A stretch of 64,000 nt of DNA. It comes from a virus. The notes below the pieces were generated by a model, which was given only the letters and a program-made list of their open reading frames with translations, had not been told where the DNA came from and ran no database searches. Positions 1 through 64,000 of the stretch are shown here, in pieces. Location of the stretch: positions 40,230 to 104,229 of IMG/VR virus record IMGVR_UViG_2716884398_000001; one strand, given 5' to 3'. The stretch's first letter is position 1. The number at the start of each line of letters is the position of its first letter. The position numbers and the translations under genes are program-made.

Positions 1-115
1 TTAGCTCATTATCAATATCTTTATCGCTAATTTTTATGATAGAATCAGAAATGTCTACAAACAGATCCCAATCCAAATCTTGATACGCTAGAAGTAAGTC
101 ATCAGCCCTGCTCAT
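1..115 (-). CDS. Partial CDS running off the left edge (MSRADDLLLAYQDLDWDLFVDISDSIIKISDKDIDNEL...), possibly a UvsY-like recombination mediator
   Basis: Translated by hand. The ATG at 115 overlaps the end of the upstream ORF and the frame is open to the edge. The product is a guess from the 'I..DIDNEL' pattern and context. Confidence 0.45.
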   Translation of the reverse strand, partial: MSRADDLLLAYQDLDWDLFVDISDSIIKISDKDIDNEL

Positions 116-488
116 GTAAAAGCTCCTTAGATAATTCTGGGTTTAGTCGAGCAAACATCATAATTGCTCGGGAGACTGTAATAGTCAGTCGTTCGTTAGA
201 AGTATACACATATTCTTCATCTTCCCCCTCACCTTCACCTCCCATGCCGCAAAGCTCTAGATAGGCATGACATATCTCATGGAAGAGTGTCTCCCGTGCG
301 GGAGCGGATTCTATTTTATCTTCAAGGTGGATTTGATAGGTATCAAAGTCACAGGTTCCCCAACAATTTGAAGAACCTGATTTTAAACCTTTCTTAAATA
401 CAATATCGAAAGTGGCCCAACCAACATTCACTTTTTGAAGCTTTGGGTTATCTTTTATTTTATCAAAAATATGATTACTCTTCGTCAT
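102..488 (-). CDS. HExxH zinc metallopeptidase-like protein
   Basis: WGTC...IHLE...RETLFHEICHA motif with a downstream E (SNER). The likely start is MTKSNH at 488, overlapping the helicase 3' end. Confidence 0.65.
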   Translation of the reverse strand: MTKSNHIFDKIKDNPKLQKVNVGWATFDIVFKKGLKSGSSNCWGTCDFDTYQIHLEDKIESAPARETLFHEICHAYLELCGMGGEGEGEDEEYVYTSNERLTITVSRAIMMFARLNPELSKELLHEQG

Positions 489-1776
489 CGAAATAATCCT
501 CACCCTCTGTTAGTCGTAATATGCTGTAATCAATATTGACAGGAACAACAAACCTTTGCTTGCCGTTTCTCGATTTCATCACATAGGCTCGCATCCTACC
601 CTCATCAAATTCTTCCTCTGTTTGATTTAGGGATACGGCATAGTCACAAGTACGAATCTTACCGTAAGCATCAGCCAATTCAGCATCTGTAATCAATTTT
701 ACCGATCTTCCTTGTCTGTTAGTTTGCGTTGCAGTCCAGACCAGAATATTGTTTTCAACCGCTAAACCCCGAAGCTCTTCACTAATTCTTTGTTGTGCTT
801 GATACTCAGCTAATCCTTCGCGTGTAGGTCGCATAAGCTCCAGATAATCTAAGAGGATAATGTCAGGTACAAAGTCTTCGTAATTCTTTAGCTGAACCAT
901 CAAAGATCTTACCGCATTAACAGTCGCCAAGCCCGTAGGGAATTCTTTGATAATCAAACGACTCTCAGGGAACTCATCTTTAAAGACTTGAAGCCTCTCA
1001 GTAACGATATGGTACTTCTCTTTTAGGTTTCTCTGCTGTATAAGTGTGGTTACAGAATCAAATCTTTGAGCAATTTTGTCTTCACTCATTTCAAGAGAGA
1101 TGTAAAGAACCTTCTTATTCTCCATCAACGCTTGAACGCCTTGGTTAACAAGATATAAGGATTTGCCAACCCCAGGAGGGGCAACAACCATAGCTAACTC
1201 TTTCCTGCTGAGGCCCCCCTCCAGTTCTCTATTTAGAGTTGGGAAAACCAAGCTAAAGCGTTCGCCTTCAGCCTCCTTAAATATACGCTCAAATCTACCT
1301 TTAATATCGTCAAAGTAAAGGTGTCCATAATCAACATTTCTATTAACAGTTAACGCCTTTCTGACTACGGATTCAATCTCATCAATCTTATCATCCTTCA
1401 TCAACCCTATACTTTCGGTAATGGCTGATTTCATAGCCTCTTTTCTAGCAAAAGATTCTACTATATCCAGATAAAACTCAACATTATCAATAGAAGAAGT
1501 GTCCATGCTGTTGATGTAGTGTAACTCATCAACATAATCAGAAAGCTGCTCCTTACCTTCTTTTACATCCTTAACTTCTTCAACTAAAAAATCATCAGTA
1601 GGAAGACTACTATACTTGTCATAGTGCGTCCTGATGGATGAGAAAAGTGTACCGTGAATCGGGAATTCAAAATATTCCTCCTTCACAAGAGAAGCTATCT
1701 GGAGATAAAAATCTCTATTGTATTTGGAGAGGAAGAGAATACCTCGTTGGATATTCTCACTAAAATCGTATTTCAT
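475..1776 (-). CDS. Replicative DnaB-family helicase (T4 gp41-like)
   Basis: Walker A APPGVGKS, YISLEMSE, IILLDYLELM, WTATQTNR and KSRNG motifs. Confidence 0.93.
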   Translation of the reverse strand: MKYDFSENIQRGILFLSKYNRDFYLQIASLVKEEYFEFPIHGTLFSSIRTHYDKYSSLPTDDFLVEEVKDVKEGKEQLSDYVDELHYINSMDTSSIDNVEFYLDIVESFARKEAMKSAITESIGLMKDDKIDEIESVVRKALTVNRNVDYGHLYFDDIKGRFERIFKEAEGERFSLVFPTLNRELEGGLSRKELAMVVAPPGVGKSLYLVNQGVQALMENKKVLYISLEMSEDKIAQRFDSVTTLIQQRNLKEKYHIVTERLQVFKDEFPESRLIIKEFPTGLATVNAVRSLMVQLKNYEDFVPDIILLDYLELMRPTREGLAEYQAQQRISEELRGLAVENNILVWTATQTNRQGRSVKLITDAELADAYGKIRTCDYAVSLNQTEEEFDEGRMRAYVMKSRNGKQRFVVPVNIDYSILRLTEGEDYFDDEE

Positions 1777-1778
1777 TT

Positions 1779-2243
1779 CTACTGTGGTTTATCGAAGTCT
1801 AATTTACCTGGATCTCGGCCCACATTGTTATAGTTGTCTCTCGTCAATTGTTTAGCATTATTAATAGCATCTGTGAATTCTTCCTCAGTTCTCCTTTTAG
1901 CTTTGCCTTCCTTTACGAATTCTTCGCCATTAGGAGTTACTCTAGAATAGTGCTGCCATCCTTTCTTTATTGCTCTTTCTGATCTTTCAATCGAATCCTT
2001 TAAGAACTTATCTGCTTCCTGTTTATTCATCCCCTTGAGATCATATTCTTTATTCCTAGCCCTTACAGTATGGAAATCAGTATCGGTCCCCCAGTTAAAA
2101 TTAGGCAGTTGTGAACCATAATATCTATTACCGAATTTACCACATTTTTTAGGGCATTTGGTTTTTTTAGGAGCTTTCCCTACAGGAGCCTCACGCTCCC
2201 AAATAACACCACAGTCTTTACATAAATAGTCGAATTTAGCCAT
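1779..2243 (-). CDS. FmdB-like zinc-ribbon protein
   Basis: N-terminal FDYLCKDCG...CPKKCG; SD AGGAGG at 2251-2256. Confidence 0.7.
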   Translation of the reverse strand: MAKFDYLCKDCGVIWEREAPVGKAPKKTKCPKKCGKFGNRYYGSQLPNFNWGTDTDFHTVRARNKEYDLKGMNKQEADKFLKDSIERSERAIKKGWQHYSRVTPNGEEFVKEGKAKRRTEEEFTDAINNAKQLTRDNYNNVGRDPGKLDFDKPQ

Positions 2244-2250
2244 TATAATG

Positions 2251-2265
2251 CCTCCTACTATTATA
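2251..2265 (-). promoter_or_regulatory. Candidate sigma70-type -10 (TATAAT) and SD (AGGAGG) for the zinc-ribbon/helicase operon
   Basis: The minus strand reads CACTATAATAGTAGGAGGCATTATAATG. Confidence 0.5.
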
Positions 2266-2279
2266 GTGGGTGCATATTA

Positions 2280-3269
2280 CTATTCACAGCAATTGCAGCA
2301 TTTATCGGATACTACGCACTCGGATAATAACTCTTCTATAACATCACATACCGCTTTTTTCATTCTGCCCATTGTGCTATTTGCCTCACAGTCAGCGTTT
2401 CGTAAAGCAGTACGAACTTTTTTCCCAAACTTTTCTGCTGCTTTTTTAGGGTTAAGAATTAATTCATGAGCACTCCAATCCATACCACCCGAAGATTGAT
2501 TGCCATCAGGAGTATCCATGCCGAAAGAATCCATCAAATCAGAATCAGATTGTGAGGCTGGAGGTAAAGAATCGTCGCTGCCCATTCCTGTATTTTTACA
2601 TGTAAGGACTGGCGCATCGTTAGGATTGCGGGGAGGTTGATTTTCACATATTGACCAATTATATCCCGTTCTGTATGGAACTTGAGCCCCTGGATGCTGT
2701 GTATCTCGCCTTTCTATTGTTTTTACTTTAACACAATTATCCACGCATTTTAGATCTTCAGACCTGATAATGCCATTGCAAACAGTTAAACATTTTAAAG
2801 TCTCACCTTCAAAGGTAGGGGCACAACACTCACTAGAGAAGGGCTTTTTCTGTAATCTTTTAATTTTTCCAGAAAAAGTTCTAGTTATCACTGTTCCGTT
2901 TGTATGTCTTAGGCTTGCAGGCTTTCCATCTGCATCTTTCAAGCACTCTGGGAGCTTATCGGCTAGAGAACCTTGAGTGGCTATTAATTGGTCTGCTTCT
3001 TCTTTAGTGGTACACCAATCAGAAACCTTTTTTCTAACCTTAATTTCAATGGTCCTTCTATTCTCTTTATGCTGATGTAAGGGTCTACCCGCACCTGGGG
3101 GGTTTCCTGGATCTCGATTATCACCACCGATCCCGCCTCTTTTTATGTTTACACCACTTTCTAATTTAACACTAAAATGAAACTCACACTCCTGTAAACA
3201 TTCACATGTTTGCGTCCCTGTGCCCGTTCCTGGTGGTATTCCGTCTCCGTGCGTTCCAAATAAAACCAT
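2280..3269 (-). CDS. Cys-rich hypothetical protein (paralogue of 3269-4180)
   Basis: 329 aa ORF; N-terminal LFGT...CECLQEC; C-terminal KCCNCCE. Confidence 0.75.
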   Translation of the reverse strand: MVLFGTHGDGIPPGTGTGTQTCECLQECEFHFSVKLESGVNIKRGGIGGDNRDPGNPPGAGRPLHQHKENRRTIEIKVRKKVSDWCTTKEEADQLIATQGSLADKLPECLKDADGKPASLRHTNGTVITRTFSGKIKRLQKKPFSSECCAPTFEGETLKCLTVCNGIIRSEDLKCVDNCVKVKTIERRDTQHPGAQVPYRTGYNWSICENQPPRNPNDAPVLTCKNTGMGSDDSLPPASQSDSDLMDSFGMDTPDGNQSSGGMDWSAHELILNPKKAAEKFGKKVRTALRNADCEANSTMGRMKKAVCDVIEELLSECVVSDKCCNCCE

Positions 3270-4180
3270 TACCCTTCCTCCTCCTCTTCACAATCACAGC
3301 AAAGTTCTGTGCTTACAAATTCCTGTACAGGATTGCCAGGACCCCCGAGAGTAATAGCAAAACTCTCACAATTCTTTTGCATTTGTTTAAGCATTCCGCA
3401 AATCGCTTTTGATGAATCGTTTCCTCCTGCTGCTAAAGCTTGTGCTAAATCATTACCAAAAGTAGTTCCGTGAGGTACAGTGGCAGGAAATTGTTCATTA
3501 ACTACATCATTATTATCAAAATAGGAATTATCTTCTAAAATATCAATAATACCCTGTTCACTTTCTGAGGTAAGACCCGCTTCTTCAGCAGTGTCTTTCC
3601 AACCTGAATCCTTATCACCACATTCTTTTCTAAATTCTACAGCGCGAGGGGGTTGTGGTTCTCCAAATGCTTCAGAACGAGGTCTTGCATGTCTTATACT
3701 TATTTTGCATTGCTGCTTGCATTGTCCTACATCCTCAATAGAGCCACAATCATTATCAAAATTACCCCAGCAGGCAGGTATATCATCACAAACCCCTGTG
3801 TCTGTAGAACCTAAGATTTTTCTAATGAGTGTGCGGCTTCTGATGTTACAGGATGCTTCTCTTAATCCACCTCCAGTAGGAGTTCCGAGAGGCGAAGACG
3901 CATTTGTTACAGCCCCTCCAAAACAGTCTTGATCAGGAAGCTCTAAACTTCCCCAGGTGCTACATTCACGAAATCTTTTAACAGAAAACATCAGTTTTAT
4001 ACTCCTGATCATTCCCTGCTCAGTAAACTCACCTGTGCCAGCTTGGACATTATCAGGTAACTTTTTATTTAAATTTATACTGATTGTGTTATCACATATG
4101 TCTGTGCAATAACATTTTTCATCAGGTGGACTATCATCTGGGGAAACTCCAGGTTGTTGTGTTCCGAAAAATTTTGCCAT
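3269..4180 (-). CDS. Cys-rich hypothetical protein
   Basis: 303 aa ORF; N-terminal FFGT...CYCTDIC; C-terminal LCCDCEEEEEG; SD GGGAG. Confidence 0.75.
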   Translation of the reverse strand: MAKFFGTQQPGVSPDDSPPDEKCYCTDICDNTISINLNKKLPDNVQAGTGEFTEQGMIRSIKLMFSVKRFRECSTWGSLELPDQDCFGGAVTNASSPLGTPTGGGLREASCNIRSRTLIRKILGSTDTGVCDDIPACWGNFDNDCGSIEDVGQCKQQCKISIRHARPRSEAFGEPQPPRAVEFRKECGDKDSGWKDTAEEAGLTSESEQGIIDILEDNSYFDNNDVVNEQFPATVPHGTTFGNDLAQALAAGGNDSSKAICGMLKQMQKNCESFAITLGGPGNPVQEFVSTELCCDCEEEEEG

Positions 4181-4188
4181 AATACTTC

Positions 4189-4205
4189 TCCCTTTTATAT
4201 AGGGA
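4189..4205 (-). promoter_or_regulatory. Late-promoter-like box TATATAA inside a short hairpin that pairs with the SD
   Basis: Minus strand reads TCCCT-ATATAAA-AGGGA-GAAGTATT-ATG. Confidence 0.45.
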
Positions 4206-4232
4206 CTACTCTTGGCAAAAAAGATTGTTTCT

Positions 4233-4688
4233 TTACGGAGTTATAGCACCTCTAGCTCTCCACCTAAATAGAACTTCTTTCTTTTTTTCGTTTTTTATTA
4301 TGGATATTACAGCTTGTGTTTGATCCCAAGGAACTTTTCGAACATGAGAAATTGCTTTCCACATGCTATCTACCCCAGCTACTCTCATCTGAGTTCTACA
4401 AGCCTTCTGACATCTAGCCTCTGCTTCCGAGATTAGGCGAATACCTAAAGGAGAATCCTTATTAATTTTATCCTTCTTGATCTTTTTCATCTCGGGGGTT
4501 ACTTCCATTAATTTGGACCAGTTTACCACTCCAGGCTGTTTTACCATTCTAGGCTCCTTTACGCCGCAAATATTATCAGAAGGCGTAGCAATCCACTCAT
4601 CTATTTGGTAAGATAAAAAAGTATTATCTAAAAGAGGAGGAAGGCATCCTGTGCCTAACCCTAAAAAGAATATGATTAACCGATCCAT
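4233..4688 (-). CDS. Secreted or lipoprotein-like protein with weak OmpH/Skp resemblance
   Basis: Hydrophobic N-terminus ending GTGC; GVVNWSKLMEVTPEMKK and DQTQAVISII resemble the OmpH N- and C-terminal motifs. Confidence 0.45.
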   Translation of the reverse strand: MDRLIIFFLGLGTGCLPPLLDNTFLSYQIDEWIATPSDNICGVKEPRMVKQPGVVNWSKLMEVTPEMKKIKKDKINKDSPLGIRLISEAEARCQKACRTQMRVAGVDSMWKAISHVRKVPWDQTQAVISIIKNEKKKEVLFRWRARGAITP

Positions 4689-4783
4689 CTTATTAATCCA
4701 TATAAAAGCAAGGAGCCTAAAGTAGCATACAGTAAAGCTAAAACTATAATCTCCCGTGTTACTTGATCGTCTCGTTTATACAC
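4676..4783 (-). CDS. 35-aa single-pass membrane protein
   Basis: GTG at 4783 with GGGGAG 7 nt upstream; hydrophobic helix IIVLALLYATLGSLLLYGLI; overlaps both neighbours by a few nt. Confidence 0.55.
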   Translation of the reverse strand: MYKRDDQVTREIIVLALLYATLGSLLLYGLIRWIG

Positions 4784-5087
4784 TAAATGACTCCCCACAA
4801 CCACAGGTTTTTGACGCTGAAGGGTTTTCAAATTTAAACCCTCTACCCATAAGGCTTTCCTCAAAATCAACCTCTGTACCATTCAAATACAAAAAAGATT
4901 TAGGATCACATATTATATTGCCATACTGCATATCTAACTCGGTTTTATTATCATCGAAGCCTAAGGTGTATGAAAATCCACTACACCCTCCACCCTTAAC
5001 ACCTACACGAAGAAAGACACTACCTAAATTTTGTTCGGTAACAATTCTATCAACTTCTGCTTGTGCTTTTTTACTAAGAGTTATCAT
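4776..5087 (-). CDS. iscA: Fe-S cluster assembly A-type carrier protein (IscA/HesB family)
   Basis: LRVGVKGGGCSGFSY and FENP...CGCGESF signatures; likely start MITLSKKA at 5087. Confidence 0.93.
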   Translation of the reverse strand: MITLSKKAQAEVDRIVTEQNLGSVFLRVGVKGGGCSGFSYTLGFDDNKTELDMQYGNIICDPKSFLYLNGTEVDFEESLMGRGFKFENPSASKTCGCGESFSV

Positions 5088-5334
5088 ATTCGTCTGCCAA
5101 CAAAGCATTAAGTTGAATCCATCTATCTTCCGACTCATCTTCTTGCCTTATTGCATCTACTGGACATTCTGGTTCACAAGCAGCGCAATCAATACATTCT
5201 TCGGGATGAATAAACATCGGAAGATTAGAAGTATCTTCTTTTGGTTCAGCTTCGTGGATGCAGTCCACTGGGCAAACTTCTACGCATGCTGTGTCTTTAA
5301 CTCCTACACAAGGTTCCTGTATTACATATGTCAT
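5074..5334 (-). CDS. Dicluster ferredoxin (FdxA/7Fe-type)
   Basis: PCVGVKDTACVEVCPVDCI and CIDCAACEPECPVDAI. Confidence 0.93.
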   Translation of the reverse strand: MTYVIQEPCVGVKDTACVEVCPVDCIHEAEPKEDTSNLPMFIHPEECIDCAACEPECPVDAIRQEDESEDRWIQLNALLADEYDNS

Positions 5335-7230
5335 TTAAGCACCACAATCCCCACCTGCAAGTGAGCACATTTCTCCAGTCTGTACTTCCGACTTTATTTC
5401 CTCACCCTTCATATATTTATCTACATTAGTTTGGGTAAGAGGTATAGCCTCTAAAGGCTCATTACCTTTCGAGCCAGCACGATAAACCGTGAGTCCTTTA
5501 AGGTATGGAGCATAGTCCAAAGCGGCTTGAGAAAAGTCCGCAGCTTCCGCAGTATTGGGGAGGTTGATTGTTTTTGAAATACAGGAGTCGATGTACTTCT
5601 GAATCGTCGCCTGTACTTTAATGTGACCATCGGGCGCAACATCATAAGCTCCGACGAAGTTATCAAGCGGGACTCCTTTTTCGTAAAACTCTTGGAATAA
5701 CGGATCGACAACTAATTGCTCCTTCCAAATATTGTTAGTACGGTAACGCCTGTTATACATAGCAGCGAATATCGGCTCAATTCCAGAACTAACCCCGTGG
5801 AGCATTGAGATAGTACCACAAGGAGGGATAGTAAGCATAACAGCATTTCGAATCCCGTATCGCTTGATAAGCATTCTGATACGAGCAGGAAGGGTTTTTG
5901 CAAAAGATTCATTTAGATACTTTTTGTAATCGAACTCTGCGAATGGGGCTTTGTCCCTTGCGAGGTAAATCGACATTTTGTACGACTCATCTCGTATGGT
6001 AGCAAAGAGTCGATCTAAAAACTCAAGGCACTTTTCACTACCGTACTTAATTCCCAGTTTAATAAGCATATAATGTAGACCAGTTACGCCTAATCCAATT
6101 CTACGAGATCTCTGCGCGACAGTTCGACACTCCTCAGTAGGGAAATTGTTCACAGTTAGAACATTGTCTAGGAATCTAATTCCTGTACGAACTGTACGAG
6201 CCAATCTTTTCCAGTCAACATCACTACCATCAGCAAGCACCATATTATTGAGATTAATATTAGCGAGGCAGCAGTTTCCATAGGATGGGAGGGATATTTC
6301 CCCACAAGGATTGGTTGAATCAAGGCTTTCAAAATACGACACATTAGTATATTTATTAGCCAAGTCGATGTTATAGATGCCAGGATCTCCAGATTCTACA
6401 GAGTTTTTCCAAATCAGATCCCATAAGTCCCTAGCTTTAATGTCTTTACGACCTTGGCAAGAAAAAGTGTCTTTCCAGTCTTTCTTATGGAAATTTTCGG
6501 CTCGGGCAAGGGCATCTTCTTCATCCATACCTATTACATAGATAAACTCTTCACCGTTACGCAGCATCTCGTAGGAGTGATATTCTTTATTATTAAAAGA
6601 GAAATACCACTCTTCGTCTAGTTCAATCGCTTCCAAGAACCTGTCGGTAATAGCAACAGAGATGTTAAAATTATTAAGTTGTCCTTGGTCTAACTTTACA
6701 GACAAAAACTCAAGTAAATCAGGGTGGGTAACATTAAGGATACCCATAAGAGCAGTTCTGCGATTCTTACCAGCACGGACATGTTCACCTACCTCATTAA
6801 TCATTTGAAGAACGGAAACTGCCCCAGGAGCGGAATTAGCTACGCTACCTATATGATCTCCCTTGGGCCGAATTTTAGAAACATTAAAACCTACGCCTCC
6901 ACCTGCACAGGAGATCCGATACATGTCTTGTACAGTTTTTCCAATGGAGTCCACAGTGTCTTCTGGAATAATAACATAGCAATTAAGCAGGTTGTGATTA
7001 CCACGACTCCTACCAGCACCATAAATGATCCTACCACCTGGGATAAGATCCCCAGAACCGACTGCTTCATAAAACGCTTTTTCAACTTTTTCTTTGTTTT
7101 CATCAATCTCTGCGGAAGCAACAGTTTTAGCTATAACCTTTGCTCTTTCTGCCCATTTAGTTTCGCCAGGATAGGCATAACGACTTTCAAAAATTTCCTG
7201 ACCTAGATCACTTAATACAGCTTTACTCAT
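5335..7230 (-). CDS. nrdJ: Ribonucleotide reductase, probably class II (adenosylcobalamin-dependent)
   Basis: PGGRI, LLNCYV, TNPCGEI, CCLANINL, PCGTIS and KGLTVYRAGS motifs; C-terminal Cys pair; no YY radical-transfer pair and no beta subunit in the window. Confidence 0.88.
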   Translation of the reverse strand: MSKAVLSDLGQEIFESRYAYPGETKWAERAKVIAKTVASAEIDENKEKVEKAFYEAVGSGDLIPGGRIIYGAGRSRGNHNLLNCYVIIPEDTVDSIGKTVQDMYRISCAGGGVGFNVSKIRPKGDHIGSVANSAPGAVSVLQMINEVGEHVRAGKNRRTALMGILNVTHPDLLEFLSVKLDQGQLNNFNISVAITDRFLEAIELDEEWYFSFNNKEYHSYEMLRNGEEFIYVIGMDEEDALARAENFHKKDWKDTFSCQGRKDIKARDLWDLIWKNSVESGDPGIYNIDLANKYTNVSYFESLDSTNPCGEISLPSYGNCCLANINLNNMVLADGSDVDWKRLARTVRTGIRFLDNVLTVNNFPTEECRTVAQRSRRIGLGVTGLHYMLIKLGIKYGSEKCLEFLDRLFATIRDESYKMSIYLARDKAPFAEFDYKKYLNESFAKTLPARIRMLIKRYGIRNAVMLTIPPCGTISMLHGVSSGIEPIFAAMYNRRYRTNNIWKEQLVVDPLFQEFYEKGVPLDNFVGAYDVAPDGHIKVQATIQKYIDSCISKTINLPNTAEAADFSQAALDYAPYLKGLTVYRAGSKGNEPLEAIPLTQTNVDKYMKGEEIKSEVQTGEMCSLAGGDCGA

Positions 7231-8810
7231 TTTCTTCCTTTGATGTAAGACACACCTTTCTTTTTTGCAACAGTAATTTTCTTAGAGGAATATAATAGGG
7301 ACTTTAGATGACTATTGTGAGTGATAACAAAAACTTTTTTATTTGCCTTAATCTCTTGAAGTAGCCCGTACAATCCTGTTATACCTTCTTCATCCAAATT
7401 CTCAGCTATTTCATCGAAAAATAGTAAATTTGGTTGTGTTTTGTCCGTTAAAAGTAAAAGATCTTTAAGGGAAAGCGTGACTGCTAAATTAACCTTTCGT
7501 CGTTCGCCTCCTGACAATGATATATATTGCACTCGTTGTCCGTTAGTATGAATTTCTTCGATTAATTCTTCGTTAAATTTTAACATATACTTTGAATTAG
7601 TTAAGAATGATAGGTAATAATTGATCCTATCATTCAAATAGTCTAATACATTTTTAATTATATACTTAATTATACCCTGCTGGGAGAAAGCCTTTTCCCA
7701 GAAACGCATAACCTCATATTTCACTTTGTTATTAGCTTTTACCTCATTAGATAGGGTAATTTTGGAAGTTAATGAATCCTTAATCTCTTGGTAATTTGTC
7801 CCGTCCCTACATAAGTCTCTATACTGTAAGAATTTGTTGTATTCGGAAGAACTAAACTTTATTTCAGGAATGTCATTCTTAATTACTTTTAAGTCTTGCT
7901 CTAAAGAACCAATGTCCGAAATTAAATTTTCTATTTCAGAGAGTATCTTATTGTCAGTCCTGCTAACTAGTACCTGACTACATTTCGAACAAGTCCTATC
8001 CTCGATAGGTATTTGTAGTTCTTTTTCTAGTCCTTCAACCCTATCTGATAGGCTATCAATTTCATTAGACTTTCTAGAAGCCTGATATGTTAGCTTCGAC
8101 TTAAGCTGCTCGGTTTCTACAATTTCCGATAGGGTTAGATCAAGCGGGTAACCTTCATACTTCACAAACTCTTTTTTAGCGGAGTTGATGTAATTAATCT
8201 TTTTATCAATTCCTTGGATAGTCTTTTCATGCTCGGAGACAATTGCGTCCTGCTCTTTCATCTCTTGATAGAACCCTGCCTTGTGATTCTTTATCCTGTC
8301 TCGCATAATAAAGATCTCATCGAGAGCAAGAAAGTGTTTAATGATGTTTCGTTTATCTTCGGCAGAACAGTCCAAAAAGTTTAAATCATTGGACTGACCA
8401 AAAAACATAGAGGCTAATAAAACCTTATAATTTGTTTTATATCGCTCATCAATTAGAGCTTGAGTATCGAATATCGTATGCTGTGTTTTGTCCTCTCCGT
8501 CGATAAAAAGCTTCAGTTTTGTCGGCTTTTTTTGCCGTAAAATACGAACCCCGTCATCTAGAAATACCTCTACTTGGCATTTCTTTTTCTCTTGATTGTT
8601 GACCAAGGCTTCGTCAGTGCTCTTTCTAATGGTTTTGCCTGTCAAACCAAAATAAATTGATTCAATTAGTACACTTTTGCCAGCGCCATTAGAGCCTTTA
8701 GTATCGTAATTATAACCATCAATAAGAACGATGCCTTGTGATTTGGAAAAGTTTAAAGTAGCATTCTTAAAAGAATAAAAGTTCTGAATTCTTACTTTCT
8801 TAATGTTCAT
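7227..8810 (-). CDS. SbcC/Rad50-like ATPase (T4 gp46-like)
   Basis: GSNGAGKS, CSKC zinc hook, LSGGE, LLFFDE and VITH motifs. Confidence 0.93.
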   Translation of the reverse strand: MNIKKVRIQNFYSFKNATLNFSKSQGIVLIDGYNYDTKGSNGAGKSVLIESIYFGLTGKTIRKSTDEALVNNQEKKKCQVEVFLDDGVRILRQKKPTKLKLFIDGEDKTQHTIFDTQALIDERYKTNYKVLLASMFFGQSNDLNFLDCSAEDKRNIIKHFLALDEIFIMRDRIKNHKAGFYQEMKEQDAIVSEHEKTIQGIDKKINYINSAKKEFVKYEGYPLDLTLSEIVETEQLKSKLTYQASRKSNEIDSLSDRVEGLEKELQIPIEDRTCSKCSQVLVSRTDNKILSEIENLISDIGSLEQDLKVIKNDIPEIKFSSSEYNKFLQYRDLCRDGTNYQEIKDSLTSKITLSNEVKANNKVKYEVMRFWEKAFSQQGIIKYIIKNVLDYLNDRINYYLSFLTNSKYMLKFNEELIEEIHTNGQRVQYISLSGGERRKVNLAVTLSLKDLLLLTDKTQPNLLFFDEIAENLDEEGITGLYGLLQEIKANKKVFVITHNSHLKSLLYSSKKITVAKKKGVSYIKGRK

Positions 8811-9768
8811 CTCGAATTAGTCGAAGCCCCTCCAAAATATCCTCCTTAGGTAAATCAGTATGGGCAGCATCAATATAATCTTCTAAAATCACTTCATTCA
8901 AGGTAAACAGGTCTCGCTTAGGTTTGTAATCAGAAAGCATCTCTTCATCGAAAGCAGGTTTGAACTTAAACTCTACAGAAGCAACATCTAGCCCATCTGT
9001 GACTGGTTGTGTTTCTCCAGAGGATAGGTTAACCCGTAAAAGAGTATAGTAATCAGGATTATTGATATCATCTAGACAAAACTCTATTTCAGACTTATCT
9101 ACAACAAGATACCTAGGCCCAAAAGTTACCTCATGGTACTTTGTTTCGCCATCCTCTATAGTTGCGTAATAGTTTACTTTCCGACTTTCTCCAAAGTTAG
9201 TACTATACGGAGTTCCTAAGATTGTTACTAATTCTGATTGTTTGAATCTATGAATATGCCCCAAATAAGTGCGGTTCCTAAAAGTAGCAAGAGTAATCCC
9301 GAAATCAGCATCACCAACGGAGTTAAGGCAACCGTCGTAACCAAAATGCCCAAAGACGCTATGATCTTTTGGGACAGTGAGTAGAATGTTTTTAATCCTG
9401 TCTTGATCTTCGTAGTGTGGGATGTAGGTTCGTTTTTTATCATAATCATGGGTAGTCTGTGTAACAACTTGTACATTGTCTGATTCGAATAGGGATAATA
9501 TTGTTAACCCATCATCGGATCTATTATCACTATCATGATTCCCTCGAATCAAAACCATAGGACAATGCAAACTTATGGTTTTGATTATATCGTGGAGCGC
9601 GGAGAGGACCACTGGTTGGGGTCGCCTAACCATTACGAGGTCTCCCATTATTATAACCTCGTCAGGTTTTTCCTTCTCGAATATTTTTAAAATACATTCT
9701 TTCTGTGCGTCCAGTAACCCTACAGGCTTATGTGTTAAATGTAAATCAGTCAGTAATAATGTTTTCAA
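8800..9768 (-). CDS. SbcD/Mre11-like nuclease (T4 gp47-like)
   Basis: TDLH, GDL, GNHD, GH and GHIH phosphoesterase motifs; start is TTG 9768 (GAGG upstream) or ATG 9786. Confidence 0.9.
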   Translation of the reverse strand: MKTLLLTDLHLTHKPVGLLDAQKECILKIFEKEKPDEVIIMGDLVMVRRPQPVVLSALHDIIKTISLHCPMVLIRGNHDSDNRSDDGLTILSLFESDNVQVVTQTTHDYDKKRTYIPHYEDQDRIKNILLTVPKDHSVFGHFGYDGCLNSVGDADFGITLATFRNRTYLGHIHRFKQSELVTILGTPYSTNFGESRKVNYYATIEDGETKYHEVTFGPRYLVVDKSEIEFCLDDINNPDYYTLLRVNLSSGETQPVTDGLDVASVEFKFKPAFDEEMLSDYKPKRDLFTLNEVILEDYIDAAHTDLPKEDILEGLRLIRDEH

Positions 9769-10831
9769 ACTCAACCTCTTTTCCATCGCCAAAGCTAGTT
9801 CCCACTTCAACATCTATATTTAGGGGTACGGCAAACTCGATACCGAATAGCTTCTTAATAGTCGGATAATTAACCAACTCATCATGTATGATTGAAAGAA
9901 CAATATCCAACTCATCTTTGGGACACACTACCTCCACACTATCATGAACAGTTGCAACAGGTTTAGCTTTTAAATTATTCTCCTTAAACCTCCTAGCAAC
10001 ACCTAATAAACCACAAAGAAGAATGTCAGACGCTGTACTTTGGATAGTAAAGTTTAGGCCCTGCCTTAGGGCTCTGTTGACAACCGACCTGTCACGGGAG
10101 TAAACATCGGGTAAGTTTCTTCTCCTACCAAAGATAGAATATGCGTAGCCATTTTCCCGTATAAATTCATTTACATGGTCCATGTATCTAAAAACTCCAG
10201 GGTAGACCCTTTGATAGTTCTTAATTATCTTCTCCGCTCTATCCATAGGTATGGACATTGTTTCAGCTAAATTGAACGCGCCTCCTCCATAAACAATTAA
10301 GAAGGAAACAGTCTTTGCAATCTGTCGCTCCCGTTTCGAAATATCATCCTTCCCGAACAGTAGCTTTGCCGTGTATGTATGCAGGTCTGCGCCAGAATTG
10401 AATGCATGCTGCATACTTTTCTCTTTAGCCACATGAGCAAGAACTCGCAACTCCATGGCAGCATAATCTACAGTTACAAAATGGCAGTCATGGCTTGCGG
10501 TGAACATGCTTCGAATGTTTGTATCAGTATCACGGGGAAGAGTATGGAAAGAAACACCCATAGGCTTCTGAGCATTATACGCAGCACAAGATAGCCTACC
10601 CGTTGCAGTGCCATCAAGTCTGTAGTCTACATAGACCTTGCTCCTTCCATTGTAATCAATGGCTTTCTTCGTACCTAAGATATAAGTCTTCTGTAGTTTC
10701 TGAATCTTTCTAAGACTTAATAGGTCAGAAATAAATTTTGAAGCAGACCGAAGATCCTCAGTTGATTTATCCTTGATGACCCTCTTACTGATCTTCTTTC
10801 CTTCTTCTCTGTATTGCCACTTTGAACTCAT
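9746..10831 (-). CDS. DNA polymerase family A, C-terminal polymerase fragment (part 3 of 3)
   Basis: RKIQKLQKTY, GTATGRLS, motif A DYAAMELRVLAH, motif B RQIAKTVSFLIVYG, GRRR, NFTIQSTASD and motif C VHDS. Confidence 0.93.
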   Translation of the reverse strand: MSSKWQYREEGKKISKRVIKDKSTEDLRSASKFISDLLSLRKIQKLQKTYILGTKKAIDYNGRSKVYVDYRLDGTATGRLSCAAYNAQKPMGVSFHTLPRDTDTNIRSMFTASHDCHFVTVDYAAMELRVLAHVAKEKSMQHAFNSGADLHTYTAKLLFGKDDISKRERQIAKTVSFLIVYGGGAFNLAETMSIPMDRAEKIIKNYQRVYPGVFRYMDHVNEFIRENGYAYSIFGRRRNLPDVYSRDRSVVNRALRQGLNFTIQSTASDILLCGLLGVARRFKENNLKAKPVATVHDSVEVVCPKDELDIVLSIIHDELVNYPTIKKLFGIEFAVPLNIDVEVGTSFGDGKEVEFENIITD

Positions 10832-11307
10832 GATCTTCTACTTAATTCAGAGTTAATTTGTTCGAGTAATAGCTTAAGGGTTGGAGCAGAGACTGAAGGT
10901 TTTCCACTCCCAGTCTTGTCAGGAGGGTAAAGCTCAAAACCCCCCTCTCGGGTATAAAATATTTCAGTTAAATCATTATTAGATGCAAGGTTGTCTGTGT
11001 TTACCACCTGTGAATAAGAATATAAATCGTCCTCTTGGTTCACAATAAGGTTAGACAACTCCCTATCTAATTCCTTTAGCTTTGCTTCGCTAACCTGCAA
11101 CCCCTCGTACTCCATGTCAGAAAAAACATCTAACGCTTCGGGCAAAATTTGCTCAACGAAAGTTAAGCACCCATTTTCCTCTAACTTGTTTGACACGATA
11201 TCGAAAAGTTTCAAAGTAAAATAGGCATCAGCCGCATTGCCCTCGCAGCAATCTGCCAAAGACATCGAAGACCAATCGAAAGTTTTAGGGTTTGTTACGG
11301 TTAGCAT
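10828..11307 (-). CDS. DNA polymerase family A, middle fragment (ExoIII helix plus start of thumb; part 2 of 3)
   Basis: NAADAYFTLKLF (ExoIII-like), DMEYEGLQV (ME.xG), NLASNNDL (NL.S..QL) and TGSGKPSVS (thumb ST motif). Confidence 0.85.
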   Translation of the reverse strand: MLTVTNPKTFDWSSMSLADCCEGNAADAYFTLKLFDIVSNKLEENGCLTFVEQILPEALDVFSDMEYEGLQVSEAKLKELDRELSNLIVNQEDDLYSYSQVVNTDNLASNNDLTEIFYTREGGFELYPPDKTGSGKPSVSAPTLKLLLEQINSELSRRS

Positions 11308-11313
11308 GGCTAC

Positions 11314-11319
11314 ATATTA
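11314..11319 (-). promoter_or_regulatory. Candidate -10 (TAATAT) 6 nt before the ATG of polymerase part 2 (leaderless geometry)
   Basis: Minus strand reads TAATAT-GTAGCC-ATG with no SD. Confidence 0.4.
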
Positions 11320-11351
11320 CAGGGGCAAGAGCCCAATTATAGGTTGAGATT

Positions 11352-11780
11352 ATGATTAAATTATCCGAAAGATTAAGCCCTATCCAGCAACAAAGGTCTA
11401 GAACAAAAATTCAAACAGCTTTAGCAAGGCGTGGAAATATAGATAGAGGGCATGGTATTGCACCTGTTACTCAACGAACAGCTAAAAGAGAATTGCAAAG
11501 AAAAGCATCTAGACAAGGTTCAATTCAAAGAGTCGCGTCACAGCAAAAAAAATACGGACAGCAAATTGCGTCAAGAAGTTTAGGCATTACCTCATACAAT
11601 AAACTTTTTGAGATGATGGTAGCTGATAATCCAAAAAAAGAAACTCGCGCAGTACAACGAGCAAGACTCCGTAATAAAGAAGCAGGAAGCATGTTAACCA
11701 GACCTAACCAAAGAAGATTAACAATGTTAAAAGCAGCTTTAAAAAATTTGTTATTTTCTAAAGACTCTCCAACTCCGTAG
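11352..11780 (+). CDS. Basic, Arg/Gln-rich hypothetical protein inserted antisense between polymerase parts 1 and 2
   Basis: 142 aa ORF filling the gap; no homing-endonuclease motif; contains LSE and LFE motifs. Confidence 0.65.
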   Translation: MIKLSERLSPIQQQRSRTKIQTALARRGNIDRGHGIAPVTQRTAKRELQRKASRQGSIQRVASQQKKYGQQIASRSLGITSYNKLFEMMVADNPKKETRAVQRARLRNKEAGSMLTRPNQRRLTMLKAALKNLLFSKDSPTP

Positions 11781-12771
11781 GAAAGTATAACTTCACCAAA
11801 TCCATCAAGCTCTTAGGTAGGTTCTCATCCAAGAAGTGATGCATAATCTTAGTATCCCACACATTCTTAGTGTAAATTCCGTAATTAATCAGGAATTTTA
11901 GATCAAACTTAGCATTGTGAAATACCTTCTTGTTCTTTGGGTTCTCTAGTATGGCTCTGAGATTTCTCCACATCTTCTCATAGTGGGACTCCCCCTTCCT
12001 GAATGGTGAGTCCTTATGGTCGCAAGGGATTACCCAGTTCGTCTCTCTGGATGAGATGGCTATTGTTTGGATGCTATCTTTAAGGAAGTTAAGACCAGTA
12101 GTTTCTATGTCCATTGCCAAAGTCTCTTCAGTATCCTTAAGATCATATGCCAGCTTAATTACTTCCTGAATGTCAGTTAGGACTTTGTATTGGAGCTTCC
12201 CTTCATGTTTCTTTTCGAGGACATACTTTTCATACGCATTCCTAATGTCGGTTTCGAAGAGAATCCTATGCCGAGGTTCTTTAACCACAGAATAAGGATG
12301 AAAGATAGGAACAACAACACAAGAATGTCCTTCATCAGTTGTATAATCATAAGATCTTCCCCTTTTATCAGTGATGCCACTTTTTTTAATTAGCATCTTC
12401 ATTGCAAGGTTTCCACAGGTAAATACTAATATAGGCTTTACCCTCTGTATCGTTAAGTCTAAGTGCTGTCTACAGAGCTTCATGTTATCTGGAGACATAT
12501 CAGCCTCCTTCACAGAAGGGCACTTAACAGACGCAGAAAAAGAAGCATCATGATCAAAGCAATCACTAATTAACTCCTTCTCCTGCTTAGAAAAGGCCAT
12601 CGACTTCCCGAACCTGTGGTAAAAAGAATCAGATAAAAACAAAACATCGTTTCTATCCAACGAATCATAATCTGTGATACTATAATTCGGCTTTTCTTTA
12701 TCTAAAATCGTGCAACCAGCGCATAAATCGTTGGTATTAGTAGAGTTATATAAACTATAGAGATTACGCAT
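11758..12771 (-). CDS. DNA polymerase family A, N-terminal fragment: UDG-like domain plus 3'-5' exonuclease ExoI/II (part 1 of 3)
   Basis: UDG family-4-like CAGC..SVKC..KLCRQHL..VFTCGNLA..PIFHPY, then MDIETTG (ExoI), FHNAKFD (ExoII), WDTKIMHHFLDEN and SLMDLV. Confidence 0.87.
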   Translation of the reverse strand: MRNLYSLYNSTNTNDLCAGCTILDKEKPNYSITDYDSLDRNDVLFLSDSFYHRFGKSMAFSKQEKELISDCFDHDASFSASVKCPSVKEADMSPDNMKLCRQHLDLTIQRVKPILVFTCGNLAMKMLIKKSGITDKRGRSYDYTTDEGHSCVVVPIFHPYSVVKEPRHRILFETDIRNAYEKYVLEKKHEGKLQYKVLTDIQEVIKLAYDLKDTEETLAMDIETTGLNFLKDSIQTIAISSRETNWVIPCDHKDSPFRKGESHYEKMWRNLRAILENPKNKKVFHNAKFDLKFLINYGIYTKNVWDTKIMHHFLDENLPKSLMDLVKLYFPTELESL

Positions 12772-12788
12772 ACTATGATATAGTAATG
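12769..12788. promoter_or_regulatory. Palindromic 14-nt divergent intergenic region, candidate bidirectional leaderless promoter
   Basis: CAT-ACTATGATATAGTA-ATG. TACTAT/ATAGTA form an inverted repeat; TATGAT lies 6 nt before the + ATG and TACTAT 8 nt before the - ATG. Confidence 0.55.
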
Positions 12789-13130
12789 AAAACCCATTAT
12801 ATAGACAACAAACGCTTCGAAGAGCTAATTAAAGCTTATCAGGAAGACCCTGGCGAAAGTGAAGATGAACTATTTGCTATGTTCGATATCCTTATCGGAA
12901 ACATAATTAATTCATTTTCATTTAAGCTGGACTTCGATGATGCGAAGCAGGAATGTTTTCTAATAATATTAAAAACATTAAAAAACTTCAAAAAAGAAAA
13001 CGGAAGTGCATTCAATTACTTCACAACTATTATACTAAACAATTTGAAGCTTTTGTACACAAAGGATAAAAAATATACAGAGAAGATCAACAATTACATT
13101 GATCTAAAAAAAGATCTACTCGATCCCTAA
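12786..13130 (+). CDS. Late sigma factor, T4 gp55-like (very short)
   Basis: HYIDNKRF N-terminus, DDAKQE and NF...SAFNYFTTII motifs typical of the gp55 family. Confidence 0.8.
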   Translation: MKTHYIDNKRFEELIKAYQEDPGESEDELFAMFDILIGNIINSFSFKLDFDDAKQECFLIILKTLKNFKKENGSAFNYFTTIILNNLKLLYTKDKKYTEKINNYIDLKKDLLDP

Positions 13131-13469
13131 AGTCTCATATATTTTCGGTAAGTAGTCTTCCGTATACACCCTATGCTTATCTATTTTTACAAGCTGGGGG
13201 ACTTTGTTTGTTTTGTATATAACAAAAGAGTGGGGCATATTGTAACTATCTACAATATACAAAGGGTACTTCCTTGATGAGTTAATTTCCTGTTTCTTTA
13301 GGGAATCAACGAGTTCGGTGCTGTAATCGTCCCATAAAGAAACGAATAGAATTCTAAGTTTCTTAGGCTCTTTCTTATGGGCCTTTAGAATTTTGTTAAG
13401 GTCATTTTCCTTTCTCAGGAATGTCAGGTAATAGTCTGACTTAATTTTCTTAGTCTTAGTTCTCATCAT
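13116..13469 (-). CDS. Thioredoxin-fold protein lacking CxxC
   Basis: ILFVSLWDDYS at the F..xWCxxC position, LYIVD strand and KVPQLV cis-Pro motif. Confidence 0.6.
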   Translation of the reverse strand: MMRTKTKKIKSDYYLTFLRKENDLNKILKAHKKEPKKLRILFVSLWDDYSTELVDSLKKQEINSSRKYPLYIVDSYNMPHSFVIYKTNKVPQLVKIDKHRVYTEDYLPKIYETLGIE

Positions 13470-13812
13470 TTTCATCTGCTTTTGCAGAATCAGCGACCAT
13501 TTCTTCAACAGAATCATAACCTGCATCTTCTCGCAGTGACTCTAAATCAATGTTATGTTCTTCCGCGTGTTTCTCTACAGCGTTCATTAACTTAGACTCC
13601 ATAGTTTCCAAACCCATTTTGAAGATACTTTTAAGGAAGTCTTCATCGGAAATTTCGTCAGGCTTTACAACCTCAGCGAAATTTTTAAACGCTTGAGCTT
13701 CTATCTGATTTAGTTTAATTTGTAGTTTCATTCGAGATCTCGTCCTCTCTTTTAATTTGATTGACCAATTGGATAAATTGATATCTATCGCTACTTCTTT
13801 TGTTTTATCCAT
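13456..13812 (-). CDS. Hypothetical protein
   Basis: ORF starting MDKTKEV with AGGA upstream; acidic tail. Confidence 0.7.
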   Translation of the reverse strand: MDKTKEVAIDINLSNWSIKLKERTRSRMKLQIKLNQIEAQAFKNFAEVVKPDEISDEDFLKSIFKMGLETMESKLMNAVEKHAEEHNIDLESLREDAGYDSVEEMVADSAKADENDEN

Positions 13813-13841
13813 TGCTGGTTCCTGTCGGTGTATAATAGTGT

Positions 13842-14369
13842 ATGAAAGATAATTTTGATGTAGCAAAACTAACAAAAACTAAAAAACCTAAAAAGGTTAA
13901 CAGCAGGAATAAGGGGCATTCTTTTGAGCGAAAGATAGCAACAATGCTAAATAATAAATTCGACACAAAAGAGTTTAGCCGCTCTCCTGGCTCTGGTGCG
14001 TTTGCCACAACCCATAATATCCCAGATCACCTAAAAATCTATGGAGATTTAATAACTCCTAAAGATTTTAAATTCTGTATTGAATGTAAAAAAGGATATA
14101 ACAAAGAGAATATATATAGTCTATTTAATAAGAGATCAGAGCTATGGAAATTTATAGATCAATGCGAAAAAGATTCTAAACAATGTAACAAAGAGCCCTT
14201 AATAATATTTCAACAAGATAGGCAGAAAATATTAGCTATTGTACGCTCTAATACATTTAATATTGATATAAAAAAAATAGATCTAACTAGAAAGAGTAAT
14301 AAAGAATATAATAATTATTCTATGTATCTACTAGAAGATCTATTATTAAACGATGATATTTGGATCTAA
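13842..14369 (+). CDS. Holliday-junction resolvase-like PD-(D/E)xK nuclease
   Basis: VNSRNKGHSFERKIA, RSPGSGA, GDL and IECKK motifs; TATAAT 5 nt before the ATG. Confidence 0.8.
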   Translation: MKDNFDVAKLTKTKKPKKVNSRNKGHSFERKIATMLNNKFDTKEFSRSPGSGAFATTHNIPDHLKIYGDLITPKDFKFCIECKKGYNKENIYSLFNKRSELWKFIDQCEKDSKQCNKEPLIIFQQDRQKILAIVRSNTFNIDIKKIDLTRKSNKEYNNYSMYLLEDLLLNDDIWI

Positions 14370-17197
14370 TTCATAGTTACTTCTTTTTCAAGCTGTTCAA
14401 GAAGTAGTTTTTGTCCCATAATAAACTTATACATTAAAGACTCTTGCCCATCTGATACACCTGTCGCACCTACTACTTCATTTATCATAGCATATTCTTC
14501 AGCTAATGCCTTGCTAATCATTACCGCAGAACCTGTTTGATAGGTATCTTTTCTTGTTTTTCTTGTAGTTTTTAAAGAAAGTGATTGTCTAGTACCTTTT
14601 CTCGTAATCCTAAGTGAACTACCTACGCCTTCAAAGTCCCACTCGTCTGGGTTATATAATATGCCTCTAGTAGGACCATCTAAAGGAGCTTGGTGTGAAA
14701 CAACTAGTGTACTACCTGAATCTAAGTCTTTTACATTAGTAAAACCCCCACCGACTGCACCACCCAGCATTTGTATTGTGTATGCTGCGTTTGCTCTTGC
14801 GTTGATAGCATTTGCAGTAAGATTACCTTTCGAATCTCTTTCATTGCCATCCTGGTGGTATCTGGCAGTTGTAAGTAAGCGTGTCATTCTTTCACTAATA
14901 TATGCATGATTTTGTGGAGTCATAGGAAGCCAATGCCCTTTGTCATCTTTAAACAATCTAAGAACATTATCCTGCTGTCCTTCTAGATATGAGAATTGGT
15001 TTTTTAATTTATTGTATATAGTTTGAGCCCCTGTGTTACTCCACTCACCAGGAATTACCTTACCTTTTTTATCTACCTGAACACCATCAGCGCCAGGAAA
15101 CACAGTACTTAATGCTTCAACATCTGCGTCCAATTTATCTTGATACGCTACAACTCCAGCATAAGTAGGGGAGCCTTTAATAGGATTCCCTGTATCGTCC
15201 ATGGCATCTAAACCTAAACCTGTTCTTGTCTGCTGATGCATCTGGGGGTGAACAGTACCTCCTCCAGTATCTCTAACAACCGCAGACCGATCTTCCCAGC
15301 CATTATTTTCACCTGCTTTATAACCACCAAATCTTAGATAACTTTTTAGGCTAGATCCGATTGTATAGACAGGAGTGCTATCTGTTAAGGTTCGTCCTTC
15401 AGACTTATAAACAGACTCATAATGAGAGAGTATATTCTTTGCTTCTTTTCCTTGGGTTCTAAGTTCACCTATTGTAGTAGTTTCATACCCTAATGCAAGG
15501 TGATCACAGTCCGTTCCTCCTTGGGCTAAACATGCACTACGAAAATGTTCCACTTTAGCTTCAGCTACATCTGGATCTAAATACCCGTAGACATTATCAT
15601 CTGCATATCCTTGTCCAGTGTTTACCCCTACTGGCAGAATAAGATCTGGTTCTAAAGCTTCCAAGACTGGTAATTCTAATCGTGACAACGAAACAAAATA
15701 AGACTTTAAAAGCTCGTCATTCTCTGTCATCTTTTCCAATTCTTGAAGAGTTTCATATATTTTTTGACTTTCTGTGTCAGTAGAAACTTCTCCTGCTGCA
15801 ACTTTTTTTGCCCACTGCATCGCCGCTTTGAATTTAAAATCGTCTTCAAGTAATTTACCAGCAATATAATCTAAATGATCTTTTAATATTTTTCTTCTAT
15901 CTCTAGGGTTTTTTACATTCTGAATAAGCCCAGCTATATGAAGACTGGTTATAGCAACTTCATTAATTTTCCCCCTAAAATCGTTGAGTTCTTGAGGATC
16001 ATACTTAGCTTTAGGTACTTGTTGTATAGGCATACCACCACAATTATCCATTGCTCTTTCAGCAGCATAATCTAGCATAGGATTAGATTGTATAACCATG
16101 CCCTGCTCAGTCTCACCCCTTGCTAGAAATACAAAACTATTTCCTCGCTTTTTAACATAAGTAGACATCTTTCCACAGTCTTCAAATTCTTTATCACCTA
16201 ACGCTGCTCTGAATAAAAAGTTTACTGACTCTGCTGCACCCCGCATTAAAACTATATCATTCTCAGCTAAAACAACTGGTGTAACAACCAAGTCAGTTTC
16301 GCCAGTCTCATTCCCTTTATCGTCCAATACGGGGTCAGATGAAATGTCAATGCCCTCTGCTAGTGCAAATTTTCTTTCTAAACTTGCCCCTGCATTTCCT
16401 GTAATATAAGATTGCTCTGCTTGGGTTCCTCCTTCTGCTGCTCTAGAGCCACCAGTAGCCCAATGGTCTTCCCCTTCTGGATTCCGTAATCTATAGTCTT
16501 CAGCTAATTTTTTTCCGTGACCTACCCACTCTCTTATTTTATCCTCAAGACCATCAGGACCATCATCTCTAAAACCTCTATGTCTTTCGAAAGTTCCACC
16601 TGCTCTATCCCACGAAGCATTACGGTCTAGTTCTTGCCTAAGTTCCGCATTTCTTTTGTTTCTTGCTTCTTCTTCTTTTTCTTCTGGAGTCTTGGGTTTA
16701 TCTGGAGTAGTTTTTTTAGGGGCTGCTCCTTCGTGTCGTGCTGCTAAAGCGTTTCTATATCTTCTAAATATTTGAGAATTGCCTTCACCATATCGGTTAA
16801 TAATGGGACGATCTGATTTAACATCCCCAAATCCTCGATAATAAATAAAGGTTTCCCCTTGAGGTAATATAGCTGTAGGATCTCCTCCTGACTGAATAGT
16901 CTTAATAACTTTTGCTATTGTTCCTTGAGGTACACCATAACCTGTTTCAGAATTATCAGGGTTAGGAGCATTAGGAATATCAGTACCCACACTCATTTGT
17001 CCCTTGGGGTCTGAGGTCCCTAACTGCTTAATTAGTAGATCATCAATTTCTTTTGCCGCTTCGGGATTTTGTTTTTTTAAAGTTTCATAATCTCCTGTAG
17101 GAACTTGTCCCGCAGCAGTAACCTCGTCAAGAGTAATATTTAACTGTCGCTTCTTGAGCTTATCGTAACTTTCTAGTAATTGAGTAAAATAGTTCAT
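14366..17197 (-). CDS. Large hypothetical protein, possibly head-packaged with a divergent nuclease fold
   Basis: 943 aa; starts MNYFTQLLESY; spaced RGKINE...ADDNV...IGSSLKSY motifs. Confidence 0.7.
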   Translation of the reverse strand: MNYFTQLLESYDKLKKRQLNITLDEVTAAGQVPTGDYETLKKQNPEAAKEIDDLLIKQLGTSDPKGQMSVGTDIPNAPNPDNSETGYGVPQGTIAKVIKTIQSGGDPTAILPQGETFIYYRGFGDVKSDRPIINRYGEGNSQIFRRYRNALAARHEGAAPKKTTPDKPKTPEEKEEEARNKRNAELRQELDRNASWDRAGGTFERHRGFRDDGPDGLEDKIREWVGHGKKLAEDYRLRNPEGEDHWATGGSRAAEGGTQAEQSYITGNAGASLERKFALAEGIDISSDPVLDDKGNETGETDLVVTPVVLAENDIVLMRGAAESVNFLFRAALGDKEFEDCGKMSTYVKKRGNSFVFLARGETEQGMVIQSNPMLDYAAERAMDNCGGMPIQQVPKAKYDPQELNDFRGKINEVAITSLHIAGLIQNVKNPRDRRKILKDHLDYIAGKLLEDDFKFKAAMQWAKKVAAGEVSTDTESQKIYETLQELEKMTENDELLKSYFVSLSRLELPVLEALEPDLILPVGVNTGQGYADDNVYGYLDPDVAEAKVEHFRSACLAQGGTDCDHLALGYETTTIGELRTQGKEAKNILSHYESVYKSEGRTLTDSTPVYTIGSSLKSYLRFGGYKAGENNGWEDRSAVVRDTGGGTVHPQMHQQTRTGLGLDAMDDTGNPIKGSPTYAGVVAYQDKLDADVEALSTVFPGADGVQVDKKGKVIPGEWSNTGAQTIYNKLKNQFSYLEGQQDNVLRLFKDDKGHWLPMTPQNHAYISERMTRLLTTARYHQDGNERDSKGNLTANAINARANAAYTIQMLGGAVGGGFTNVKDLDSGSTLVVSHQAPLDGPTRGILYNPDEWDFEGVGSSLRITRKGTRQSLSLKTTRKTRKDTYQTGSAVMISKALAEEYAMINEVVGATGVSDGQESLMYKFIMGQKLLLEQLEKEVTMN

Positions 17198-17214
17198 TCT
17201 ATATCATTATAGAT

Positions 17215-17258
17215 AAAGAAAAGGCCCAACCCAGCGTAAAAGACTGCGTTGGGCCTTT
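17215..17258 (-). terminator. Rho-independent terminator after the tail tube gene
   Basis: AAAGGCCCAAC...GTTGGGCCTTT stem ending in and followed by a T-rich run (TTTTCTTT) on the minus strand. Confidence 0.8.
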
Positions 17259-17276
17259 AATTCTGATCATTACTTA

Positions 17277-17867
17277 TTAAGGGGTTGAAATATCCTCTCT
17301 ATGAATAATAAAGTCGTAGCGAAGTTTCATCTCTAAAGTGTGGAATTCGTTCTGAGAGTAGTTGTACTCTGCGGCAGTAAGCGATTTAGGCCAAGCACCA
17401 ATTAACTGAATGTAGTTATAGGGCTGCATGTCAGAAGAGAGTTGTACTAATTCAATATTAGTCTTAAAACGACCTGGAGTTTGTAGGAAGCTGCTTGTAA
17501 ACTCACCTGTTGTTGGATCCCAAATAGTTTGGAAGAACTTAAAGAGTCCAACATTAGCCTTAGTCTTAACAAGGTTATCAAAGGTAACGGTCATTTCCTC
17601 AGTACTTGGCTTTCCAGGGTAGTAAACTTGGTCGTTAACTCTGTGTACAGGAATATCCTCGACCTGAAGACCAATACCATTAACCTGCTTCGCTGCAAGA
17701 GTTAAGGGCTTCGAAAAAGAACCAATCTCAACTTCCTGTGGAGGGTGAAATGTTATTTCCCATTGATAAGCTCTGATCGAATCAATGTCCTGGGAAATAA
17801 CAGGCATGGTATTACCATCCGTGATGTCCCGATTTAAATTGTTTGCATAGTATCCTGTAAGTCCCAT
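17277..17867 (-). CDS. Tail tube protein (T4 gp19-like)
   Basis: RAYQWEITF, YYPGKP, TVTFD, LIGAWP and LRYD motifs; directly downstream of the sheath gene. Confidence 0.88.
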   Translation of the reverse strand: MGLTGYYANNLNRDITDGNTMPVISQDIDSIRAYQWEITFHPPQEVEIGSFSKPLTLAAKQVNGIGLQVEDIPVHRVNDQVYYPGKPSTEEMTVTFDNLVKTKANVGLFKFFQTIWDPTTGEFTSSFLQTPGRFKTNIELVQLSSDMQPYNYIQLIGAWPKSLTAAEYNYSQNEFHTLEMKLRYDFIIHREDISTP

Positions 17868-17881
17868 TAGTTTCTCCTATT

Positions 17882-19975
17882 CTAACTTAAGTTTGTAGAT
17901 TGGTTTGTAATATTGAGTTCAAAGACAATAACTTCAGCAGTCTTTGTTGGCTTAATAAGAACTTTACACCAAAGTTCATTTCTATCAACCCTAACAGGTG
18001 TGTTTGTAGTTTCATCACAAACAACCTTGAATTGATTAATTCCTCTTCTTCGTCTAATATCATCTAGGAAAGGATCAAGCGTAGCCTTTACCTTTTCCCA
18101 GGTGATCTCATCATTAGGCTCGAAAACAAATCTTTGAGTTGCATCTAAAATAACTCTCTTAACAACGAGCAAGAGTCTACGAACATTAATTCTGTCTAAT
18201 GCAGTGGGATCTCTCTGTGCTGTTCTTTGCCCGAAGATCGTAATCCCTCTCTGGGGGAAATTAACGATGGGGTTGATTGCATTACCGCCACTGTATAAGG
18301 AGTCTCTGTCTCCCTGATTGAGATCAACTTCAACCTCAGTGGGCTTAAGAAGTCTACCTCTAACAAAACCTGCGGGAGCGAACCATGGATCAGCAACACT
18401 ATCAGTGAAGCACATTTGCTTAATACCGTAGACACCTGGATCCATAAAGATATCCCTACCTAGGTAAGGGTTGAATACTTTTACAGCAGGATAATAAATA
18501 GCTGCGTAAGAGCTATTTATTGGGGAGGTTCTCATTAATTTACCGTTATGCCAATCAATAGCGTTTTGAGCATTACCAATTGCAAGAGGAGTACCTAAAA
18601 CAGCTATAAAATCGTTTGTTCTTTCTGCTAATGCTACTAACTCATTTTGAACAGCTTCGTCGGTGATGCCTGGGACAATAGCCATGGTGATTGGAACGCC
18701 TTCTACATCTAATGATTGCATACCTGTTTTAGGAAGAGCCGCAGCATTTCCTACTAAAGAACCAGTGGTGTTTTCAGAAGCTCCACTGTTACCACCAGCC
18801 ATTCCTACCCCACCATCAATAAATTTAGTAAATCGGGGTGTGATATCATCTGTACCATTAGCGTCTGCAACGCCATCACCTAGTAAAACATCAATTCTCT
18901 TAGTAAACAGAATTGGATTAGCATCAAGGGAGCCTCCATCTTCTTCCAAGTTGCCCCGAATAACTTCAGATGTAGTATCAGTATTACCAGTGTTGATTAT
19001 AGACTCAACAAAAGATTCTGTTCCTAGAGAAACCGTAAAGCTTTCTAATATAGAGCCATTCTCATAAACATACAATACTGATTGATCACCACCTAAGGAT
19101 TCAGTAGCGACTGCGTTACCTTTTACTGCACCGCCAACACCTACAACCTCATTGTAACCCGCTCCAGGCCAAAGTGATTCTGCTTTATATGCGAAAGATG
19201 CAGTTGAATAAGTCCAACCATTTGCGTTACCAGTGTCTGCCCAAGCAGGAGTTTCAGGATCGCTCCCCTCTTCAATCAGGGGATTACCTTCAGAGTCTAA
19301 TGCAACAAAAGCATTTGAGATAATATCATCAATATCCTTAGCAGCGGAGGAGTATGCAGTCGCAGTAATTGAAGCCGTTGCACCTGCTGCGAAGCCAACT
19401 AAAATACCGTTTTCTGAACCCATAAGGGAACCAGCATCATCGTCATCCCAAAAAACGCCAACCTTGTCAGTGCTAAGGGAACCCCCTATGGCCGCTCTTA
19501 AGGCTTGAGCATTAGTCTCGCCATTAGGCACAGGAACATGGAATGTTCTAGAGCCTTCTGGGAAACCAAAATCATTATTATTGTCACGGACAGATATTTC
19601 CACCCAAACACCCTCAGTAGCCTCAGTAAAAATATTTGAATTAACAGCTAAAGCTGGGCAAGCACCTAAGGATAAGCGACTAGAAGCTAATGCACTTTCT
19701 TCATCATCAATTGCACGAACAAACCATAGTTGATTCGTTCCGTTAGGACCCGCAAGAATCTCTAATGCACCTTGGAGTCCCTGACCTGGAAGATCGTCAC
19801 TAGGTTCACCAAATGTACTTACAAGTTGTGTTGGGCTGGTAATTAGAGTAGGCTTATGTGGCTCTCCTTTATCAGCAAACCCAACCACACCTACAATAGA
19901 TGGGTTAGTTGCTGGGGTGTATTCACTAATATCTTTCTCAATTACATAGACACCTGGACTTACAAAATTTGGCAT
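17882..19975 (-). CDS. Contractile tail sheath protein (T4 gp18-like)
   Basis: SPGVYVIEKD, PWFAPAGFVRG, INPIV, FGQRT, DRINVRRL and FVFEPND motifs. Confidence 0.96.
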   Translation of the reverse strand: MPNFVSPGVYVIEKDISEYTPATNPSIVGVVGFADKGEPHKPTLITSPTQLVSTFGEPSDDLPGQGLQGALEILAGPNGTNQLWFVRAIDDEESALASSRLSLGACPALAVNSNIFTEATEGVWVEISVRDNNNDFGFPEGSRTFHVPVPNGETNAQALRAAIGGSLSTDKVGVFWDDDDAGSLMGSENGILVGFAAGATASITATAYSSAAKDIDDIISNAFVALDSEGNPLIEEGSDPETPAWADTGNANGWTYSTASFAYKAESLWPGAGYNEVVGVGGAVKGNAVATESLGGDQSVLYVYENGSILESFTVSLGTESFVESIINTGNTDTTSEVIRGNLEEDGGSLDANPILFTKRIDVLLGDGVADANGTDDITPRFTKFIDGGVGMAGGNSGASENTTGSLVGNAAALPKTGMQSLDVEGVPITMAIVPGITDEAVQNELVALAERTNDFIAVLGTPLAIGNAQNAIDWHNGKLMRTSPINSSYAAIYYPAVKVFNPYLGRDIFMDPGVYGIKQMCFTDSVADPWFAPAGFVRGRLLKPTEVEVDLNQGDRDSLYSGGNAINPIVNFPQRGITIFGQRTAQRDPTALDRINVRRLLLVVKRVILDATQRFVFEPNDEITWEKVKATLDPFLDDIRRRRGINQFKVVCDETTNTPVRVDRNELWCKVLIKPTKTAEVIVFELNITNQSTNLS

Positions 19976-19984
19976 AATTATCTC

Positions 19985-20161
19985 CTAAGCATTTTTTAAA
20001 CGCAAAAGCTGCATTTTCTGCATATTCTTTACTTGTTCGGTAATATAGTAGGAAGGAACTACTATAGTCTCCTTAGGCTTTAACCATCTTGTGATATGAC
20101 CTTTAGGAGTGTTAATGTGGATCTCAAATCCTTGCAAACTATCATTGGTGATACTTTTCAT
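19985..20161 (-). CDS. 58-aa hypothetical protein absent from the ORF track (MKSITNDSLQGFEIHINTPKGHITRWLKPKETIVVPSYYITEQVKNMQKMQLLRLKNA)
   Basis: Translated by hand; GAGG SD and TAAATA box upstream; fills the gap before the sheath gene. Confidence 0.75.
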   Translation of the reverse strand: MKSITNDSLQGFEIHINTPKGHITRWLKPKETIVVPSYYITEQVKNMQKMQLLRLKNA

Positions 20162-20214
20162 AATAATTCCTCTATTATATTTACTATACCTTGTAACTAA
20201 GGTTGATTATTTTT

Positions 20215-20889
20215 TTAGGTTAAATGAACATCAACCCCTAATTCTTCTATTTTTCCAGTAGAAGTATATCTAAATTTTGGGCTAGGTATATATGTTTCTA
20301 CAGAAACAGTAAATGTCTTTCGAATAAGCCTGTCTTCTCTGTCCCCTGCGGTTACATCAGAGTTATTAGCCTCGTCGGTTAAGAATGCTTTCGTATCTTT
20401 ACTATAGGGAGTAATAAAGAACAAGCTAGGATTAAATTTAAGCCTCACTTGCTCTGCTAATTGATCCATATCTTCCATGTATTTGGTCCAAATACTAACA
20501 CCGTAGCTAATATTTACGGGCCTATCAACAAAGCTTATCACCCTCTCTGCTCTAGCTGTCTCATTATTGTAAAACTTACTAGCAATAATAATAGGCTTAT
20601 ATTTACGCCTAGTGGGGTCATCATCAATCTTAGTCTGCCCAACTGTAACTACAGGAAGAATAATATTATTCTCTTGATATAGTTTTGCGATTGTCCGCTC
20701 AGGGTTTGCGTGAAAGCATTTTACATCAGTAAAATTACCCTCAGCATCAATATACCCTAAGTTACCGAACTCATGAATAAGAGAACGCAAGGTTTCTTTA
20801 TAAACTTTTGCAGGTAAAGTGGACTTTTTAGTAGCTTCCATCAGATACCCACGAAGCTTTTCATTAGCTGATCTACCCTCAATCGCCAT
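20215..20889 (-). CDS. Tail completion/terminator protein (gp15-like)
   Basis: ILPVVTV, PVNISYGVSIWTKYMEDMDQLAEQV and FTVSVETYI; position between the neck and sheath genes. Confidence 0.75.
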   Translation of the reverse strand: MAIEGRSANEKLRGYLMEATKKSTLPAKVYKETLRSLIHEFGNLGYIDAEGNFTDVKCFHANPERTIAKLYQENNIILPVVTVGQTKIDDDPTRRKYKPIIIASKFYNNETARAERVISFVDRPVNISYGVSIWTKYMEDMDQLAEQVRLKFNPSLFFITPYSKDTKAFLTDEANNSDVTAGDREDRLIRKTFTVSVETYIPSPKFRYTSTGKIEELGVDVHLT

Positions 20890-21442
20890 GCATATACCTT
20901 CCTAGTTCATCAGTTGTGTGTAAGTTTGGTGTGTCCTGAACTTCTTCGTTAGCGCGAAGGAGTTTAGCAGAACATACGAGGTGATACACGCCATAAATTT
21001 CAAAGCTATCTTCTTGAACTTGGAAGATCTCGTACTTCTGCTCCTGGAATTTAGGTTTTATAACATCTCCAGGTAGGGGCATCCTGTTTAATCTCTCCTC
21101 AATATAGCTTTTATTAAATACAAACAACTGCTCATTAGTTAATTCGATTCCAAACTCTGAGAGGTTTTCCTCCAAAGCTTTAGGCTCATAATGACCATGA
21201 ACAACAATAGGTTCTGTAGCTATAGGCTTATTACGAGATTCTAGATATACATCATCATGATCTTCACTCTGATAATATTTGTAGTAATATAGCTCAGATC
21301 CTGAGATCTTAATTAGCTCATCATCAACAAGATTAAAAAGATTAATATCTGCGTTTTCTTGATCAAAAAAGTTAAGCATACTACTGCCTTCCCCTTCGGG
21401 GAGGGGTGGCATATTTGTAGTAACTTTAAAATTCTTAGGCAT
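20879..21442 (-). CDS. Neck/head-completion protein (gp14-like)
   Basis: DELIKISG.ELYYY, DDVYLE, LSEFGIE, PLPGDVI and YEIFQV motifs. Confidence 0.8.
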   Translation of the reverse strand: MPKNFKVTTNMPPLPEGEGSSMLNFFDQENADINLFNLVDDELIKISGSELYYYKYYQSEDHDDVYLESRNKPIATEPIVVHGHYEPKALEENLSEFGIELTNEQLFVFNKSYIEERLNRMPLPGDVIKPKFQEQKYEIFQVQEDSFEIYGVYHLVCSAKLLRANEEVQDTPNLHTTDELGRYMHGD

Positions 21443-22799
21443 TTCTCAATCTTCTTCTGAGCATCTCCCTTAGGGGACTTCCAGTACCTAGGTACTCAGT
21501 ATGTGCCCTGTCTATGTTGGTGTCGGGATGTTCGATCTCCCCTCTAGAGAGAGCATGAGGCATTGGTTTCTGTGTCCATTTCTTGCGTCTTGTTTGCTTA
21601 AATGTCTTCCTCGCTTGCTGTGCCCCACTAAGATTTCCAGATTTCCTTAACTGCAAGAGCTTTTCCAGATGTTTTTTTCTTAAAGCTATATTAGTTGGAT
21701 CCCTCTTCACAGGGTCTTGCGTATATCTTTTACCCGCAGGAAGTTCGAGAGGCGCATCCTTCAGATTTTTAACATCCCAACTCCACGGGCGTCGTGTTGT
21801 AGCAGGTAGGTCAGCGCCTCTTTCTATTTGGTTAGGATTGTAGTTAGATGGTTTATGCTCGATGGGCGTAGCATCTACTTTAAGAGGATCCTCTGGCACT
21901 AAGCTGGTTTCAGGTTTAACCTTAGGGTCTGTGGGTTTTCCTCTCCCTACTTTATACCATGGAACTCCTCCTTTACTAATAGGTCTACCTGTTCTAGATA
22001 TCCCTGGCTCTGTTGTGTATGGATAAGAGGGGTCCGTTCTATCTCCAGATGTCTTTCTATATTCTGGTTCCTCCTCACCCCTAGCCATGGCTCTAGCTCT
22101 TGCGATATCTCTAAATGCTTTCACTGCTTCAGGATCACCAGCCAATCTTTTAGCTTGAGCTTGCTGCCTTTCTCTCCTTTGGATCCTCTGTGAAGTTGTT
22201 TGGTTCATGTACTTTCCAGAGGTTCCAGTTTGCTGCTTTCCTGGCTGAAATCCGAACTCTGTCTTCTTTGTTACTTTACCAGTATCTGGATCCACTTCTG
22301 TTCTTTGTACATCTCCATATCTTGAAGTAAATCCAGGAAGTGGCTTTCCTTGTCTCAGTTCGTACTCTCTAGCAAACTCATCTCTTTTAGCAGCAGTAGG
22401 AGCGTTCATCTTCCATTGATCAGAAAAGGTGGGTGCCCCTTTCCCCAATCTTCTATCTGCCATTCTTCTTTGTACGATATCCCAAGCTTTATCTCCTACT
22501 ACTCTTTCTCCAGTGTTAGGATCAATCGCACCACCAACCATAGCATCACGCTTGGCTTGAGCTTTCATTGCGGCTCCCATATAGCCTTTCCTATAACCGA
22601 AACGATAATCATCTGCTGTTCCGATAACATCTCTTTTGATACGCTTTGCTGTTGCTCCTAATGAGCCTCTAAGCTTCCCCGCCTTGGTTTTTAGTGTAGA
22701 GGCTAATAATTCATCAATTCGATCATCAAATTCACTCTTAATATTTTCTTTAAGAGCTTGTCTTTCTGTAAGAATATCGTGTAATTTTTTCTTATCCAT
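21435..22799 (-). CDS. Basic low-complexity hypothetical protein between the neck genes (candidate internal head protein)
   Basis: 454 aa; rich in R, K, G and P; ILTE, LKE and LRE motifs near the termini. Confidence 0.7.
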   Translation of the reverse strand: MDKKKLHDILTERQALKENIKSEFDDRIDELLASTLKTKAGKLRGSLGATAKRIKRDVIGTADDYRFGYRKGYMGAAMKAQAKRDAMVGGAIDPNTGERVVGDKAWDIVQRRMADRRLGKGAPTFSDQWKMNAPTAAKRDEFAREYELRQGKPLPGFTSRYGDVQRTEVDPDTGKVTKKTEFGFQPGKQQTGTSGKYMNQTTSQRIQRRERQQAQAKRLAGDPEAVKAFRDIARARAMARGEEEPEYRKTSGDRTDPSYPYTTEPGISRTGRPISKGGVPWYKVGRGKPTDPKVKPETSLVPEDPLKVDATPIEHKPSNYNPNQIERGADLPATTRRPWSWDVKNLKDAPLELPAGKRYTQDPVKRDPTNIALRKKHLEKLLQLRKSGNLSGAQQARKTFKQTRRKKWTQKPMPHALSRGEIEHPDTNIDRAHTEYLGTGSPLREMLRRRLRNA

Positions 22800-22800
22800 A

Positions 22801-23694
22801 TTAGTATGTAGTGAACACGGGTGGTTCTTCGATCTGTGAAGTAAGTTCTTCCATAAGAGCTTGCTTTTCTGTGGCTGATTCTTGTGCTAACTGTTGAGCA
22901 TTAAGTGAGACACCCCCTCCAGGAGAAGGAACTTGTCCATATTTACCCCTAACCTGTGATAATACACCTTTAGCTACCGCTAACGCATACCTTTGAATCC
23001 AATTAACATAAGCAGGGTGTATAGTATTAGAATCTAATGCTCTATACTCAATAATAACAGGCTCTGGAGTCATCACAGGAGCAGGATATAACTGCACATA
23101 GCGGTTATTTAAAATATTATATGAGCCTTCCTGGCTTAAAATCTTTCGTGTACTTTCGAGCATACTTTGGAGGAGGTAGAAATCACCTACCCCAAAGTTT
23201 TCAAACAAGAAATTCTCTTGAAAATACTTAATAAAAAAGTCAAATTCAAGCGTTCCTGCTTGCGATTGGATACTAAGCAAAGATTTTTTGTACACAATAT
23301 AGCTTAAATTATCAATCATATATGTAGGAAGTTCATATACATTCTGACCAGCAGAAGCTTCAAATACTGCATACTGCATAGTCCATAATGGAGCATGATA
23401 GTTTAGCTTTGTAACAGCTTCATCTATGCTCGCTTTTAATTGATAATGTGTAAGTTCGACACGAACAATAGGATGACCTAACATCCCCAAAACATAGTCT
23501 TTAACTAGTTCATCAAAAGGGGAAAACTCTACTCCATCTGATAGTTTAGTTTTATTCAGTTTTGAAGGATCAATATCTCCTTCTGGGGTATAGTTAAGGA
23601 GGTCATAGCCATAATCTTTAGAACTATTTCTATTACCAAAACTTGTCCCGTAACCATTAAGCCTCGGTCTTGGAAATGTCTTGTTTGTCGCCAT
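22801..23694 (-). CDS. Neck protein (gp13-like)
   Basis: LGHPIVRVEL, WIQRYALAVAKGVL...RGKY and PGGGVSLNA motifs. Confidence 0.85.
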   Translation of the reverse strand: MATNKTFPRPRLNGYGTSFGNRNSSKDYGYDLLNYTPEGDIDPSKLNKTKLSDGVEFSPFDELVKDYVLGMLGHPIVRVELTHYQLKASIDEAVTKLNYHAPLWTMQYAVFEASAGQNVYELPTYMIDNLSYIVYKKSLLSIQSQAGTLEFDFFIKYFQENFLFENFGVGDFYLLQSMLESTRKILSQEGSYNILNNRYVQLYPAPVMTPEPVIIEYRALDSNTIHPAYVNWIQRYALAVAKGVLSQVRGKYGQVPSPGGGVSLNAQQLAQESATEKQALMEELTSQIEEPPVFTTY

Positions 23695-23866
23695 CTATTT
23701 CTACCTTCTTTTTGGGTCTACCCCGTTTCTTTTCCTCAATTAAAGTTAACTGTGGATAATCTAGCTTTTCTTTTGTTTTTATTATTTGTTTAGGGCGAAT
23801 TTCAAGTATCTCACCACCAACATATAATAACATCCTGAATCGGCAGGAGCTTTTGTATGTATACAT
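23657..23866 (-). CDS. Small basic hypothetical protein with an AT-hook-like KKRGRPKK
   Basis: 69 aa ORF after the capsid terminator, with its own TATATA box. Confidence 0.6.
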   Translation of the reverse strand: MYTYKSSCRFRMLLYVGGEILEIRPKQIIKTKEKLDYPQLTLIEEKKRGRPKKKVEIDGDKQDISKTEA

Positions 23867-23885
23867 TATTCTACTTTATATAGGC

Positions 23886-23923
23886 AAAGAAAAAGGGCCA
23901 AGGAAGTAATTTTCCCTGGCCCC
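23886..23923 (-). terminator. Rho-independent terminator after the major capsid gene
   Basis: GGGCCAGGGAA-loop-TTCCTTGGCCC followed by TTTTTCTTT. Confidence 0.82.
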
Positions 23924-23969
23924 TCTATTTCTTTATGATTTATTATCTAAATCATTCAACCATTATGGC

Positions 23970-25616
23970 TTATGCCATCCCGCCTTTCACCTTAGCGAAT
24001 GGGGTGAAGAGGAAGTTAGCGGTAGGCCCGATAAGTCTCAAGATTCTATAGTATCTTGAGGCTGGGGTTACTGCTGCCTTACCATAGCGGGTGAGGATCC
24101 CCTTCCTGGGCTGGAAGTCGGTGGGATCAACGATGGTGGGTAGAGTCTGGAGTGGGATGTATGGAGAATAGACAAAGCCTGAATCCATAGCATTGGCACC
24201 CTTATAACCCATCATAAGCTCATCTTCTGGGTACATAGGATCGACATAAAGATCAAACTGACCAGCAAGTTTACCCTTGTACTCAATGTTACTACCACCA
24301 ACATTGGTGGGACCGTCAATCTTATCAACACCACCCTCAAGCTTTGCAGCAGAGTGAAGCATTGAAGCGACTAGAGGTGAGCAGACAATCCAGTTACCAG
24401 GACCACGCATCGTAGTCTTGTAGATGTCCTGACTCATAAGATTAAGCATTGCAAGCAAGTTTGCATAGACATGACCGACATGCTGAGGTGCAAAATCAAG
24501 AGCAGAAGTTGAGAAATCATATAAGAATACATTTTCGTTAGTTCCAGCAGTGTCTGTGCCTGTAGTGTAATCATACAAGAAGTCAGCAGCAGGATCATTA
24601 GTTGCCATGTCAGGCTGAAGAACAAAGTTGTTCGAATTTGCCTGATCAAGGTTAGCCTTCTTCCACTTAGATCCCTTGGCTTCAAGTTCACCATCAACAT
24701 CGTATGAAAGCATACGAAGATCTTCGATAAGCTCACGGTCGATCTCAAGGCGAAGTTCCTTACCAAGCATGTCAGTAAGCTCCCGCTCAAGGTCAAGGTT
24801 GTGATAAGCCTTAAGGTCTTGAGAAGCCTCAAGAGTCCAAAGGGCTCTCATCTTACGAGTACGGGCTGCAACAGGCTGCTGCTCGATGTGGAAGACCATT
24901 TCTGGAATACCAGAACCAGCCAAACGCTCACCAGCAGAGACATTGAATCCCATCATTCCGTGAGGACCAGAGCGAGTCGATCCAGTATCGTCACGACCGA
25001 GATCACCAACGGCAGGCCAAGAGGCAATCTTACCACCCATGGTAGCAGAAGCATAAGGACCATTAGCACCAGCACTCATGAAGAGAGCAGATGTAGTAAG
25101 ATCTCTACCTGCAAGAGCAGAAGGTGACCAGCCATTGTTGGTTACAACAATGTTACTATTACCTAATGCACTATCGGGGTCATGAGTTTGATCCATATCA
25201 TAGTTTGCACCCCCAAAGATTGGGTTAGTGGTCAAGCCTCTGTATGTGAGTTGATACTTGTTGTAGATCTGCTGCTCAGAACCACCATCAACACGACTGT
25301 TACCAATGTAGAAGATCTGTGAAACAGGTCCCTGCATTGGCTGAACGCCAACAATATTGTTAGCAATTAGTTCAGGATAAACGCGACGAACAATAGGAAA
25401 AGCAAACTTCTGGAAAGTACCTAAGCGGCCTACGGTAGTTTGTGTACCACCAGTATCGACTGCTTCCTGAAGTTTTTCAGAAATAATCGACTTAGCTTGG
25501 TTCTCAAGAAGTTGAGCGGTTACTCTTCTTCCGTAGTCATCGCCTATCCCTTCAAGAACTGGTTCCCATTTTTCTACGACTTCATTCTTAATTCCGTCTG
25601 TGGGCATAATATCCAT
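23970..25616 (-). CDS. Major capsid protein (T4 gp23-like)
   Basis: KWEPVLEG, LLENQ, PIVRRVYP, GVQPMQGP, RTRKMRALWTLEASQDLKAYH, EIDRE, YSPYIPL and PRKGILTRY motifs. Confidence 0.97.
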   Translation of the reverse strand: MDIMPTDGIKNEVVEKWEPVLEGIGDDYGRRVTAQLLENQAKSIISEKLQEAVDTGGTQTTVGRLGTFQKFAFPIVRRVYPELIANNIVGVQPMQGPVSQIFYIGNSRVDGGSEQQIYNKYQLTYRGLTTNPIFGGANYDMDQTHDPDSALGNSNIVVTNNGWSPSALAGRDLTTSALFMSAGANGPYASATMGGKIASWPAVGDLGRDDTGSTRSGPHGMMGFNVSAGERLAGSGIPEMVFHIEQQPVAARTRKMRALWTLEASQDLKAYHNLDLERELTDMLGKELRLEIDRELIEDLRMLSYDVDGELEAKGSKWKKANLDQANSNNFVLQPDMATNDPAADFLYDYTTGTDTAGTNENVFLYDFSTSALDFAPQHVGHVYANLLAMLNLMSQDIYKTTMRGPGNWIVCSPLVASMLHSAAKLEGGVDKIDGPTNVGGSNIEYKGKLAGQFDLYVDPMYPEDELMMGYKGANAMDSGFVYSPYIPLQTLPTIVDPTDFQPRKGILTRYGKAAVTPASRYYRILRLIGPTANFLFTPFAKVKGGMA

Positions 25617-25618
25617 AA

Positions 25619-26254
25619 TTAATTTCTCCTAGTTTCGTTGAAAGGCATAAACGCCATAACATCTTCGGTTAAGAACTCATTATCATTTTGAGTTTCAACC
25701 GTAGTAGATTCAGAGTCTACTTCCTCTGATATAACTAAAGCTCTTTCGTTTGATTTGAAAGGCTTTTCTACTACACCTTCAAGATGCTGTACGCTTTCCT
25801 GAAGTGTCTGATTTTTCTCTTCGATTAATGCTAACTTGTCATTGTATACTTTGATAGTATTTTCTAACTTAGCATTCTCCATAAGAGCTTCGTTAAGCTC
25901 ATGAATGATTAGCTGATTCTCTTCAGCAATCTCTTGAGCTTCTTGTGATACAAGAGCGACAGCAGACTCGTTATCACTTTCAGAAAGCTCAATAGCCATG
26001 AGTGACTTTAAGTACTCAAAGCTTTTGGCATTTTTAAAAGTATCATCTTCTGCTTCTAATTCTCTTATAGCTTGTTCTTTAATTGAGTCCATCTTAAGAC
26101 GAAGGAAAGAATAAACTTTATCCTCCAAATCTTGAACTCTTTCGTTGACCTGCTCAGTTATAACTGTATCAACGATGTTCGCAATATCCTCTAGTGCTTC
26201 CTCACTTAAATTTTCAGGAAGTAAAGAGGCGAGATTTTCCATTTTATTACTCAT
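25619..26254 (-). CDS. Prohead scaffolding protein (gp22-like)
   Basis: Acidic coiled coil between the protease and major capsid genes. Confidence 0.75.
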   Translation of the reverse strand: MSNKMENLASLLPENLSEEALEDIANIVDTVITEQVNERVQDLEDKVYSFLRLKMDSIKEQAIRELEAEDDTFKNAKSFEYLKSLMAIELSESDNESAVALVSQEAQEIAEENQLIIHELNEALMENAKLENTIKVYNDKLALIEEKNQTLQESVQHLEGVVEKPFKSNERALVISEEVDSESTTVETQNDNEFLTEDVMAFMPFNETRRN

Positions 26255-26324
26255 AATAAACTCCGTTTCTATCTTTATTTATTAGTTAATATAAACTATA
26301 TTAACTTTTTTTTAATTTTTGTAA

Positions 26325-27602
26325 TTATATACCTGTTCTATCCTTAAACCTTTTCCAGGGACTGTCTGGAACCGCACCTGTTCCCGCAGTAGCATCTTTA
26401 TCCGCTTCAAAAGATTTCATTATGTCAGCAGCCAACCCACGCAGAATAGGTTTCGTTTCTGGGGCCTCGCCCCCTTCTCCACTTTTCATTTTAGCAGCCC
26501 ACTGATCGGCCCTCTTCAGCTTTGGTGATTTCTTTATCGAACCTCCGTGAGCAAGCATCTTTGCGTCCTTATCGCTTAATCCTTTTTTAGCTTTTTTTTT
26601 AGATTCATTTAATTTTTGATCCAAGGAAGAGCGTAAAAGAGCATAATCAGTGCTATCGTTTTGAGAACTTGGAAGTAAACTTTTTACCGCTGCGCTTACT
26701 TTACCAAAAACACTTTTCTTTTTTGGTGCGGGTTTAGGTTTAACAGCTCTTTGAGACTTAATGTTTGAAAGAATCTCACTGCCTCTACGAGCAGCCCTTA
26801 GGTGCTCTGGCTCACCCGTATGAGGGTTTCCACCATGACCACCAGTATACTCCTGTACTTTTACTGTTTCAGTAGGTGTTTCTGCATCGTCATAAGTTCT
26901 GTGCTTTCTTTTGCGAGCATTAGGATTGTTGTGCCCGAACTTAGCATCACCTCTAAACAAGTGTAATGGATCTTTTTTACCACCCTTTTTGGTGGTTTTT
27001 TCAGTAAGCTTTTGCTTAAGAATAGTAGTAAACACCTTTTCCTTAGCTGCTTTATCTAAAGTATCTTTAACAATGTTTTCTACTAAATCGGATTGAGTGG
27101 ACTCTGCAAGAGTGGGGAAAGCACCTCTAGTGGATGGATCAGCAACAAGGTCGAAAGTAACCAGCTTAAAATCTTCGTTAACTTTCTTTGTTCCATTGTC
27201 ACCTTCAGAAAGAGTACCCATACCTCTAGAAGAAATACCAATCTTAACACCCCCTTCAACCAAGGCTTGTGCTACTTTACCTGCGGGAGTATTAAGAAGC
27301 TCACACTCACCTATAACATCGTTGCCTTTAACATGAAGGTTTGTAATAAGATGAGAAACATTGCTTAATTTAACAGAGTCATGGCTTGGGTGATCTAGTT
27401 CGCCCATCAATCTTCTCTCATTTAAAGCATCAGTAAGCTTAGTGACTTCACGCTCCAATAAAGCCTTAGAATACACTCTCTTATTATTGTTTGCTTCATC
27501 TGCTCTTTGGAAAACCCCACGAAGTTTTTTGCATGTCTGACCGTTCTTTTCCTCGGTTAGAACTTCCATTTCTTCTAAAATAAATGTATCTACTAAAATC
27601 AT
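26325..27602 (-). CDS. Prohead protease (gp21-like) with a long basic C-terminal extension
   Basis: NNNKRVY, GELDHP, VSHLIT, NTPAG, GISSRGMG and FDLVADPS motifs in the first ~165 aa. Confidence 0.93.
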   Translation of the reverse strand: MILVDTFILEEMEVLTEEKNGQTCKKLRGVFQRADEANNNKRVYSKALLEREVTKLTDALNERRLMGELDHPSHDSVKLSNVSHLITNLHVKGNDVIGECELLNTPAGKVAQALVEGGVKIGISSRGMGTLSEGDNGTKKVNEDFKLVTFDLVADPSTRGAFPTLAESTQSDLVENIVKDTLDKAAKEKVFTTILKQKLTEKTTKKGGKKDPLHLFRGDAKFGHNNPNARKRKHRTYDDAETPTETVKVQEYTGGHGGNPHTGEPEHLRAARRGSEILSNIKSQRAVKPKPAPKKKSVFGKVSAAVKSLLPSSQNDSTDYALLRSSLDQKLNESKKKAKKGLSDKDAKMLAHGGSIKKSPKLKRADQWAAKMKSGEGGEAPETKPILRGLAADIMKSFEADKDATAGTGAVPDSPWKRFKDRTGI

Positions 27603-27603
27603 A

Positions 27604-27996
27604 TTACTTGTGCTCCTTATACTTTTCGAACTTTTTGGACTTCTGCTTTCCGTGTTTTCTCATGGTCCTAACTGAATGTGCTTTAATGCTTGAAAACTCG
27701 GAGGATGGAGTAGAACTTCCAGGAGTAAACCCTTTGGCTACTCTACCGCTGCAAGAGGGAACTTGAGACTTTTGCTTTTTCCTTTGCTTGGTAATAACAT
27801 AAATTCTTTTGGATCCTTTTGTTGACATCATTTGTCCAGGATATCCAGCGCAAACACCTTTTTCTAAGGTATCGTATACCTTAACTTTTGATTTCGTAGC
27901 AGTGGCTTTTCCTGACTTATTTAAAGTGTTGTACTTACCTCTACCTGAAGGGTATCTTTTCCCTTTTGCTTCAAGAATTTGATCCAGGATGTCCAC
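27604..27996 (-). CDS. Basic hypothetical protein in the head module
   Basis: 130 aa, K-rich, starts MDILDQILEAK. Confidence 0.7.
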   Translation of the reverse strand: MDILDQILEAKGKRYPSGRGKYNTLNKSGKATATKSKVKVYDTLEKGVCAGYPGQMMSTKGSKRIYVITKQRKKQKSQVPSCSGRVAKGFTPGSSTPSSEFSSIKAHSVRTMRKHGKQKSKKFEKYKEHK

Positions 27997-28472
27997 TATT
28001 TTTTTCCTAAAATATTTAAGAGGTCCTGCCTTCTACTTTTTCGTGACTTTTTAGAAGTACCTGCGAAATTAGGGGAAATCCGACCGACTGTAGTTTTTGC
28101 TTCCCCACCTACAAAACCAGAGCCTGTCATTTCACGAAGAACAGAAGTTAACTCCCTAACTGCACCTTCAAAACGCTCAACTAATGCAGCATGTTCGTGC
28201 AATATTTGAGGTTCTTCAGGTGTAGAGATCTCAATTTCAGGAATTTCTTCTACTTCTGGTTGTTCTTCTGGCTCTTGTGGAGCTTCAACAGAAAAAGATT
28301 CGTTAAGAATCTGGTTTCGCATGTTACTAGGGACTTCAATGTCACTAATATCAGCTTGCCCTTTCTCTGCATTAACGCCTGTAAAAGGATCTCTGGAGGT
28401 TGGAGTGGGACTTTCTAGTTCCTGCTCAATTAAGTTTAAAGCAAAGTCCCCTATGGACTCTACCGAACTCAT
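27996..28472 (-). CDS. Hypothetical prohead core-like protein
   Basis: 158 aa; acidic middle; ILNE, LHE and LRE motifs; translationally coupled to its neighbours. Confidence 0.65.
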   Translation of the reverse strand: MSSVESIGDFALNLIEQELESPTPTSRDPFTGVNAEKGQADISDIEVPSNMRNQILNESFSVEAPQEPEEQPEVEEIPEIEISTPEEPQILHEHAALVERFEGAVRELTSVLREMTGSGFVGGEAKTTVGRISPNFAGTSKKSRKSRRQDLLNILGKK

Positions 28473-28831
28473 TTTGCTTCTTCTTCCTCTTCTTCCTCTT
28501 CTTCCTCTTCCTCGTCACCTTCATTTAAAAGGTACTCTTCTGCGGCATCAAATAGTTCAAGCATGTTTGAAGCATGCTCAAGGAGAGCGTCATCTTCAAG
28601 GTTATCAAGAACATACTCAAGATCCTCAAGAGAGAAAGAAACTTCCTCTTCAGAAACCTCTTCAGCGGCTTCCTCAACGACCTCAGTAGCCTCAGAAACT
28701 TGTGCAACTTCTTCGGTTGCCTCTTCAGTAGCCTCTTCAATTTTTGCTACCTTGACATTTGCTTTTGCCCAAGACTCTTCTTCGCAGAGTTGCTTGATAA
28801 ACTCATCAGTTACTTGTGTGTTAAAATCCAT
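28469..28831 (-). CDS. Highly acidic prohead core-like protein (gp67/68-like position)
   Basis: 120 aa; EEATEE repeats and poly-Glu tail. Confidence 0.65.
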   Translation of the reverse strand: MDFNTQVTDEFIKQLCEEESWAKANVKVAKIEEATEEATEEVAQVSEATEVVEEAAEEVSEEEVSFSLEDLEYVLDNLEDDALLEHASNMLELFDAAEEYLLNEGDEEEEEEEEEEEEAK

Positions 28832-28860
28832 TGTTTTTTCCTCAATTAGAATTAGGTTAG

Positions 28861-28894
28861 AATATAACCTCTACATTTATTTAGAGGTTATATT
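28861..28894. repeat. Perfect 13-bp inverted repeat overlapping a TAAATA late-promoter box
   Basis: AATATAACCTCTA-CATTTATT-TAGAGGTTATATT. Confidence 0.8.
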
Positions 28895-28923
28895 ATGTAG
28901 TGTAAATAAAAATTTAGTTTTTG

Positions 28924-29346
28924 TTACCCAGCAAAGACATTTGGTGATCCATCACTCAAAATATAAGTACTTTCTCCTGGGTTTGTTCCTTTGTCCCCTA
29001 CCCTATGTACTGGTCTGTCCTCAAAGAATACCGTTGCAGAGCCTTCTGTAGCCCAAGAAGGCGTGTGCTCATTGGAATCATCTCCTTCATGATCATCTCC
29101 CACTGAACAATCAGTATCTCCTAAAGATCCAGTAGATTGGGTTCCTGCAACTGCGCCCCTGAATCCATTGACCAGTACTGTAGCAGCACCTTGGTCACTC
29201 CCTGCATTTTGTAAGGTTGTTGTGTAGTCAGAAGGTACTATAACATGCCCATCATCTCCCTCATGATCATGTGTACACTTAGATCCTCCAGCAGCAGTAG
29301 TTGTCCCTGTATCTGCTGCGTTATGTCTTCCTACTTTACTACTCAT
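28924..29346 (-). CDS. PAAR-like spike-tip protein (gp5.4-like), internally duplicated
   Basis: GAATVLVNG, GSATVFFEDRPVHRVGD and DGSPNVFAG motifs; repeated C...HEGDD..H. Confidence 0.8.
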   Translation of the reverse strand: MSSKVGRHNAADTGTTTAAGGSKCTHDHEGDDGHVIVPSDYTTTLQNAGSDQGAATVLVNGFRGAVAGTQSTGSLGDTDCSVGDDHEGDDSNEHTPSWATEGSATVFFEDRPVHRVGDKGTNPGESTYILSDGSPNVFAG

Positions 29347-31266
29347 TTAACTTACTCCTCCACCTCCAGGTTTGACACCAATGACAATTTGCTCAGTTTC
29401 AGGATCTTCGTACTCATTAGGATAATACTTTAAGTAAGTAGGAGCATGATCCTTGTTTATTAGATTTGTATAAACAGAAAGTTTAGGGTATGTTTCAGTA
29501 GCACCCACATAAGTTAATAATGTGATATACTTATCCCGACTAACATGACCCATTTTTGGGAAAGTTTCTGATACGCTTGTTGAACTCGAAAGCGTTTGCA
29601 ATCTAAGTTTAGATAAAAAAGTTTTATAATTTTCAACATCTAGTCTTAAAGAATGAAGCTGAGAAGGGGTTAAGCGATAAAACAACTCAACAAAGGGAGT
29701 AACAGAAGGTAAAGTGCCATAGGAAGTATTTAAACTTTTCATAACTGTTAATGCTTTATAGAGTGGTCCTGCCGTTCTAGGCAAAGTTTCACTACCTTTT
29801 TTATAATAAGTTGAATTTGGAAACGCTGCTGTGTTAAAAGTGTAGGTATTTGTTGTGGAGTTGTGGGTTAGATGGGAGCAATTAGCATCTGAATCTTGTA
29901 CATCATTGTCCAGGTGGGGAATAAATTTGAGAGATCTAGTACCATAAACTCCCATTTTAGACCTACCATGAAAAGGAGTATACTCTGTTTTATCCGTGGG
30001 AACAATAACTATATGTTGAGGAATGCACCGTGGATAGGTTTTTTCATCTATATTGTTAAAAAAATGAGTAGAAAAATCAGAGAAAGTTACTGTAGCTTGC
30101 TCTTTATCAATCAGATAATCAATGATGGGGTCATCATGTAGAACATAAAAAACAGCATTAGGAAAAGCTTTTCTCTCTAAATCTGTGTCAATAGTGGTAG
30201 TTGTATTATAAGTAGCCGTTGTAGACCTAATTAAAGAGGTATTCGACTCTAAATCACTAACAGATGCTGTGTCCAAATTAAGAACAATATATGAGTCTCT
30301 TCCTGTAGCGGTAGTGTATGTAGTTTCTATATTATCTGTTTCCGTAGTAGCAACCTTAATAGTTATTGAAGAGTCTTCACGCAACAAATTAAATATTTTT
30401 TCTGAATCAAGGAGTGTTGGGACTTTAGCCTTGCTTATGTCTGATGTTAGTTTAACTATAGAGGAGTTAACTAAAATATGATCACCAGCCTCGTAGGGCA
30501 CTTTGTTAACAGTTTTTCCTGAGTCTTCAACATGTAGCGTGTCATCTGTGGCTATTGTGAAACTATGCTCTGTCCCATCTTCTTTTAATACAACAAGCTT
30601 TTTATTAACATCGGCAGGAATGGTTCTCCAGTATTTTAACCTATCAGATAGAACACCTGAATACTTTGTATAGTCTAGGTCTGCTGAATCTTCTTTTGCA
30701 ATCTTATATGCTATATTCTCATCCTTAATTAAATTATTAGTAGCATACTTTGGAGCGTTGTTAAATGAATGAGTGTTGCCTAATCTTTTTATATAATTAG
30801 AATTAAAGTACTTCAATTCATTTCTTACTAAAAGATTTTGAATAGTTGCTAGGAAGTTTCTTTTAGCTGAGTTACCGTCTAAAGTTTCAATCTTTTCTAA
30901 ACTAATTTTCAAGTCATCAGCTAGACTCTGTTCAATAATACTTAAAGAGATGTCCCCATATGGATATGGATTGTAGGTGCCTACTTCAGCGTTTAACCGT
31001 ATTATCTCTGAGATACTTTCATGAACCTTATTAGAGAAAACATCTTTTATGTTATACCAATCATACGCTACGGGAAGATTCGCTTCTTTTTTTGAGATAA
31101 CATCCCGATACCCGTGCCCAGGCCACTCATATCTTTCATCAAATACACTTGATCTTCCAGTAAAAGAGTATCTATCCGCAGATGGAATCACTGATTTAGT
31201 GGTTCTAATTCCATCTAAGGGCGCGGGAGTAAACTTATAGGTTCCTTGTGGCCTATTATAAACCAT
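29347..31266 (-). CDS. Hypothetical virion protein
   Basis: 639 aa ORF in the structural operon. Confidence 0.7.
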   Translation of the reverse strand: MVYNRPQGTYKFTPAPLDGIRTTKSVIPSADRYSFTGRSSVFDERYEWPGHGYRDVISKKEANLPVAYDWYNIKDVFSNKVHESISEIIRLNAEVGTYNPYPYGDISLSIIEQSLADDLKISLEKIETLDGNSAKRNFLATIQNLLVRNELKYFNSNYIKRLGNTHSFNNAPKYATNNLIKDENIAYKIAKEDSADLDYTKYSGVLSDRLKYWRTIPADVNKKLVVLKEDGTEHSFTIATDDTLHVEDSGKTVNKVPYEAGDHILVNSSIVKLTSDISKAKVPTLLDSEKIFNLLREDSSITIKVATTETDNIETTYTTATGRDSYIVLNLDTASVSDLESNTSLIRSTTATYNTTTTIDTDLERKAFPNAVFYVLHDDPIIDYLIDKEQATVTFSDFSTHFFNNIDEKTYPRCIPQHIVIVPTDKTEYTPFHGRSKMGVYGTRSLKFIPHLDNDVQDSDANCSHLTHNSTTNTYTFNTAAFPNSTYYKKGSETLPRTAGPLYKALTVMKSLNTSYGTLPSVTPFVELFYRLTPSQLHSLRLDVENYKTFLSKLRLQTLSSSTSVSETFPKMGHVSRDKYITLLTYVGATETYPKLSVYTNLINKDHAPTYLKYYPNEYEDPETEQIVIGVKPGGGGVS

Positions 31267-31269
31267 AAT

Positions 31270-33519
31270 TTATTCAATATCTGCTAACTTAGTGATACTA
31301 AAACTACCTTCAACTATAAGATCTTGGCTCTCTGTCTGCGAGGAGGGATCTCCATCTGAATCTTCATATACGAGCCCTTCTTGGGACAACCTAACCTGAT
31401 AATCTATAAAATCTTCCCCTGGTGGAGGCACAACATGAGCGATAATAGTGCCTCCTATAGTGCGACCGTCATTTCGGTAATTGACAATCCGATTTAAAGA
31501 GCCCTCACTTGGAGGAGACCACCAGCTTCCTGCGCCCATGTCGGCGTGGTCTCCAAAGTTATCACTAGTTCCCTCAAACCTATCCCAAGAAGTATTATCA
31601 ATAGTAAGTGGCCCTCCACCAGGATTTCGCCAAAGATGTAGCTTGGCATCCATCATTTTAGAGGATTGATTGCCATCTGAATCTTGTTCTCTACTCCAGA
31701 TAGGATTTATAAAACAATCAATTTTATAGATGCCTCGTTTTAAAGTAATCATACCTTGATCTGCTATATAAATCTCATTATTATCATTATATAATATTGT
31801 TCTCTGTGGGTTAGCATCTGGCATAGAAGTTCCTGCACCTGTATGTTTTAATATTAAATACCCATCTTTTGAAAGTTTATCTTCATTAGGCCAAGAAGAA
31901 TTAATAATCTTACTATAGAACTGAGGCTTATTTGGGTTTGTTACAGCATTTACCAAAGCCGTTAATTCCGAAATTTTCAGATCATATCTTTCCACTATTG
32001 TCGCTTCTATATTCCTAGCATACTCTTGTAATTGGCGTTTTCCGACCGCAGGGTTAACCATAGATAATTGAGGAACCGCAGCAGCGATACCTGCTCGTTC
32101 ATTATACGCTAACTCAGCAGTCCTAAAGAAAGGACGGATATCAACGATATGATCCATAGATAAAGTTTGTGTTTCTTGTCCGCTCTGTGAGAACACATAA
32201 CATATTGGTAAAACTGATTGTCCAACCAATCTAATATCAGTGTCTACAAGATTATCAGCTAACAGAGGGGCTAAATTCATTAAGTCATCAGGTGATGGGA
32301 AGCTTCCTCTAAAAGTAATTGAACCGTTAGGGATGGTAGTTAATTCTGTGTCCCAGTGATCTACTATGGGAGAAAGTAAACTTTTTGAAACATCATAACT
32401 CCCTGGATTTCGCTCATCAAGAACATACTCTACTGTATCATTCGCAGCTTCGTTACCTATATCACCTGGGGCAACATCGGTTAAAACACCAGCACTATCT
32501 TTTTTCTTAAGAATTAATCCAGCACCTTTAACTAACCCTAACTTTGGAGCCGTTATTGTTGTTATTCCGTCTCTGTGACCTATTCTAGTTCTTTTCGAAT
32601 CTACAGGGTGAGTGTATAAGAAAACTAAATCAATACGATAATTAGGGGAAGCATCAGTTGAATTATCCATAAAATCAGCCGAATCGAACGCTGGGATATC
32701 AATAGTTAATTCCTGAGGTACATTAACTACCGCTGTTCTAGCTACACCCTTCCATCTCTTAGTAAACTCCATAGATAACTTTTGCGACAAAAGAGTATCA
32801 GAGCTAGTTGTTGCGTATTTCCATACAGAAGTCTTTAAACCTGGAATTCTATTAGGAGCCTGTCCTATTTGATATCGGAGATCATACCCTTCTTCCAATG
32901 TAGTATTAAATATACGGTAATAATCGTATAAACCGTTGAACCCTAACCCTGCTAAACTAGGAGTACCTGCATTTACGGTAAAATTACCAATAAGCTTGTG
33001 TAGGGTCTCCTCAGGAAGAGTAAGGAGGTATTTTGTGGGGAGTAATCTTTCACTATCTTGAGATTCAGGAACATCAGGATCATACTCAGGAGCCTGCAAG
33101 TTTGGTCCTTCAGCCTGTAAAGTACTTATGTAATTTTGTAATCCATAGGCATCGTTAACTCTTGCAGTAAAGTTTCCAGGCTTAACTCGTACAATCCTAT
33201 CTGTACCAATTACATGTGGCTTAAGTTCGTTAAAGTCTGCCCTGTTAATACCGTTAGTGGTTGTCCCACCTGAGCTTCCTCCAGTACCTGTACCATTCTG
33301 AATTTGGTCTCTAAGCCATAAGCAGTTTTCTTGAAGTTGCTTAAGTGGGATGTTGTCAACTTCCCAATAGTAGGGATCGTTTGATTTGTAGTAACGAACA
33401 GGATCGGTAAATTTATAAGGACTTTCTGTAAAATTAAACTCTAAATTAGAATCGCCAGTGTACGAAGATCCCGTACCATTACCATTTCCATTTCCACTAT
33501 TATTACCGTTGTATGCCAT
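31270..33519 (-). CDS. Virion appendage/tail-fibre-like protein
   Basis: 749 aa; N-terminal YWEVDNIPLKQLQE motif shared with the next gene; coiled coil before a beta-rich C-terminal domain. Confidence 0.65.
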   Translation of the reverse strand: MAYNGNNSGNGNGNGTGSSYTGDSNLEFNFTESPYKFTDPVRYYKSNDPYYWEVDNIPLKQLQENCLWLRDQIQNGTGTGGSSGGTTTNGINRADFNELKPHVIGTDRIVRVKPGNFTARVNDAYGLQNYISTLQAEGPNLQAPEYDPDVPESQDSERLLPTKYLLTLPEETLHKLIGNFTVNAGTPSLAGLGFNGLYDYYRIFNTTLEEGYDLRYQIGQAPNRIPGLKTSVWKYATTSSDTLLSQKLSMEFTKRWKGVARTAVVNVPQELTIDIPAFDSADFMDNSTDASPNYRIDLVFLYTHPVDSKRTRIGHRDGITTITAPKLGLVKGAGLILKKKDSAGVLTDVAPGDIGNEAANDTVEYVLDERNPGSYDVSKSLLSPIVDHWDTELTTIPNGSITFRGSFPSPDDLMNLAPLLADNLVDTDIRLVGQSVLPICYVFSQSGQETQTLSMDHIVDIRPFFRTAELAYNERAGIAAAVPQLSMVNPAVGKRQLQEYARNIEATIVERYDLKISELTALVNAVTNPNKPQFYSKIINSSWPNEDKLSKDGYLILKHTGAGTSMPDANPQRTILYNDNNEIYIADQGMITLKRGIYKIDCFINPIWSREQDSDGNQSSKMMDAKLHLWRNPGGGPLTIDNTSWDRFEGTSDNFGDHADMGAGSWWSPPSEGSLNRIVNYRNDGRTIGGTIIAHVVPPPGEDFIDYQVRLSQEGLVYEDSDGDPSSQTESQDLIVEGSFSITKLADIE

Positions 33520-36500
33520 TTAGTTTCCTTTCCCTAGATCAAAGATGTTAGATGATCTGAATCCTTTACCTAACTGGTTTGTGGTAGGTGTCTCCATCTC
33601 TCCACCAGAAGCGTCATATGAACTGTATATAACAACCTTAGGACCACCTCTGTCTCCTATTGCTCTAAAAGCAGCGTTCTTAGCATTAGCAAAGGTGTTA
33701 GCTGCTGACTCATCAAGCATAATATTATAGGGGTTATGTTGTGGCCCGAAGTCCTTGGATCTGTAATATCCTGATAGGCCTAAATCAGGCATTCCCTCAT
33801 ATTGGTAGGCTCCCCCATCATTAGTACTTGAAAGAAGAAGATGTTGATACCCGACAGCACTTACATTATCTAACCCAATTCCTGCACCGACAGGAACACC
33901 TGCTGGTCCTGACAAACTATACCCCTGTGCTAAATGTTGATAAGGCCTGTTGTCATTTAGGTGGTAAGGATATACACCACCAAAAGGTACAGCCCCATTA
34001 AGATTGCCAGAGGCGTAACCAACTTGTTTCATCGCAGGGTCAACACTGAAATATAACCTGAAAGGGCCTTTATTTTGATAACTGGTCATGCCTATAGTGG
34101 TACTGTTATTGTGTACAGACTCAGAAATTGCACTAAGCACAGAGAAAGTTGGTCCTCCATCAGCCCACCGAAGTCCATCGACATCAGAAACCTGAACACC
34201 TAAGCCATACAAATCGCAAACAGCAATTCGACCTGTTTCTGGGTTATGTTCCGCTCCATAAGCTACTGCGCTTGTGGATGTATTATCAGTAATTGTTCCA
34301 CTGGCAAACTCATTATATGATTCCCCTGAGAAGTACGCTGCTCTAGGACCATGATAATCAGCTTTAGCAGGATGGTCTCCACTCACACTAATATATGAAG
34401 CATTTAGCCTTGAGGAGTCTGCGATGTTCCAAATAAGAAGATTATTATTACCTTTTATATCGGTATCAGCTTCTGATCTAGTTGGGTCGAAATAGGTTCC
34501 GTTTGCAATTGGTCCACCACATGGGAAGTGGACATTTTTAACATTAACTTGACTCCCACCTAAAGCACGAACACAATAGCCTCCTAGCGAGACACTAATC
34601 TTAGTTATGGCACTTGAATCTGCTCCAAAAGGATTGAGTACTTGATAAAGTGTATCATTTCCTTTCATATTCGCATTTTTGATTCTATCTCCTGCAACAG
34701 TATCGGGGAGTGCTGAAGCGATGTTCTGTCTACTTCCACTATCAATCGAGTTGGTTATAGCATCGGCTGGATTAGGGAAGAACTGCATAGAACCTCTTGA
34801 ATATAATGAAGAGGGGCTATTATCGTTGTCAAAGTCTACGCCATCGCCGTATATACTATCGCCTGAGACATCCCAAAAAGCGTTGAAATCACCCAAATTT
34901 TCCATGTTGATTACTGAGTTATTATCAGCAACAAGACATGCCCTGGTTGAGTGTAGCTCAACCGCTGTATGGTTTAAAGGGTTAGTTAAAGTAAACCCAC
35001 TTACATCTAATTCACCACTGCCTTTTTTATGAGGACAGAACTCCATAACTGAATTATTGTCAGCTAAAACATCTACACCGAATTGAGCGATAACAGTTGG
35101 GCCTCGGAAAGAAACCTTAGAATTATTATCTGCTGCGATCCCTGCATTATGCAACTGCTTTGCAAGGTCTGGGGGACCAATAACCATAGTAGTTCCTGAG
35201 CCAGTACCTAAGAATTTAACTTCAGAATTATTCTGAGCTAAAACAGCGGAGCCTTTAGTTGGATGTAAACCTAACATACCACTTACATCTAATCTACAAT
35301 GGATTAAGTCCGCTTTAGATTGATTAACTTCAACCGCAGGAAGCGATGTATTCTTTGCACCTCGGTTTAAAACACCATGGGACTGTACCATTCGCATCAA
35401 TCCAAACCTTTGGGGACGGTTGTTATTAGAAGATCTAATATTTGTAGAATCATCATAACCGAAACTACTATTAGAATCAAGGACTAAATGTTGCCCATTC
35501 TGCCTGAAAAAGGTTTGTGAGAAACGGACACCTTTTGAGCTTTCAACTAAGTCGCTGAATGTATCATTAGAATAATTCTTATTGTATACAATGTGAGAAT
35601 TATTCGCTCGCAATCCTATATACTCACTATTCTCTACGGTAAGCTCATCTGTTTTAATAACAGAGTTATCTAAATCAAGACCGTATTCATTATTAAATAC
35701 ATCTAGCCTTCCATCAAAAGCCATATGTGAGTTGATAGCTTTAACACCGAAGTTATTATACCCAACATGGACATTGGTTGCAAGCCTTCCGCTATCACCT
35801 GAGGCCCCTGCATCAAAGATACTATTCTCTAATAGAATGCCTACTGAGTTTTGTTGTGTGTGAAAAAGGAAGTCCACACCAGAAGCGTATAGGTCAGCAC
35901 TTACAGAAACAGTACTGTTAAATGCACGAAGCCCAGCGGTCTCATTATCTGCTCTTGCCTCAGACCCCTTAGTGTTATTCGTAACTTCGTAATTGCGGTG
36001 GGAATAGAATCCCCTACTTAAAGTTACATTAGAGTTTCTAATCTCTGTTCCATACAATTTGCATCGTGTAGTGGCAACATTTTCTAATGTAACACCATTA
36101 GAATTTTCAACCACTGCACCTTTATCAATGAGGTACTTACCTACAGGGGTTCCATTTTCTCCACCTCCTGTGTTCGCTCCATCAACACAGAATCCTCTAA
36201 GATAAATAGGACCATCACAATTGTTAACCCTAATTGAGCTAACATGATTTGCAAATACAAGCCCTGCAATTTGATCATCATTAGTAGTATCAAAAGCAAC
36301 GGGAGGAGCCGATCTCCCTAAATGTGAATCATCAATCTGGCTTTTTGCGCTGACATCTAAGACTTTTACAGAAAGATCTTTAACGCTGTGTTTTCTTACT
36401 CCTTCTGTATATCCTGCTATTCCGTATTCAGATAACTCAAAAACAGCACTTGTACCTTTAGCCCAGGGGTTAGGTGCAGCGAAATCACCCCCACTAGCTT

Positions 36501-37272
36501 CGTGTAAAGAAAACTGGACTCTATCAGGTCTTTGCCCTGAGTCATTTTGGTGAGCGGTACTAAAGAATGCTCTTATTCCCTCTCCTGTTCCTGAAAAATT
36601 AGCTTCATTTTGGTGTCTGTGGAAAATTCGTCTAGTATTAAGTTTTGAATTGGCAATTGAAACACCAATATTTTCTTCAACTCTAGACCAAACATTGTCC
36701 ACATAACTTGACAAGTCGATTGATGATACATATCGCCAAGACTTAGCTCCATTTAGAGGAGTTACATTCCAAGTTCTACCTATAGCTCCCGTTCCTGATA
36801 CGAAAGCAGTTGTAGCACCAGCGGCTAAAGCACCTGTACCACCAAATTGATCAGAATATACTTTAGCGCACCCTCTATTAACAATCTCTAAAGCCCCGTC
36901 TTCGCTACAGGTTATACCTTCCAAGTTTAAAGAACCTAACGCGCCAGAAGCAACAACTTCAATACACACTGGGAATCTTAATTCTCTAGGAAGTGAATCA
37001 ACAGCAGTTTGGAGGTTGGTAAATACTCTACCATTTGCACTTTCATTAGTTCCAGACACTAACAGCGCCATACTTGGTACAGCAGAAGCCCCATACCCTG
37101 CTCCTTTAGCCCATAAATATTCTGTTCTTTCCTCTAAATCGTACAGTGGGAGGTTATCTTGCTCCCAATTGTAGAAGGAACTAGTATCATGCTTGGTAAC
37201 ATATGGGTTCCAGTAAGTGGTGGGAGTTATTCCCGCGCTTACAGTGTAGAGATCGTCTGGATAAAATGGCAT
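33520..37272 (-). CDS. Tailspike-like right-handed beta-helix protein
   Basis: FTNLQTAVDSLP motif followed by repeated GxxxxNS and ADNNS beta-helix rungs. Confidence 0.72.
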   Translation of the reverse strand: MPFYPDDLYTVSAGITPTTYWNPYVTKHDTSSFYNWEQDNLPLYDLEERTEYLWAKGAGYGASAVPSMALLVSGTNESANGRVFTNLQTAVDSLPRELRFPVCIEVVASGALGSLNLEGITCSEDGALEIVNRGCAKVYSDQFGGTGALAAGATTAFVSGTGAIGRTWNVTPLNGAKSWRYVSSIDLSSYVDNVWSRVEENIGVSIANSKLNTRRIFHRHQNEANFSGTGEGIRAFFSTAHQNDSGQRPDRVQFSLHEASGGDFAAPNPWAKGTSAVFELSEYGIAGYTEGVRKHSVKDLSVKVLDVSAKSQIDDSHLGRSAPPVAFDTTNDDQIAGLVFANHVSSIRVNNCDGPIYLRGFCVDGANTGGGENGTPVGKYLIDKGAVVENSNGVTLENVATTRCKLYGTEIRNSNVTLSRGFYSHRNYEVTNNTKGSEARADNETAGLRAFNSTVSVSADLYASGVDFLFHTQQNSVGILLENSIFDAGASGDSGRLATNVHVGYNNFGVKAINSHMAFDGRLDVFNNEYGLDLDNSVIKTDELTVENSEYIGLRANNSHIVYNKNYSNDTFSDLVESSKGVRFSQTFFRQNGQHLVLDSNSSFGYDDSTNIRSSNNNRPQRFGLMRMVQSHGVLNRGAKNTSLPAVEVNQSKADLIHCRLDVSGMLGLHPTKGSAVLAQNNSEVKFLGTGSGTTMVIGPPDLAKQLHNAGIAADNNSKVSFRGPTVIAQFGVDVLADNNSVMEFCPHKKGSGELDVSGFTLTNPLNHTAVELHSTRACLVADNNSVINMENLGDFNAFWDVSGDSIYGDGVDFDNDNSPSSLYSRGSMQFFPNPADAITNSIDSGSRQNIASALPDTVAGDRIKNANMKGNDTLYQVLNPFGADSSAITKISVSLGGYCVRALGGSQVNVKNVHFPCGGPIANGTYFDPTRSEADTDIKGNNNLLIWNIADSSRLNASYISVSGDHPAKADYHGPRAAYFSGESYNEFASGTITDNTSTSAVAYGAEHNPETGRIAVCDLYGLGVQVSDVDGLRWADGGPTFSVLSAISESVHNNSTTIGMTSYQNKGPFRLYFSVDPAMKQVGYASGNLNGAVPFGGVYPYHLNDNRPYQHLAQGYSLSGPAGVPVGAGIGLDNVSAVGYQHLLLSSTNDGGAYQYEGMPDLGLSGYYRSKDFGPQHNPYNIMLDESAANTFANAKNAAFRAIGDRGGPKVVIYSSYDASGGEMETPTTNQLGKGFRSSNIFDLGKGN

Positions 37273-37275
37273 AAT

Positions 37276-37866
37276 TTAGAATTGTAAAGTCCACTTGAAG
37301 ACTAGTGCAAAAGCATCAGTCTTTGTTATTGCAGTAAATGGTCTGTATGCAACTAAGATCGGTGATTCAGCAGCTAAACCTCTAGGATTTCTCATAAATA
37401 GTCCAACTTCATTTAGATCGACACCTACCCCGTTAGCAGTATACCTATCTAATACCAGTATAAACCTGACAGAAGTTTTAGTTACTTTTTCAACATGGTT
37501 AAACGGTATCCTAACAAAAGCTTTATTACTTCCTAATACAGATCCATTTTCTACAGGAGCCAAAAGTTCAATAAATGCTTCAGAACCAGAGGATTCGTAC
37601 TGAGCTTGCGATAGCCCAGAGACTAACTTAAAACTGGAGACTCCATATGTATTTATATCCCCCGACACTCCGACTTGGAAATTGAGTATCTGAAAATTCT
37701 CAATAGATGTCCCACCTGATGCTGAGAACAAATGAGATAACCCTACTGCCATCCCCGAAGTAATGACATTTCTTTCATCAAATACTAATTCTTCAGTTCC
37801 ATCAGAATAAATCTTAGATATCTCTAAGAATCCGTAAGGCTTGATTGTGTCTTTTGTTCTATTCAT
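37276..37866 (-). CDS. Baseplate/fibre-attachment-like small virion protein
   Basis: NVITSG, ANG..LNEVGLF, LVAYRPF...TKT...LVFKWTLQF, a tail-fibre N-terminal-type fold. Confidence 0.65.
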   Translation of the reverse strand: MNRTKDTIKPYGFLEISKIYSDGTEELVFDERNVITSGMAVGLSHLFSASGGTSIENFQILNFQVGVSGDINTYGVSSFKLVSGLSQAQYESSGSEAFIELLAPVENGSVLGSNKAFVRIPFNHVEKVTKTSVRFILVLDRYTANGVGVDLNEVGLFMRNPRGLAAESPILVAYRPFTAITKTDAFALVFKWTLQF

Positions 37867-37892
37867 TATAATTATATACCTATTTTAAAAGC

Positions 37893-40757
37893 CTAAGGTG
37901 TTATTTCCCATGTCAATACTTTGTGTGCATTGTTACCTAACAGAACAGCTTGTGATCCTTTATTATACTCCCAATATATTGGGGATGTGTTCTTACCTGC
38001 CCCACCTTGATTAAAGGTGGTTGCTTCATCACCTTCTTCTAATTTAGCATGTGATAAGGCTATATATTTTAGTGCAGTAAAGGAAGCAATATTCGCTAAA
38101 TCACCGAAAACAAGAAGAATAACAGCTTTACTTCCATAGTCCCCCTCAGGGAAAGTCCCAGTGAAAGAAACTCTTTGCCAATCATTGTATCCTTGGGTTC
38201 CACCTGAAATACCTGAATCAATAGTATTAGTATCAATAGTTTCTTTTTGATAAGGAACACCTCCAAAGTCTGAGTTCCCACCTTGAGCGTATACGCCACC
38301 CTTTTGTGCATACATAGCTAAACTAACATCTACACCTGTAACACTTCCTAATTGAAAGTAACAAGAAAAAGTAAATGTTTTACCTGATATCGAATCAACA
38401 TCTACTACACCTTTTCTTCCATTATGAATGGCGTTCACATTAGCAGCAGTCTCTCTAAATAAGTAATCCCATTCTGTACCCCCATAAGGATCTTGCTGAC
38501 TTGGTAGCTGTTTGGGGCCATCACCAAAAACCTTAAGGTTTTGACCACCTAACCAATTTCCTGCTGTATAAAAACCAGTCTTCCCATTTACAGTAAGGTC
38601 TCCACCAAAATCAAAAGGATCCCCGTTTACAGCACCTATTAAATAGTTATCGTTACTAACATTCCCACCTTGGAACTCGCTTCGTCTGTACTCAACATCG
38701 TTTGCTACCACTTTAGAAGGTGGGGTAGGATACAAATGAAGAGTTGTAGTGCGGTTCGATTTTAATCTCTTAACTTGTGCTTGAACTCCTGGGGAGGTCT
38801 CAATACCGTAGTGCTGAAAAGAAGCTATATTGTTCATAGAAGAAAGAGTGGAAGACAATGTAGGTGCATAATCTTCAAAATAAAAGTTAGCCGCTCCTCC
38901 ATTATGATGATCCCATTCAGACGCACTTGGAGAGGCTAACACATTAAAAATTCTTTGTGATTTATATATGCAATACTCACCCTCTGTTGGGAAAGATAAA
39001 GTATTCGCAGAAACATGATCCCAAGCAGTATCTAAATAAGTTTTTCCTGTATCTGAATTAATACCAGCAAGGTGATCAAAATTATGCGCGTTATAATCTC
39101 CTGTCCTTATTTGTCGCAAGTAATTAGGGTGATTTAACCCACTTCCTTCTGCACAAACAGCCCAGTTATGGAACATGGTTATTCCACTCATATAAAGTGG
39201 TTGTTCTCCGTCTCCGTATGAAAGCACTAATGGCAAGTGTCTTGTGTTTTTTGCAACACTTAAATTTGCCGAAACAGTAGAGGTATCATGCTGATGATGA
39301 AAGGCACTATTCTTATAGAACTCAGAGATAAATGATGAAGTCGTGGAAGGGGAGATAGATGCATAGGGTTCTGCAACACTAGAGAGCTGAAGCGCACTAA
39401 TATCACTCCACGAATCTCCCTCATGAGGGTCTCCAGCACCTGTTTCCTCCTGCGGAATGTAAGGCAACCTTCCCATGCCTGAGGTCCAAAAGCGTAATCT
39501 ATCCTGATGTACATGACTATTTCTAAAGAAATTGTCATAATTTAAAGCGTCTGGACTTTCAGATACTATTCCTGCTACCATAAAATCTTTTGTCGGATCA
39601 AGCAGTTTAGATGCATAAGTTATAGGGGCGACTCCTCCATTAGAGAATCCCCATAAATAAATCCTTTTATCATTAATGGGATGCTGACTTTTCATCCAAC
39701 TAACCGCAAGTTTTAGATGGCGCAAACCTACATTTTCATTCCATAAACCTAAATGCATGGCTCTGTTCCATCCTCGAACATCATCAAAAGCTCGATTAGT
39801 TAATCCGAACTTACCTAGACATGGATGAACCATAAAATACCCATTATCTACAGCTTTTGATACAAGTAACCCTGATACGACTCCTGAGACTAAAATCTGA
39901 TCAAATTCATGTGTAGGCGATTGCGTGGTATCAACTGAGGATAACCCTAGACCTCCTCTTTCAAAGCCGTGACATCCAATAACTAGTGGACTTCCATCAG
40001 GATAAACATCATATTTTGCTGGTCTATTTACTATAAAAAATTCATCAAAATCTGTTTCTGTGCTTAAAGAACCATTATCCGTTGTTCCACTTAAAACTTG
40101 AACAACATAAGTGAAGTTTTCACCTGGGGTAGCTTGGGTAATATCGGCTGCAAACGAGAAAGTCCAATCTATTGCAACAGAAAATTCTGCATTTTTAACA
40201 ATAGGTTTTTCTAGGGATCTATAAGCAGCTAAAATAACTCTATCTTTACCTTTAGCTCCCTCAGGATTCTTCATAAAAAGACCTAGCTCTCGAATACTTT
40301 GCCCATTTGCAGTGTCTTCATCTAGGGTAATTCTATGTTTAATTACATCACTATTATCAAATGAAGTATAAGCTTGCCTGTCAAGTTTGGCAAACAACCC
40401 CGAAGATACAAAGTAAACTAAATCATTAGCAGGAATAAAATCATCATCCACCATCACTTGGGGAGTAGTCTGAAGCATGAGAGGACTTTCATTACCATAC
40501 TCTGATAAACTGAAAGCTGAACTTAAAGTATAGAAATTATTCTTCAAGAAAAAGTTTACAGAGGATAAATCCCTTCTGCTATCTCCTAACTGAAAATAAC
40601 CAATCTGGTGGTCCTCAACATCAGTTGACCCATTTTGAGTGAATATATTAACTAAAGAGCAACCAAGTCCATCAGTAACAATGTTACTATCATCGAAGAT
40701 TAATTCTTTATCTCCGTTAGAATAAATTTTAGTTACTTTTACATTACCTCTAATCAT
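37893..40757 (-). CDS. Virion protein: attachment domain, alpha/beta-hydrolase (esterase) domain and CBM-like domain
   Basis: N-terminus paralogous to 37276-37866; PLVIGCHGF and RIYLWGFSNGG nucleophile elbow; FTFSCYF..WQRVSFT..HAKLEEG. Confidence 0.75.
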   Translation of the reverse strand: MIRGNVKVTKIYSNGDKELIFDDSNIVTDGLGCSLVNIFTQNGSTDVEDHQIGYFQLGDSRRDLSSVNFFLKNNFYTLSSAFSLSEYGNESPLMLQTTPQVMVDDDFIPANDLVYFVSSGLFAKLDRQAYTSFDNSDVIKHRITLDEDTANGQSIRELGLFMKNPEGAKGKDRVILAAYRSLEKPIVKNAEFSVAIDWTFSFAADITQATPGENFTYVVQVLSGTTDNGSLSTETDFDEFFIVNRPAKYDVYPDGSPLVIGCHGFERGGLGLSSVDTTQSPTHEFDQILVSGVVSGLLVSKAVDNGYFMVHPCLGKFGLTNRAFDDVRGWNRAMHLGLWNENVGLRHLKLAVSWMKSQHPINDKRIYLWGFSNGGVAPITYASKLLDPTKDFMVAGIVSESPDALNYDNFFRNSHVHQDRLRFWTSGMGRLPYIPQEETGAGDPHEGDSWSDISALQLSSVAEPYASISPSTTSSFISEFYKNSAFHHQHDTSTVSANLSVAKNTRHLPLVLSYGDGEQPLYMSGITMFHNWAVCAEGSGLNHPNYLRQIRTGDYNAHNFDHLAGINSDTGKTYLDTAWDHVSANTLSFPTEGEYCIYKSQRIFNVLASPSASEWDHHNGGAANFYFEDYAPTLSSTLSSMNNIASFQHYGIETSPGVQAQVKRLKSNRTTTLHLYPTPPSKVVANDVEYRRSEFQGGNVSNDNYLIGAVNGDPFDFGGDLTVNGKTGFYTAGNWLGGQNLKVFGDGPKQLPSQQDPYGGTEWDYLFRETAANVNAIHNGRKGVVDVDSISGKTFTFSCYFQLGSVTGVDVSLAMYAQKGGVYAQGGNSDFGGVPYQKETIDTNTIDSGISGGTQGYNDWQRVSFTGTFPEGDYGSKAVILLVFGDLANIASFTALKYIALSHAKLEEGDEATTFNQGGAGKNTSPIYWEYNKGSQAVLLGNNAHKVLTWEITP

Positions 40758-42664
40758 GCGAACTTAATCCTCCACACCAGGGTTAAATCTTGATATCCTA
40801 TAGCTCCTGGTTCAGTTATACTTTTATCACTAATCTTCGCTAAGTTATCCGTTAATGTTCGCTTGGCAAATAATTTATACCTTAGCGGGTTATTTTCTGC
40901 CTTAAAGCGGAAGGGTGGGTATTCATTTCTTCCTGCAACAAAGTCTGTAGCAGTCGAACCCTCCTCTAACTTAGCATGAGCCACAGCAACATATTTTCCA
41001 TTTTCGTAGAAAACACCACTAGGAACTCCCCAACCCAAGCTACTAAGAACTATCTGACAATTAATTGCACTAGTTCCATCAGGGAATTTGGCAGTATGAG
41101 ATACTCTTGTCCAATTATTTAAATCATCATCCTGGACAGAACCTGTCAGCGAAGATAAGGACCCCCTCTGTCCTAGTGCAGCCCCACCTGAGGTTGGAAA
41201 ACCATAATGAAGATCAGTTGCACTAGTCATAGCAGTCATATGTAATCCAATCGAGGATCCATAAAGTGCGCCTGGATTCTGATAACCTTGGAAGTAAACT
41301 GAGAAAGTATAATCGCCAGAAGCGGTCAAAGTTGGAATAGCGACTTTAGCTACGGTGCTTGCCCCTACTCCTGCGCCAGCAATCGCTTGCCATGCATGTC
41401 CACCATATGGATCTCTTTGATTACCACTAACGGGGTCAGCAGTAATACCTAAATTTGTTTTAACCCAACCATAAGTATTTTGGAACTGATATGGATCCCC
41501 CGATGCGGTGCTTCCATCTGCATAATATAATAAGTTATCAGTCTCAGTATGTGCTGTTGCGCTTAGACCTGCTAATGTTTTCTCTAAATCAATCGTCCAC
41601 AAGCCAAGAGTCGTTATCCCTCCAAATAGGTTTGAGTACCCCACATCACCTGAAGCAAGAGTTGTTACATATATAACTTCACAATTCTCTAAAGGGGTGG
41701 TCTTGCCTACTATATGGTTCAAATTGGTATTTCCAGGAACTGCGAACGCTGGCATTGTGTCATTTCCTTGTTGAGCAGATACTAATAACCCTGACAGTGA
41801 TCCAAGTGTTTGGACTCCAGCTTCTTTCTTTATACCGCTCAACTCACCTAAGCATAAAGTATATGCCTTGACATACCCAGACATATCCATAGCTTGTGCG
41901 TTATTATACCCACCTCCTAATGGCCCACCGTATACACTACCACCATAATGAACAGAAGAGACCGCTCCTGCATCTTGAGGATTGGGGTAAATTGCTGCGC
42001 CATGTCCACCTACATCATCCTTATGTCCATAAGTTTGTGAGCTTACTATGATAGCACTTGATCCAGTCCCCGATAAAGGCCAACACCCTCTAAAAATAGA
42101 GGAAGCGGCTGAATCGAATTGGGTAACATTCATGTTATGCCCAACAGGAGTGTACTTTCCAGCCACTAACTTGCCAGATTCATCATAATGGAACTCACCA
42201 CCGCTCAAATCAATTGCCGTATCAGTACCCGCCTCTAAGACTGTATCTACGGGATTAGGAAAGGAATTTTTAAGTCTATCCCTTGCAGGAGCAGCATAGG
42301 ATGAAGCTAACAATTGGAGGTCATCCCCGTGGTTCCAAGTACTACTCATTTCCATAACCCGCATAATTTGATCATCCTGGATACGAGTGATTAAAGAACT
42401 CGTACCAAAGTGATCCCCTGCTGGTGGAGCCCAGTAGTGTCCGTACTGTGTGTATGCAGACGCTGCTTTGCCGAAACTTATTGCTTGTACAGTATAGTTC
42501 GAGGTATCATTCATACCTGAAACAGAAGAAACAATAGATGAGGGGGTCATTAATAAATCAACAATAGCTTCTCCTGCTCCATCTACAATCAGATTTTGCT
42601 CTGTATGAAGAAGCTTTTGGTCATTAGTGCCAAAACCACTATAAATTTCTACTATTCCAATCAT
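40754..42664 (-). CDS. Virion protein: split attachment domain with an inserted CBM-like domain
   Basis: NLIVDGAG, ITTLGLW and LFAKR..LVWRIKF motifs, plus YTFSVYF..WTRVSHT..HAKLEEG. Confidence 0.7.
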   Translation of the reverse strand: MIGIVEIYSGFGTNDQKLLHTEQNLIVDGAGEAIVDLLMTPSSIVSSVSGMNDTSNYTVQAISFGKAASAYTQYGHYWAPPAGDHFGTSSLITRIQDDQIMRVMEMSSTWNHGDDLQLLASSYAAPARDRLKNSFPNPVDTVLEAGTDTAIDLSGGEFHYDESGKLVAGKYTPVGHNMNVTQFDSAASSIFRGCWPLSGTGSSAIIVSSQTYGHKDDVGGHGAAIYPNPQDAGAVSSVHYGGSVYGGPLGGGYNNAQAMDMSGYVKAYTLCLGELSGIKKEAGVQTLGSLSGLLVSAQQGNDTMPAFAVPGNTNLNHIVGKTTPLENCEVIYVTTLASGDVGYSNLFGGITTLGLWTIDLEKTLAGLSATAHTETDNLLYYADGSTASGDPYQFQNTYGWVKTNLGITADPVSGNQRDPYGGHAWQAIAGAGVGASTVAKVAIPTLTASGDYTFSVYFQGYQNPGALYGSSIGLHMTAMTSATDLHYGFPTSGGAALGQRGSLSSLTGSVQDDDLNNWTRVSHTAKFPDGTSAINCQIVLSSLGWGVPSGVFYENGKYVAVAHAKLEEGSTATDFVAGRNEYPPFRFKAENNPLRYKLFAKRTLTDNLAKISDKSITEPGAIGYQDLTLVWRIKFA

Positions 42665-45600
42665 CAGTTAGTAATATCTAGTTTTGTAACTTGCTTGTAG
42701 TTAGAATCTCTAACAGTCCATAACCCTGGAGAGTTTTGACCATCCATTTGGTATGGGTGAAGTCGGTAATTAAGCCTACCTCCACCACTAGTCTCCATGT
42801 TTGATGCTGTTACTGCGGCATTCCTAGAACCTAAGTTATTCGTTAAACTATTAAAGTACCGCAAAATAACCAAAAGCTCATCTTCTTCTATCTGTGCATA
42901 TGCTGTTTCTTTCTTTTCTATGTAACTACCTAAAGTTGAGCTTGTAATTCCTACAAAGGCTGAACCATCAATATCTCTTGGGACTGCATTCTCATCTAGG
43001 TAGAAGTAACCACCGCTAAAATTAGTGTTGGTATAATTATGTGCCGATACTTGAGTATTTAACTTAATAATACCAGTTATTGGATTTTGGACAGAAGCAG
43101 TAACTCTTTGGATTCCACTCCAGTCACCGATAGAAGAAGCAGCTTTAACTTTAGTAGTGCCTGTAAACATACTACCTGAAGTATCCATGTAACAAAGTTC
43201 TTTATCAATCTTTGCTATCGTGTCTGTATCACCTACAAAGAGATCTCCTGCCATATATTGGAAATCTTTAAGCTCTGAAGCATTACCTTCATGGAAAAGA
43301 GACCCCCAAACTTTCCAATCATTTCTGGTTGTTTCAGAATGTGCATTTCTCCAATCAGTATTCTGAGGAATTGCCATGTCATAGGAATAGGGTTTATGCA
43401 TTTGCATAGTAATCCTTAATCCATTTACTTTATTTTTATGGAATGCAAATTCTTCTTTATTATCCCATAATGCAGGATTATTAGGAGCATCTATCGTTCT
43501 ATTAATCCAAGAACTCCTCCAATGAACAGATACTGAAGCTCTAAACCACCCATTTTCTAACTCAACAACATTACACCGTTCACCTTCTACAGCAGGACTC
43601 CCCGCATCGTAAAACGCTGGGGCATTAACAGCATAACTGGAGACCATCGCTTGACCATATATTGCGTTTCCTGGGGTAACTTTAATAGAAGTATATGGGA
43701 GTGACGATGCAGCGTCCCACTGCGCTGTATTTCCCTCATTTACAACACCTGTGTTTGGGTTTGTGGGTTGCGTTGCTGCATTTCCACTAGTATTATATAT
43801 AAACCAACTTTCGTCGTGCTTAGGTCTAAGGTAATTAAGCGTTAATAGGAATGAACCGTAATCAGTATCGTGAACATTACCTAAATTATCAAACACTATA
43901 CTGGAAGTGTTAATGCCTGGTTTAAAGTAAACAGAATAAGTATACTCTTTTCCATCTTCTAGTTCTGTATAAGGAATATCTTGAATTATACCATTTGGTG
44001 GTATGGACCCTGCTCCGTAATTAGTTTTAACTGCTTTATTAATATTAGTAAAGTCCGTAGGGGCATTATCAAGCACCCCTCTTGTTGCTGCATTAAAATA
44101 AGTCCCTGTGGGATCAAAAATAGTTTCTTTAACAGGTTTTCTATCTTCAGCTTGAGTAACTAACCAACCTAAGGAATAATTCTCGTCAGAGTTTGGCGCG
44201 ATAAGACTCACATTAGAAAGTAAATCAAAGAAATTCTCGTACTCTGATCCAGTAAAAATCTGTTCTCCTGCAAAAACAGATCCTGTAAACCAAGGAACTT
44301 GATCACCTTCTAGTCTAAACGGTCTGGGGTCCGTATGTCTAAATGTTTGAATTGGGAATATATAGTTTAAGTTTGCTGAGTCCCCGAAAGATACAGGACG
44401 ATCAGTGTTTAGGTCTCCAGCGACAAGTAACCGCTCTATCCCAGTAGAACAGGTAACCAGGGTGGTGCCGAAAGGATAGTGTAGTGGTGAACTCCAACCG
44501 TCAAACCACATCCCTCTCGCAAATACATCATCATCCCAAAGTGCTTGAGTATAGTTTCCATTAGGGTGGTGAAGGAAATGGCCCCAATCAGGTCCATCGC
44601 CACAATAACTACACCCAGGGAGAGGATCACCATTAAAAGGCTTGAGTTGTCGTTGAAATTCTACTCCCTTCTGTTCATCATCATCCCAATAATCATTAAT
44701 ATAAGTATTGTATCCAAAATCTGGGAAACTGTAGTTAAGGAGTGATGGCATGTCTGAGAACTCTGTGGTAGTGGTTGATGTTTCTAAAGCAACTTTTGAT
44801 CCATCTTGTTTCCAGAACCCTGCGGAAAGATCAACTAACGCCCCAGGAGACTCATGGAAGATCTCATCCGTTTGAGAGAAATCAGGTAGTATAAACTCTT
44901 CAGCGATAAATGCCCTATCTTTTTGTGTTTCATCAACAATGCTCACGCTGTCAAAAAGAATAGTAGTAGTATCTTCGTTTGTTGGATACAAGAAAACTTC
45001 TACAATATAGTTTTGAGCTTTTCTGTGTACTTGGTGTCCTTGTTTCGTCCCCACTAATTTACTAAAGTAATTTATAGGTACATTTATTTTAGAATTATGG
45101 GTATCAAAGTTTAGCTTTAGGCACTGTACATGTTTTTCTTGTAAGATTTCTAATGTAGGCAAATCAACAATAGTATCATACTCAACACCCTCAGTGCAAT
45201 AGGTAGTTGTTTGCGTTTCTCCCTCTAGGCTAGAAGAATCTAATGTAAACTTATGAGCTAGTTTTTCTAAAACCGTGGTTTCTCCTATTTCAATATCTGT
45301 AACAGAAGAAGCGTCTTGCATGCTCCAACTACCGTCAGGCATATAGTTCCAGAAAACCTTTTTATTATCTACATCATTCTCCACATCAGTATGAATCCAA
45401 ACTCCAACAGAAGCTCCTCCAATTTCAGGAGTATCATCTTTGAAGGGAATGCAATTAACTGCTAATGATAGATAATGTTCTGGTATTAAAAAGTTGTTAT
45501 TGCTTTCGGTAGCACTTAAGTTAAGTCTTAGTCTAGGAACCCCATGACTCCTAGATTTAGATAGAATAAACTTGTTTCCTGCAAAGTAACCATCAGAGTT

Positions 45601-48600
45601 AGGTCTAGACAAGGTGGGATCAAGCTCGACAATGGAGAACCAATTTTTAGGAACCACCCCCTCGATAGCGGACCCATCGACAAGCTCGACCCCACTAACC
45701 ATATGTTGAGTTCTATACTCAGGAACTCTAACATATAAATCTTTATCAGCAGAGTGAAGACTTACTCCTATTCCAGACAATGCACTACTGGTATAGTCCC
45801 TCGCTAAATTTAACTCATATTGTGATCCATATGATGAAGCTTGGAAAATACCGCTTGTTGCTATACCAGAGCCATCAACCCTTAAATTTCCATTATAAAA
45901 CAAAGGGCCGTAAACATGAGATAACAAGTTTTTTCCACCATCAAGTCTTGAATCAATTAACTTTCCACTCAATCCATCTGAATAAAAATGCTCAATATAA
46001 TCCCTGTATAGTGAGTGTATCCCTTTACCTATATTCTTTCTATTATTGCCTGATTTATCTTCGCTAAGATAGCGTACACTTTGTCTTTGATCTAGCCGCT
46101 TATTAAAGAATTCATCAAAATTCATACCCAAGTATGATTTCTGATTTTTTAAACTTTCGACTATATCGCACCATGCAGATGAGGCGTTAAAGTATTGAGC
46201 ATTATGATCACTTTCAATTTTTGCTTTTTCAGATTCAATTCGTTCAGTAAGCGCATGAAGGACACGGATAATATCTGGAGCAGAATCTCTTCGTATATAA
46301 TCATCCTGAGAAGAAACATCCCAAATAGAGGTATCCCCTCGAACAGGGAATGTATTACTCACATCAACATTAAAATAAGTATTAACCGAATTGGGATCAT
46401 TGGATACATTGTAAACACTAGATGTATTAGTAACATCGTCTACAGGATGAAAATTTAATGATGAAGGTACAAAGCCTAAAAGGGTATAATCAAAACTCTT
46501 CTCTGGATACGAGGAGGATGTATTAAAGTAGACAGGCATACTATCGCCTCGCCTAGAATACCACCCACCTCCCTTTTGAGTTATTACATTTTTAAAATTC
46601 CTTCTTCGGATAGAATTTCGTGGGATTGCAATAGCGGAAGTAGACCCCATCGCTGTGTCTGTAAATGAATCTACCTGTTCTCTTTTGAATACTGGAAGAG
46701 TGTCATGTATGTGGTTACCTTTAGAATCGTCGAATCCGCTATGAAAATCCTGGCCTCTCATCCCTTCGCCGCGCAAGTTGACCGATGATGCCTCATAACC
46801 TCCTAAGGCTCCTGAGGTATGTAAATCGTTCAAATTCAACCTATATGAAATTGCAGTATTACCAATACTACTCAAGTAATCTACATGGCGCAAAACGAAA
46901 TCAGCTTGTGGTTTCGACTTTGCAGGAGCGAAATCATCAATTATCTTTAAACTATCAAAAACATCACGCTTAGTATATCGTGAATCTGTTAGATATAGTA
47001 CATCAAAATCACCGCCAACAACTTCAAAATTGAACATTGAGGATTTTCCATTCCACATACTTATGTAATCGTACTTATCTCTTTGATGCTTACTAATTAT
47101 TGTTTCATAGTTTGGAGGTAGCTCTAAGGAAGAGGTTAGGAATAAAAAGCCAGATTGCCTAGATTTAGAGGTTGACAGTTTTGCTGTTGTATTATCCTGA
47201 ATAAAAGATTTTAATTTTTGTGTACTAGGTAAAGCAACTTCTAAACAATTCAATTCATTAATTATAAAATCTAATAAATCTTCTGTTATTGCGGTGTCAG
47301 CATAGTACCTTTCATCTTCCCATGGTGGAATTGGATATAATCTACCTCTATAATTAAACACAAAGTTTGGATCACCTAAGGTAGCAACATACTCAGAATT
47401 AGGGTTAGGAGCCTTGTAGGTCCTCCAGCGACCATAATGTGGAGCACCGAGAGGCGTTTGGTGTACATCTCCTAGACCGTCTGGAGGGGAATCGTAATCA
47501 TCAAACCAAGCTTTTCCGCTGTCTAGAATATGAACTCTAAAAGGCTCATTACCAATACGGAATTGTGTTGGGAACTCAGTTACACAGCGTTTAAGGATTT
47601 CATCTACTACATACTTAATATTAAGATCTAAGTCTGATGGATCATATCCTGGAATACCTAAAGCCATAGCCTTATCTTGAGTCCAAGTACTTAGACTTTC
47701 AAATAAAGGAGAGTCTGTCTTAAGTAAGTAGAAAATTAAATTAGGAACATATGACTCGTAAAATTCAGTTATAGAATTTTCTGGATCTAAAGGACTGTTA
47801 GGAATAACAGCGTGGAGTGCATCTATCAAGCCCTGTCTTGTTCCTTTCTTTTTGTAAAGATCTACAGCCGATCTAAGTTGTCTTCGCCATGCAGCCTCAT
47901 CACTTCCATAAAGTCTCCAACCAACTAAGTCGGCAAGGAAAGGAAGGTAGTCTTTTGGGCAACTTTCGATTGAGGTTAAAAGTCTAATACTTTCAACCTG
48001 ATCATTTACATCATACATGCTGTATGCTACAGCACGAAGAAGCTTATGCAGAGGGCCATCTTCTACATTTTCACTTTGCACAGAATTAAATAATAAGTAG
48101 TTTTCAAAAGAATCTTTAACCTTAGTATTATTTCTGTCTGTGTATAATGGAGAATATTCTATCTCAATTAGAGTTTTTAGCTTGTCTAAATTCTGAGTTC
48201 CACTTGTATAGGTTCCTGTTCCTGACATAAAATCAGGAGGAATTACATTAACATCTAAAGAACTTAAAGCATTGTAATTCTTCCACACATATTCCTGATA
48301 CATTTTAATTGCATAATCTAAGGTAATATCTTTACCTTCAAAGATCATATCAGTTAAAGCACTGAATACTAATGAAGATGGGGAAAACCCTACGGTCTCT
48401 TCTCCTGTTGTGGCTCGCGTAATAAGCCCTGATGTATTAAGAAAGTACAACCAGTTCAGGGAACTTGTAAGAAATTCATGTGACTCTGTATTATTATTTC
48501 CAAATGCAGAGGTAGTGTTCGCTGTGATATCAGTATTTGGATGAATAGAAGGAAGAAGCGTTCCACTAACATAGTCCGCAAAATCATCTTTACTTTTGTA

Positions 48601-48939
48601 ATTAGTAAGCCTAGTATTTAAGGGCCTAAGAATAGCATCATCAAAAAACTTAGGTGTAATATTGGTTAGATTATTCTGCTTAATAAAGTATTTAGAAATA
48701 CCTTTAATATTATTAATGTCCTCTAAATTAGAAGTCGCAGATACATGCAACCCACTAACTTCATTTTCCTTTGTTAGGTATGTGATATACTTCGAAGAAA
48801 TAATGTGACTATTAATCAAATCTTGATTAATATCTGATGCTAACCCCGCAAGGTTTATATCATCCTGAAGATAAACCTTTGGAGTGATAACCTTTAGAAC
48901 ATCAACATAATTTCTTTTAAAGTATTTTCTATCGGCCAT
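42664..48939 (-). CDS. Very large baseplate wedge protein (P2 gpI / T4 gp7-like domain) with accessory domains
   Basis: CPKDYLPFLADLVGW...RRQLRSAVDLYKKKGT motif; follows the gp6-like gene; 2091 aa. Confidence 0.75.
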   Translation of the reverse strand: MADRKYFKRNYVDVLKVITPKVYLQDDINLAGLASDINQDLINSHIISSKYITYLTKENEVSGLHVSATSNLEDINNIKGISKYFIKQNNLTNITPKFFDDAILRPLNTRLTNYKSKDDFADYVSGTLLPSIHPNTDITANTTSAFGNNNTESHEFLTSSLNWLYFLNTSGLITRATTGEETVGFSPSSLVFSALTDMIFEGKDITLDYAIKMYQEYVWKNYNALSSLDVNVIPPDFMSGTGTYTSGTQNLDKLKTLIEIEYSPLYTDRNNTKVKDSFENYLLFNSVQSENVEDGPLHKLLRAVAYSMYDVNDQVESIRLLTSIESCPKDYLPFLADLVGWRLYGSDEAAWRRQLRSAVDLYKKKGTRQGLIDALHAVIPNSPLDPENSITEFYESYVPNLIFYLLKTDSPLFESLSTWTQDKAMALGIPGYDPSDLDLNIKYVVDEILKRCVTEFPTQFRIGNEPFRVHILDSGKAWFDDYDSPPDGLGDVHQTPLGAPHYGRWRTYKAPNPNSEYVATLGDPNFVFNYRGRLYPIPPWEDERYYADTAITEDLLDFIINELNCLEVALPSTQKLKSFIQDNTTAKLSTSKSRQSGFLFLTSSLELPPNYETIISKHQRDKYDYISMWNGKSSMFNFEVVGGDFDVLYLTDSRYTKRDVFDSLKIIDDFAPAKSKPQADFVLRHVDYLSSIGNTAISYRLNLNDLHTSGALGGYEASSVNLRGEGMRGQDFHSGFDDSKGNHIHDTLPVFKREQVDSFTDTAMGSTSAIAIPRNSIRRRNFKNVITQKGGGWYSRRGDSMPVYFNTSSSYPEKSFDYTLLGFVPSSLNFHPVDDVTNTSSVYNVSNDPNSVNTYFNVDVSNTFPVRGDTSIWDVSSQDDYIRRDSAPDIIRVLHALTERIESEKAKIESDHNAQYFNASSAWCDIVESLKNQKSYLGMNFDEFFNKRLDQRQSVRYLSEDKSGNNRKNIGKGIHSLYRDYIEHFYSDGLSGKLIDSRLDGGKNLLSHVYGPLFYNGNLRVDGSGIATSGIFQASSYGSQYELNLARDYTSSALSGIGVSLHSADKDLYVRVPEYRTQHMVSGVELVDGSAIEGVVPKNWFSIVELDPTLSRPNSDGYFAGNKFILSKSRSHGVPRLRLNLSATESNNNFLIPEHYLSLAVNCIPFKDDTPEIGGASVGVWIHTDVENDVDNKKVFWNYMPDGSWSMQDASSVTDIEIGETTVLEKLAHKFTLDSSSLEGETQTTTYCTEGVEYDTIVDLPTLEILQEKHVQCLKLNFDTHNSKINVPINYFSKLVGTKQGHQVHRKAQNYIVEVFLYPTNEDTTTILFDSVSIVDETQKDRAFIAEEFILPDFSQTDEIFHESPGALVDLSAGFWKQDGSKVALETSTTTTEFSDMPSLLNYSFPDFGYNTYINDYWDDDEQKGVEFQRQLKPFNGDPLPGCSYCGDGPDWGHFLHHPNGNYTQALWDDDVFARGMWFDGWSSPLHYPFGTTLVTCSTGIERLLVAGDLNTDRPVSFGDSANLNYIFPIQTFRHTDPRPFRLEGDQVPWFTGSVFAGEQIFTGSEYENFFDLLSNVSLIAPNSDENYSLGWLVTQAEDRKPVKETIFDPTGTYFNAATRGVLDNAPTDFTNINKAVKTNYGAGSIPPNGIIQDIPYTELEDGKEYTYSVYFKPGINTSSIVFDNLGNVHDTDYGSFLLTLNYLRPKHDESWFIYNTSGNAATQPTNPNTGVVNEGNTAQWDAASSLPYTSIKVTPGNAIYGQAMVSSYAVNAPAFYDAGSPAVEGERCNVVELENGWFRASVSVHWRSSWINRTIDAPNNPALWDNKEEFAFHKNKVNGLRITMQMHKPYSYDMAIPQNTDWRNAHSETTRNDWKVWGSLFHEGNASELKDFQYMAGDLFVGDTDTIAKIDKELCYMDTSGSMFTGTTKVKAASSIGDWSGIQRVTASVQNPITGIIKLNTQVSAHNYTNTNFSGGYFYLDENAVPRDIDGSAFVGITSSTLGSYIEKKETAYAQIEEDELLVILRYFNSLTNNLGSRNAAVTASNMETSGGGRLNYRLHPYQMDGQNSPGLWTVRDSNYKQVTKLDITN

Positions 48940-48943
48940 AACA

Positions 48944-50617
48944 CTAAATTAATGCAAAGTTAATCGTTAAGTTGTTTAGCTGGATGATTTCATTGAATGA
49001 AACTTCAATAATATCAGGAATATTATCAATGGTTGCATATCGTACCTGTGGGATCTTATGTAGTTCTTTGTTTAGGTTCTGTGATATAAGCCTAGCACCA
49101 AACGACATTTTATCAACACTAAAGTAATCAAGAATCTTAGCAAAAGCTAATCCCTTAATTGTCCCTTCTTCTTTTTGTAACTTCTCATCAACATGAATCG
49201 TTACAACCAAATCCAAAGTTCTAATTAACCCATCGGCAACCACGATATCATCGGTTAACATCTTTTTATCATCAATAGCTTCTAGTAGTTCCGTTTTAAA
49301 TTGTACAGTTGCTCTTTTTAATTGAGTAGGAGAAGCTACCTCTAAGGCGTAGAGATCAATAACATTTGCAGAGCTATATGCTTTTCTGGTTGCGGCGGTA
49401 AGCTTCGCACTTGTACCTGCGGTACTAACAAATCTGTTTCCAAACGCCTCGTAATCTTCTAAAGTAACTAATCTATCTTGCCTCTTAAAGTCCATAGGAC
49501 CGTATCGTTTGGCATGGGCAACAGTTTCAGCATCGGCTCCACCTAAGGATACACTTGTATTTGTTGCTCTAGATGTTCTAGTTTCATTAAGAGTATTAAC
49601 TCTTGCAGATATAGGTGCGGAGATGCTTTGGGAGTATATGTTCCCTCGGATACCTCCTCCTGTTCTATAGTTTATTACATAGTTAGCATTTGCAGGTGGA
49701 GAAGCGCCGAGTACGCCATCGCCAAAGAGCAGTACTGCGTTAAACCTTTCATCATAGCTAACTTCAAAAACCTTGTCTTCATACCCTGAAGCTTGAAATA
49801 GATTATCTACTTGTCTATACACTCCTGACGCATTACTGTTATCTGCATTTACATATACCTGAACACTGTTCTCACAAACAGGACCTTTTTCAAGCAGCAC
49901 TTTTTTTACACTTTCTCTAGCATCAAAAACACCTTTCTGTATATTCAGTGAACCTTCCACAAGAGCTAAATTATCCCAGACTCTAGCGTTAGCAATTACA
50001 TCGTTTTCCGCAGTGCCAGAAGCGACATACTCTACAGATTCGGTGGAATATAATTTTAAAGAAGACTCGGCATTCAAGTCAGTTAGCTTGCCATCCTTGG
50101 TTTTGTACAGTATAAAAGTTAGTGGCGATCCGTCTTCAGGAGATGTCACTGTAAACACCCTATCTGAAACATCTATCTCTACATATTCATCTTCATCAAA
50201 AGTGCCTACTCGATCATCAAGTGTAAGAGAGGCTTTTGCTCCTGAAGAGATTGGACCCTTCATTTTAATACCAATCAATTGAAGCAGCTTATTTACATTT
50301 GCACGATTTTGTGCAGTAGCTATGTAGTTTTCATTTGCGAGCATATCTGCCTTCATAGACATAACTGAGCCCATATAAGCCACTAATTCAGAAAACATTA
50401 TACCAAAGTCAGACTCCGAATAGTTCTGGTAATCTAAGGGGTATACTGCTTGTAAATACTTTATTAGAGAATTCTTAAGAGAAAGAAAGTCTGTTGCAGC
50501 ATAATCAATTAAATCCTCTTTTCTTTCAAAACCGTCACCATAAGGTAACAGCTTTTCAAAATCAGACGCTGCGGTTGTAAAAGGGATTGAATCTGGTAAA
50601 TTATATGAATCTGTCAT
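48944..50617 (-). CDS. Baseplate wedge protein (gp6/gpJ-like)
   Basis: DFLSLKNSL, ESDFG, ANENYIATA, FGDGVLG, GGADAET and QDRLVTLEDY motifs. Confidence 0.92.
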   Translation of the reverse strand: MTDSYNLPDSIPFTTAASDFEKLLPYGDGFERKEDLIDYAATDFLSLKNSLIKYLQAVYPLDYQNYSESDFGIMFSELVAYMGSVMSMKADMLANENYIATAQNRANVNKLLQLIGIKMKGPISSGAKASLTLDDRVGTFDEDEYVEIDVSDRVFTVTSPEDGSPLTFILYKTKDGKLTDLNAESSLKLYSTESVEYVASGTAENDVIANARVWDNLALVEGSLNIQKGVFDARESVKKVLLEKGPVCENSVQVYVNADNSNASGVYRQVDNLFQASGYEDKVFEVSYDERFNAVLLFGDGVLGASPPANANYVINYRTGGGIRGNIYSQSISAPISARVNTLNETRTSRATNTSVSLGGADAETVAHAKRYGPMDFKRQDRLVTLEDYEAFGNRFVSTAGTSAKLTAATRKAYSSANVIDLYALEVASPTQLKRATVQFKTELLEAIDDKKMLTDDIVVADGLIRTLDLVVTIHVDEKLQKEEGTIKGLAFAKILDYFSVDKMSFGARLISQNLNKELHKIPQVRYATIDNIPDIIEVSFNEIIQLNNLTINFALI

Positions 50618-51081
50618 ATTGTTGCTTGCACCTCTATTGCTGACCCTTCATCGCCTCTTATTCGTATGTTTAGAATAATTACGATTCCAGGAATACCTTT
50701 ATATGAAGAAGTTTCATTACTTTGAAAAACAGAAAGTTTAAGTATCTCCCACTCTGGGTGATTAGTAGCTACTGCGGTATAAACCTCTTCAACAATCTCC
50801 TCATGAAGCTGCTCATCTAAAGGCTCGAATAGGAACTGCTCTAAGTCTATTCCATAGTTAGGGAGCATGGGGCGCTCGCCCGTCTGAGTGTTGAGGAATT
50901 GATATACCATGCTACGAAGCAGGTTCCGATCCGTAGCTTTATTGAATGCACCATAACCTTCGTTGCTAGTTAGAGGGTAATTAATCCCAACTACTCTAGG
51001 AGTCTTCTTTACCGAAGTTATAGCTTCGTTAAGATGCTTAGGGGTGTCAAACCCGTAAGTAATAGATTCAGTTACAGTCAT
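50614..51081 (-). CDS. Baseplate gp25/gpW-like protein
   Basis: TQTGERPMLPNYGIDL..FLFEP motif. Confidence 0.9.
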   Translation of the reverse strand: MTVTESITYGFDTPKHLNEAITSVKKTPRVVGINYPLTSNEGYGAFNKATDRNLLRSMVYQFLNTQTGERPMLPNYGIDLEQFLFEPLDEQLHEEIVEEVYTAVATNHPEWEILKLSVFQSNETSSYKGIPGIVIILNIRIRGDEGSAIEVQATI

Positions 51082-53846
51082 AGCTTAATGTTTTTGAAAA
51101 AGTCTTTTTGTGCTTTATAATTAGTTACTACCTCTTTAGTAGTTAGGGCTTTCGAATAGAACTTTAAACTTCCAACATAGCCATCTAGAGCACTCCTATA
51201 TCCGTGCCTTTCTGACATAAAGCCACCAGAAGAACTTGTAATTTTCATGCCATCAGTCCAGCCCCCACCAACAATCCAAGGAGTATACAGACTACCTGTT
51301 ATTGTATTGTTGTAATTATTTGGTCCCTCATTAAAAGCACTTGTACCTAGTTGATTTACAGTGCCGCTATAGTAGTAAAAACTACTAGTTGTAGCGTCTG
51401 CGGGTGTAATAAATGTAGGAATTTTAGGCATACTATTTTTAGCTATACCAAATACATCAGACATTGCGGAAGTAGCCATTAAGTTACCGTCTAGGTGTAT
51501 TCGAACTTCATCAACATTAGGATCAAATGACACATTAATATGCATGAAATCCCCCGACACATCATTAAACTTTACACTATTTACAGTAGTAGAAGAATCT
51601 ACAGTCATTTTAGAGTATCGAAGACCGTTATCTACAGAGCTAACTGATACGAATTCAACATCAGAAGTGTTTAAAGATTGCGTGGTAGCTAAGAAGAAGC
51701 AGCTAGATGCAGCAGTTGCGCTCGCTACTAGCCCCAAGGAACTTGCTGGGTCTGTATCACTACCTGGAGTAACTCGTTCTGAGGAATAGATTTGAGGATC
51801 TCTACTAAATCCCATAACAAAACCTTTAGTTGTTACGGTAGTATTATCTTCTAACATCATGTTATCAGCATTAGCTACAAGAGATCCTCCTGTATTTTCA
51901 CAAGCTAACAACAATTTATAGTAGTTGTAGTCTGCCCAATCCCCTGAATCAGTATCCACTGTTGTACTAGAGGCTTCACCGTAAACTTCGGCACCACTAA
52001 ATGAAGTTCCATACTGAGGGATATGCACCCACGCATCTATACTAGCTCCATTTTGATTATATAATAAATTTTGGAAGTCGATGGAGTCTGGTAGCTTAAC
52101 AAAACTACCTAACGCACTTGTGTACACTTCCGTATTTTTGTATTGCTGTCTGGTTATCCCTTTAAGTTTAGCAAGACCTAAACCTTTATCAAACACATCA
52201 CCTGCATCCGATGCTACTAATTGAGCATTATTAGCTGAATTATTCGCACAGTTAAGCACTTTGTAATCATTAGAATTTGTTCCAACGATGTCAGAATTTA
52301 AGAAATTATAAACAGCGAACAGATCGTCTGTTACAATGTTATCTGTTAGAGACAGTACGGGCGCGTCAGTAGAGCTAAACTCACCTAGGTTAATAATTCC
52401 CCCCGCACCAACAGGAGGGACTATCATTGGAGGTGCTAATGTTTGTGCTTCTGCCCTAGCAGAGCGAACAAATTTAGGTCTAATAGGCAAGACTATACCT
52501 TCAACCTCGCCCTCTTCAAAAGTTAGGTTGCGTTGTTTTTTTATATCAACATCTAGATTTATTCCACTAAGATAAGAGAAGTCGTTAATAGGAACAGTGC
52601 CTGGAAGGAAAGTTTGATCTGCACCGAACATTTGGTTAGCTAATACCGCTACTTCAATTTGCTTCTTTCTTTTGTTAATTCTCTGAGTATGTCTATCTAT
52701 TGCTGCAAATATACTTTGTTGGAAGTTAACTACTAATGCAGACTTAGCATCATATCCCGAGGCTACGAGGCTGTTTACATGACTGGAAAGGTCATATACT
52801 TCTTTATTCTTTTGATTCTCTAGTACTTGTAAGAAATGATCTTCAGTGTAATGTGTAGCCATAGAAGGCGTATTGTTTACCTGATCAACATCAAAAAAGG
52901 TATCCACATACTTACCTAGCTCGCTTAAAGCGACAGTGGTTCCTTTTCCACCTAAGTTGGGATCGTGTTCTAAGCCCCATTTGTCGCCTGGAATTACAAT
53001 CCCTAGGTCTGCACTAGTTGGAATTGGCCCTCCATCAGTGTAGGATCTATTTTGAGAATCATAATAAAGACCATCTCTAGAAAGTAGGAATTGTCCTTTT
53101 TTTGCCGCAGGAGGTCCGAATACTAGCCTAAATATGGGCCTTGCTTCTTCCTCTTCTGCTACTCTAGCCGCTTCTACTTCTCTTTCAGAGAGTACCTCCG
53201 AAATTAAATTTAAAGCACTAGTGCATTTATTGGAGAAGTTTACAGCAGTTTGTACCTGCTGTTTCATAATTAAAAACTCCCCCTGTCTATTCTTTTGGAA
53301 TGGAGACTGGTTTGCGGGGTCAGTGGGATCATTTGGATCACCTCCTGCTCCTGGTCCACCATCTAAAACGAGTTGTGCGCTTCCTGTCTCTTCTCCATCA
53401 ACTAACCTAAACCAAGCCTCTGTATCATCAAGACATTTACTTATATTTTCGTAAATCTCGCTACCTTGACCATATAAATCAGCCAAGGCATCGGCTACAC
53501 CGAAAGCGAACCCTGCATACTCTGCCCATTGCGCGTCGATTCCGTACCGAGAACTTGAAGAAAGGAACTTTAGTTTTCCAGTATCAGCATCTATTTCCAT
53601 GATACCTAAATCCCTAAAAGCCCAAGCCATAGCGTCCGCTATTGCATTTTGGGCTGCTTCCTTACCTTCTTGAATACCTAGGGCAAAGCCGCCTAAGGTA
53701 TCCCCTGGGATAAGGGATAGTACATCTTTTCCAAGCTCAATCATGCAGGTAGGCACACCCCATTCCATTAGATATCCCTCTACAGGGTTATCTAAATTTT
53801 GGATAAACAGTCCGTTTTTTAGGTCTAGCTTTGGAAAATTAACCAT
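51078..53846 (-). CDS. Virion protein with a C-terminal LamG/ConA-like domain
   Basis: SIDAWVH, FMHINVSFD, RIHLDG and LDGYVGSLKFYSKALT..EV..NY motifs. Confidence 0.72.
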   Translation of the reverse strand: MVNFPKLDLKNGLFIQNLDNPVEGYLMEWGVPTCMIELGKDVLSLIPGDTLGGFALGIQEGKEAAQNAIADAMAWAFRDLGIMEIDADTGKLKFLSSSSRYGIDAQWAEYAGFAFGVADALADLYGQGSEIYENISKCLDDTEAWFRLVDGEETGSAQLVLDGGPGAGGDPNDPTDPANQSPFQKNRQGEFLIMKQQVQTAVNFSNKCTSALNLISEVLSEREVEAARVAEEEEARPIFRLVFGPPAAKKGQFLLSRDGLYYDSQNRSYTDGGPIPTSADLGIVIPGDKWGLEHDPNLGGKGTTVALSELGKYVDTFFDVDQVNNTPSMATHYTEDHFLQVLENQKNKEVYDLSSHVNSLVASGYDAKSALVVNFQQSIFAAIDRHTQRINKRKKQIEVAVLANQMFGADQTFLPGTVPINDFSYLSGINLDVDIKKQRNLTFEEGEVEGIVLPIRPKFVRSARAEAQTLAPPMIVPPVGAGGIINLGEFSSTDAPVLSLTDNIVTDDLFAVYNFLNSDIVGTNSNDYKVLNCANNSANNAQLVASDAGDVFDKGLGLAKLKGITRQQYKNTEVYTSALGSFVKLPDSIDFQNLLYNQNGASIDAWVHIPQYGTSFSGAEVYGEASSTTVDTDSGDWADYNYYKLLLACENTGGSLVANADNMMLEDNTTVTTKGFVMGFSRDPQIYSSERVTPGSDTDPASSLGLVASATAASSCFFLATTQSLNTSDVEFVSVSSVDNGLRYSKMTVDSSTTVNSVKFNDVSGDFMHINVSFDPNVDEVRIHLDGNLMATSAMSDVFGIAKNSMPKIPTFITPADATTSSFYYYSGTVNQLGTSAFNEGPNNYNNTITGSLYTPWIVGGGWTDGMKITSSSGGFMSERHGYRSALDGYVGSLKFYSKALTTKEVVTNYKAQKDFFKNIKL

Positions 53847-53847
53847 A

Positions 53848-54918
53848 TCAAGTCTCGCTTAAATCCTCTAACTTGTCTTCGTCAAAGAAGCTGTAGTTAC
53901 CATCTTCATTTTTCATTTGATCGTAATTGTTTAATTGTATGCTCATATTATCATCAACATCAAATGTAGGGTTTAATTCAATTTTACCACCTGCATCACT
54001 TTGTATATTAACATTGGCTCCTTTTATATTTACATCACCTGCGCTTCTCATTGCAATTCCTTTAGAAGCAAATACTCCTACATTCCCTCTGCTACGAACT
54101 TGTACAGTAGAATCATCTCCACCCTTAGTATCTATGAATACTCCACCTTCTACATCATAAGTTTCAATAATAATGTTACCGTTATCAGAAATAATCCTAA
54201 TATTGCCAGAAGATTTGTTATAAGGAGCCTCACCATGCTTTACACTGGACTTATTTACTAGTTGAATCTCTCTTCCATTAGTTCCAACCTCTAAAGTTAT
54301 GTTTCCCTCCCTACTTACAGTTGTTGATGAGCCTTTACAAGCCGAATAAATGGAATTTGGGCCTACAATTCCCTCTTTAACCTTATTTTCCGTTATTTTT
54401 ATCCCTGCCATCTCATTTCCAGTCTTGAGTACGATAGCATCTACTCCAGGAGCATCATTTAGAGCTACAACCTTACCAGTTGCCGATTTTAAGCGTATCC
54501 CTGGGTTCATCCTTGCTGAATTTCGGTCATCTTTAAGTAAAATTTGGTTTTTTAGAGGGGTTGTAATGCCATAGGACATGGGAATGGAAGCAAAATTATA
54601 TAATTTTGGATTAAATCCTATATTTTTGCTAGTTGCCTCATCCTCAAATACAGGTCTACCTTGGATTTCTGAATTTTGTGTTGGTGCAGTTGTACAGGAT
54701 AAGAAATGGTACGAAGGGTCATTCTCTGGTTTGCAGCAGAGAACTCTAGTGCCAACTTCAGGAATAGCGCCGAAACCACTATGATGACCTCCACCATATG
54801 GAGTTCCATACCATACCCATACTGATCCAGGAAGCTCACCATCGAATTGAACTGCTATCATTCCTTGACGGGTTGGATCTGCATTACTTGTTACTGTTCC
54901 TACTTTAATATTTTCCAT
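53848..54918 (-). CDS. Central spike protein (gp5/gpV-like OB fold plus beta-helix), no lysozyme domain
   Basis: ADPTRQGMI...W...PYGG...GFGAIPEVGTRV, then beta-strand repeats ending IELNP. Confidence 0.8.
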   Translation of the reverse strand: MENIKVGTVTSNADPTRQGMIAVQFDGELPGSVWVWYGTPYGGGHHSGFGAIPEVGTRVLCCKPENDPSYHFLSCTTAPTQNSEIQGRPVFEDEATSKNIGFNPKLYNFASIPMSYGITTPLKNQILLKDDRNSARMNPGIRLKSATGKVVALNDAPGVDAIVLKTGNEMAGIKITENKVKEGIVGPNSIYSACKGSSTTVSREGNITLEVGTNGREIQLVNKSSVKHGEAPYNKSSGNIRIISDNGNIIIETYDVEGGVFIDTKGGDDSTVQVRSRGNVGVFASKGIAMRSAGDVNIKGANVNIQSDAGGKIELNPTFDVDDNMSIQLNNYDQMKNEDGNYSFFDEDKLEDLSET

Positions 54919-54920
54919 TT

Positions 54921-57900
54921 TTAATCAATAGCTGGTATCATCCCTGGGCTGGGGTCTGGGTGGGTATAACCCATTGAACGCCAGTATCCTTCTAAAACTT
55001 CTTCTTCTGATTTACTCATAGTAGAAAGATCTGAATGTCCTAAATAATCGTTGTAAGCATCATGTCCGTATTCGGAATTCTGTGCTCTCCATCTAGCTAT
55101 AACACTAGCGGCTAATCCTTCCCAATCATTATCACTAGAAACACGATTCCAATCTGTATTTCTTTCCACCCAATCTCGTACATCTATATTATATGTTATA
55201 ATAGGAGTTAATGCTCCTTCAAAAGTATCAGGCGATTCATCTTCGACGGGAGTAGGGGGTAGGTCATCAGGGAGAGGGATCGGTGTAGGTGTATGCATCG
55301 GAGCCCTGACTGGTTCCGTATCCAAAACTGAATCACCTGCGTCTTTTGTTGGAGGTAAGACCACTGGATGAGTAGGATCAATTAATGGAACAGGAGCAGT
55401 AGCCTCTGGTGCTGCGTAATCAGGTAGAGGTGGCAGTGTCCAAGGATCAATCTCGGGTGGGACTTCAGCGGCAGGAGGGTCAGAATAGAATGGGTCAATC
55501 CTAGGATCAAGCCCACGGGCTCCCCCAGCAAAGTGTGCAGGGTCAGTAGGAAGATCAGCATGCCATGCAGCGGTCATAGCTCCTGCAATTTTTATACCAG
55601 CCATTGATGCAGTTCGCGCAGCTAACCCTAGAGCACCTCCACCTCCAAGTTTCTGATCGTCCATTTCTATAGGATCCTTGATGACAAGGAATTCAGAATA
55701 GGCATCACGATTTGATATATAATGTCTGAAACCAAAGATTCTATAAAGACCTGAATAAAAACTGTTTACTGGGTTTCTATTTGTTTTTCCATCGTATAAT
55801 TGCCTAACTTGATTTAATCTATTTACAAAAAGCAAAGAAGGTCTGCTTAAAATAGCACCATCTGAATATTCAAACATTGGGAGAGTTCTTATTTGTCCCG
55901 AAAATCTAAAATTAAATAATTTAAAAAAGAAATGCAAAAAAGACAAAGACGAAGATTTGGTATATTTTTTATGAATCTTTGACATGCCTAGGCCCGTTGT
56001 AGTTGTCAACAATGTGGCTAAATTTTTAGCCAAAGATCCAACGCTGACAGGGGGTCTGCCCATCATAGCTCTGGCATGTGCCCATAAAGGGTCAGAACTA
56101 CTATAATCTTCTAAAATTCTTGTGTATAAAGCTAAAACATCAGCAGAAGTAATTGTCTTACTTGAAGCTTTAATATGCTTATGAGGGATGGCTGCTGTTT
56201 GGTTAGCCATGGTCCATTGCATCTCACTAAAACTTAAATTAAGTAGTGGAAAAAACCCCTCTTCAGTCTTGATGTTCAGGTGAATTACATTAGGATTTGA
56301 AGTGTTACACCTAAAAACAGGAATACCGAAATTAGCAATCTTTTCTTTCGCTTCTTGTGAGTAATTAAACTCATCTGGTATTTTGTTTATCGCTAAATCA
56401 GGATCGAAAAAACTAGTAGTTTTAAACTTTTTAGTTATTATGCTTTGAATGTACGCAAAAAAAGGTAATCCTGTATCTGCAAAATTACTTAGCACAGGAT
56501 TCGAAGTATATGCAGGGGTAGTTGGGTCATTTAAATCAATTAGCCTATTCCAGAAAGGGTCTCCACCTCTCCCTACGCGAGGATCATATGAAGGTGGAGT
56601 ATACTGAATATGTTCAGCGGTTCCATGAAGAAGAGATTGTTGTGTTTTTTTATCTAATCTTGGATTATTTACAAAAATACCACCTTGTAAATAATTTTTT
56701 ATATATTTTCTAGCTCCAAAAACAAACATTCCTGGTTCACTAGATGGTAAAGAGCCAGTTAACAAGGAGTAAGAAGTTCCTATCATCTTTTTGTAAATAT
56801 CAATTAGCTCTACATTACTTTCCCAGTACCAATAAGGTTGGATAAGTTCTTCCGAAGTGGCGGTAGATACTCTTCTAAGCAACTCAGTTATTGGAGCTAA
56901 CCTGTTGCCTTGGTTTATCTGCTCTGCCATTTCATCATCAATTAGAAAAGTTAACCAGTACATTCCACCATAATTAGCATCAACTAAACTTATAAATTCT
57001 TCCTGATTCACCACGGGAGCGTCCCATGTAACACCTCGTCTAGCTTTTGCAATAGCGGGATCATAGTATCTTGCTCCGCTAGTACTGCTATCTGCTTGCA
57101 TTGTAACAACTTTTAATCCCAAATCTTCATAAATCTCTCTTGCAAGTATAGCAGCCGCAGTATCTGAATTATACGGAGTCATACCAGCATACGCAGCATC
57201 AATTTCTTCAGGCTCCGCAATTAATTTTAGTCGATCTGATATTGAAGCATCTTTGTTTTTTAAATATTGCTTAAGTAGCTTATTTAAGTCTGGTAACACT
57301 ACTAAACTATTAGGAACCCCTACTTCTTTTAGGTAATGAGTAATTAGATGTGTAATATTTTTATCGAGATTTAAAATATTATTAGTCTCAGGTACAATTT
57401 CAATATCGTCCTTGTAATTAGGGACACCTCCTCCCATAGTAGTTCTAACTATCCTTCTAGTTGAGTGAGTCGTGCGATATTCAAATAAAGGAACCCTAAC
57501 TGCGAATTCAAATTTTTCCTCAGCTAGATCAACTGCTTTTTCTGGGTTTAGCTTCTTAACCTCTGGTGTAGCTACAAATGTATACTTTGTAGTCTCTAGG
57601 TTCTTCATGTTGTTAGCATAAGTTACATCAATAAGAACAGACTCAAACGGCCCAGCCCAATGGCTTAGATCATCTCCTACACCGTACATAATATAGACTT
57701 TAGGAAATAACTTAGGCAGGTTGTCCGTTAAAGTATGTCTCACGCTGCTCGCGTCTAATGTATCGCCTTTCGACTCCGCTTCCTCTACTAACTGATTTCT
57801 TTGCTCTACAACTCTAGCTAGTCTGGACGATAAGGCAGTATCTAGTAATGTTCTTAAGAATAAAAGCTCAGGCTCTAATACTTCAATTTTAATTGTAAGA

Positions 57901-58127
57901 CCTTTATCGTCTGCTCCCTCACCAAAAGCTACCTTATGGTCAAGACTTAAAAAACTTTCATCTCTATTATTAAGAACAGCCGTATTAGCTAAACCAGCAG
58001 CCTTAGTTTCAAGAAGAGACGCAAACTCTGCCCTACTACTTTGCTTCGAAAACTTCCTAGCTAGACCTTGATCTAATGTTATTATAACATTATAAGTTGC
58101 AATAGTTCTATTGTTGGTTCTAGCCAT
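54921..58127 (-). CDS. Baseplate hub protein (gp27/gpD-like) with a Pro-rich C-terminal extension
   Basis: FYSGLYRIFGFRHYIS..AYSEF hub C-terminal motif; position between the gp53-like and gp5-like genes. Confidence 0.6.
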   Translation of the reverse strand: MARTNNRTIATYNVIITLDQGLARKFSKQSSRAEFASLLETKAAGLANTAVLNNRDESFLSLDHKVAFGEGADDKGLTIKIEVLEPELLFLRTLLDTALSSRLARVVEQRNQLVEEAESKGDTLDASSVRHTLTDNLPKLFPKVYIMYGVGDDLSHWAGPFESVLIDVTYANNMKNLETTKYTFVATPEVKKLNPEKAVDLAEEKFEFAVRVPLFEYRTTHSTRRIVRTTMGGGVPNYKDDIEIVPETNNILNLDKNITHLITHYLKEVGVPNSLVVLPDLNKLLKQYLKNKDASISDRLKLIAEPEEIDAAYAGMTPYNSDTAAAILAREIYEDLGLKVVTMQADSSTSGARYYDPAIAKARRGVTWDAPVVNQEEFISLVDANYGGMYWLTFLIDDEMAEQINQGNRLAPITELLRRVSTATSEELIQPYWYWESNVELIDIYKKMIGTSYSLLTGSLPSSEPGMFVFGARKYIKNYLQGGIFVNNPRLDKKTQQSLLHGTAEHIQYTPPSYDPRVGRGGDPFWNRLIDLNDPTTPAYTSNPVLSNFADTGLPFFAYIQSIITKKFKTTSFFDPDLAINKIPDEFNYSQEAKEKIANFGIPVFRCNTSNPNVIHLNIKTEEGFFPLLNLSFSEMQWTMANQTAAIPHKHIKASSKTITSADVLALYTRILEDYSSSDPLWAHARAMMGRPPVSVGSLAKNLATLLTTTTGLGMSKIHKKYTKSSSLSFLHFFFKLFNFRFSGQIRTLPMFEYSDGAILSRPSLLFVNRLNQVRQLYDGKTNRNPVNSFYSGLYRIFGFRHYISNRDAYSEFLVIKDPIEMDDQKLGGGGALGLAARTASMAGIKIAGAMTAAWHADLPTDPAHFAGGARGLDPRIDPFYSDPPAAEVPPEIDPWTLPPLPDYAAPEATAPVPLIDPTHPVVLPPTKDAGDSVLDTEPVRAPMHTPTPIPLPDDLPPTPVEDESPDTFEGALTPIITYNIDVRDWVERNTDWNRVSSDNDWEGLAASVIARWRAQNSEYGHDAYNDYLGHSDLSTMSKSEEEVLEGYWRSMGYTHPDPSPGMIPAID

Positions 58128-58131
58128 AGCA

Positions 58132-58437
58132 TTACGAGATTACTGGTATAAGTATTTGATCCCCACTATTAAAGCCTTCAAAAGGGTCAGTAACTCCATT
58201 TACTAACATTAAATACCACCAGTATCCTGGAGTTCCAAAGAAAACATTTGAGATAAGGTCAGGTCTATGCTCAAATCCTGCTGGAACTCTGCCAATTTTT
58301 GTTTGCACATCTGTAATATTTTCTGAGACGGCATCTATTTGTGACCCTACAGAAGTAGTTATATTTCGGCCTTTATGGAATAGTGCTCTAACTCCATGCC
58401 CGTATCGAGTAATGCTAGTTCTACTTTCTCCAATCAT
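58132..58437 (-). CDS. Baseplate wedge gp53/LysM-like protein
   Basis: HRPDLISNVFFGTPGYWWYLMLVNGVTDPF...GDQILIP. Confidence 0.85.
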   Translation of the reverse strand: MIGESRTSITRYGHGVRALFHKGRNITTSVGSQIDAVSENITDVQTKIGRVPAGFEHRPDLISNVFFGTPGYWWYLMLVNGVTDPFEGFNSGDQILIPVIS

Positions 58438-58440
58438 TTA

Positions 58441-59370
58441 TTATCTCCATCTAGGTTTATCGTCATCCCTGCTTGTCATAGGTTTTCCAGGGACTACATC
58501 CGAACTGCTCATCATGGGATCAGTAGATTGGTAGTCGCTAAGAACAATAGACTCCCAACCTGCTAAGTTATCTCGACTAATTGGAATCGCTTGCTTATAA
58601 GCTCCTCTGTCTCCCTCTCGCACCTCTAAAAGGTCCATGCTAACACCTATCACTCTAGGAAGCATAGTTCTTTGGTCATAACCTGCTTTATCATCAGCAG
58701 ATATTCGATAAGAAGTGCATACACAAGGTATGTTCTGATATAGTACACCATATGTTAAGCGAACAATTGGAGGTCCATAGAAAGGATTTTGTGCGTTATT
58801 TAAAACACTTGATCGAATTAAATTAGCCCAATATACAATCGCATCAATTATGCGGTATTTCATCTCATCCATCCCAAGTAAAGGGCTATCTTCTACTTTT
58901 TCTTTATACTTTAAAAGATCGTACTCCTCGTTATTTTCTGTCCCTGATATTGTAGGATCTTTTCCTAAAATTTCTTCCCACTGTTTTTCATATTTACTTG
59001 AACGGGCAGGGCCTAGATTTTCTTGATTGGTAAAGTCTTGGAAGAAAGATTTTTGTAAATTCTCAACTGACTTATCTCTTCTTCTCATACCTAAATTGGA
59101 TCCAATTCCTGCTGTAACAAAACTTTGAATGTTTGGCAAAGTCATGTTAAAAGTTATTGCTAATTTTCTAGAGTCAGCGCCTGTGTATCCAAAAGAATTT
59201 GAGGATCTACCGATAGGGTTATATTTTACTAATTTAGCAGACTTAGACTCCTTAATTGTTACATTCTCAAAGAAAGGTAATATTCTCTTAACATCTTTAT
59301 CATGAGTTGGAAACACAAAAACAAGTCTTGATCTTTCCTCAATATGTGAATCTATTCTTAATATAGTCAT
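58441..59370 (-). CDS. Tail tube initiator / CIS tube-like baseplate protein
   Basis: IKESKSA...PIGRS...YTGADSRKL and GPPIVRLTYG..YQNIPCVCTSY motifs. Confidence 0.7.
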   Translation of the reverse strand: MTILRIDSHIEERSRLVFVFPTHDKDVKRILPFFENVTIKESKSAKLVKYNPIGRSSNSFGYTGADSRKLAITFNMTLPNIQSFVTAGIGSNLGMRRRDKSVENLQKSFFQDFTNQENLGPARSSKYEKQWEEILGKDPTISGTENNEEYDLLKYKEKVEDSPLLGMDEMKYRIIDAIVYWANLIRSSVLNNAQNPFYGPPIVRLTYGVLYQNIPCVCTSYRISADDKAGYDQRTMLPRVIGVSMDLLEVREGDRGAYKQAIPISRDNLAGWESIVLSDYQSTDPMMSSSDVVPGKPMTSRDDDKPRWR

Positions 59371-59373
59371 AAT

Positions 59374-60987
59374 TTATGGGGTCGCTCCTATAATTAAACC
59401 AACATCAGTTGGTGCTGGAGTTGCAACACCTCGGGCTATTTCATCTAAGTAATCAATTACTGATCTAGCTACTTCATCTCTACGAATAGGATCTAATAAG
59501 TCAGGTCGGAACGCCATAGCAATTCCTGCATCAGATGAAATAGCTTTTGCCATTTGTAAAAAGGAGTTTGTACTTGCAACATCCATCTGCTGCCTTCTCT
59601 GTTCGTTGTGGAATTTATCCTTCTCCATTTGAAGGCTTTCTTCACTTGATTTTGCTAGGCTTGACATTGATGCAGCCATCATACCTATACCTACAACAGC
59701 GCCAAGTAAAATGCCTATTACTCCACCTCCAGCAAGTGCAGCGGTAGCGGATTTAGTTTGTGCTATTGTATTCCCATGAGTAGCGCCTATTAAGCTACCT
59801 ATGGCACCGAGTAAGGTTTTCCCCTGTATTTGTGTAGCCACCCACTGTGCTGTTGTTATGGCAAATCTAGTAGCTTGAACGGTTAATAAAGTTGTAGTTA
59901 CTCCAATAAGAGCAGGGAATAGTGTTGCTACTAGAATTTTTAGTGGAGTTTTTAGTGTAGTTAAAATATCTACTATTGGTGGTAATAAAATAGCACCCAT
60001 TTCTTTTAATGGTTCAACTATTTCAGAAAATAATATATTTAACTCTCGCATCTGATTTGCTAAGACCTGTTCTGGTCCTTCAGGTGCCATACCTGCTCTA
60101 TTTAACTGTAAAGCCATCTGCCCCAAGCCACCTTCTCCACCTGCAATACCAAGTAAAGCGGTGAATACCTCACCTAACTCCCCACCTGCTCCACCTGTAA
60201 GAGCTTGAGTTTGTTTAGCACTGATAGAGATTGCTTCTGATAATTTCTCAGTCATCTGAGATGGAGATAGTGTTCCTGCTCTAATGTCCCTAGCAATTTC
60301 TAATAATCCTAATCGTTGAAGCAGCGCAGAGCTAGTTGCAGGGTCTGCCAGTACGGAGGCAAACTTTCCAATAGTACCTCCGAACTGCGCTCCCATCCGA
60401 CCAGTTAGTTCAATTACAGATTTAGATAAAGGACCAGCAATACCTAACTGACCAAAAGTTGCCATTTTACTCGAAAGTACCTGGACTGCTCCAATTAAAT
60501 CAGTAGTTGTGATATTGTAAGCAGTAGAAGTATACATTAAATTTTCAGATAAGCTGTTTAATGAATTTTCAGTTAACCCTCCCTGATTAAAGAGAAGCTG
60601 ATTTAATTTCATAAGACCCTGAGTGCTTTGCCCAGTGTTTCTCATAAAAGTCGCTAATTGGAGCGTTGCAGGGTTTAACTTATCAAAACCCGCGCTTCTT
60701 AGTTCTATAAGAGATTGAGTATTTTCGGCAAAGCCCCCTCGTAAAGACGCTAGTGCTGCATTATTTCCTTCGGTTAACCCTGCTAAAGTCTTATCTATTG
60801 CAAGCGATTGTTTTTGCAGATTATTTGCCTCTTGAACTGCTCTTCCTAATTCCTTTACTGGTGTTATTAAAGCGTTAAAAGCCAAATGACTCATACCCAT
60901 GGATTTTCTGAGTCCATCTAAACCTGTATAAACTAGATTTAGTGACTCATTTAGAGTGAAAAAAGTGTTTTGGGCCTGACTTACCAT
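59374..60987 (-). CDS. Tape measure protein
   Basis: Ala/Gly/Leu-rich helical protein with hydrophobic C-terminal segments, upstream of the tube initiator. Confidence 0.7.
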   Translation of the reverse strand: MVSQAQNTFFTLNESLNLVYTGLDGLRKSMGMSHLAFNALITPVKELGRAVQEANNLQKQSLAIDKTLAGLTEGNNAALASLRGGFAENTQSLIELRSAGFDKLNPATLQLATFMRNTGQSTQGLMKLNQLLFNQGGLTENSLNSLSENLMYTSTAYNITTTDLIGAVQVLSSKMATFGQLGIAGPLSKSVIELTGRMGAQFGGTIGKFASVLADPATSSALLQRLGLLEIARDIRAGTLSPSQMTEKLSEAISISAKQTQALTGGAGGELGEVFTALLGIAGGEGGLGQMALQLNRAGMAPEGPEQVLANQMRELNILFSEIVEPLKEMGAILLPPIVDILTTLKTPLKILVATLFPALIGVTTTLLTVQATRFAITTAQWVATQIQGKTLLGAIGSLIGATHGNTIAQTKSATAALAGGGVIGILLGAVVGIGMMAASMSSLAKSSEESLQMEKDKFHNEQRRQQMDVASTNSFLQMAKAISSDAGIAMAFRPDLLDPIRRDEVARSVIDYLDEIARGVATPAPTDVGLIIGATP

Positions 60988-61481
60988 TATTGTTCAGTAA
61001 TTTCTGCGTTCGGATTTATTTCCATATTAAGTTGATTTATATTACCATCAACTTTGGTTGTCATAAAAGTTCTAAAATTTTCAGATCTAAACACTCTGGA
61101 TAGTCCTTTTGTTGCTTTATAAGTAAATAGCGATCTGACGGGAAACCCGTACCTCTGTGCATTTTTATATAGCCCTGTAAGAACAGTATGAATTACTTCT
61201 ACAGGTACATCATTAACTAAAAATCCAGAGATTACTTTATTATTTTGGGGAGTATTATAAATACCACCACCTCCTCTAGCTTTAGTTACGAAAAGAAGTC
61301 GTTCTTCTCCCGTATAACTAAAATAAACCATATCCCCTGCATCAATAAGGCTACTACCTTTAAATAGCTGGGTAGTATTTTCCCGTAGTCCCGTTTTTTC
61401 AACAGTTTCGGGATCACCAAAAGACCCTGCCAAAACAAGGTCCAAAAGTTTATTCAAGAAAGTTTTAGAGAATTTAGCCAT
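60987..61481 (-). CDS. Hypothetical protein, possibly T4 gp2-like DNA end protector
   Basis: AGDMVYFSY...ISGFLVNDVP...TYK...FRTF pattern loosely matches gp2. Confidence 0.45.
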   Translation of the reverse strand: MAKFSKTFLNKLLDLVLAGSFGDPETVEKTGLRENTTQLFKGSSLIDAGDMVYFSYTGEERLLFVTKARGGGGIYNTPQNNKVISGFLVNDVPVEVIHTVLTGLYKNAQRYGFPVRSLFTYKATKGLSRVFRSENFRTFMTTKVDGNINQLNMEINPNAEITEQ

Positions 61482-61490
61482 GTCTGTCTA

Positions 61491-61498
61491 TATTTATA
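61491..61498 (-). promoter_or_regulatory. T4-type late promoter TATAAATA heading the tail/baseplate operon
   Basis: Exact TATAAATA on the minus strand, 9 nt upstream of the ATG at 61481; a gp55-like sigma is encoded in the window. Confidence 0.7.
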
Positions 61499-61516
61499 TA
61501 TATTAATGGTTAAACA

Positions 61517-61816
61517 ATGAGTAATACAGTAGACATCGAGTTAATTGATTTTCTAGATCTCCTCAATCATACACTAAGTAATGAGTTTACGGAGAAATGG
61601 AGACATAAGTATAGTGAAAAATTTATTAAGCATTTTCAGTTAAAAATATTACATACTATAAATAAAGGTAAAGTATTGAAAATAAATACTTTATATCTAT
61701 ACTTAACTAAGAAATGTAAATATTCAAGGGATCAAGTCCTTAACTTTTTTGAGACAATAGATATAGATATCTACAGACCCTTATTGACAGGGAAATTAAC
61801 TAAACACTTATTATGA
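61517..61816 (+). CDS. Hypothetical protein
   Basis: 99 aa ORF, ATGA-coupled to the next gene. Confidence 0.7.
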   Translation: MSNTVDIELIDFLDLLNHTLSNEFTEKWRHKYSEKFIKHFQLKILHTINKGKVLKINTLYLYLTKKCKYSRDQVLNFFETIDIDIYRPLLTGKLTKHLL

Positions 61817-62109
61817 TTGATATTCAAATGACAGATTTACACAGCTTTTTTATGTGGGTTATGGTTTGCTTTAGCCTTACCCTCATAGTTACCGATGGCA
61901 CCATTTTTGAGAAATGGCGAACTGCTATTAGAAATAGAAGCGATTTTTTAGGCAAGCTATTTAGCTGCCCTCTTTGCTTTGGTTTTTGGGTTGGTGTTCT
62001 TTTAGGCTATACCTACCTTTCACCTACTAATTGCCTCTTCCTTGACGGAGCTTTAGGCTCTGGTACAAGTTGGATGCTTTATAGCTTCTTTAACCGTTCC
62101 GCTTCTTAG
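61813..62109 (+). CDS. Small membrane protein (DUF1360-like)
   Basis: Hydrophobic helices with IFEKWR and LFSCPLCFGFWVG motifs. Confidence 0.7.
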   Translation: MIDIQMTDLHSFFMWVMVCFSLTLIVTDGTIFEKWRTAIRNRSDFLGKLFSCPLCFGFWVGVLLGYTYLSPTNCLFLDGALGSGTSWMLYSFFNRSAS

Positions 62110-62857
62110 CCTCGTTTAGTCGTTGTTGAACGACACAGCCTTCATTAAACTCAGTGCAGTAGCTTTTATACGCGCACCAATTGCAAAATTGGTTTTGCAT
62201 GGGGGTTAAATCAGTTTTCTTAGCCTTTCTGATTTTCCATACATCATCTAGCACACTTTTAATGTGTGCCCGTATCTGAGCAGAGGTATACTTCACGGTC
62301 ACTAAGTTATCCGACAGAGGGTAGTAGTGACCAGCGGTAATATTCTCAATCGGAATATTGTAGAGCTTATGCACGGCATATACATAGCCTTTCATTTGGC
62401 TATCTTGGAAGAGGTCTATCTTACTTTTCTCTCTTTTAGATGTTTTGTAGTCTAAAACGAGATACCCACCGTTACGCCCTTTGATAATCCTATCAATATA
62501 TCCGTTGATGGTGATACCTTCCGCAATCTCTAGGTTAAAATGCTGTTCACTTGTACCTACTTCTGAAAAAGAAGCATTTAGGCGTAAAAAATTCTTTAAA
62601 CAAGGGTCTATTTTGTTGTTATAGCTCTTGGAAAACTTATAATTTCCTTTTAAGTCTTCAGATATACCTTTTAGTTGCTCAAAAGTAGTGCTTTGGACTC
62701 CATCCTCAAAGATTTTGTGGATATATGAGCCAAAATGAAGAGCGTCGGTATTTAATGAGTCAGGCTCCTCAAGTTTGTCTACATACTTGTAGCGGTACTT
62801 GAGCTTGCACTGCTTAAATGTGTCTCGTTTCGAATTACTTATTGTATTTATAAACAT
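62090..62857 (-). CDS. RecB/AddB/Cas4-like PD-(D/E)xK exonuclease with a four-Cys Fe-S staple
   Basis: FKQC, FGSYIH, INGYIDRI, VLDYKTS, QMKGY and C-terminal CNWCAYKSYC motifs. Confidence 0.87.
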   Translation of the reverse strand: MFINTISNSKRDTFKQCKLKYRYKYVDKLEEPDSLNTDALHFGSYIHKIFEDGVQSTTFEQLKGISEDLKGNYKFSKSYNNKIDPCLKNFLRLNASFSEVGTSEQHFNLEIAEGITINGYIDRIIKGRNGGYLVLDYKTSKREKSKIDLFQDSQMKGYVYAVHKLYNIPIENITAGHYYPLSDNLVTVKYTSAQIRAHIKSVLDDVWKIRKAKKTDLTPMQNQFCNWCAYKSYCTEFNEGCVVQQRLNEAKKRNG

Positions 62858-63866
62858 GATAAATCCTCAGTTCATTAAAGACTACCTCATTGAAAAAGTG
62901 GGCAGCGATTATAAAGAATCATCCAACCATGCAGAGCTAATAATCCCATCCTTTTTCATCGAAAATGACTACAAAAAACATATGAGCGTCAATCTTACCT
63001 CAGGTTTGTGGCAATGCTTCAAAACAGGTAAAACAGGAAATTTCATCCGTTTATACTCGATTTTAGAGGGTATTTCGTATAAACGAGCGGAATCGGCCCT
63101 TTTATTTCGTGAGTTAGAGGATAATAACTATGCAGCGTGGGAAAGAACATCTGAAAACACAGAAAGTACTGAGCTAGAATCAACCATAGATCTAAAAGGT
63201 TTCATCCCTATAAACATTAACAGTTATGAATCAAAGAATGATCAGGTGGTAAAAGCTTGGAACTTTCTTATGTCCAGAGGGCTCTTCAATACTTCTGAAT
63301 TTGAAGAGGCTCCATATTATCTAGCTACACAAGGGAGGTATAAGGATCGTCTAATTATCCCGTTCAAGGATGACATGGGTGAAATTTTCTTTTTTCAGGC
63401 GCGAGCCCTATCCCCTGACATACAACCCAAGTACCTAAACCCTTCTGTTGATGAGGGTGTTAAAGCCAGCAATATTTTATACCCATTTGATTATGATGCT
63501 GATCACTTGGTGATCTGTGAGGGTCCCTTAGATGCTATTACATTAAATTTACATGGGTTTAATGCTACTTGTACTGTAGGAAGCTCTATTTCAGGGGTTC
63601 AGATGCAGATGCTAAAAGAGTTTGCAGGTAAAATAATTCTTGCATACGACAATGATGAAGCAGGAATTCGGGGTTTGGCTAAGTTCGAAGCACAAAGACG
63701 GCAGTATTTAATGCCTGAATTTAGTGTAGTGTTTCCCCCACAAACTGCAAAAGATTGGAATGAAGCCCACATTAAGGAGGAAAACTTAAGTTCTTGGATT
63801 CATCAAAATCAGTACGATTATACCTACGAAAATATCACTAATCAGCAGCTAAACCAAACCTTTTAG
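62856..63866 (+). CDS. DNA primase (DnaG-type TOPRIM)
   Basis: WQCFKTG, RLIIPF, FQARAL, PKYLNP, ICEGPLDA and AYDNDEAG..KDWNE motifs; likely start MINPQF at 62856. Confidence 0.9.
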   Translation: MINPQFIKDYLIEKVGSDYKESSNHAELIIPSFFIENDYKKHMSVNLTSGLWQCFKTGKTGNFIRLYSILEGISYKRAESALLFRELEDNNYAAWERTSENTESTELESTIDLKGFIPININSYESKNDQVVKAWNFLMSRGLFNTSEFEEAPYYLATQGRYKDRLIIPFKDDMGEIFFFQARALSPDIQPKYLNPSVDEGVKASNILYPFDYDADHLVICEGPLDAITLNLHGFNATCTVGSSISGVQMQMLKEFAGKIILAYDNDEAGIRGLAKFEAQRRQYLMPEFSVVFPPQTAKDWNEAHIKEENLSSWIHQNQYDYTYENITNQQLNQTF

Positions 63867-64000
63867 AGATCTAAGAATGCTAATTCAAATTCAGGACAAG
63901 AGTTTTGCTTTGCTGCCTGACAAATATCAAAAATTGTTCCGTTTACCGTGGTGGAAGTATCGAAACTTGCATTATAAGCTCCAGGAAGCCTGCATGCATT
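63863..64000 (-). CDS. C-terminal end of a Cys-containing protein entering from the right edge (...NACRLPGAYNASFDTSTTVNGTIFDICQAAKQNSCPEFELAFLDL)
   Basis: Translated by hand; open frame from the edge to TAA at 63865-63863, overlapping the primase stop. Confidence 0.55.
   Translation of the reverse strand, partial: NACRLPGAYNASFDTSTTVNGTIFDICQAAKQNSCPEFELAFLDL

Follow-up and report, generated by a model that had tools for sequence, protein, structure and literature searches.

Family-A DNA polymerases (PolA) are the textbook single-chain polymerases. Division of a polymerase over separate genes is known from family B, where two separately encoded chains of a split gp43 reconstitute activity in some T4-related phages, and where a split Methanothermobacter PolB was reportedly described by Kelman and colleagues in 1999. 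Among the Herelleviridae, the Bacillus phages Phireball and Nemo have PolA pieces flanking an HNH endonuclease, and a related genus has a continuous PolA gene of 1033 aa (HonestAbe). The T7-like cyanophages S-SBP1, S-TIP37 and P-SSP7 (“clade B”) carry a PolA split into exonuclease and polymerase (Czernecki et al., 2023, PMC10201439; PMC12695635; PMC1079782), which the authors of PMC10201439 interpret as a gene fission with the complex retained and call the first such split in PolAs. Single-chain UDG-PolAs are described for the N4-like cluster 17 and for phages of the SPO1, SP-10 and SP-15 type (PMC10201439), and the enzymes of YerA41 and phiLo have been solved (PDB 9qhs; Missoury et al., 2026), in a paper that does not contain the word “split” (PMC13697223). 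The only published natural PolA split that we found is a cut between domains (PMC10201439), and our literature search found no paper describing a three-gene PolA split inside the exonuclease and the thumb. Here we describe such a locus in the window, by which we mean the whole stretch of 64,000 nucleotides of DNA, from an uncultured marine phage, that was analysed; new are also the evidence for a two-step fission, the use of one cut as a cargo slot and the presence of an antisense gene within it.

Three colinear genes for one polymerase

Exonuclease and polymerase, which in PolA share one polypeptide, are here distributed over three minus-strand ORFs (p1, p2 and p3; Table 1), each having a start and a stop codon to itself and coordinates verified in the ORF list. 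The preliminary description had read them as colinear parts of one PolA, and this was borne out by the ORFs themselves, by Pfam, by the PHROG family phrog_17 “DNA polymerase”, which is matched in order by p1 (481-785), p2 (802-926) and p3 (931-1239), and by profile-profile alignment (hhalign) against an alignment anchored on E. coli PolA, the basis of all residue placements given here. In this alignment p1 195-337 corresponds to E. coli Pol I 330-476 (probability 98.0), p2 5-150 to residues 479-620 (probability 96.9) and p3 to residues ~624 to 926 (probability 100). Cut 1 lies inside the DnaQ fold of the exonuclease domain, where it separates ExoII from ExoIII at about E. coli 476-479, and cut 2 lies inside the thumb at about 620-624, with a PSxSxxxLxxL helix on one side and an xLxLRKxxKLxxTY helix on the other. 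Because of these alignment ranges, ExoI and ExoII are assigned to p1 and the ExoIII aspartate to p2; the earlier placement of these motifs, with motifs A, B and C on the third piece, was confirmed by translation and alignment. The label “SPO1-type” is loose for this UDG-PolA, to which the nearest cultured relatives (for p1, SP-10, SBSphiC and YungSlug) are only ~32% identical. The one PolA match is the sole recognisable polymerase of the phage assembly, which holds a 130.6-kb phage-size contig, and no PolB family match was found in the assembly including this contig.

Table 1. Features of the split polymerase locus, in positions of the window.
Feature	Positions	Strand	Description
p1	11758-12771	-	337 aa; UDG-like domain and N-terminal two thirds of a DnaQ-type 3'-5' exonuclease fold
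ExoI motif AMDIETTG	12094-12117	-	p1 residues 219-226; D221 and E223 = E. coli D355 and E357
ExoII motif HNAKFD	11902-11919	-	p1 residues 285-290; D290 = E. coli D424
Cut 1 spacer	11308-11757		450 bp from p1 stop to p2 start; variable cargo slot in relatives
orfX	11352-11780	+	basic ORF of 142 aa inside cut 1, running opposite to the polymerase genes; its 3' end shares 23 bp with the p1 stop region
AT-rich box TGTAATATGTAGCC	11308-11321	-	abuts the p2 ATG; family consensus ~CTATWATATATAGNN
p2	10828-11307	-	159 aa; bridging piece with ExoIII helix, exo-pol linker, start of the polymerase domain and first thumb helices (PSVSAPTLKLLLEQ)
ExoIII equivalent CCEGNAAD	11227-11250	-	p2 residues 20-27; D27 = E. 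coli D501; Gly23 at the Y497 position
Cut 2	10828-10831	-	ATGA overlap of p2 stop TGA and p3 start ATG
p3	9746-10831	-	361 aa; remaining thumb, palm and fingers with motifs A, B and C

The N-terminal part of p1 is a UDG-like domain of family 4 (Pfam UDG, 25.4 bits with a cut-off of 24.3; profile match to 4zbx over residues 42-187, approximately the extent of the domain, E 1.5e-13), and Pfam, PDB profile and Foldseek agree on a family-4 UDG fold preceding the exonuclease. The exonuclease part matches DNA_pol_A_exo1 over positions 3-131 of 173, and PF01612 in the genome search only over 3-135 of 173; the PDB profile search returned Klenow besides 4zbx. In the AF2 model of p1 (pLDDT 80.8) the last ~30 residues, ending in ...LYFPTELESL before a TAG stop, have low confidence, which fits a fold without its closing helix. 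Foldseek placed this model closest to 9qhs (E 9.5e-10, 331 columns), with further matches to 4zbx, 1kfs and 4zby (TMt 0.61 for the last). Among 50 p1 sequences, D221, E223, N286 and D290 are invariant, as are the His-Pro of UDG motif B (H158, P159) and five cysteines (C17, C20, C84, C100, C119). The motif A position, in contrast, reads LSDS where 4zbx and family-4 UDGs have GEAPG, and UDG activity of p1 is therefore uncertain.

For p2 there was no Pfam match, and its PDB profile matches, to Bst and mycobacterial Pol I, were weak. All four exonuclease carboxylates are present and invariant, D27 of p2 joining D221, E223 and D290 of p1; in 56 p2 sequences G23, N24, A25 and D27 do not vary, and the N-terminal ~45 residues, D27 included, are invariant or nearly so. 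The canonical ExoIII tyrosine (the y of DEDDy) is replaced by glycine in all split lineages (GNAxD), while a fused UDG-PolA relative has YNAWD, and because of this replacement the proofreading chemistry may be altered or weakened.

The polymerase core on p3 has the family-A signature throughout: a DNA_pol_A match (PF00476, positions 52-380 of 381, E 3.3e-79), a PDB match to the Bst Pol I large fragment (chain positions 267-578, E 2.4e-44), motif A DYAAMEL (D122), motif B RQIAKTVSFLIVY (R169, K173, F177, Y181) and motif C VHDS (H296, D297). Residues D122, R169, K173, F177, Y181 and D297, equivalent to E. coli D705, R754, K758, F762, Y766 and D882, are invariant in 11 sequences, and motif C is HDS instead of HDE, likewise in the fused relative P0364.

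The two cuts in related loci

Collection with a p2 profile yielded 80 IMG/VR loci with 56 distinct p2 proteins, and both cuts are kept in every one of them. Among the loci examined first, p2 and p3 were separate ORFs in 12 of 12, and p1 was separate in all eight that reached it. The same cuts recur in hundreds of protein clusters: in a search of 1.84 billion proteins, 119 of 134 p2 representatives were at most 181 aa long, most aligning 1-158 to 1-158 at identities down to ~27-30%, and the p3 clusters at 70-99% identity (more than 120) were all of 353-374 aa, whereas the best chains of at least 633 aa were only 31-37% identical. Between the window and its close relative L001, for which synonymous sites are unsaturated, pN/pS was 0.09 for p1, 0.04 for p2 and 0.01 for p3, with medians across relatives of 0.20, 0.20 and 0.16. 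Conservation is among the highest where the proteins end at the cuts, with the last 19 residues of p1 invariant in the first seven sequences, and p2 and p3 have conserved start codons. All three pieces are thus under strong purifying selection and the breakpoints are conserved, a check that had been proposed for this locus, and both cuts are common to a large clade of uncultured marine phages.

At cut 2, the ATGA coupling reported earlier is present, and the p2 stop overlaps the p3 start in all 80 loci, with a frame offset of +1 in 54 and -1 in 26 that differs between subclades. No mutual similarity was found between the p2 C-terminus and the p3 N-terminus. Since an uncut p2+p3 relative, P0337, already has a similarly long insert at the same spot of the thumb, the extra sequence at cut 2, which the preliminary description took for helices of a docking interface, may predate the cut. 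Distant relatives have cut 1 only, and because these two-gene forms (p1 and a joined p2+p3) exist, cut 1 appears to be the older; together with a quick tree, the relatives indicate that the fissions were probably sequential, cut 1 occurring first and cut 2 later inside the same clade.

Cut 1 is variable in length. The slot is closed (0 bp, with a TAATG/TGATG overlap) in 40 of 76 loci and measures 274-2403 bp in the remaining 36, and metagenome contigs depart from the window directly past the stop of p1, with loose ends at positions 11758 and 11765. In the window, the gap noted earlier between p1 and p2 is occupied by orfX, the only open frame of six, which matched no Pfam or PHROG family, had no paralogue in the assembly and showed a pN/pS of 0.34 against L001 (43 of 426 nt differing). 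Because cargo separates p1 from p2, equal dosage of the two is not enforced in the window and in these 36 loci. The AT-rich box was found in 32 of 32 related loci with opposite-strand cargo adjoining p2 and was not enriched elsewhere in the window; from its sequence and position, we predict that it is a promoter driving the divergent cargo gene, a p2-p3 mRNA that is leaderless or nearly so, or both. The candidate -10 boxes of the preliminary description did not hold up, as a consensus promoter scan found 8 against 9.6 expected, which is not above chance.

Assembly of the pieces

The single chain being the rule for PolA, and the window deriving from an incomplete assembly of 47 contigs, a pseudogene in decay or an assembly or sequencing artefact might be suspected. 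The probability of either is negligible: contigs from other seawater metagenomes run uninterrupted across the p2/p3 junction (for example X2 record 3, 10675-10935), the start of p2 and the stop of p1, which removes the concern over misassembly, and this together with the recurrence of the cuts in 80 independent loci and hundreds of clusters, and with the low pN/pS against L001, refutes the reading and upholds the earlier view that the gene is not decayed. Moreover, the phage contig has no other polymerase that we could find. Joining of the ORFs into one chain by a group I or II intron, a split intein or programmed ribosomal frameshifting would be in keeping with the introns known from polymerase genes of SPO1-like phages, with the HNH endonuclease genes between PolA pieces in Bacillus phage records and with the change of frame at both junctions, yet is very improbable. 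A search of 9000-13500 gave no Rfam family, even with E relaxed to 1, and an intron would have no space, since p1 and p2 abut in 40 of 76 loci and p2 and p3 always overlap; the three ORFs have no intein/Hint match in Pfam, as had been noted, and their termini carry just a few extra residues; and the varying offset at cut 2 means that there is no conserved slippery site, while the conserved p2 and p3 starts likewise speak for separate translation.

We consider it likely that one UDG-exonuclease-family-A replicase is translated as the separate pieces p1, p2 and p3, which assemble non-covalently into a three-subunit enzyme, a heterotrimer being the best reading of the sequence evidence. The pieces could instead have become sub-functionalised, with p2+p3 acting as a polymerase without stable proofreading and p1 as a free-standing UDG-like or nuclease accessory that binds transiently or never. 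The uncoupling of p1 from p2 by cargo in 36 of 76 loci, the window included, the loss of the ExoIII tyrosine and the diverged UDG motif A are consistent with this, but we regard it as unlikely, given that p1 lacks the last part of its exonuclease fold (Pfam coverage ends at 131-135 of 173, and the C-terminus is modelled with low confidence) and has a C-terminus that is invariant in the first seven sequences, that the near-invariant N-terminus of p2 with D27 would have no role without p1, and that an overlap couples p1 to p2 in 40 of 76 loci. In the three-subunit enzyme, p2 would be the keystone. The DnaQ fold of p1 would be completed by the N-terminal helix of p2, with D27 as the fourth active-site carboxylate beside the three of p1, and the thumb would form by pairing of the C-terminal p2 helices with the N-terminus of p3. 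The ATGA overlap is predicted to yield p2 and p3 in equal amounts through termination-reinitiation, and the ancestral coupling of p1 and p2 was probably by the TAATG overlap, broken in the window by the antisense cargo gene, with p2-p3 then predicted to be driven from the conserved AT-rich box. A further-reaching version remains tentative and on balance doubtful: that the three-subunit PolA is obligate, the 159-aa keystone completing both the p1 proofreading site and the p3 thumb, that cut 1 has become a site of gene insertion equipped with a bidirectional or leaderless promoter box of its own, and that the UDG/proofreading dose is set apart from the core dose. If true, separate dosing of the UDG/proofreading module and the polymerase core would allow for tunable fidelity.

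A natural, abundant and strongly conserved split would show where PolA tolerates fission and by which two steps a single-chain replicase can become a multi-subunit enzyme, and the cuts through the exonuclease active site and the thumb could provide ready-made points for engineering polymerases that are split or assemble conditionally. For annotation, this widespread marine clade would be overlooked or wrongly counted in surveys of viral PolA that expect one chain, because p2 has no Pfam match and p1 and p3 look truncated.

Comparison with known split and single-chain polymerases

Split PolBs likewise provide a replicative polymerase from separately encoded chains, but belong to another family and consist of two pieces instead of three. 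The interrupted genes of the Herelleviridae resemble the locus in that PolA homology extends over several annotated ORFs; there, mobile elements lie between the pieces, which are presumably spliced, whereas the present locus gave no sign of an intron, and in many relatives its pieces adjoin or overlap one another. With the single-chain UDG-PolAs the locus shares the order of family-4 UDG-like domain, 3'-5' exonuclease and polymerase, but those enzymes are one polypeptide of ~800-1120 aa, and the three chains described here differ from them in the diverged UDG motif A and in the glycine at the ExoIII tyrosine. As in clade B, a family-A phage replicase is encoded by adjacent, separately initiated genes with no intron or frameshift. 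Clade B has one cut at the exonuclease/polymerase boundary and two genes, in podoviruses, and no UDG domain; the locus described here, in contrast, does not have the single domain-boundary cut into exonuclease and polymerase genes of S-SBP1, but is a UDG-PolA in three genes on a contig whose structural genes are T4-like, with two cuts inside folded units, the DnaQ fold and the thumb, of which the first doubles as a cargo slot.

Organisation of the polymerase locus

The locus is a real and conserved three-gene UDG-exonuclease-PolA, encoded by three ORFs (p1, p2 and p3) whose calls match exactly the coordinates of a preliminary description made from the sequence alone. In Pfam, p1 combines a family-4 UDG domain with positions 1-131 of 173 of the PolA 3'-5' exonuclease domain and p3 matches the PolA polymerase domain over positions 52-380 of 381, while no Pfam family was found for p2; the PHROG family phrog_17 (“DNA polymerase”) was matched colinearly by all three (p1 481-785, p2 802-926, p3 931-1239). 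Profiles built for each piece were compared with an alignment that uses E. coli Pol I as its anchor, in which p1 195-337 corresponds to residues 330-476, p2 5-150 to residues 479-620, and p3 to approximately 624 to 926. This alignment places ExoI (D221, E223) and ExoII (D290) on p1 and the ExoIII aspartate (D27) on p2, in agreement with the earlier proposal that the proofreading site is shared between two genes and the thumb between p2 and p3; motifs A, B and C, the coordinates of which were checked, are all on p3.

The ExoIII helix assigned to p2 in that proposal turned out not to be canonical, its tyrosine being absent and replaced by an invariant glycine in the profile alignment and the p2 sequences. 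The site reads GNAxD in all split lineages, two-piece and three-piece, with the glycine at the position of the catalytic tyrosine of single-chain PolAs, whereas P0364, a fused UDG-PolA relative, retains YNAWD; loss of the tyrosine therefore goes with the first cut, that between p1 and p2. In the UDG-like domain of p1, five cysteines (C17, C20, C84, C100 and C119) are invariant in 50 sequences, as is His158-Pro159, and the cysteines may reflect a retained Fe-S cluster. Activity of this domain is uncertain, since motif A reads LSDS and not GEAPG as in the family-4 UDG 4zbx.

The window sits on a phage-size contig (C3 of G000; 130,604 bp) within an assembly of 1.36 Mb in 47 contigs, approximately 71% complete. 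No PolB family match was obtained in these 47 contigs, including the 130.6-kb contig bearing the window, and the window's PolA is the only one found there. The assembly has just one further exonuclease domain of the PolA type (C18:20069-20554); it lies at a contig end and is probably a host gene truncated there. Next to p1, the divergent 114-aa ORF shows a weak Sigma70_r2 match (22 bits, under the cut-off) together with a PHROG sigma-factor match, and is syntenic in the relatives examined. The family matched by the 175-aa ORF carries the PHROGs label RusA-like resolvase, neither PHROGs nor Pfam has a family matching the 943-aa ORF, and the major head protein of the structural block is approximately 30% identical to T4-like cyanophage proteins. 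No tRNA genes were found in the 64-kb window.

Features of the polymerase locus and its neighbourhood, in window coordinates
Feature	Position	Strand	Description
p1	11758-12771	-	337 aa; ORF call
UDG-like domain of p1	12295-12723	-	
p2	10828-11307	-	159 aa; ORF call
ExoIII site of p2	11227-11250	-	residues 20-27
p3	9746-10831	-	361 aa; ORF call
orfX	11352-11780	+	142 aa, very basic; antisense to polymerase genes, in first cut
AT-rich box	11308-11321	-	TGTAATATGTAGCC in window; equivalent place in related loci L016-L095
Terminator-like hairpin then T-run	11643-11662	-	~100 nt downstream of p1 stop, in spacer, antisense to orfX
114-aa ORF	12786-13130	+	divergent from p1, 14 bp from p1 ATG
175-aa ORF	13842-14369	+	Pfam PDDEXK_15 (phage putative PDDEXK endonuclease), E 7e-30
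943-aa ORF	14366-17197	-	between replication genes and T4-like structural block
T4-like structural block	17277-27602	-	tail tube, sheath, head-tail adaptor, major head protein, prohead protease

Conservation of the split and ways of rejoining the pieces

A near-twin of the window's contig (129,906 bp) and many relatives are present in IMG/VR. p2 and p3 are separate ORFs in all of the first 12 loci inspected, and p1 is separate in 8/8 of those that extend to it. A search with the p2 profile yielded 126 relatives, from which 80 loci with 56 distinct p2 proteins were kept, and the p2 stop overlaps the p3 start in 80/80, so that this breakpoint is conserved in the viral relatives. Among 1.84 billion representative proteins p2 found 134 matches, 119 of them at most 181 aa long; the majority align end to end, down to ~27-30% identity. 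For p3, likewise, the nearest relatives (>120 clusters sharing 70-99% identity) are uniformly 353-374 aa long; among the 8000 candidates scored, the best-matching chains of at least 633 aa are cellular Pol I, just 31-37% identical.

An assembly artefact is ruled out by short seawater-metagenome contigs from other studies, which span gap-free the junction of p2 and p3 (10675-10935), the start of p2 (11182-11423 and 11234-11386) and the stop of p1 (11490-11806); other metagenome contigs begin to diverge exactly after the p1 stop. Nor is this a decayed gene, a point on which the preliminary description holds, with the cuts retained in relatives and pN/pS low for all three pieces: 0.09 (p1), 0.04 (p2) and 0.01 (p3) in comparison with L001, a relative close enough for synonymous sites to be unsaturated, and a median of 0.20, 0.20 and 0.16, respectively, over more distant loci where they are saturated. 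Selection on p1, p2 and p3 is strongly purifying.

The pieces could still be rejoined during or after expression, and three routes were considered. For an intron, Rfam returned no family in 9000-13500 at E up to 1, apart from a chance U6 match outside the 450-bp spacer between p1 and p2; moreover, p1 and p2 abut through a TAATG or TGATG overlap in 40/76 loci covering both genes, which leaves no room for one. The absence of intein motifs noted earlier was upheld by Pfam, which detected no intein or Hint domain, and few residues extend beyond homology on p1, p2 or p3. Frameshifting at the second cut, that between p2 and p3, is rejected by the lack of a conserved slippery site, by the conserved start codons of p2 and p3, and by a frame offset that varies, p3 being +1 relative to p2 in 54 loci (8-nt overlap; 52 GTG and 2 ATG starts) and -1 in 26 (24 ATGA, 2 TAATG). 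An overlap between stop and start codons usually signals translational coupling, and we infer that such coupling operates at the overlaps here.

The first cut as a cargo slot

As a correction to the preliminary description, the gap between p1 and p2 is not vacant: the spacer carries orfX on the other strand. This ORF is the sole open frame of six in the slot and shows a pN/pS of 0.34 against L001, a near-twin contig, and is therefore probably a real gene. Across relatives the slot is either closed (40/76 loci) or measures 274-2403 bp (36/76), and its contents vary from basic or lipoprotein-like antisense ORFs to a same-strand 91-aa membrane protein that is TAATG-coupled at both ends and, in one locus (L037), a GT2 glycosyltransferase. 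Apart from this GT2, neither orfX nor the other slot ORFs have a Pfam or PHROG family, and no paralogue of orfX was found in the assembly. Clusters made from the slot ORFs were blurred by extensions running antisense into p2, and no count given here draws on those clusters. The spacer also holds a terminator-like hairpin; sites of this kind occur in the region about as often as expected by chance.

In 32/32 loci with opposite-strand cargo adjoining p2, the p2 ATG is immediately preceded by an AT-rich box (about CTATWATATATAGNN), which is missing from loci in which p1 and p2 abut. The box was rejected as a general phage promoter motif, being local to the slot without enrichment in the window (6 matches versus 3.7 expected; 37 versus 45.6 in a second search). 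The box is a putative promoter, possibly bidirectional, that would produce a leaderless or near-leaderless p2-p3 mRNA. A sigma-70 consensus scan of 9600-13200 was at chance (8 sites versus 9.6 expected) and backs neither this reading nor the -10 boxes previously suggested for p1 and p2.

Likely assembly and history, and comparison with known polymerases

p1 alone gave a confident model (pLDDT 80.8) save for its final ~30 residues. The best Foldseek match of this model is 9qhs (E 9.5e-10), a solved UDG-PolA from phage phiLo that is a single chain; the UDG half of p1 matches the family-4 UDG 4zby (TMt 0.61), and the exonuclease half matches 1kfs, the exonuclease domain of Klenow, with an rmsd of 2.5 over 141 columns. 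p1 stops short of the end of the DnaQ fold, and p2 starts with exactly the part that is missing. Folded alone, p2 reached a pLDDT of 46, insufficient for a fold search and uninformative on binding. The termini that flank the two cuts rank among the best conserved parts of the three proteins (p1 ending in ...PKSLMDLVKLYFPTELESL; p2 starting with MLT..NP..FDW and ending in PSVSAPTLK.LLEQINEE; p3 starting with MS.KW..R.EGK). The best reading is that the three products are likely to assemble into one enzyme of three subunits, in which p2 would serve as the keystone.

Intermediate forms bear on the order of the cuts. Eight representatives (323-563 aa, one truncated) are two-piece forms running unbroken from the p2 N-terminus (MLT or MLS...) through p3, and six are single chains with the exonuclease, p2 and p3 parts, including an 809-aa UDG-PolA. 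Both two-piece forms with genomic context have an upstream p1-like gene of 331-332 aa, joined by a TAATG overlap in one case and separated by 268 bp in the other. A quick tree of the p3-homologous region was calculated from 40 rows: the window, 26 hand-picked from 56 distinct p3 sequences, seven two-piece forms (the truncated P0342 omitted) and six single-chain forms. All split forms fall into one clade (SH-aLRT 99), with the three-piece forms on one side of a branch whose support of 91 falls short of the tool's star, and some branches were flagged as long. The tree fits, but does not prove, a first cut between p1 and p2 followed later by the second. The extra helices earlier taken as additions at the p2/p3 break may predate this second cut, as P0337, an uncut relative, already has a long insert there. 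A duplication origin of the termini at this cut was rejected (hhalign probability 0.2 for the p2 and p3 profiles, ends dissimilar).

At the nucleotide level, 9700-12800 matched nothing in the phage collection searched, and protein searches of it gave no close cultured relative, though near-identical records may have been withheld from these searches. In the open-access literature searched, no PolA is described as being divided within its exonuclease domain or into three parts. According to Czernecki et al. (2023; PMC10201439), UDG-PolAs are single chains, and the exo|pol split of T7-like cyanophages is the first to be observed in a PolA; this split is also noted in PMC12695635 and PMC1079782. 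Single-chain SP15-like UDG-PolAs have been solved (Missoury et al., 2026; PMC13697223), and the word “split” does not occur in that paper. In OM43 phages the polymerase is described as consisting of two parts, with a small ORF lying between them (PMC10580990). A split PolA is an already known kind of enzyme, represented by the exo|pol division of the T7-like cyanophages, whereas the locus in the window comprises three genes.
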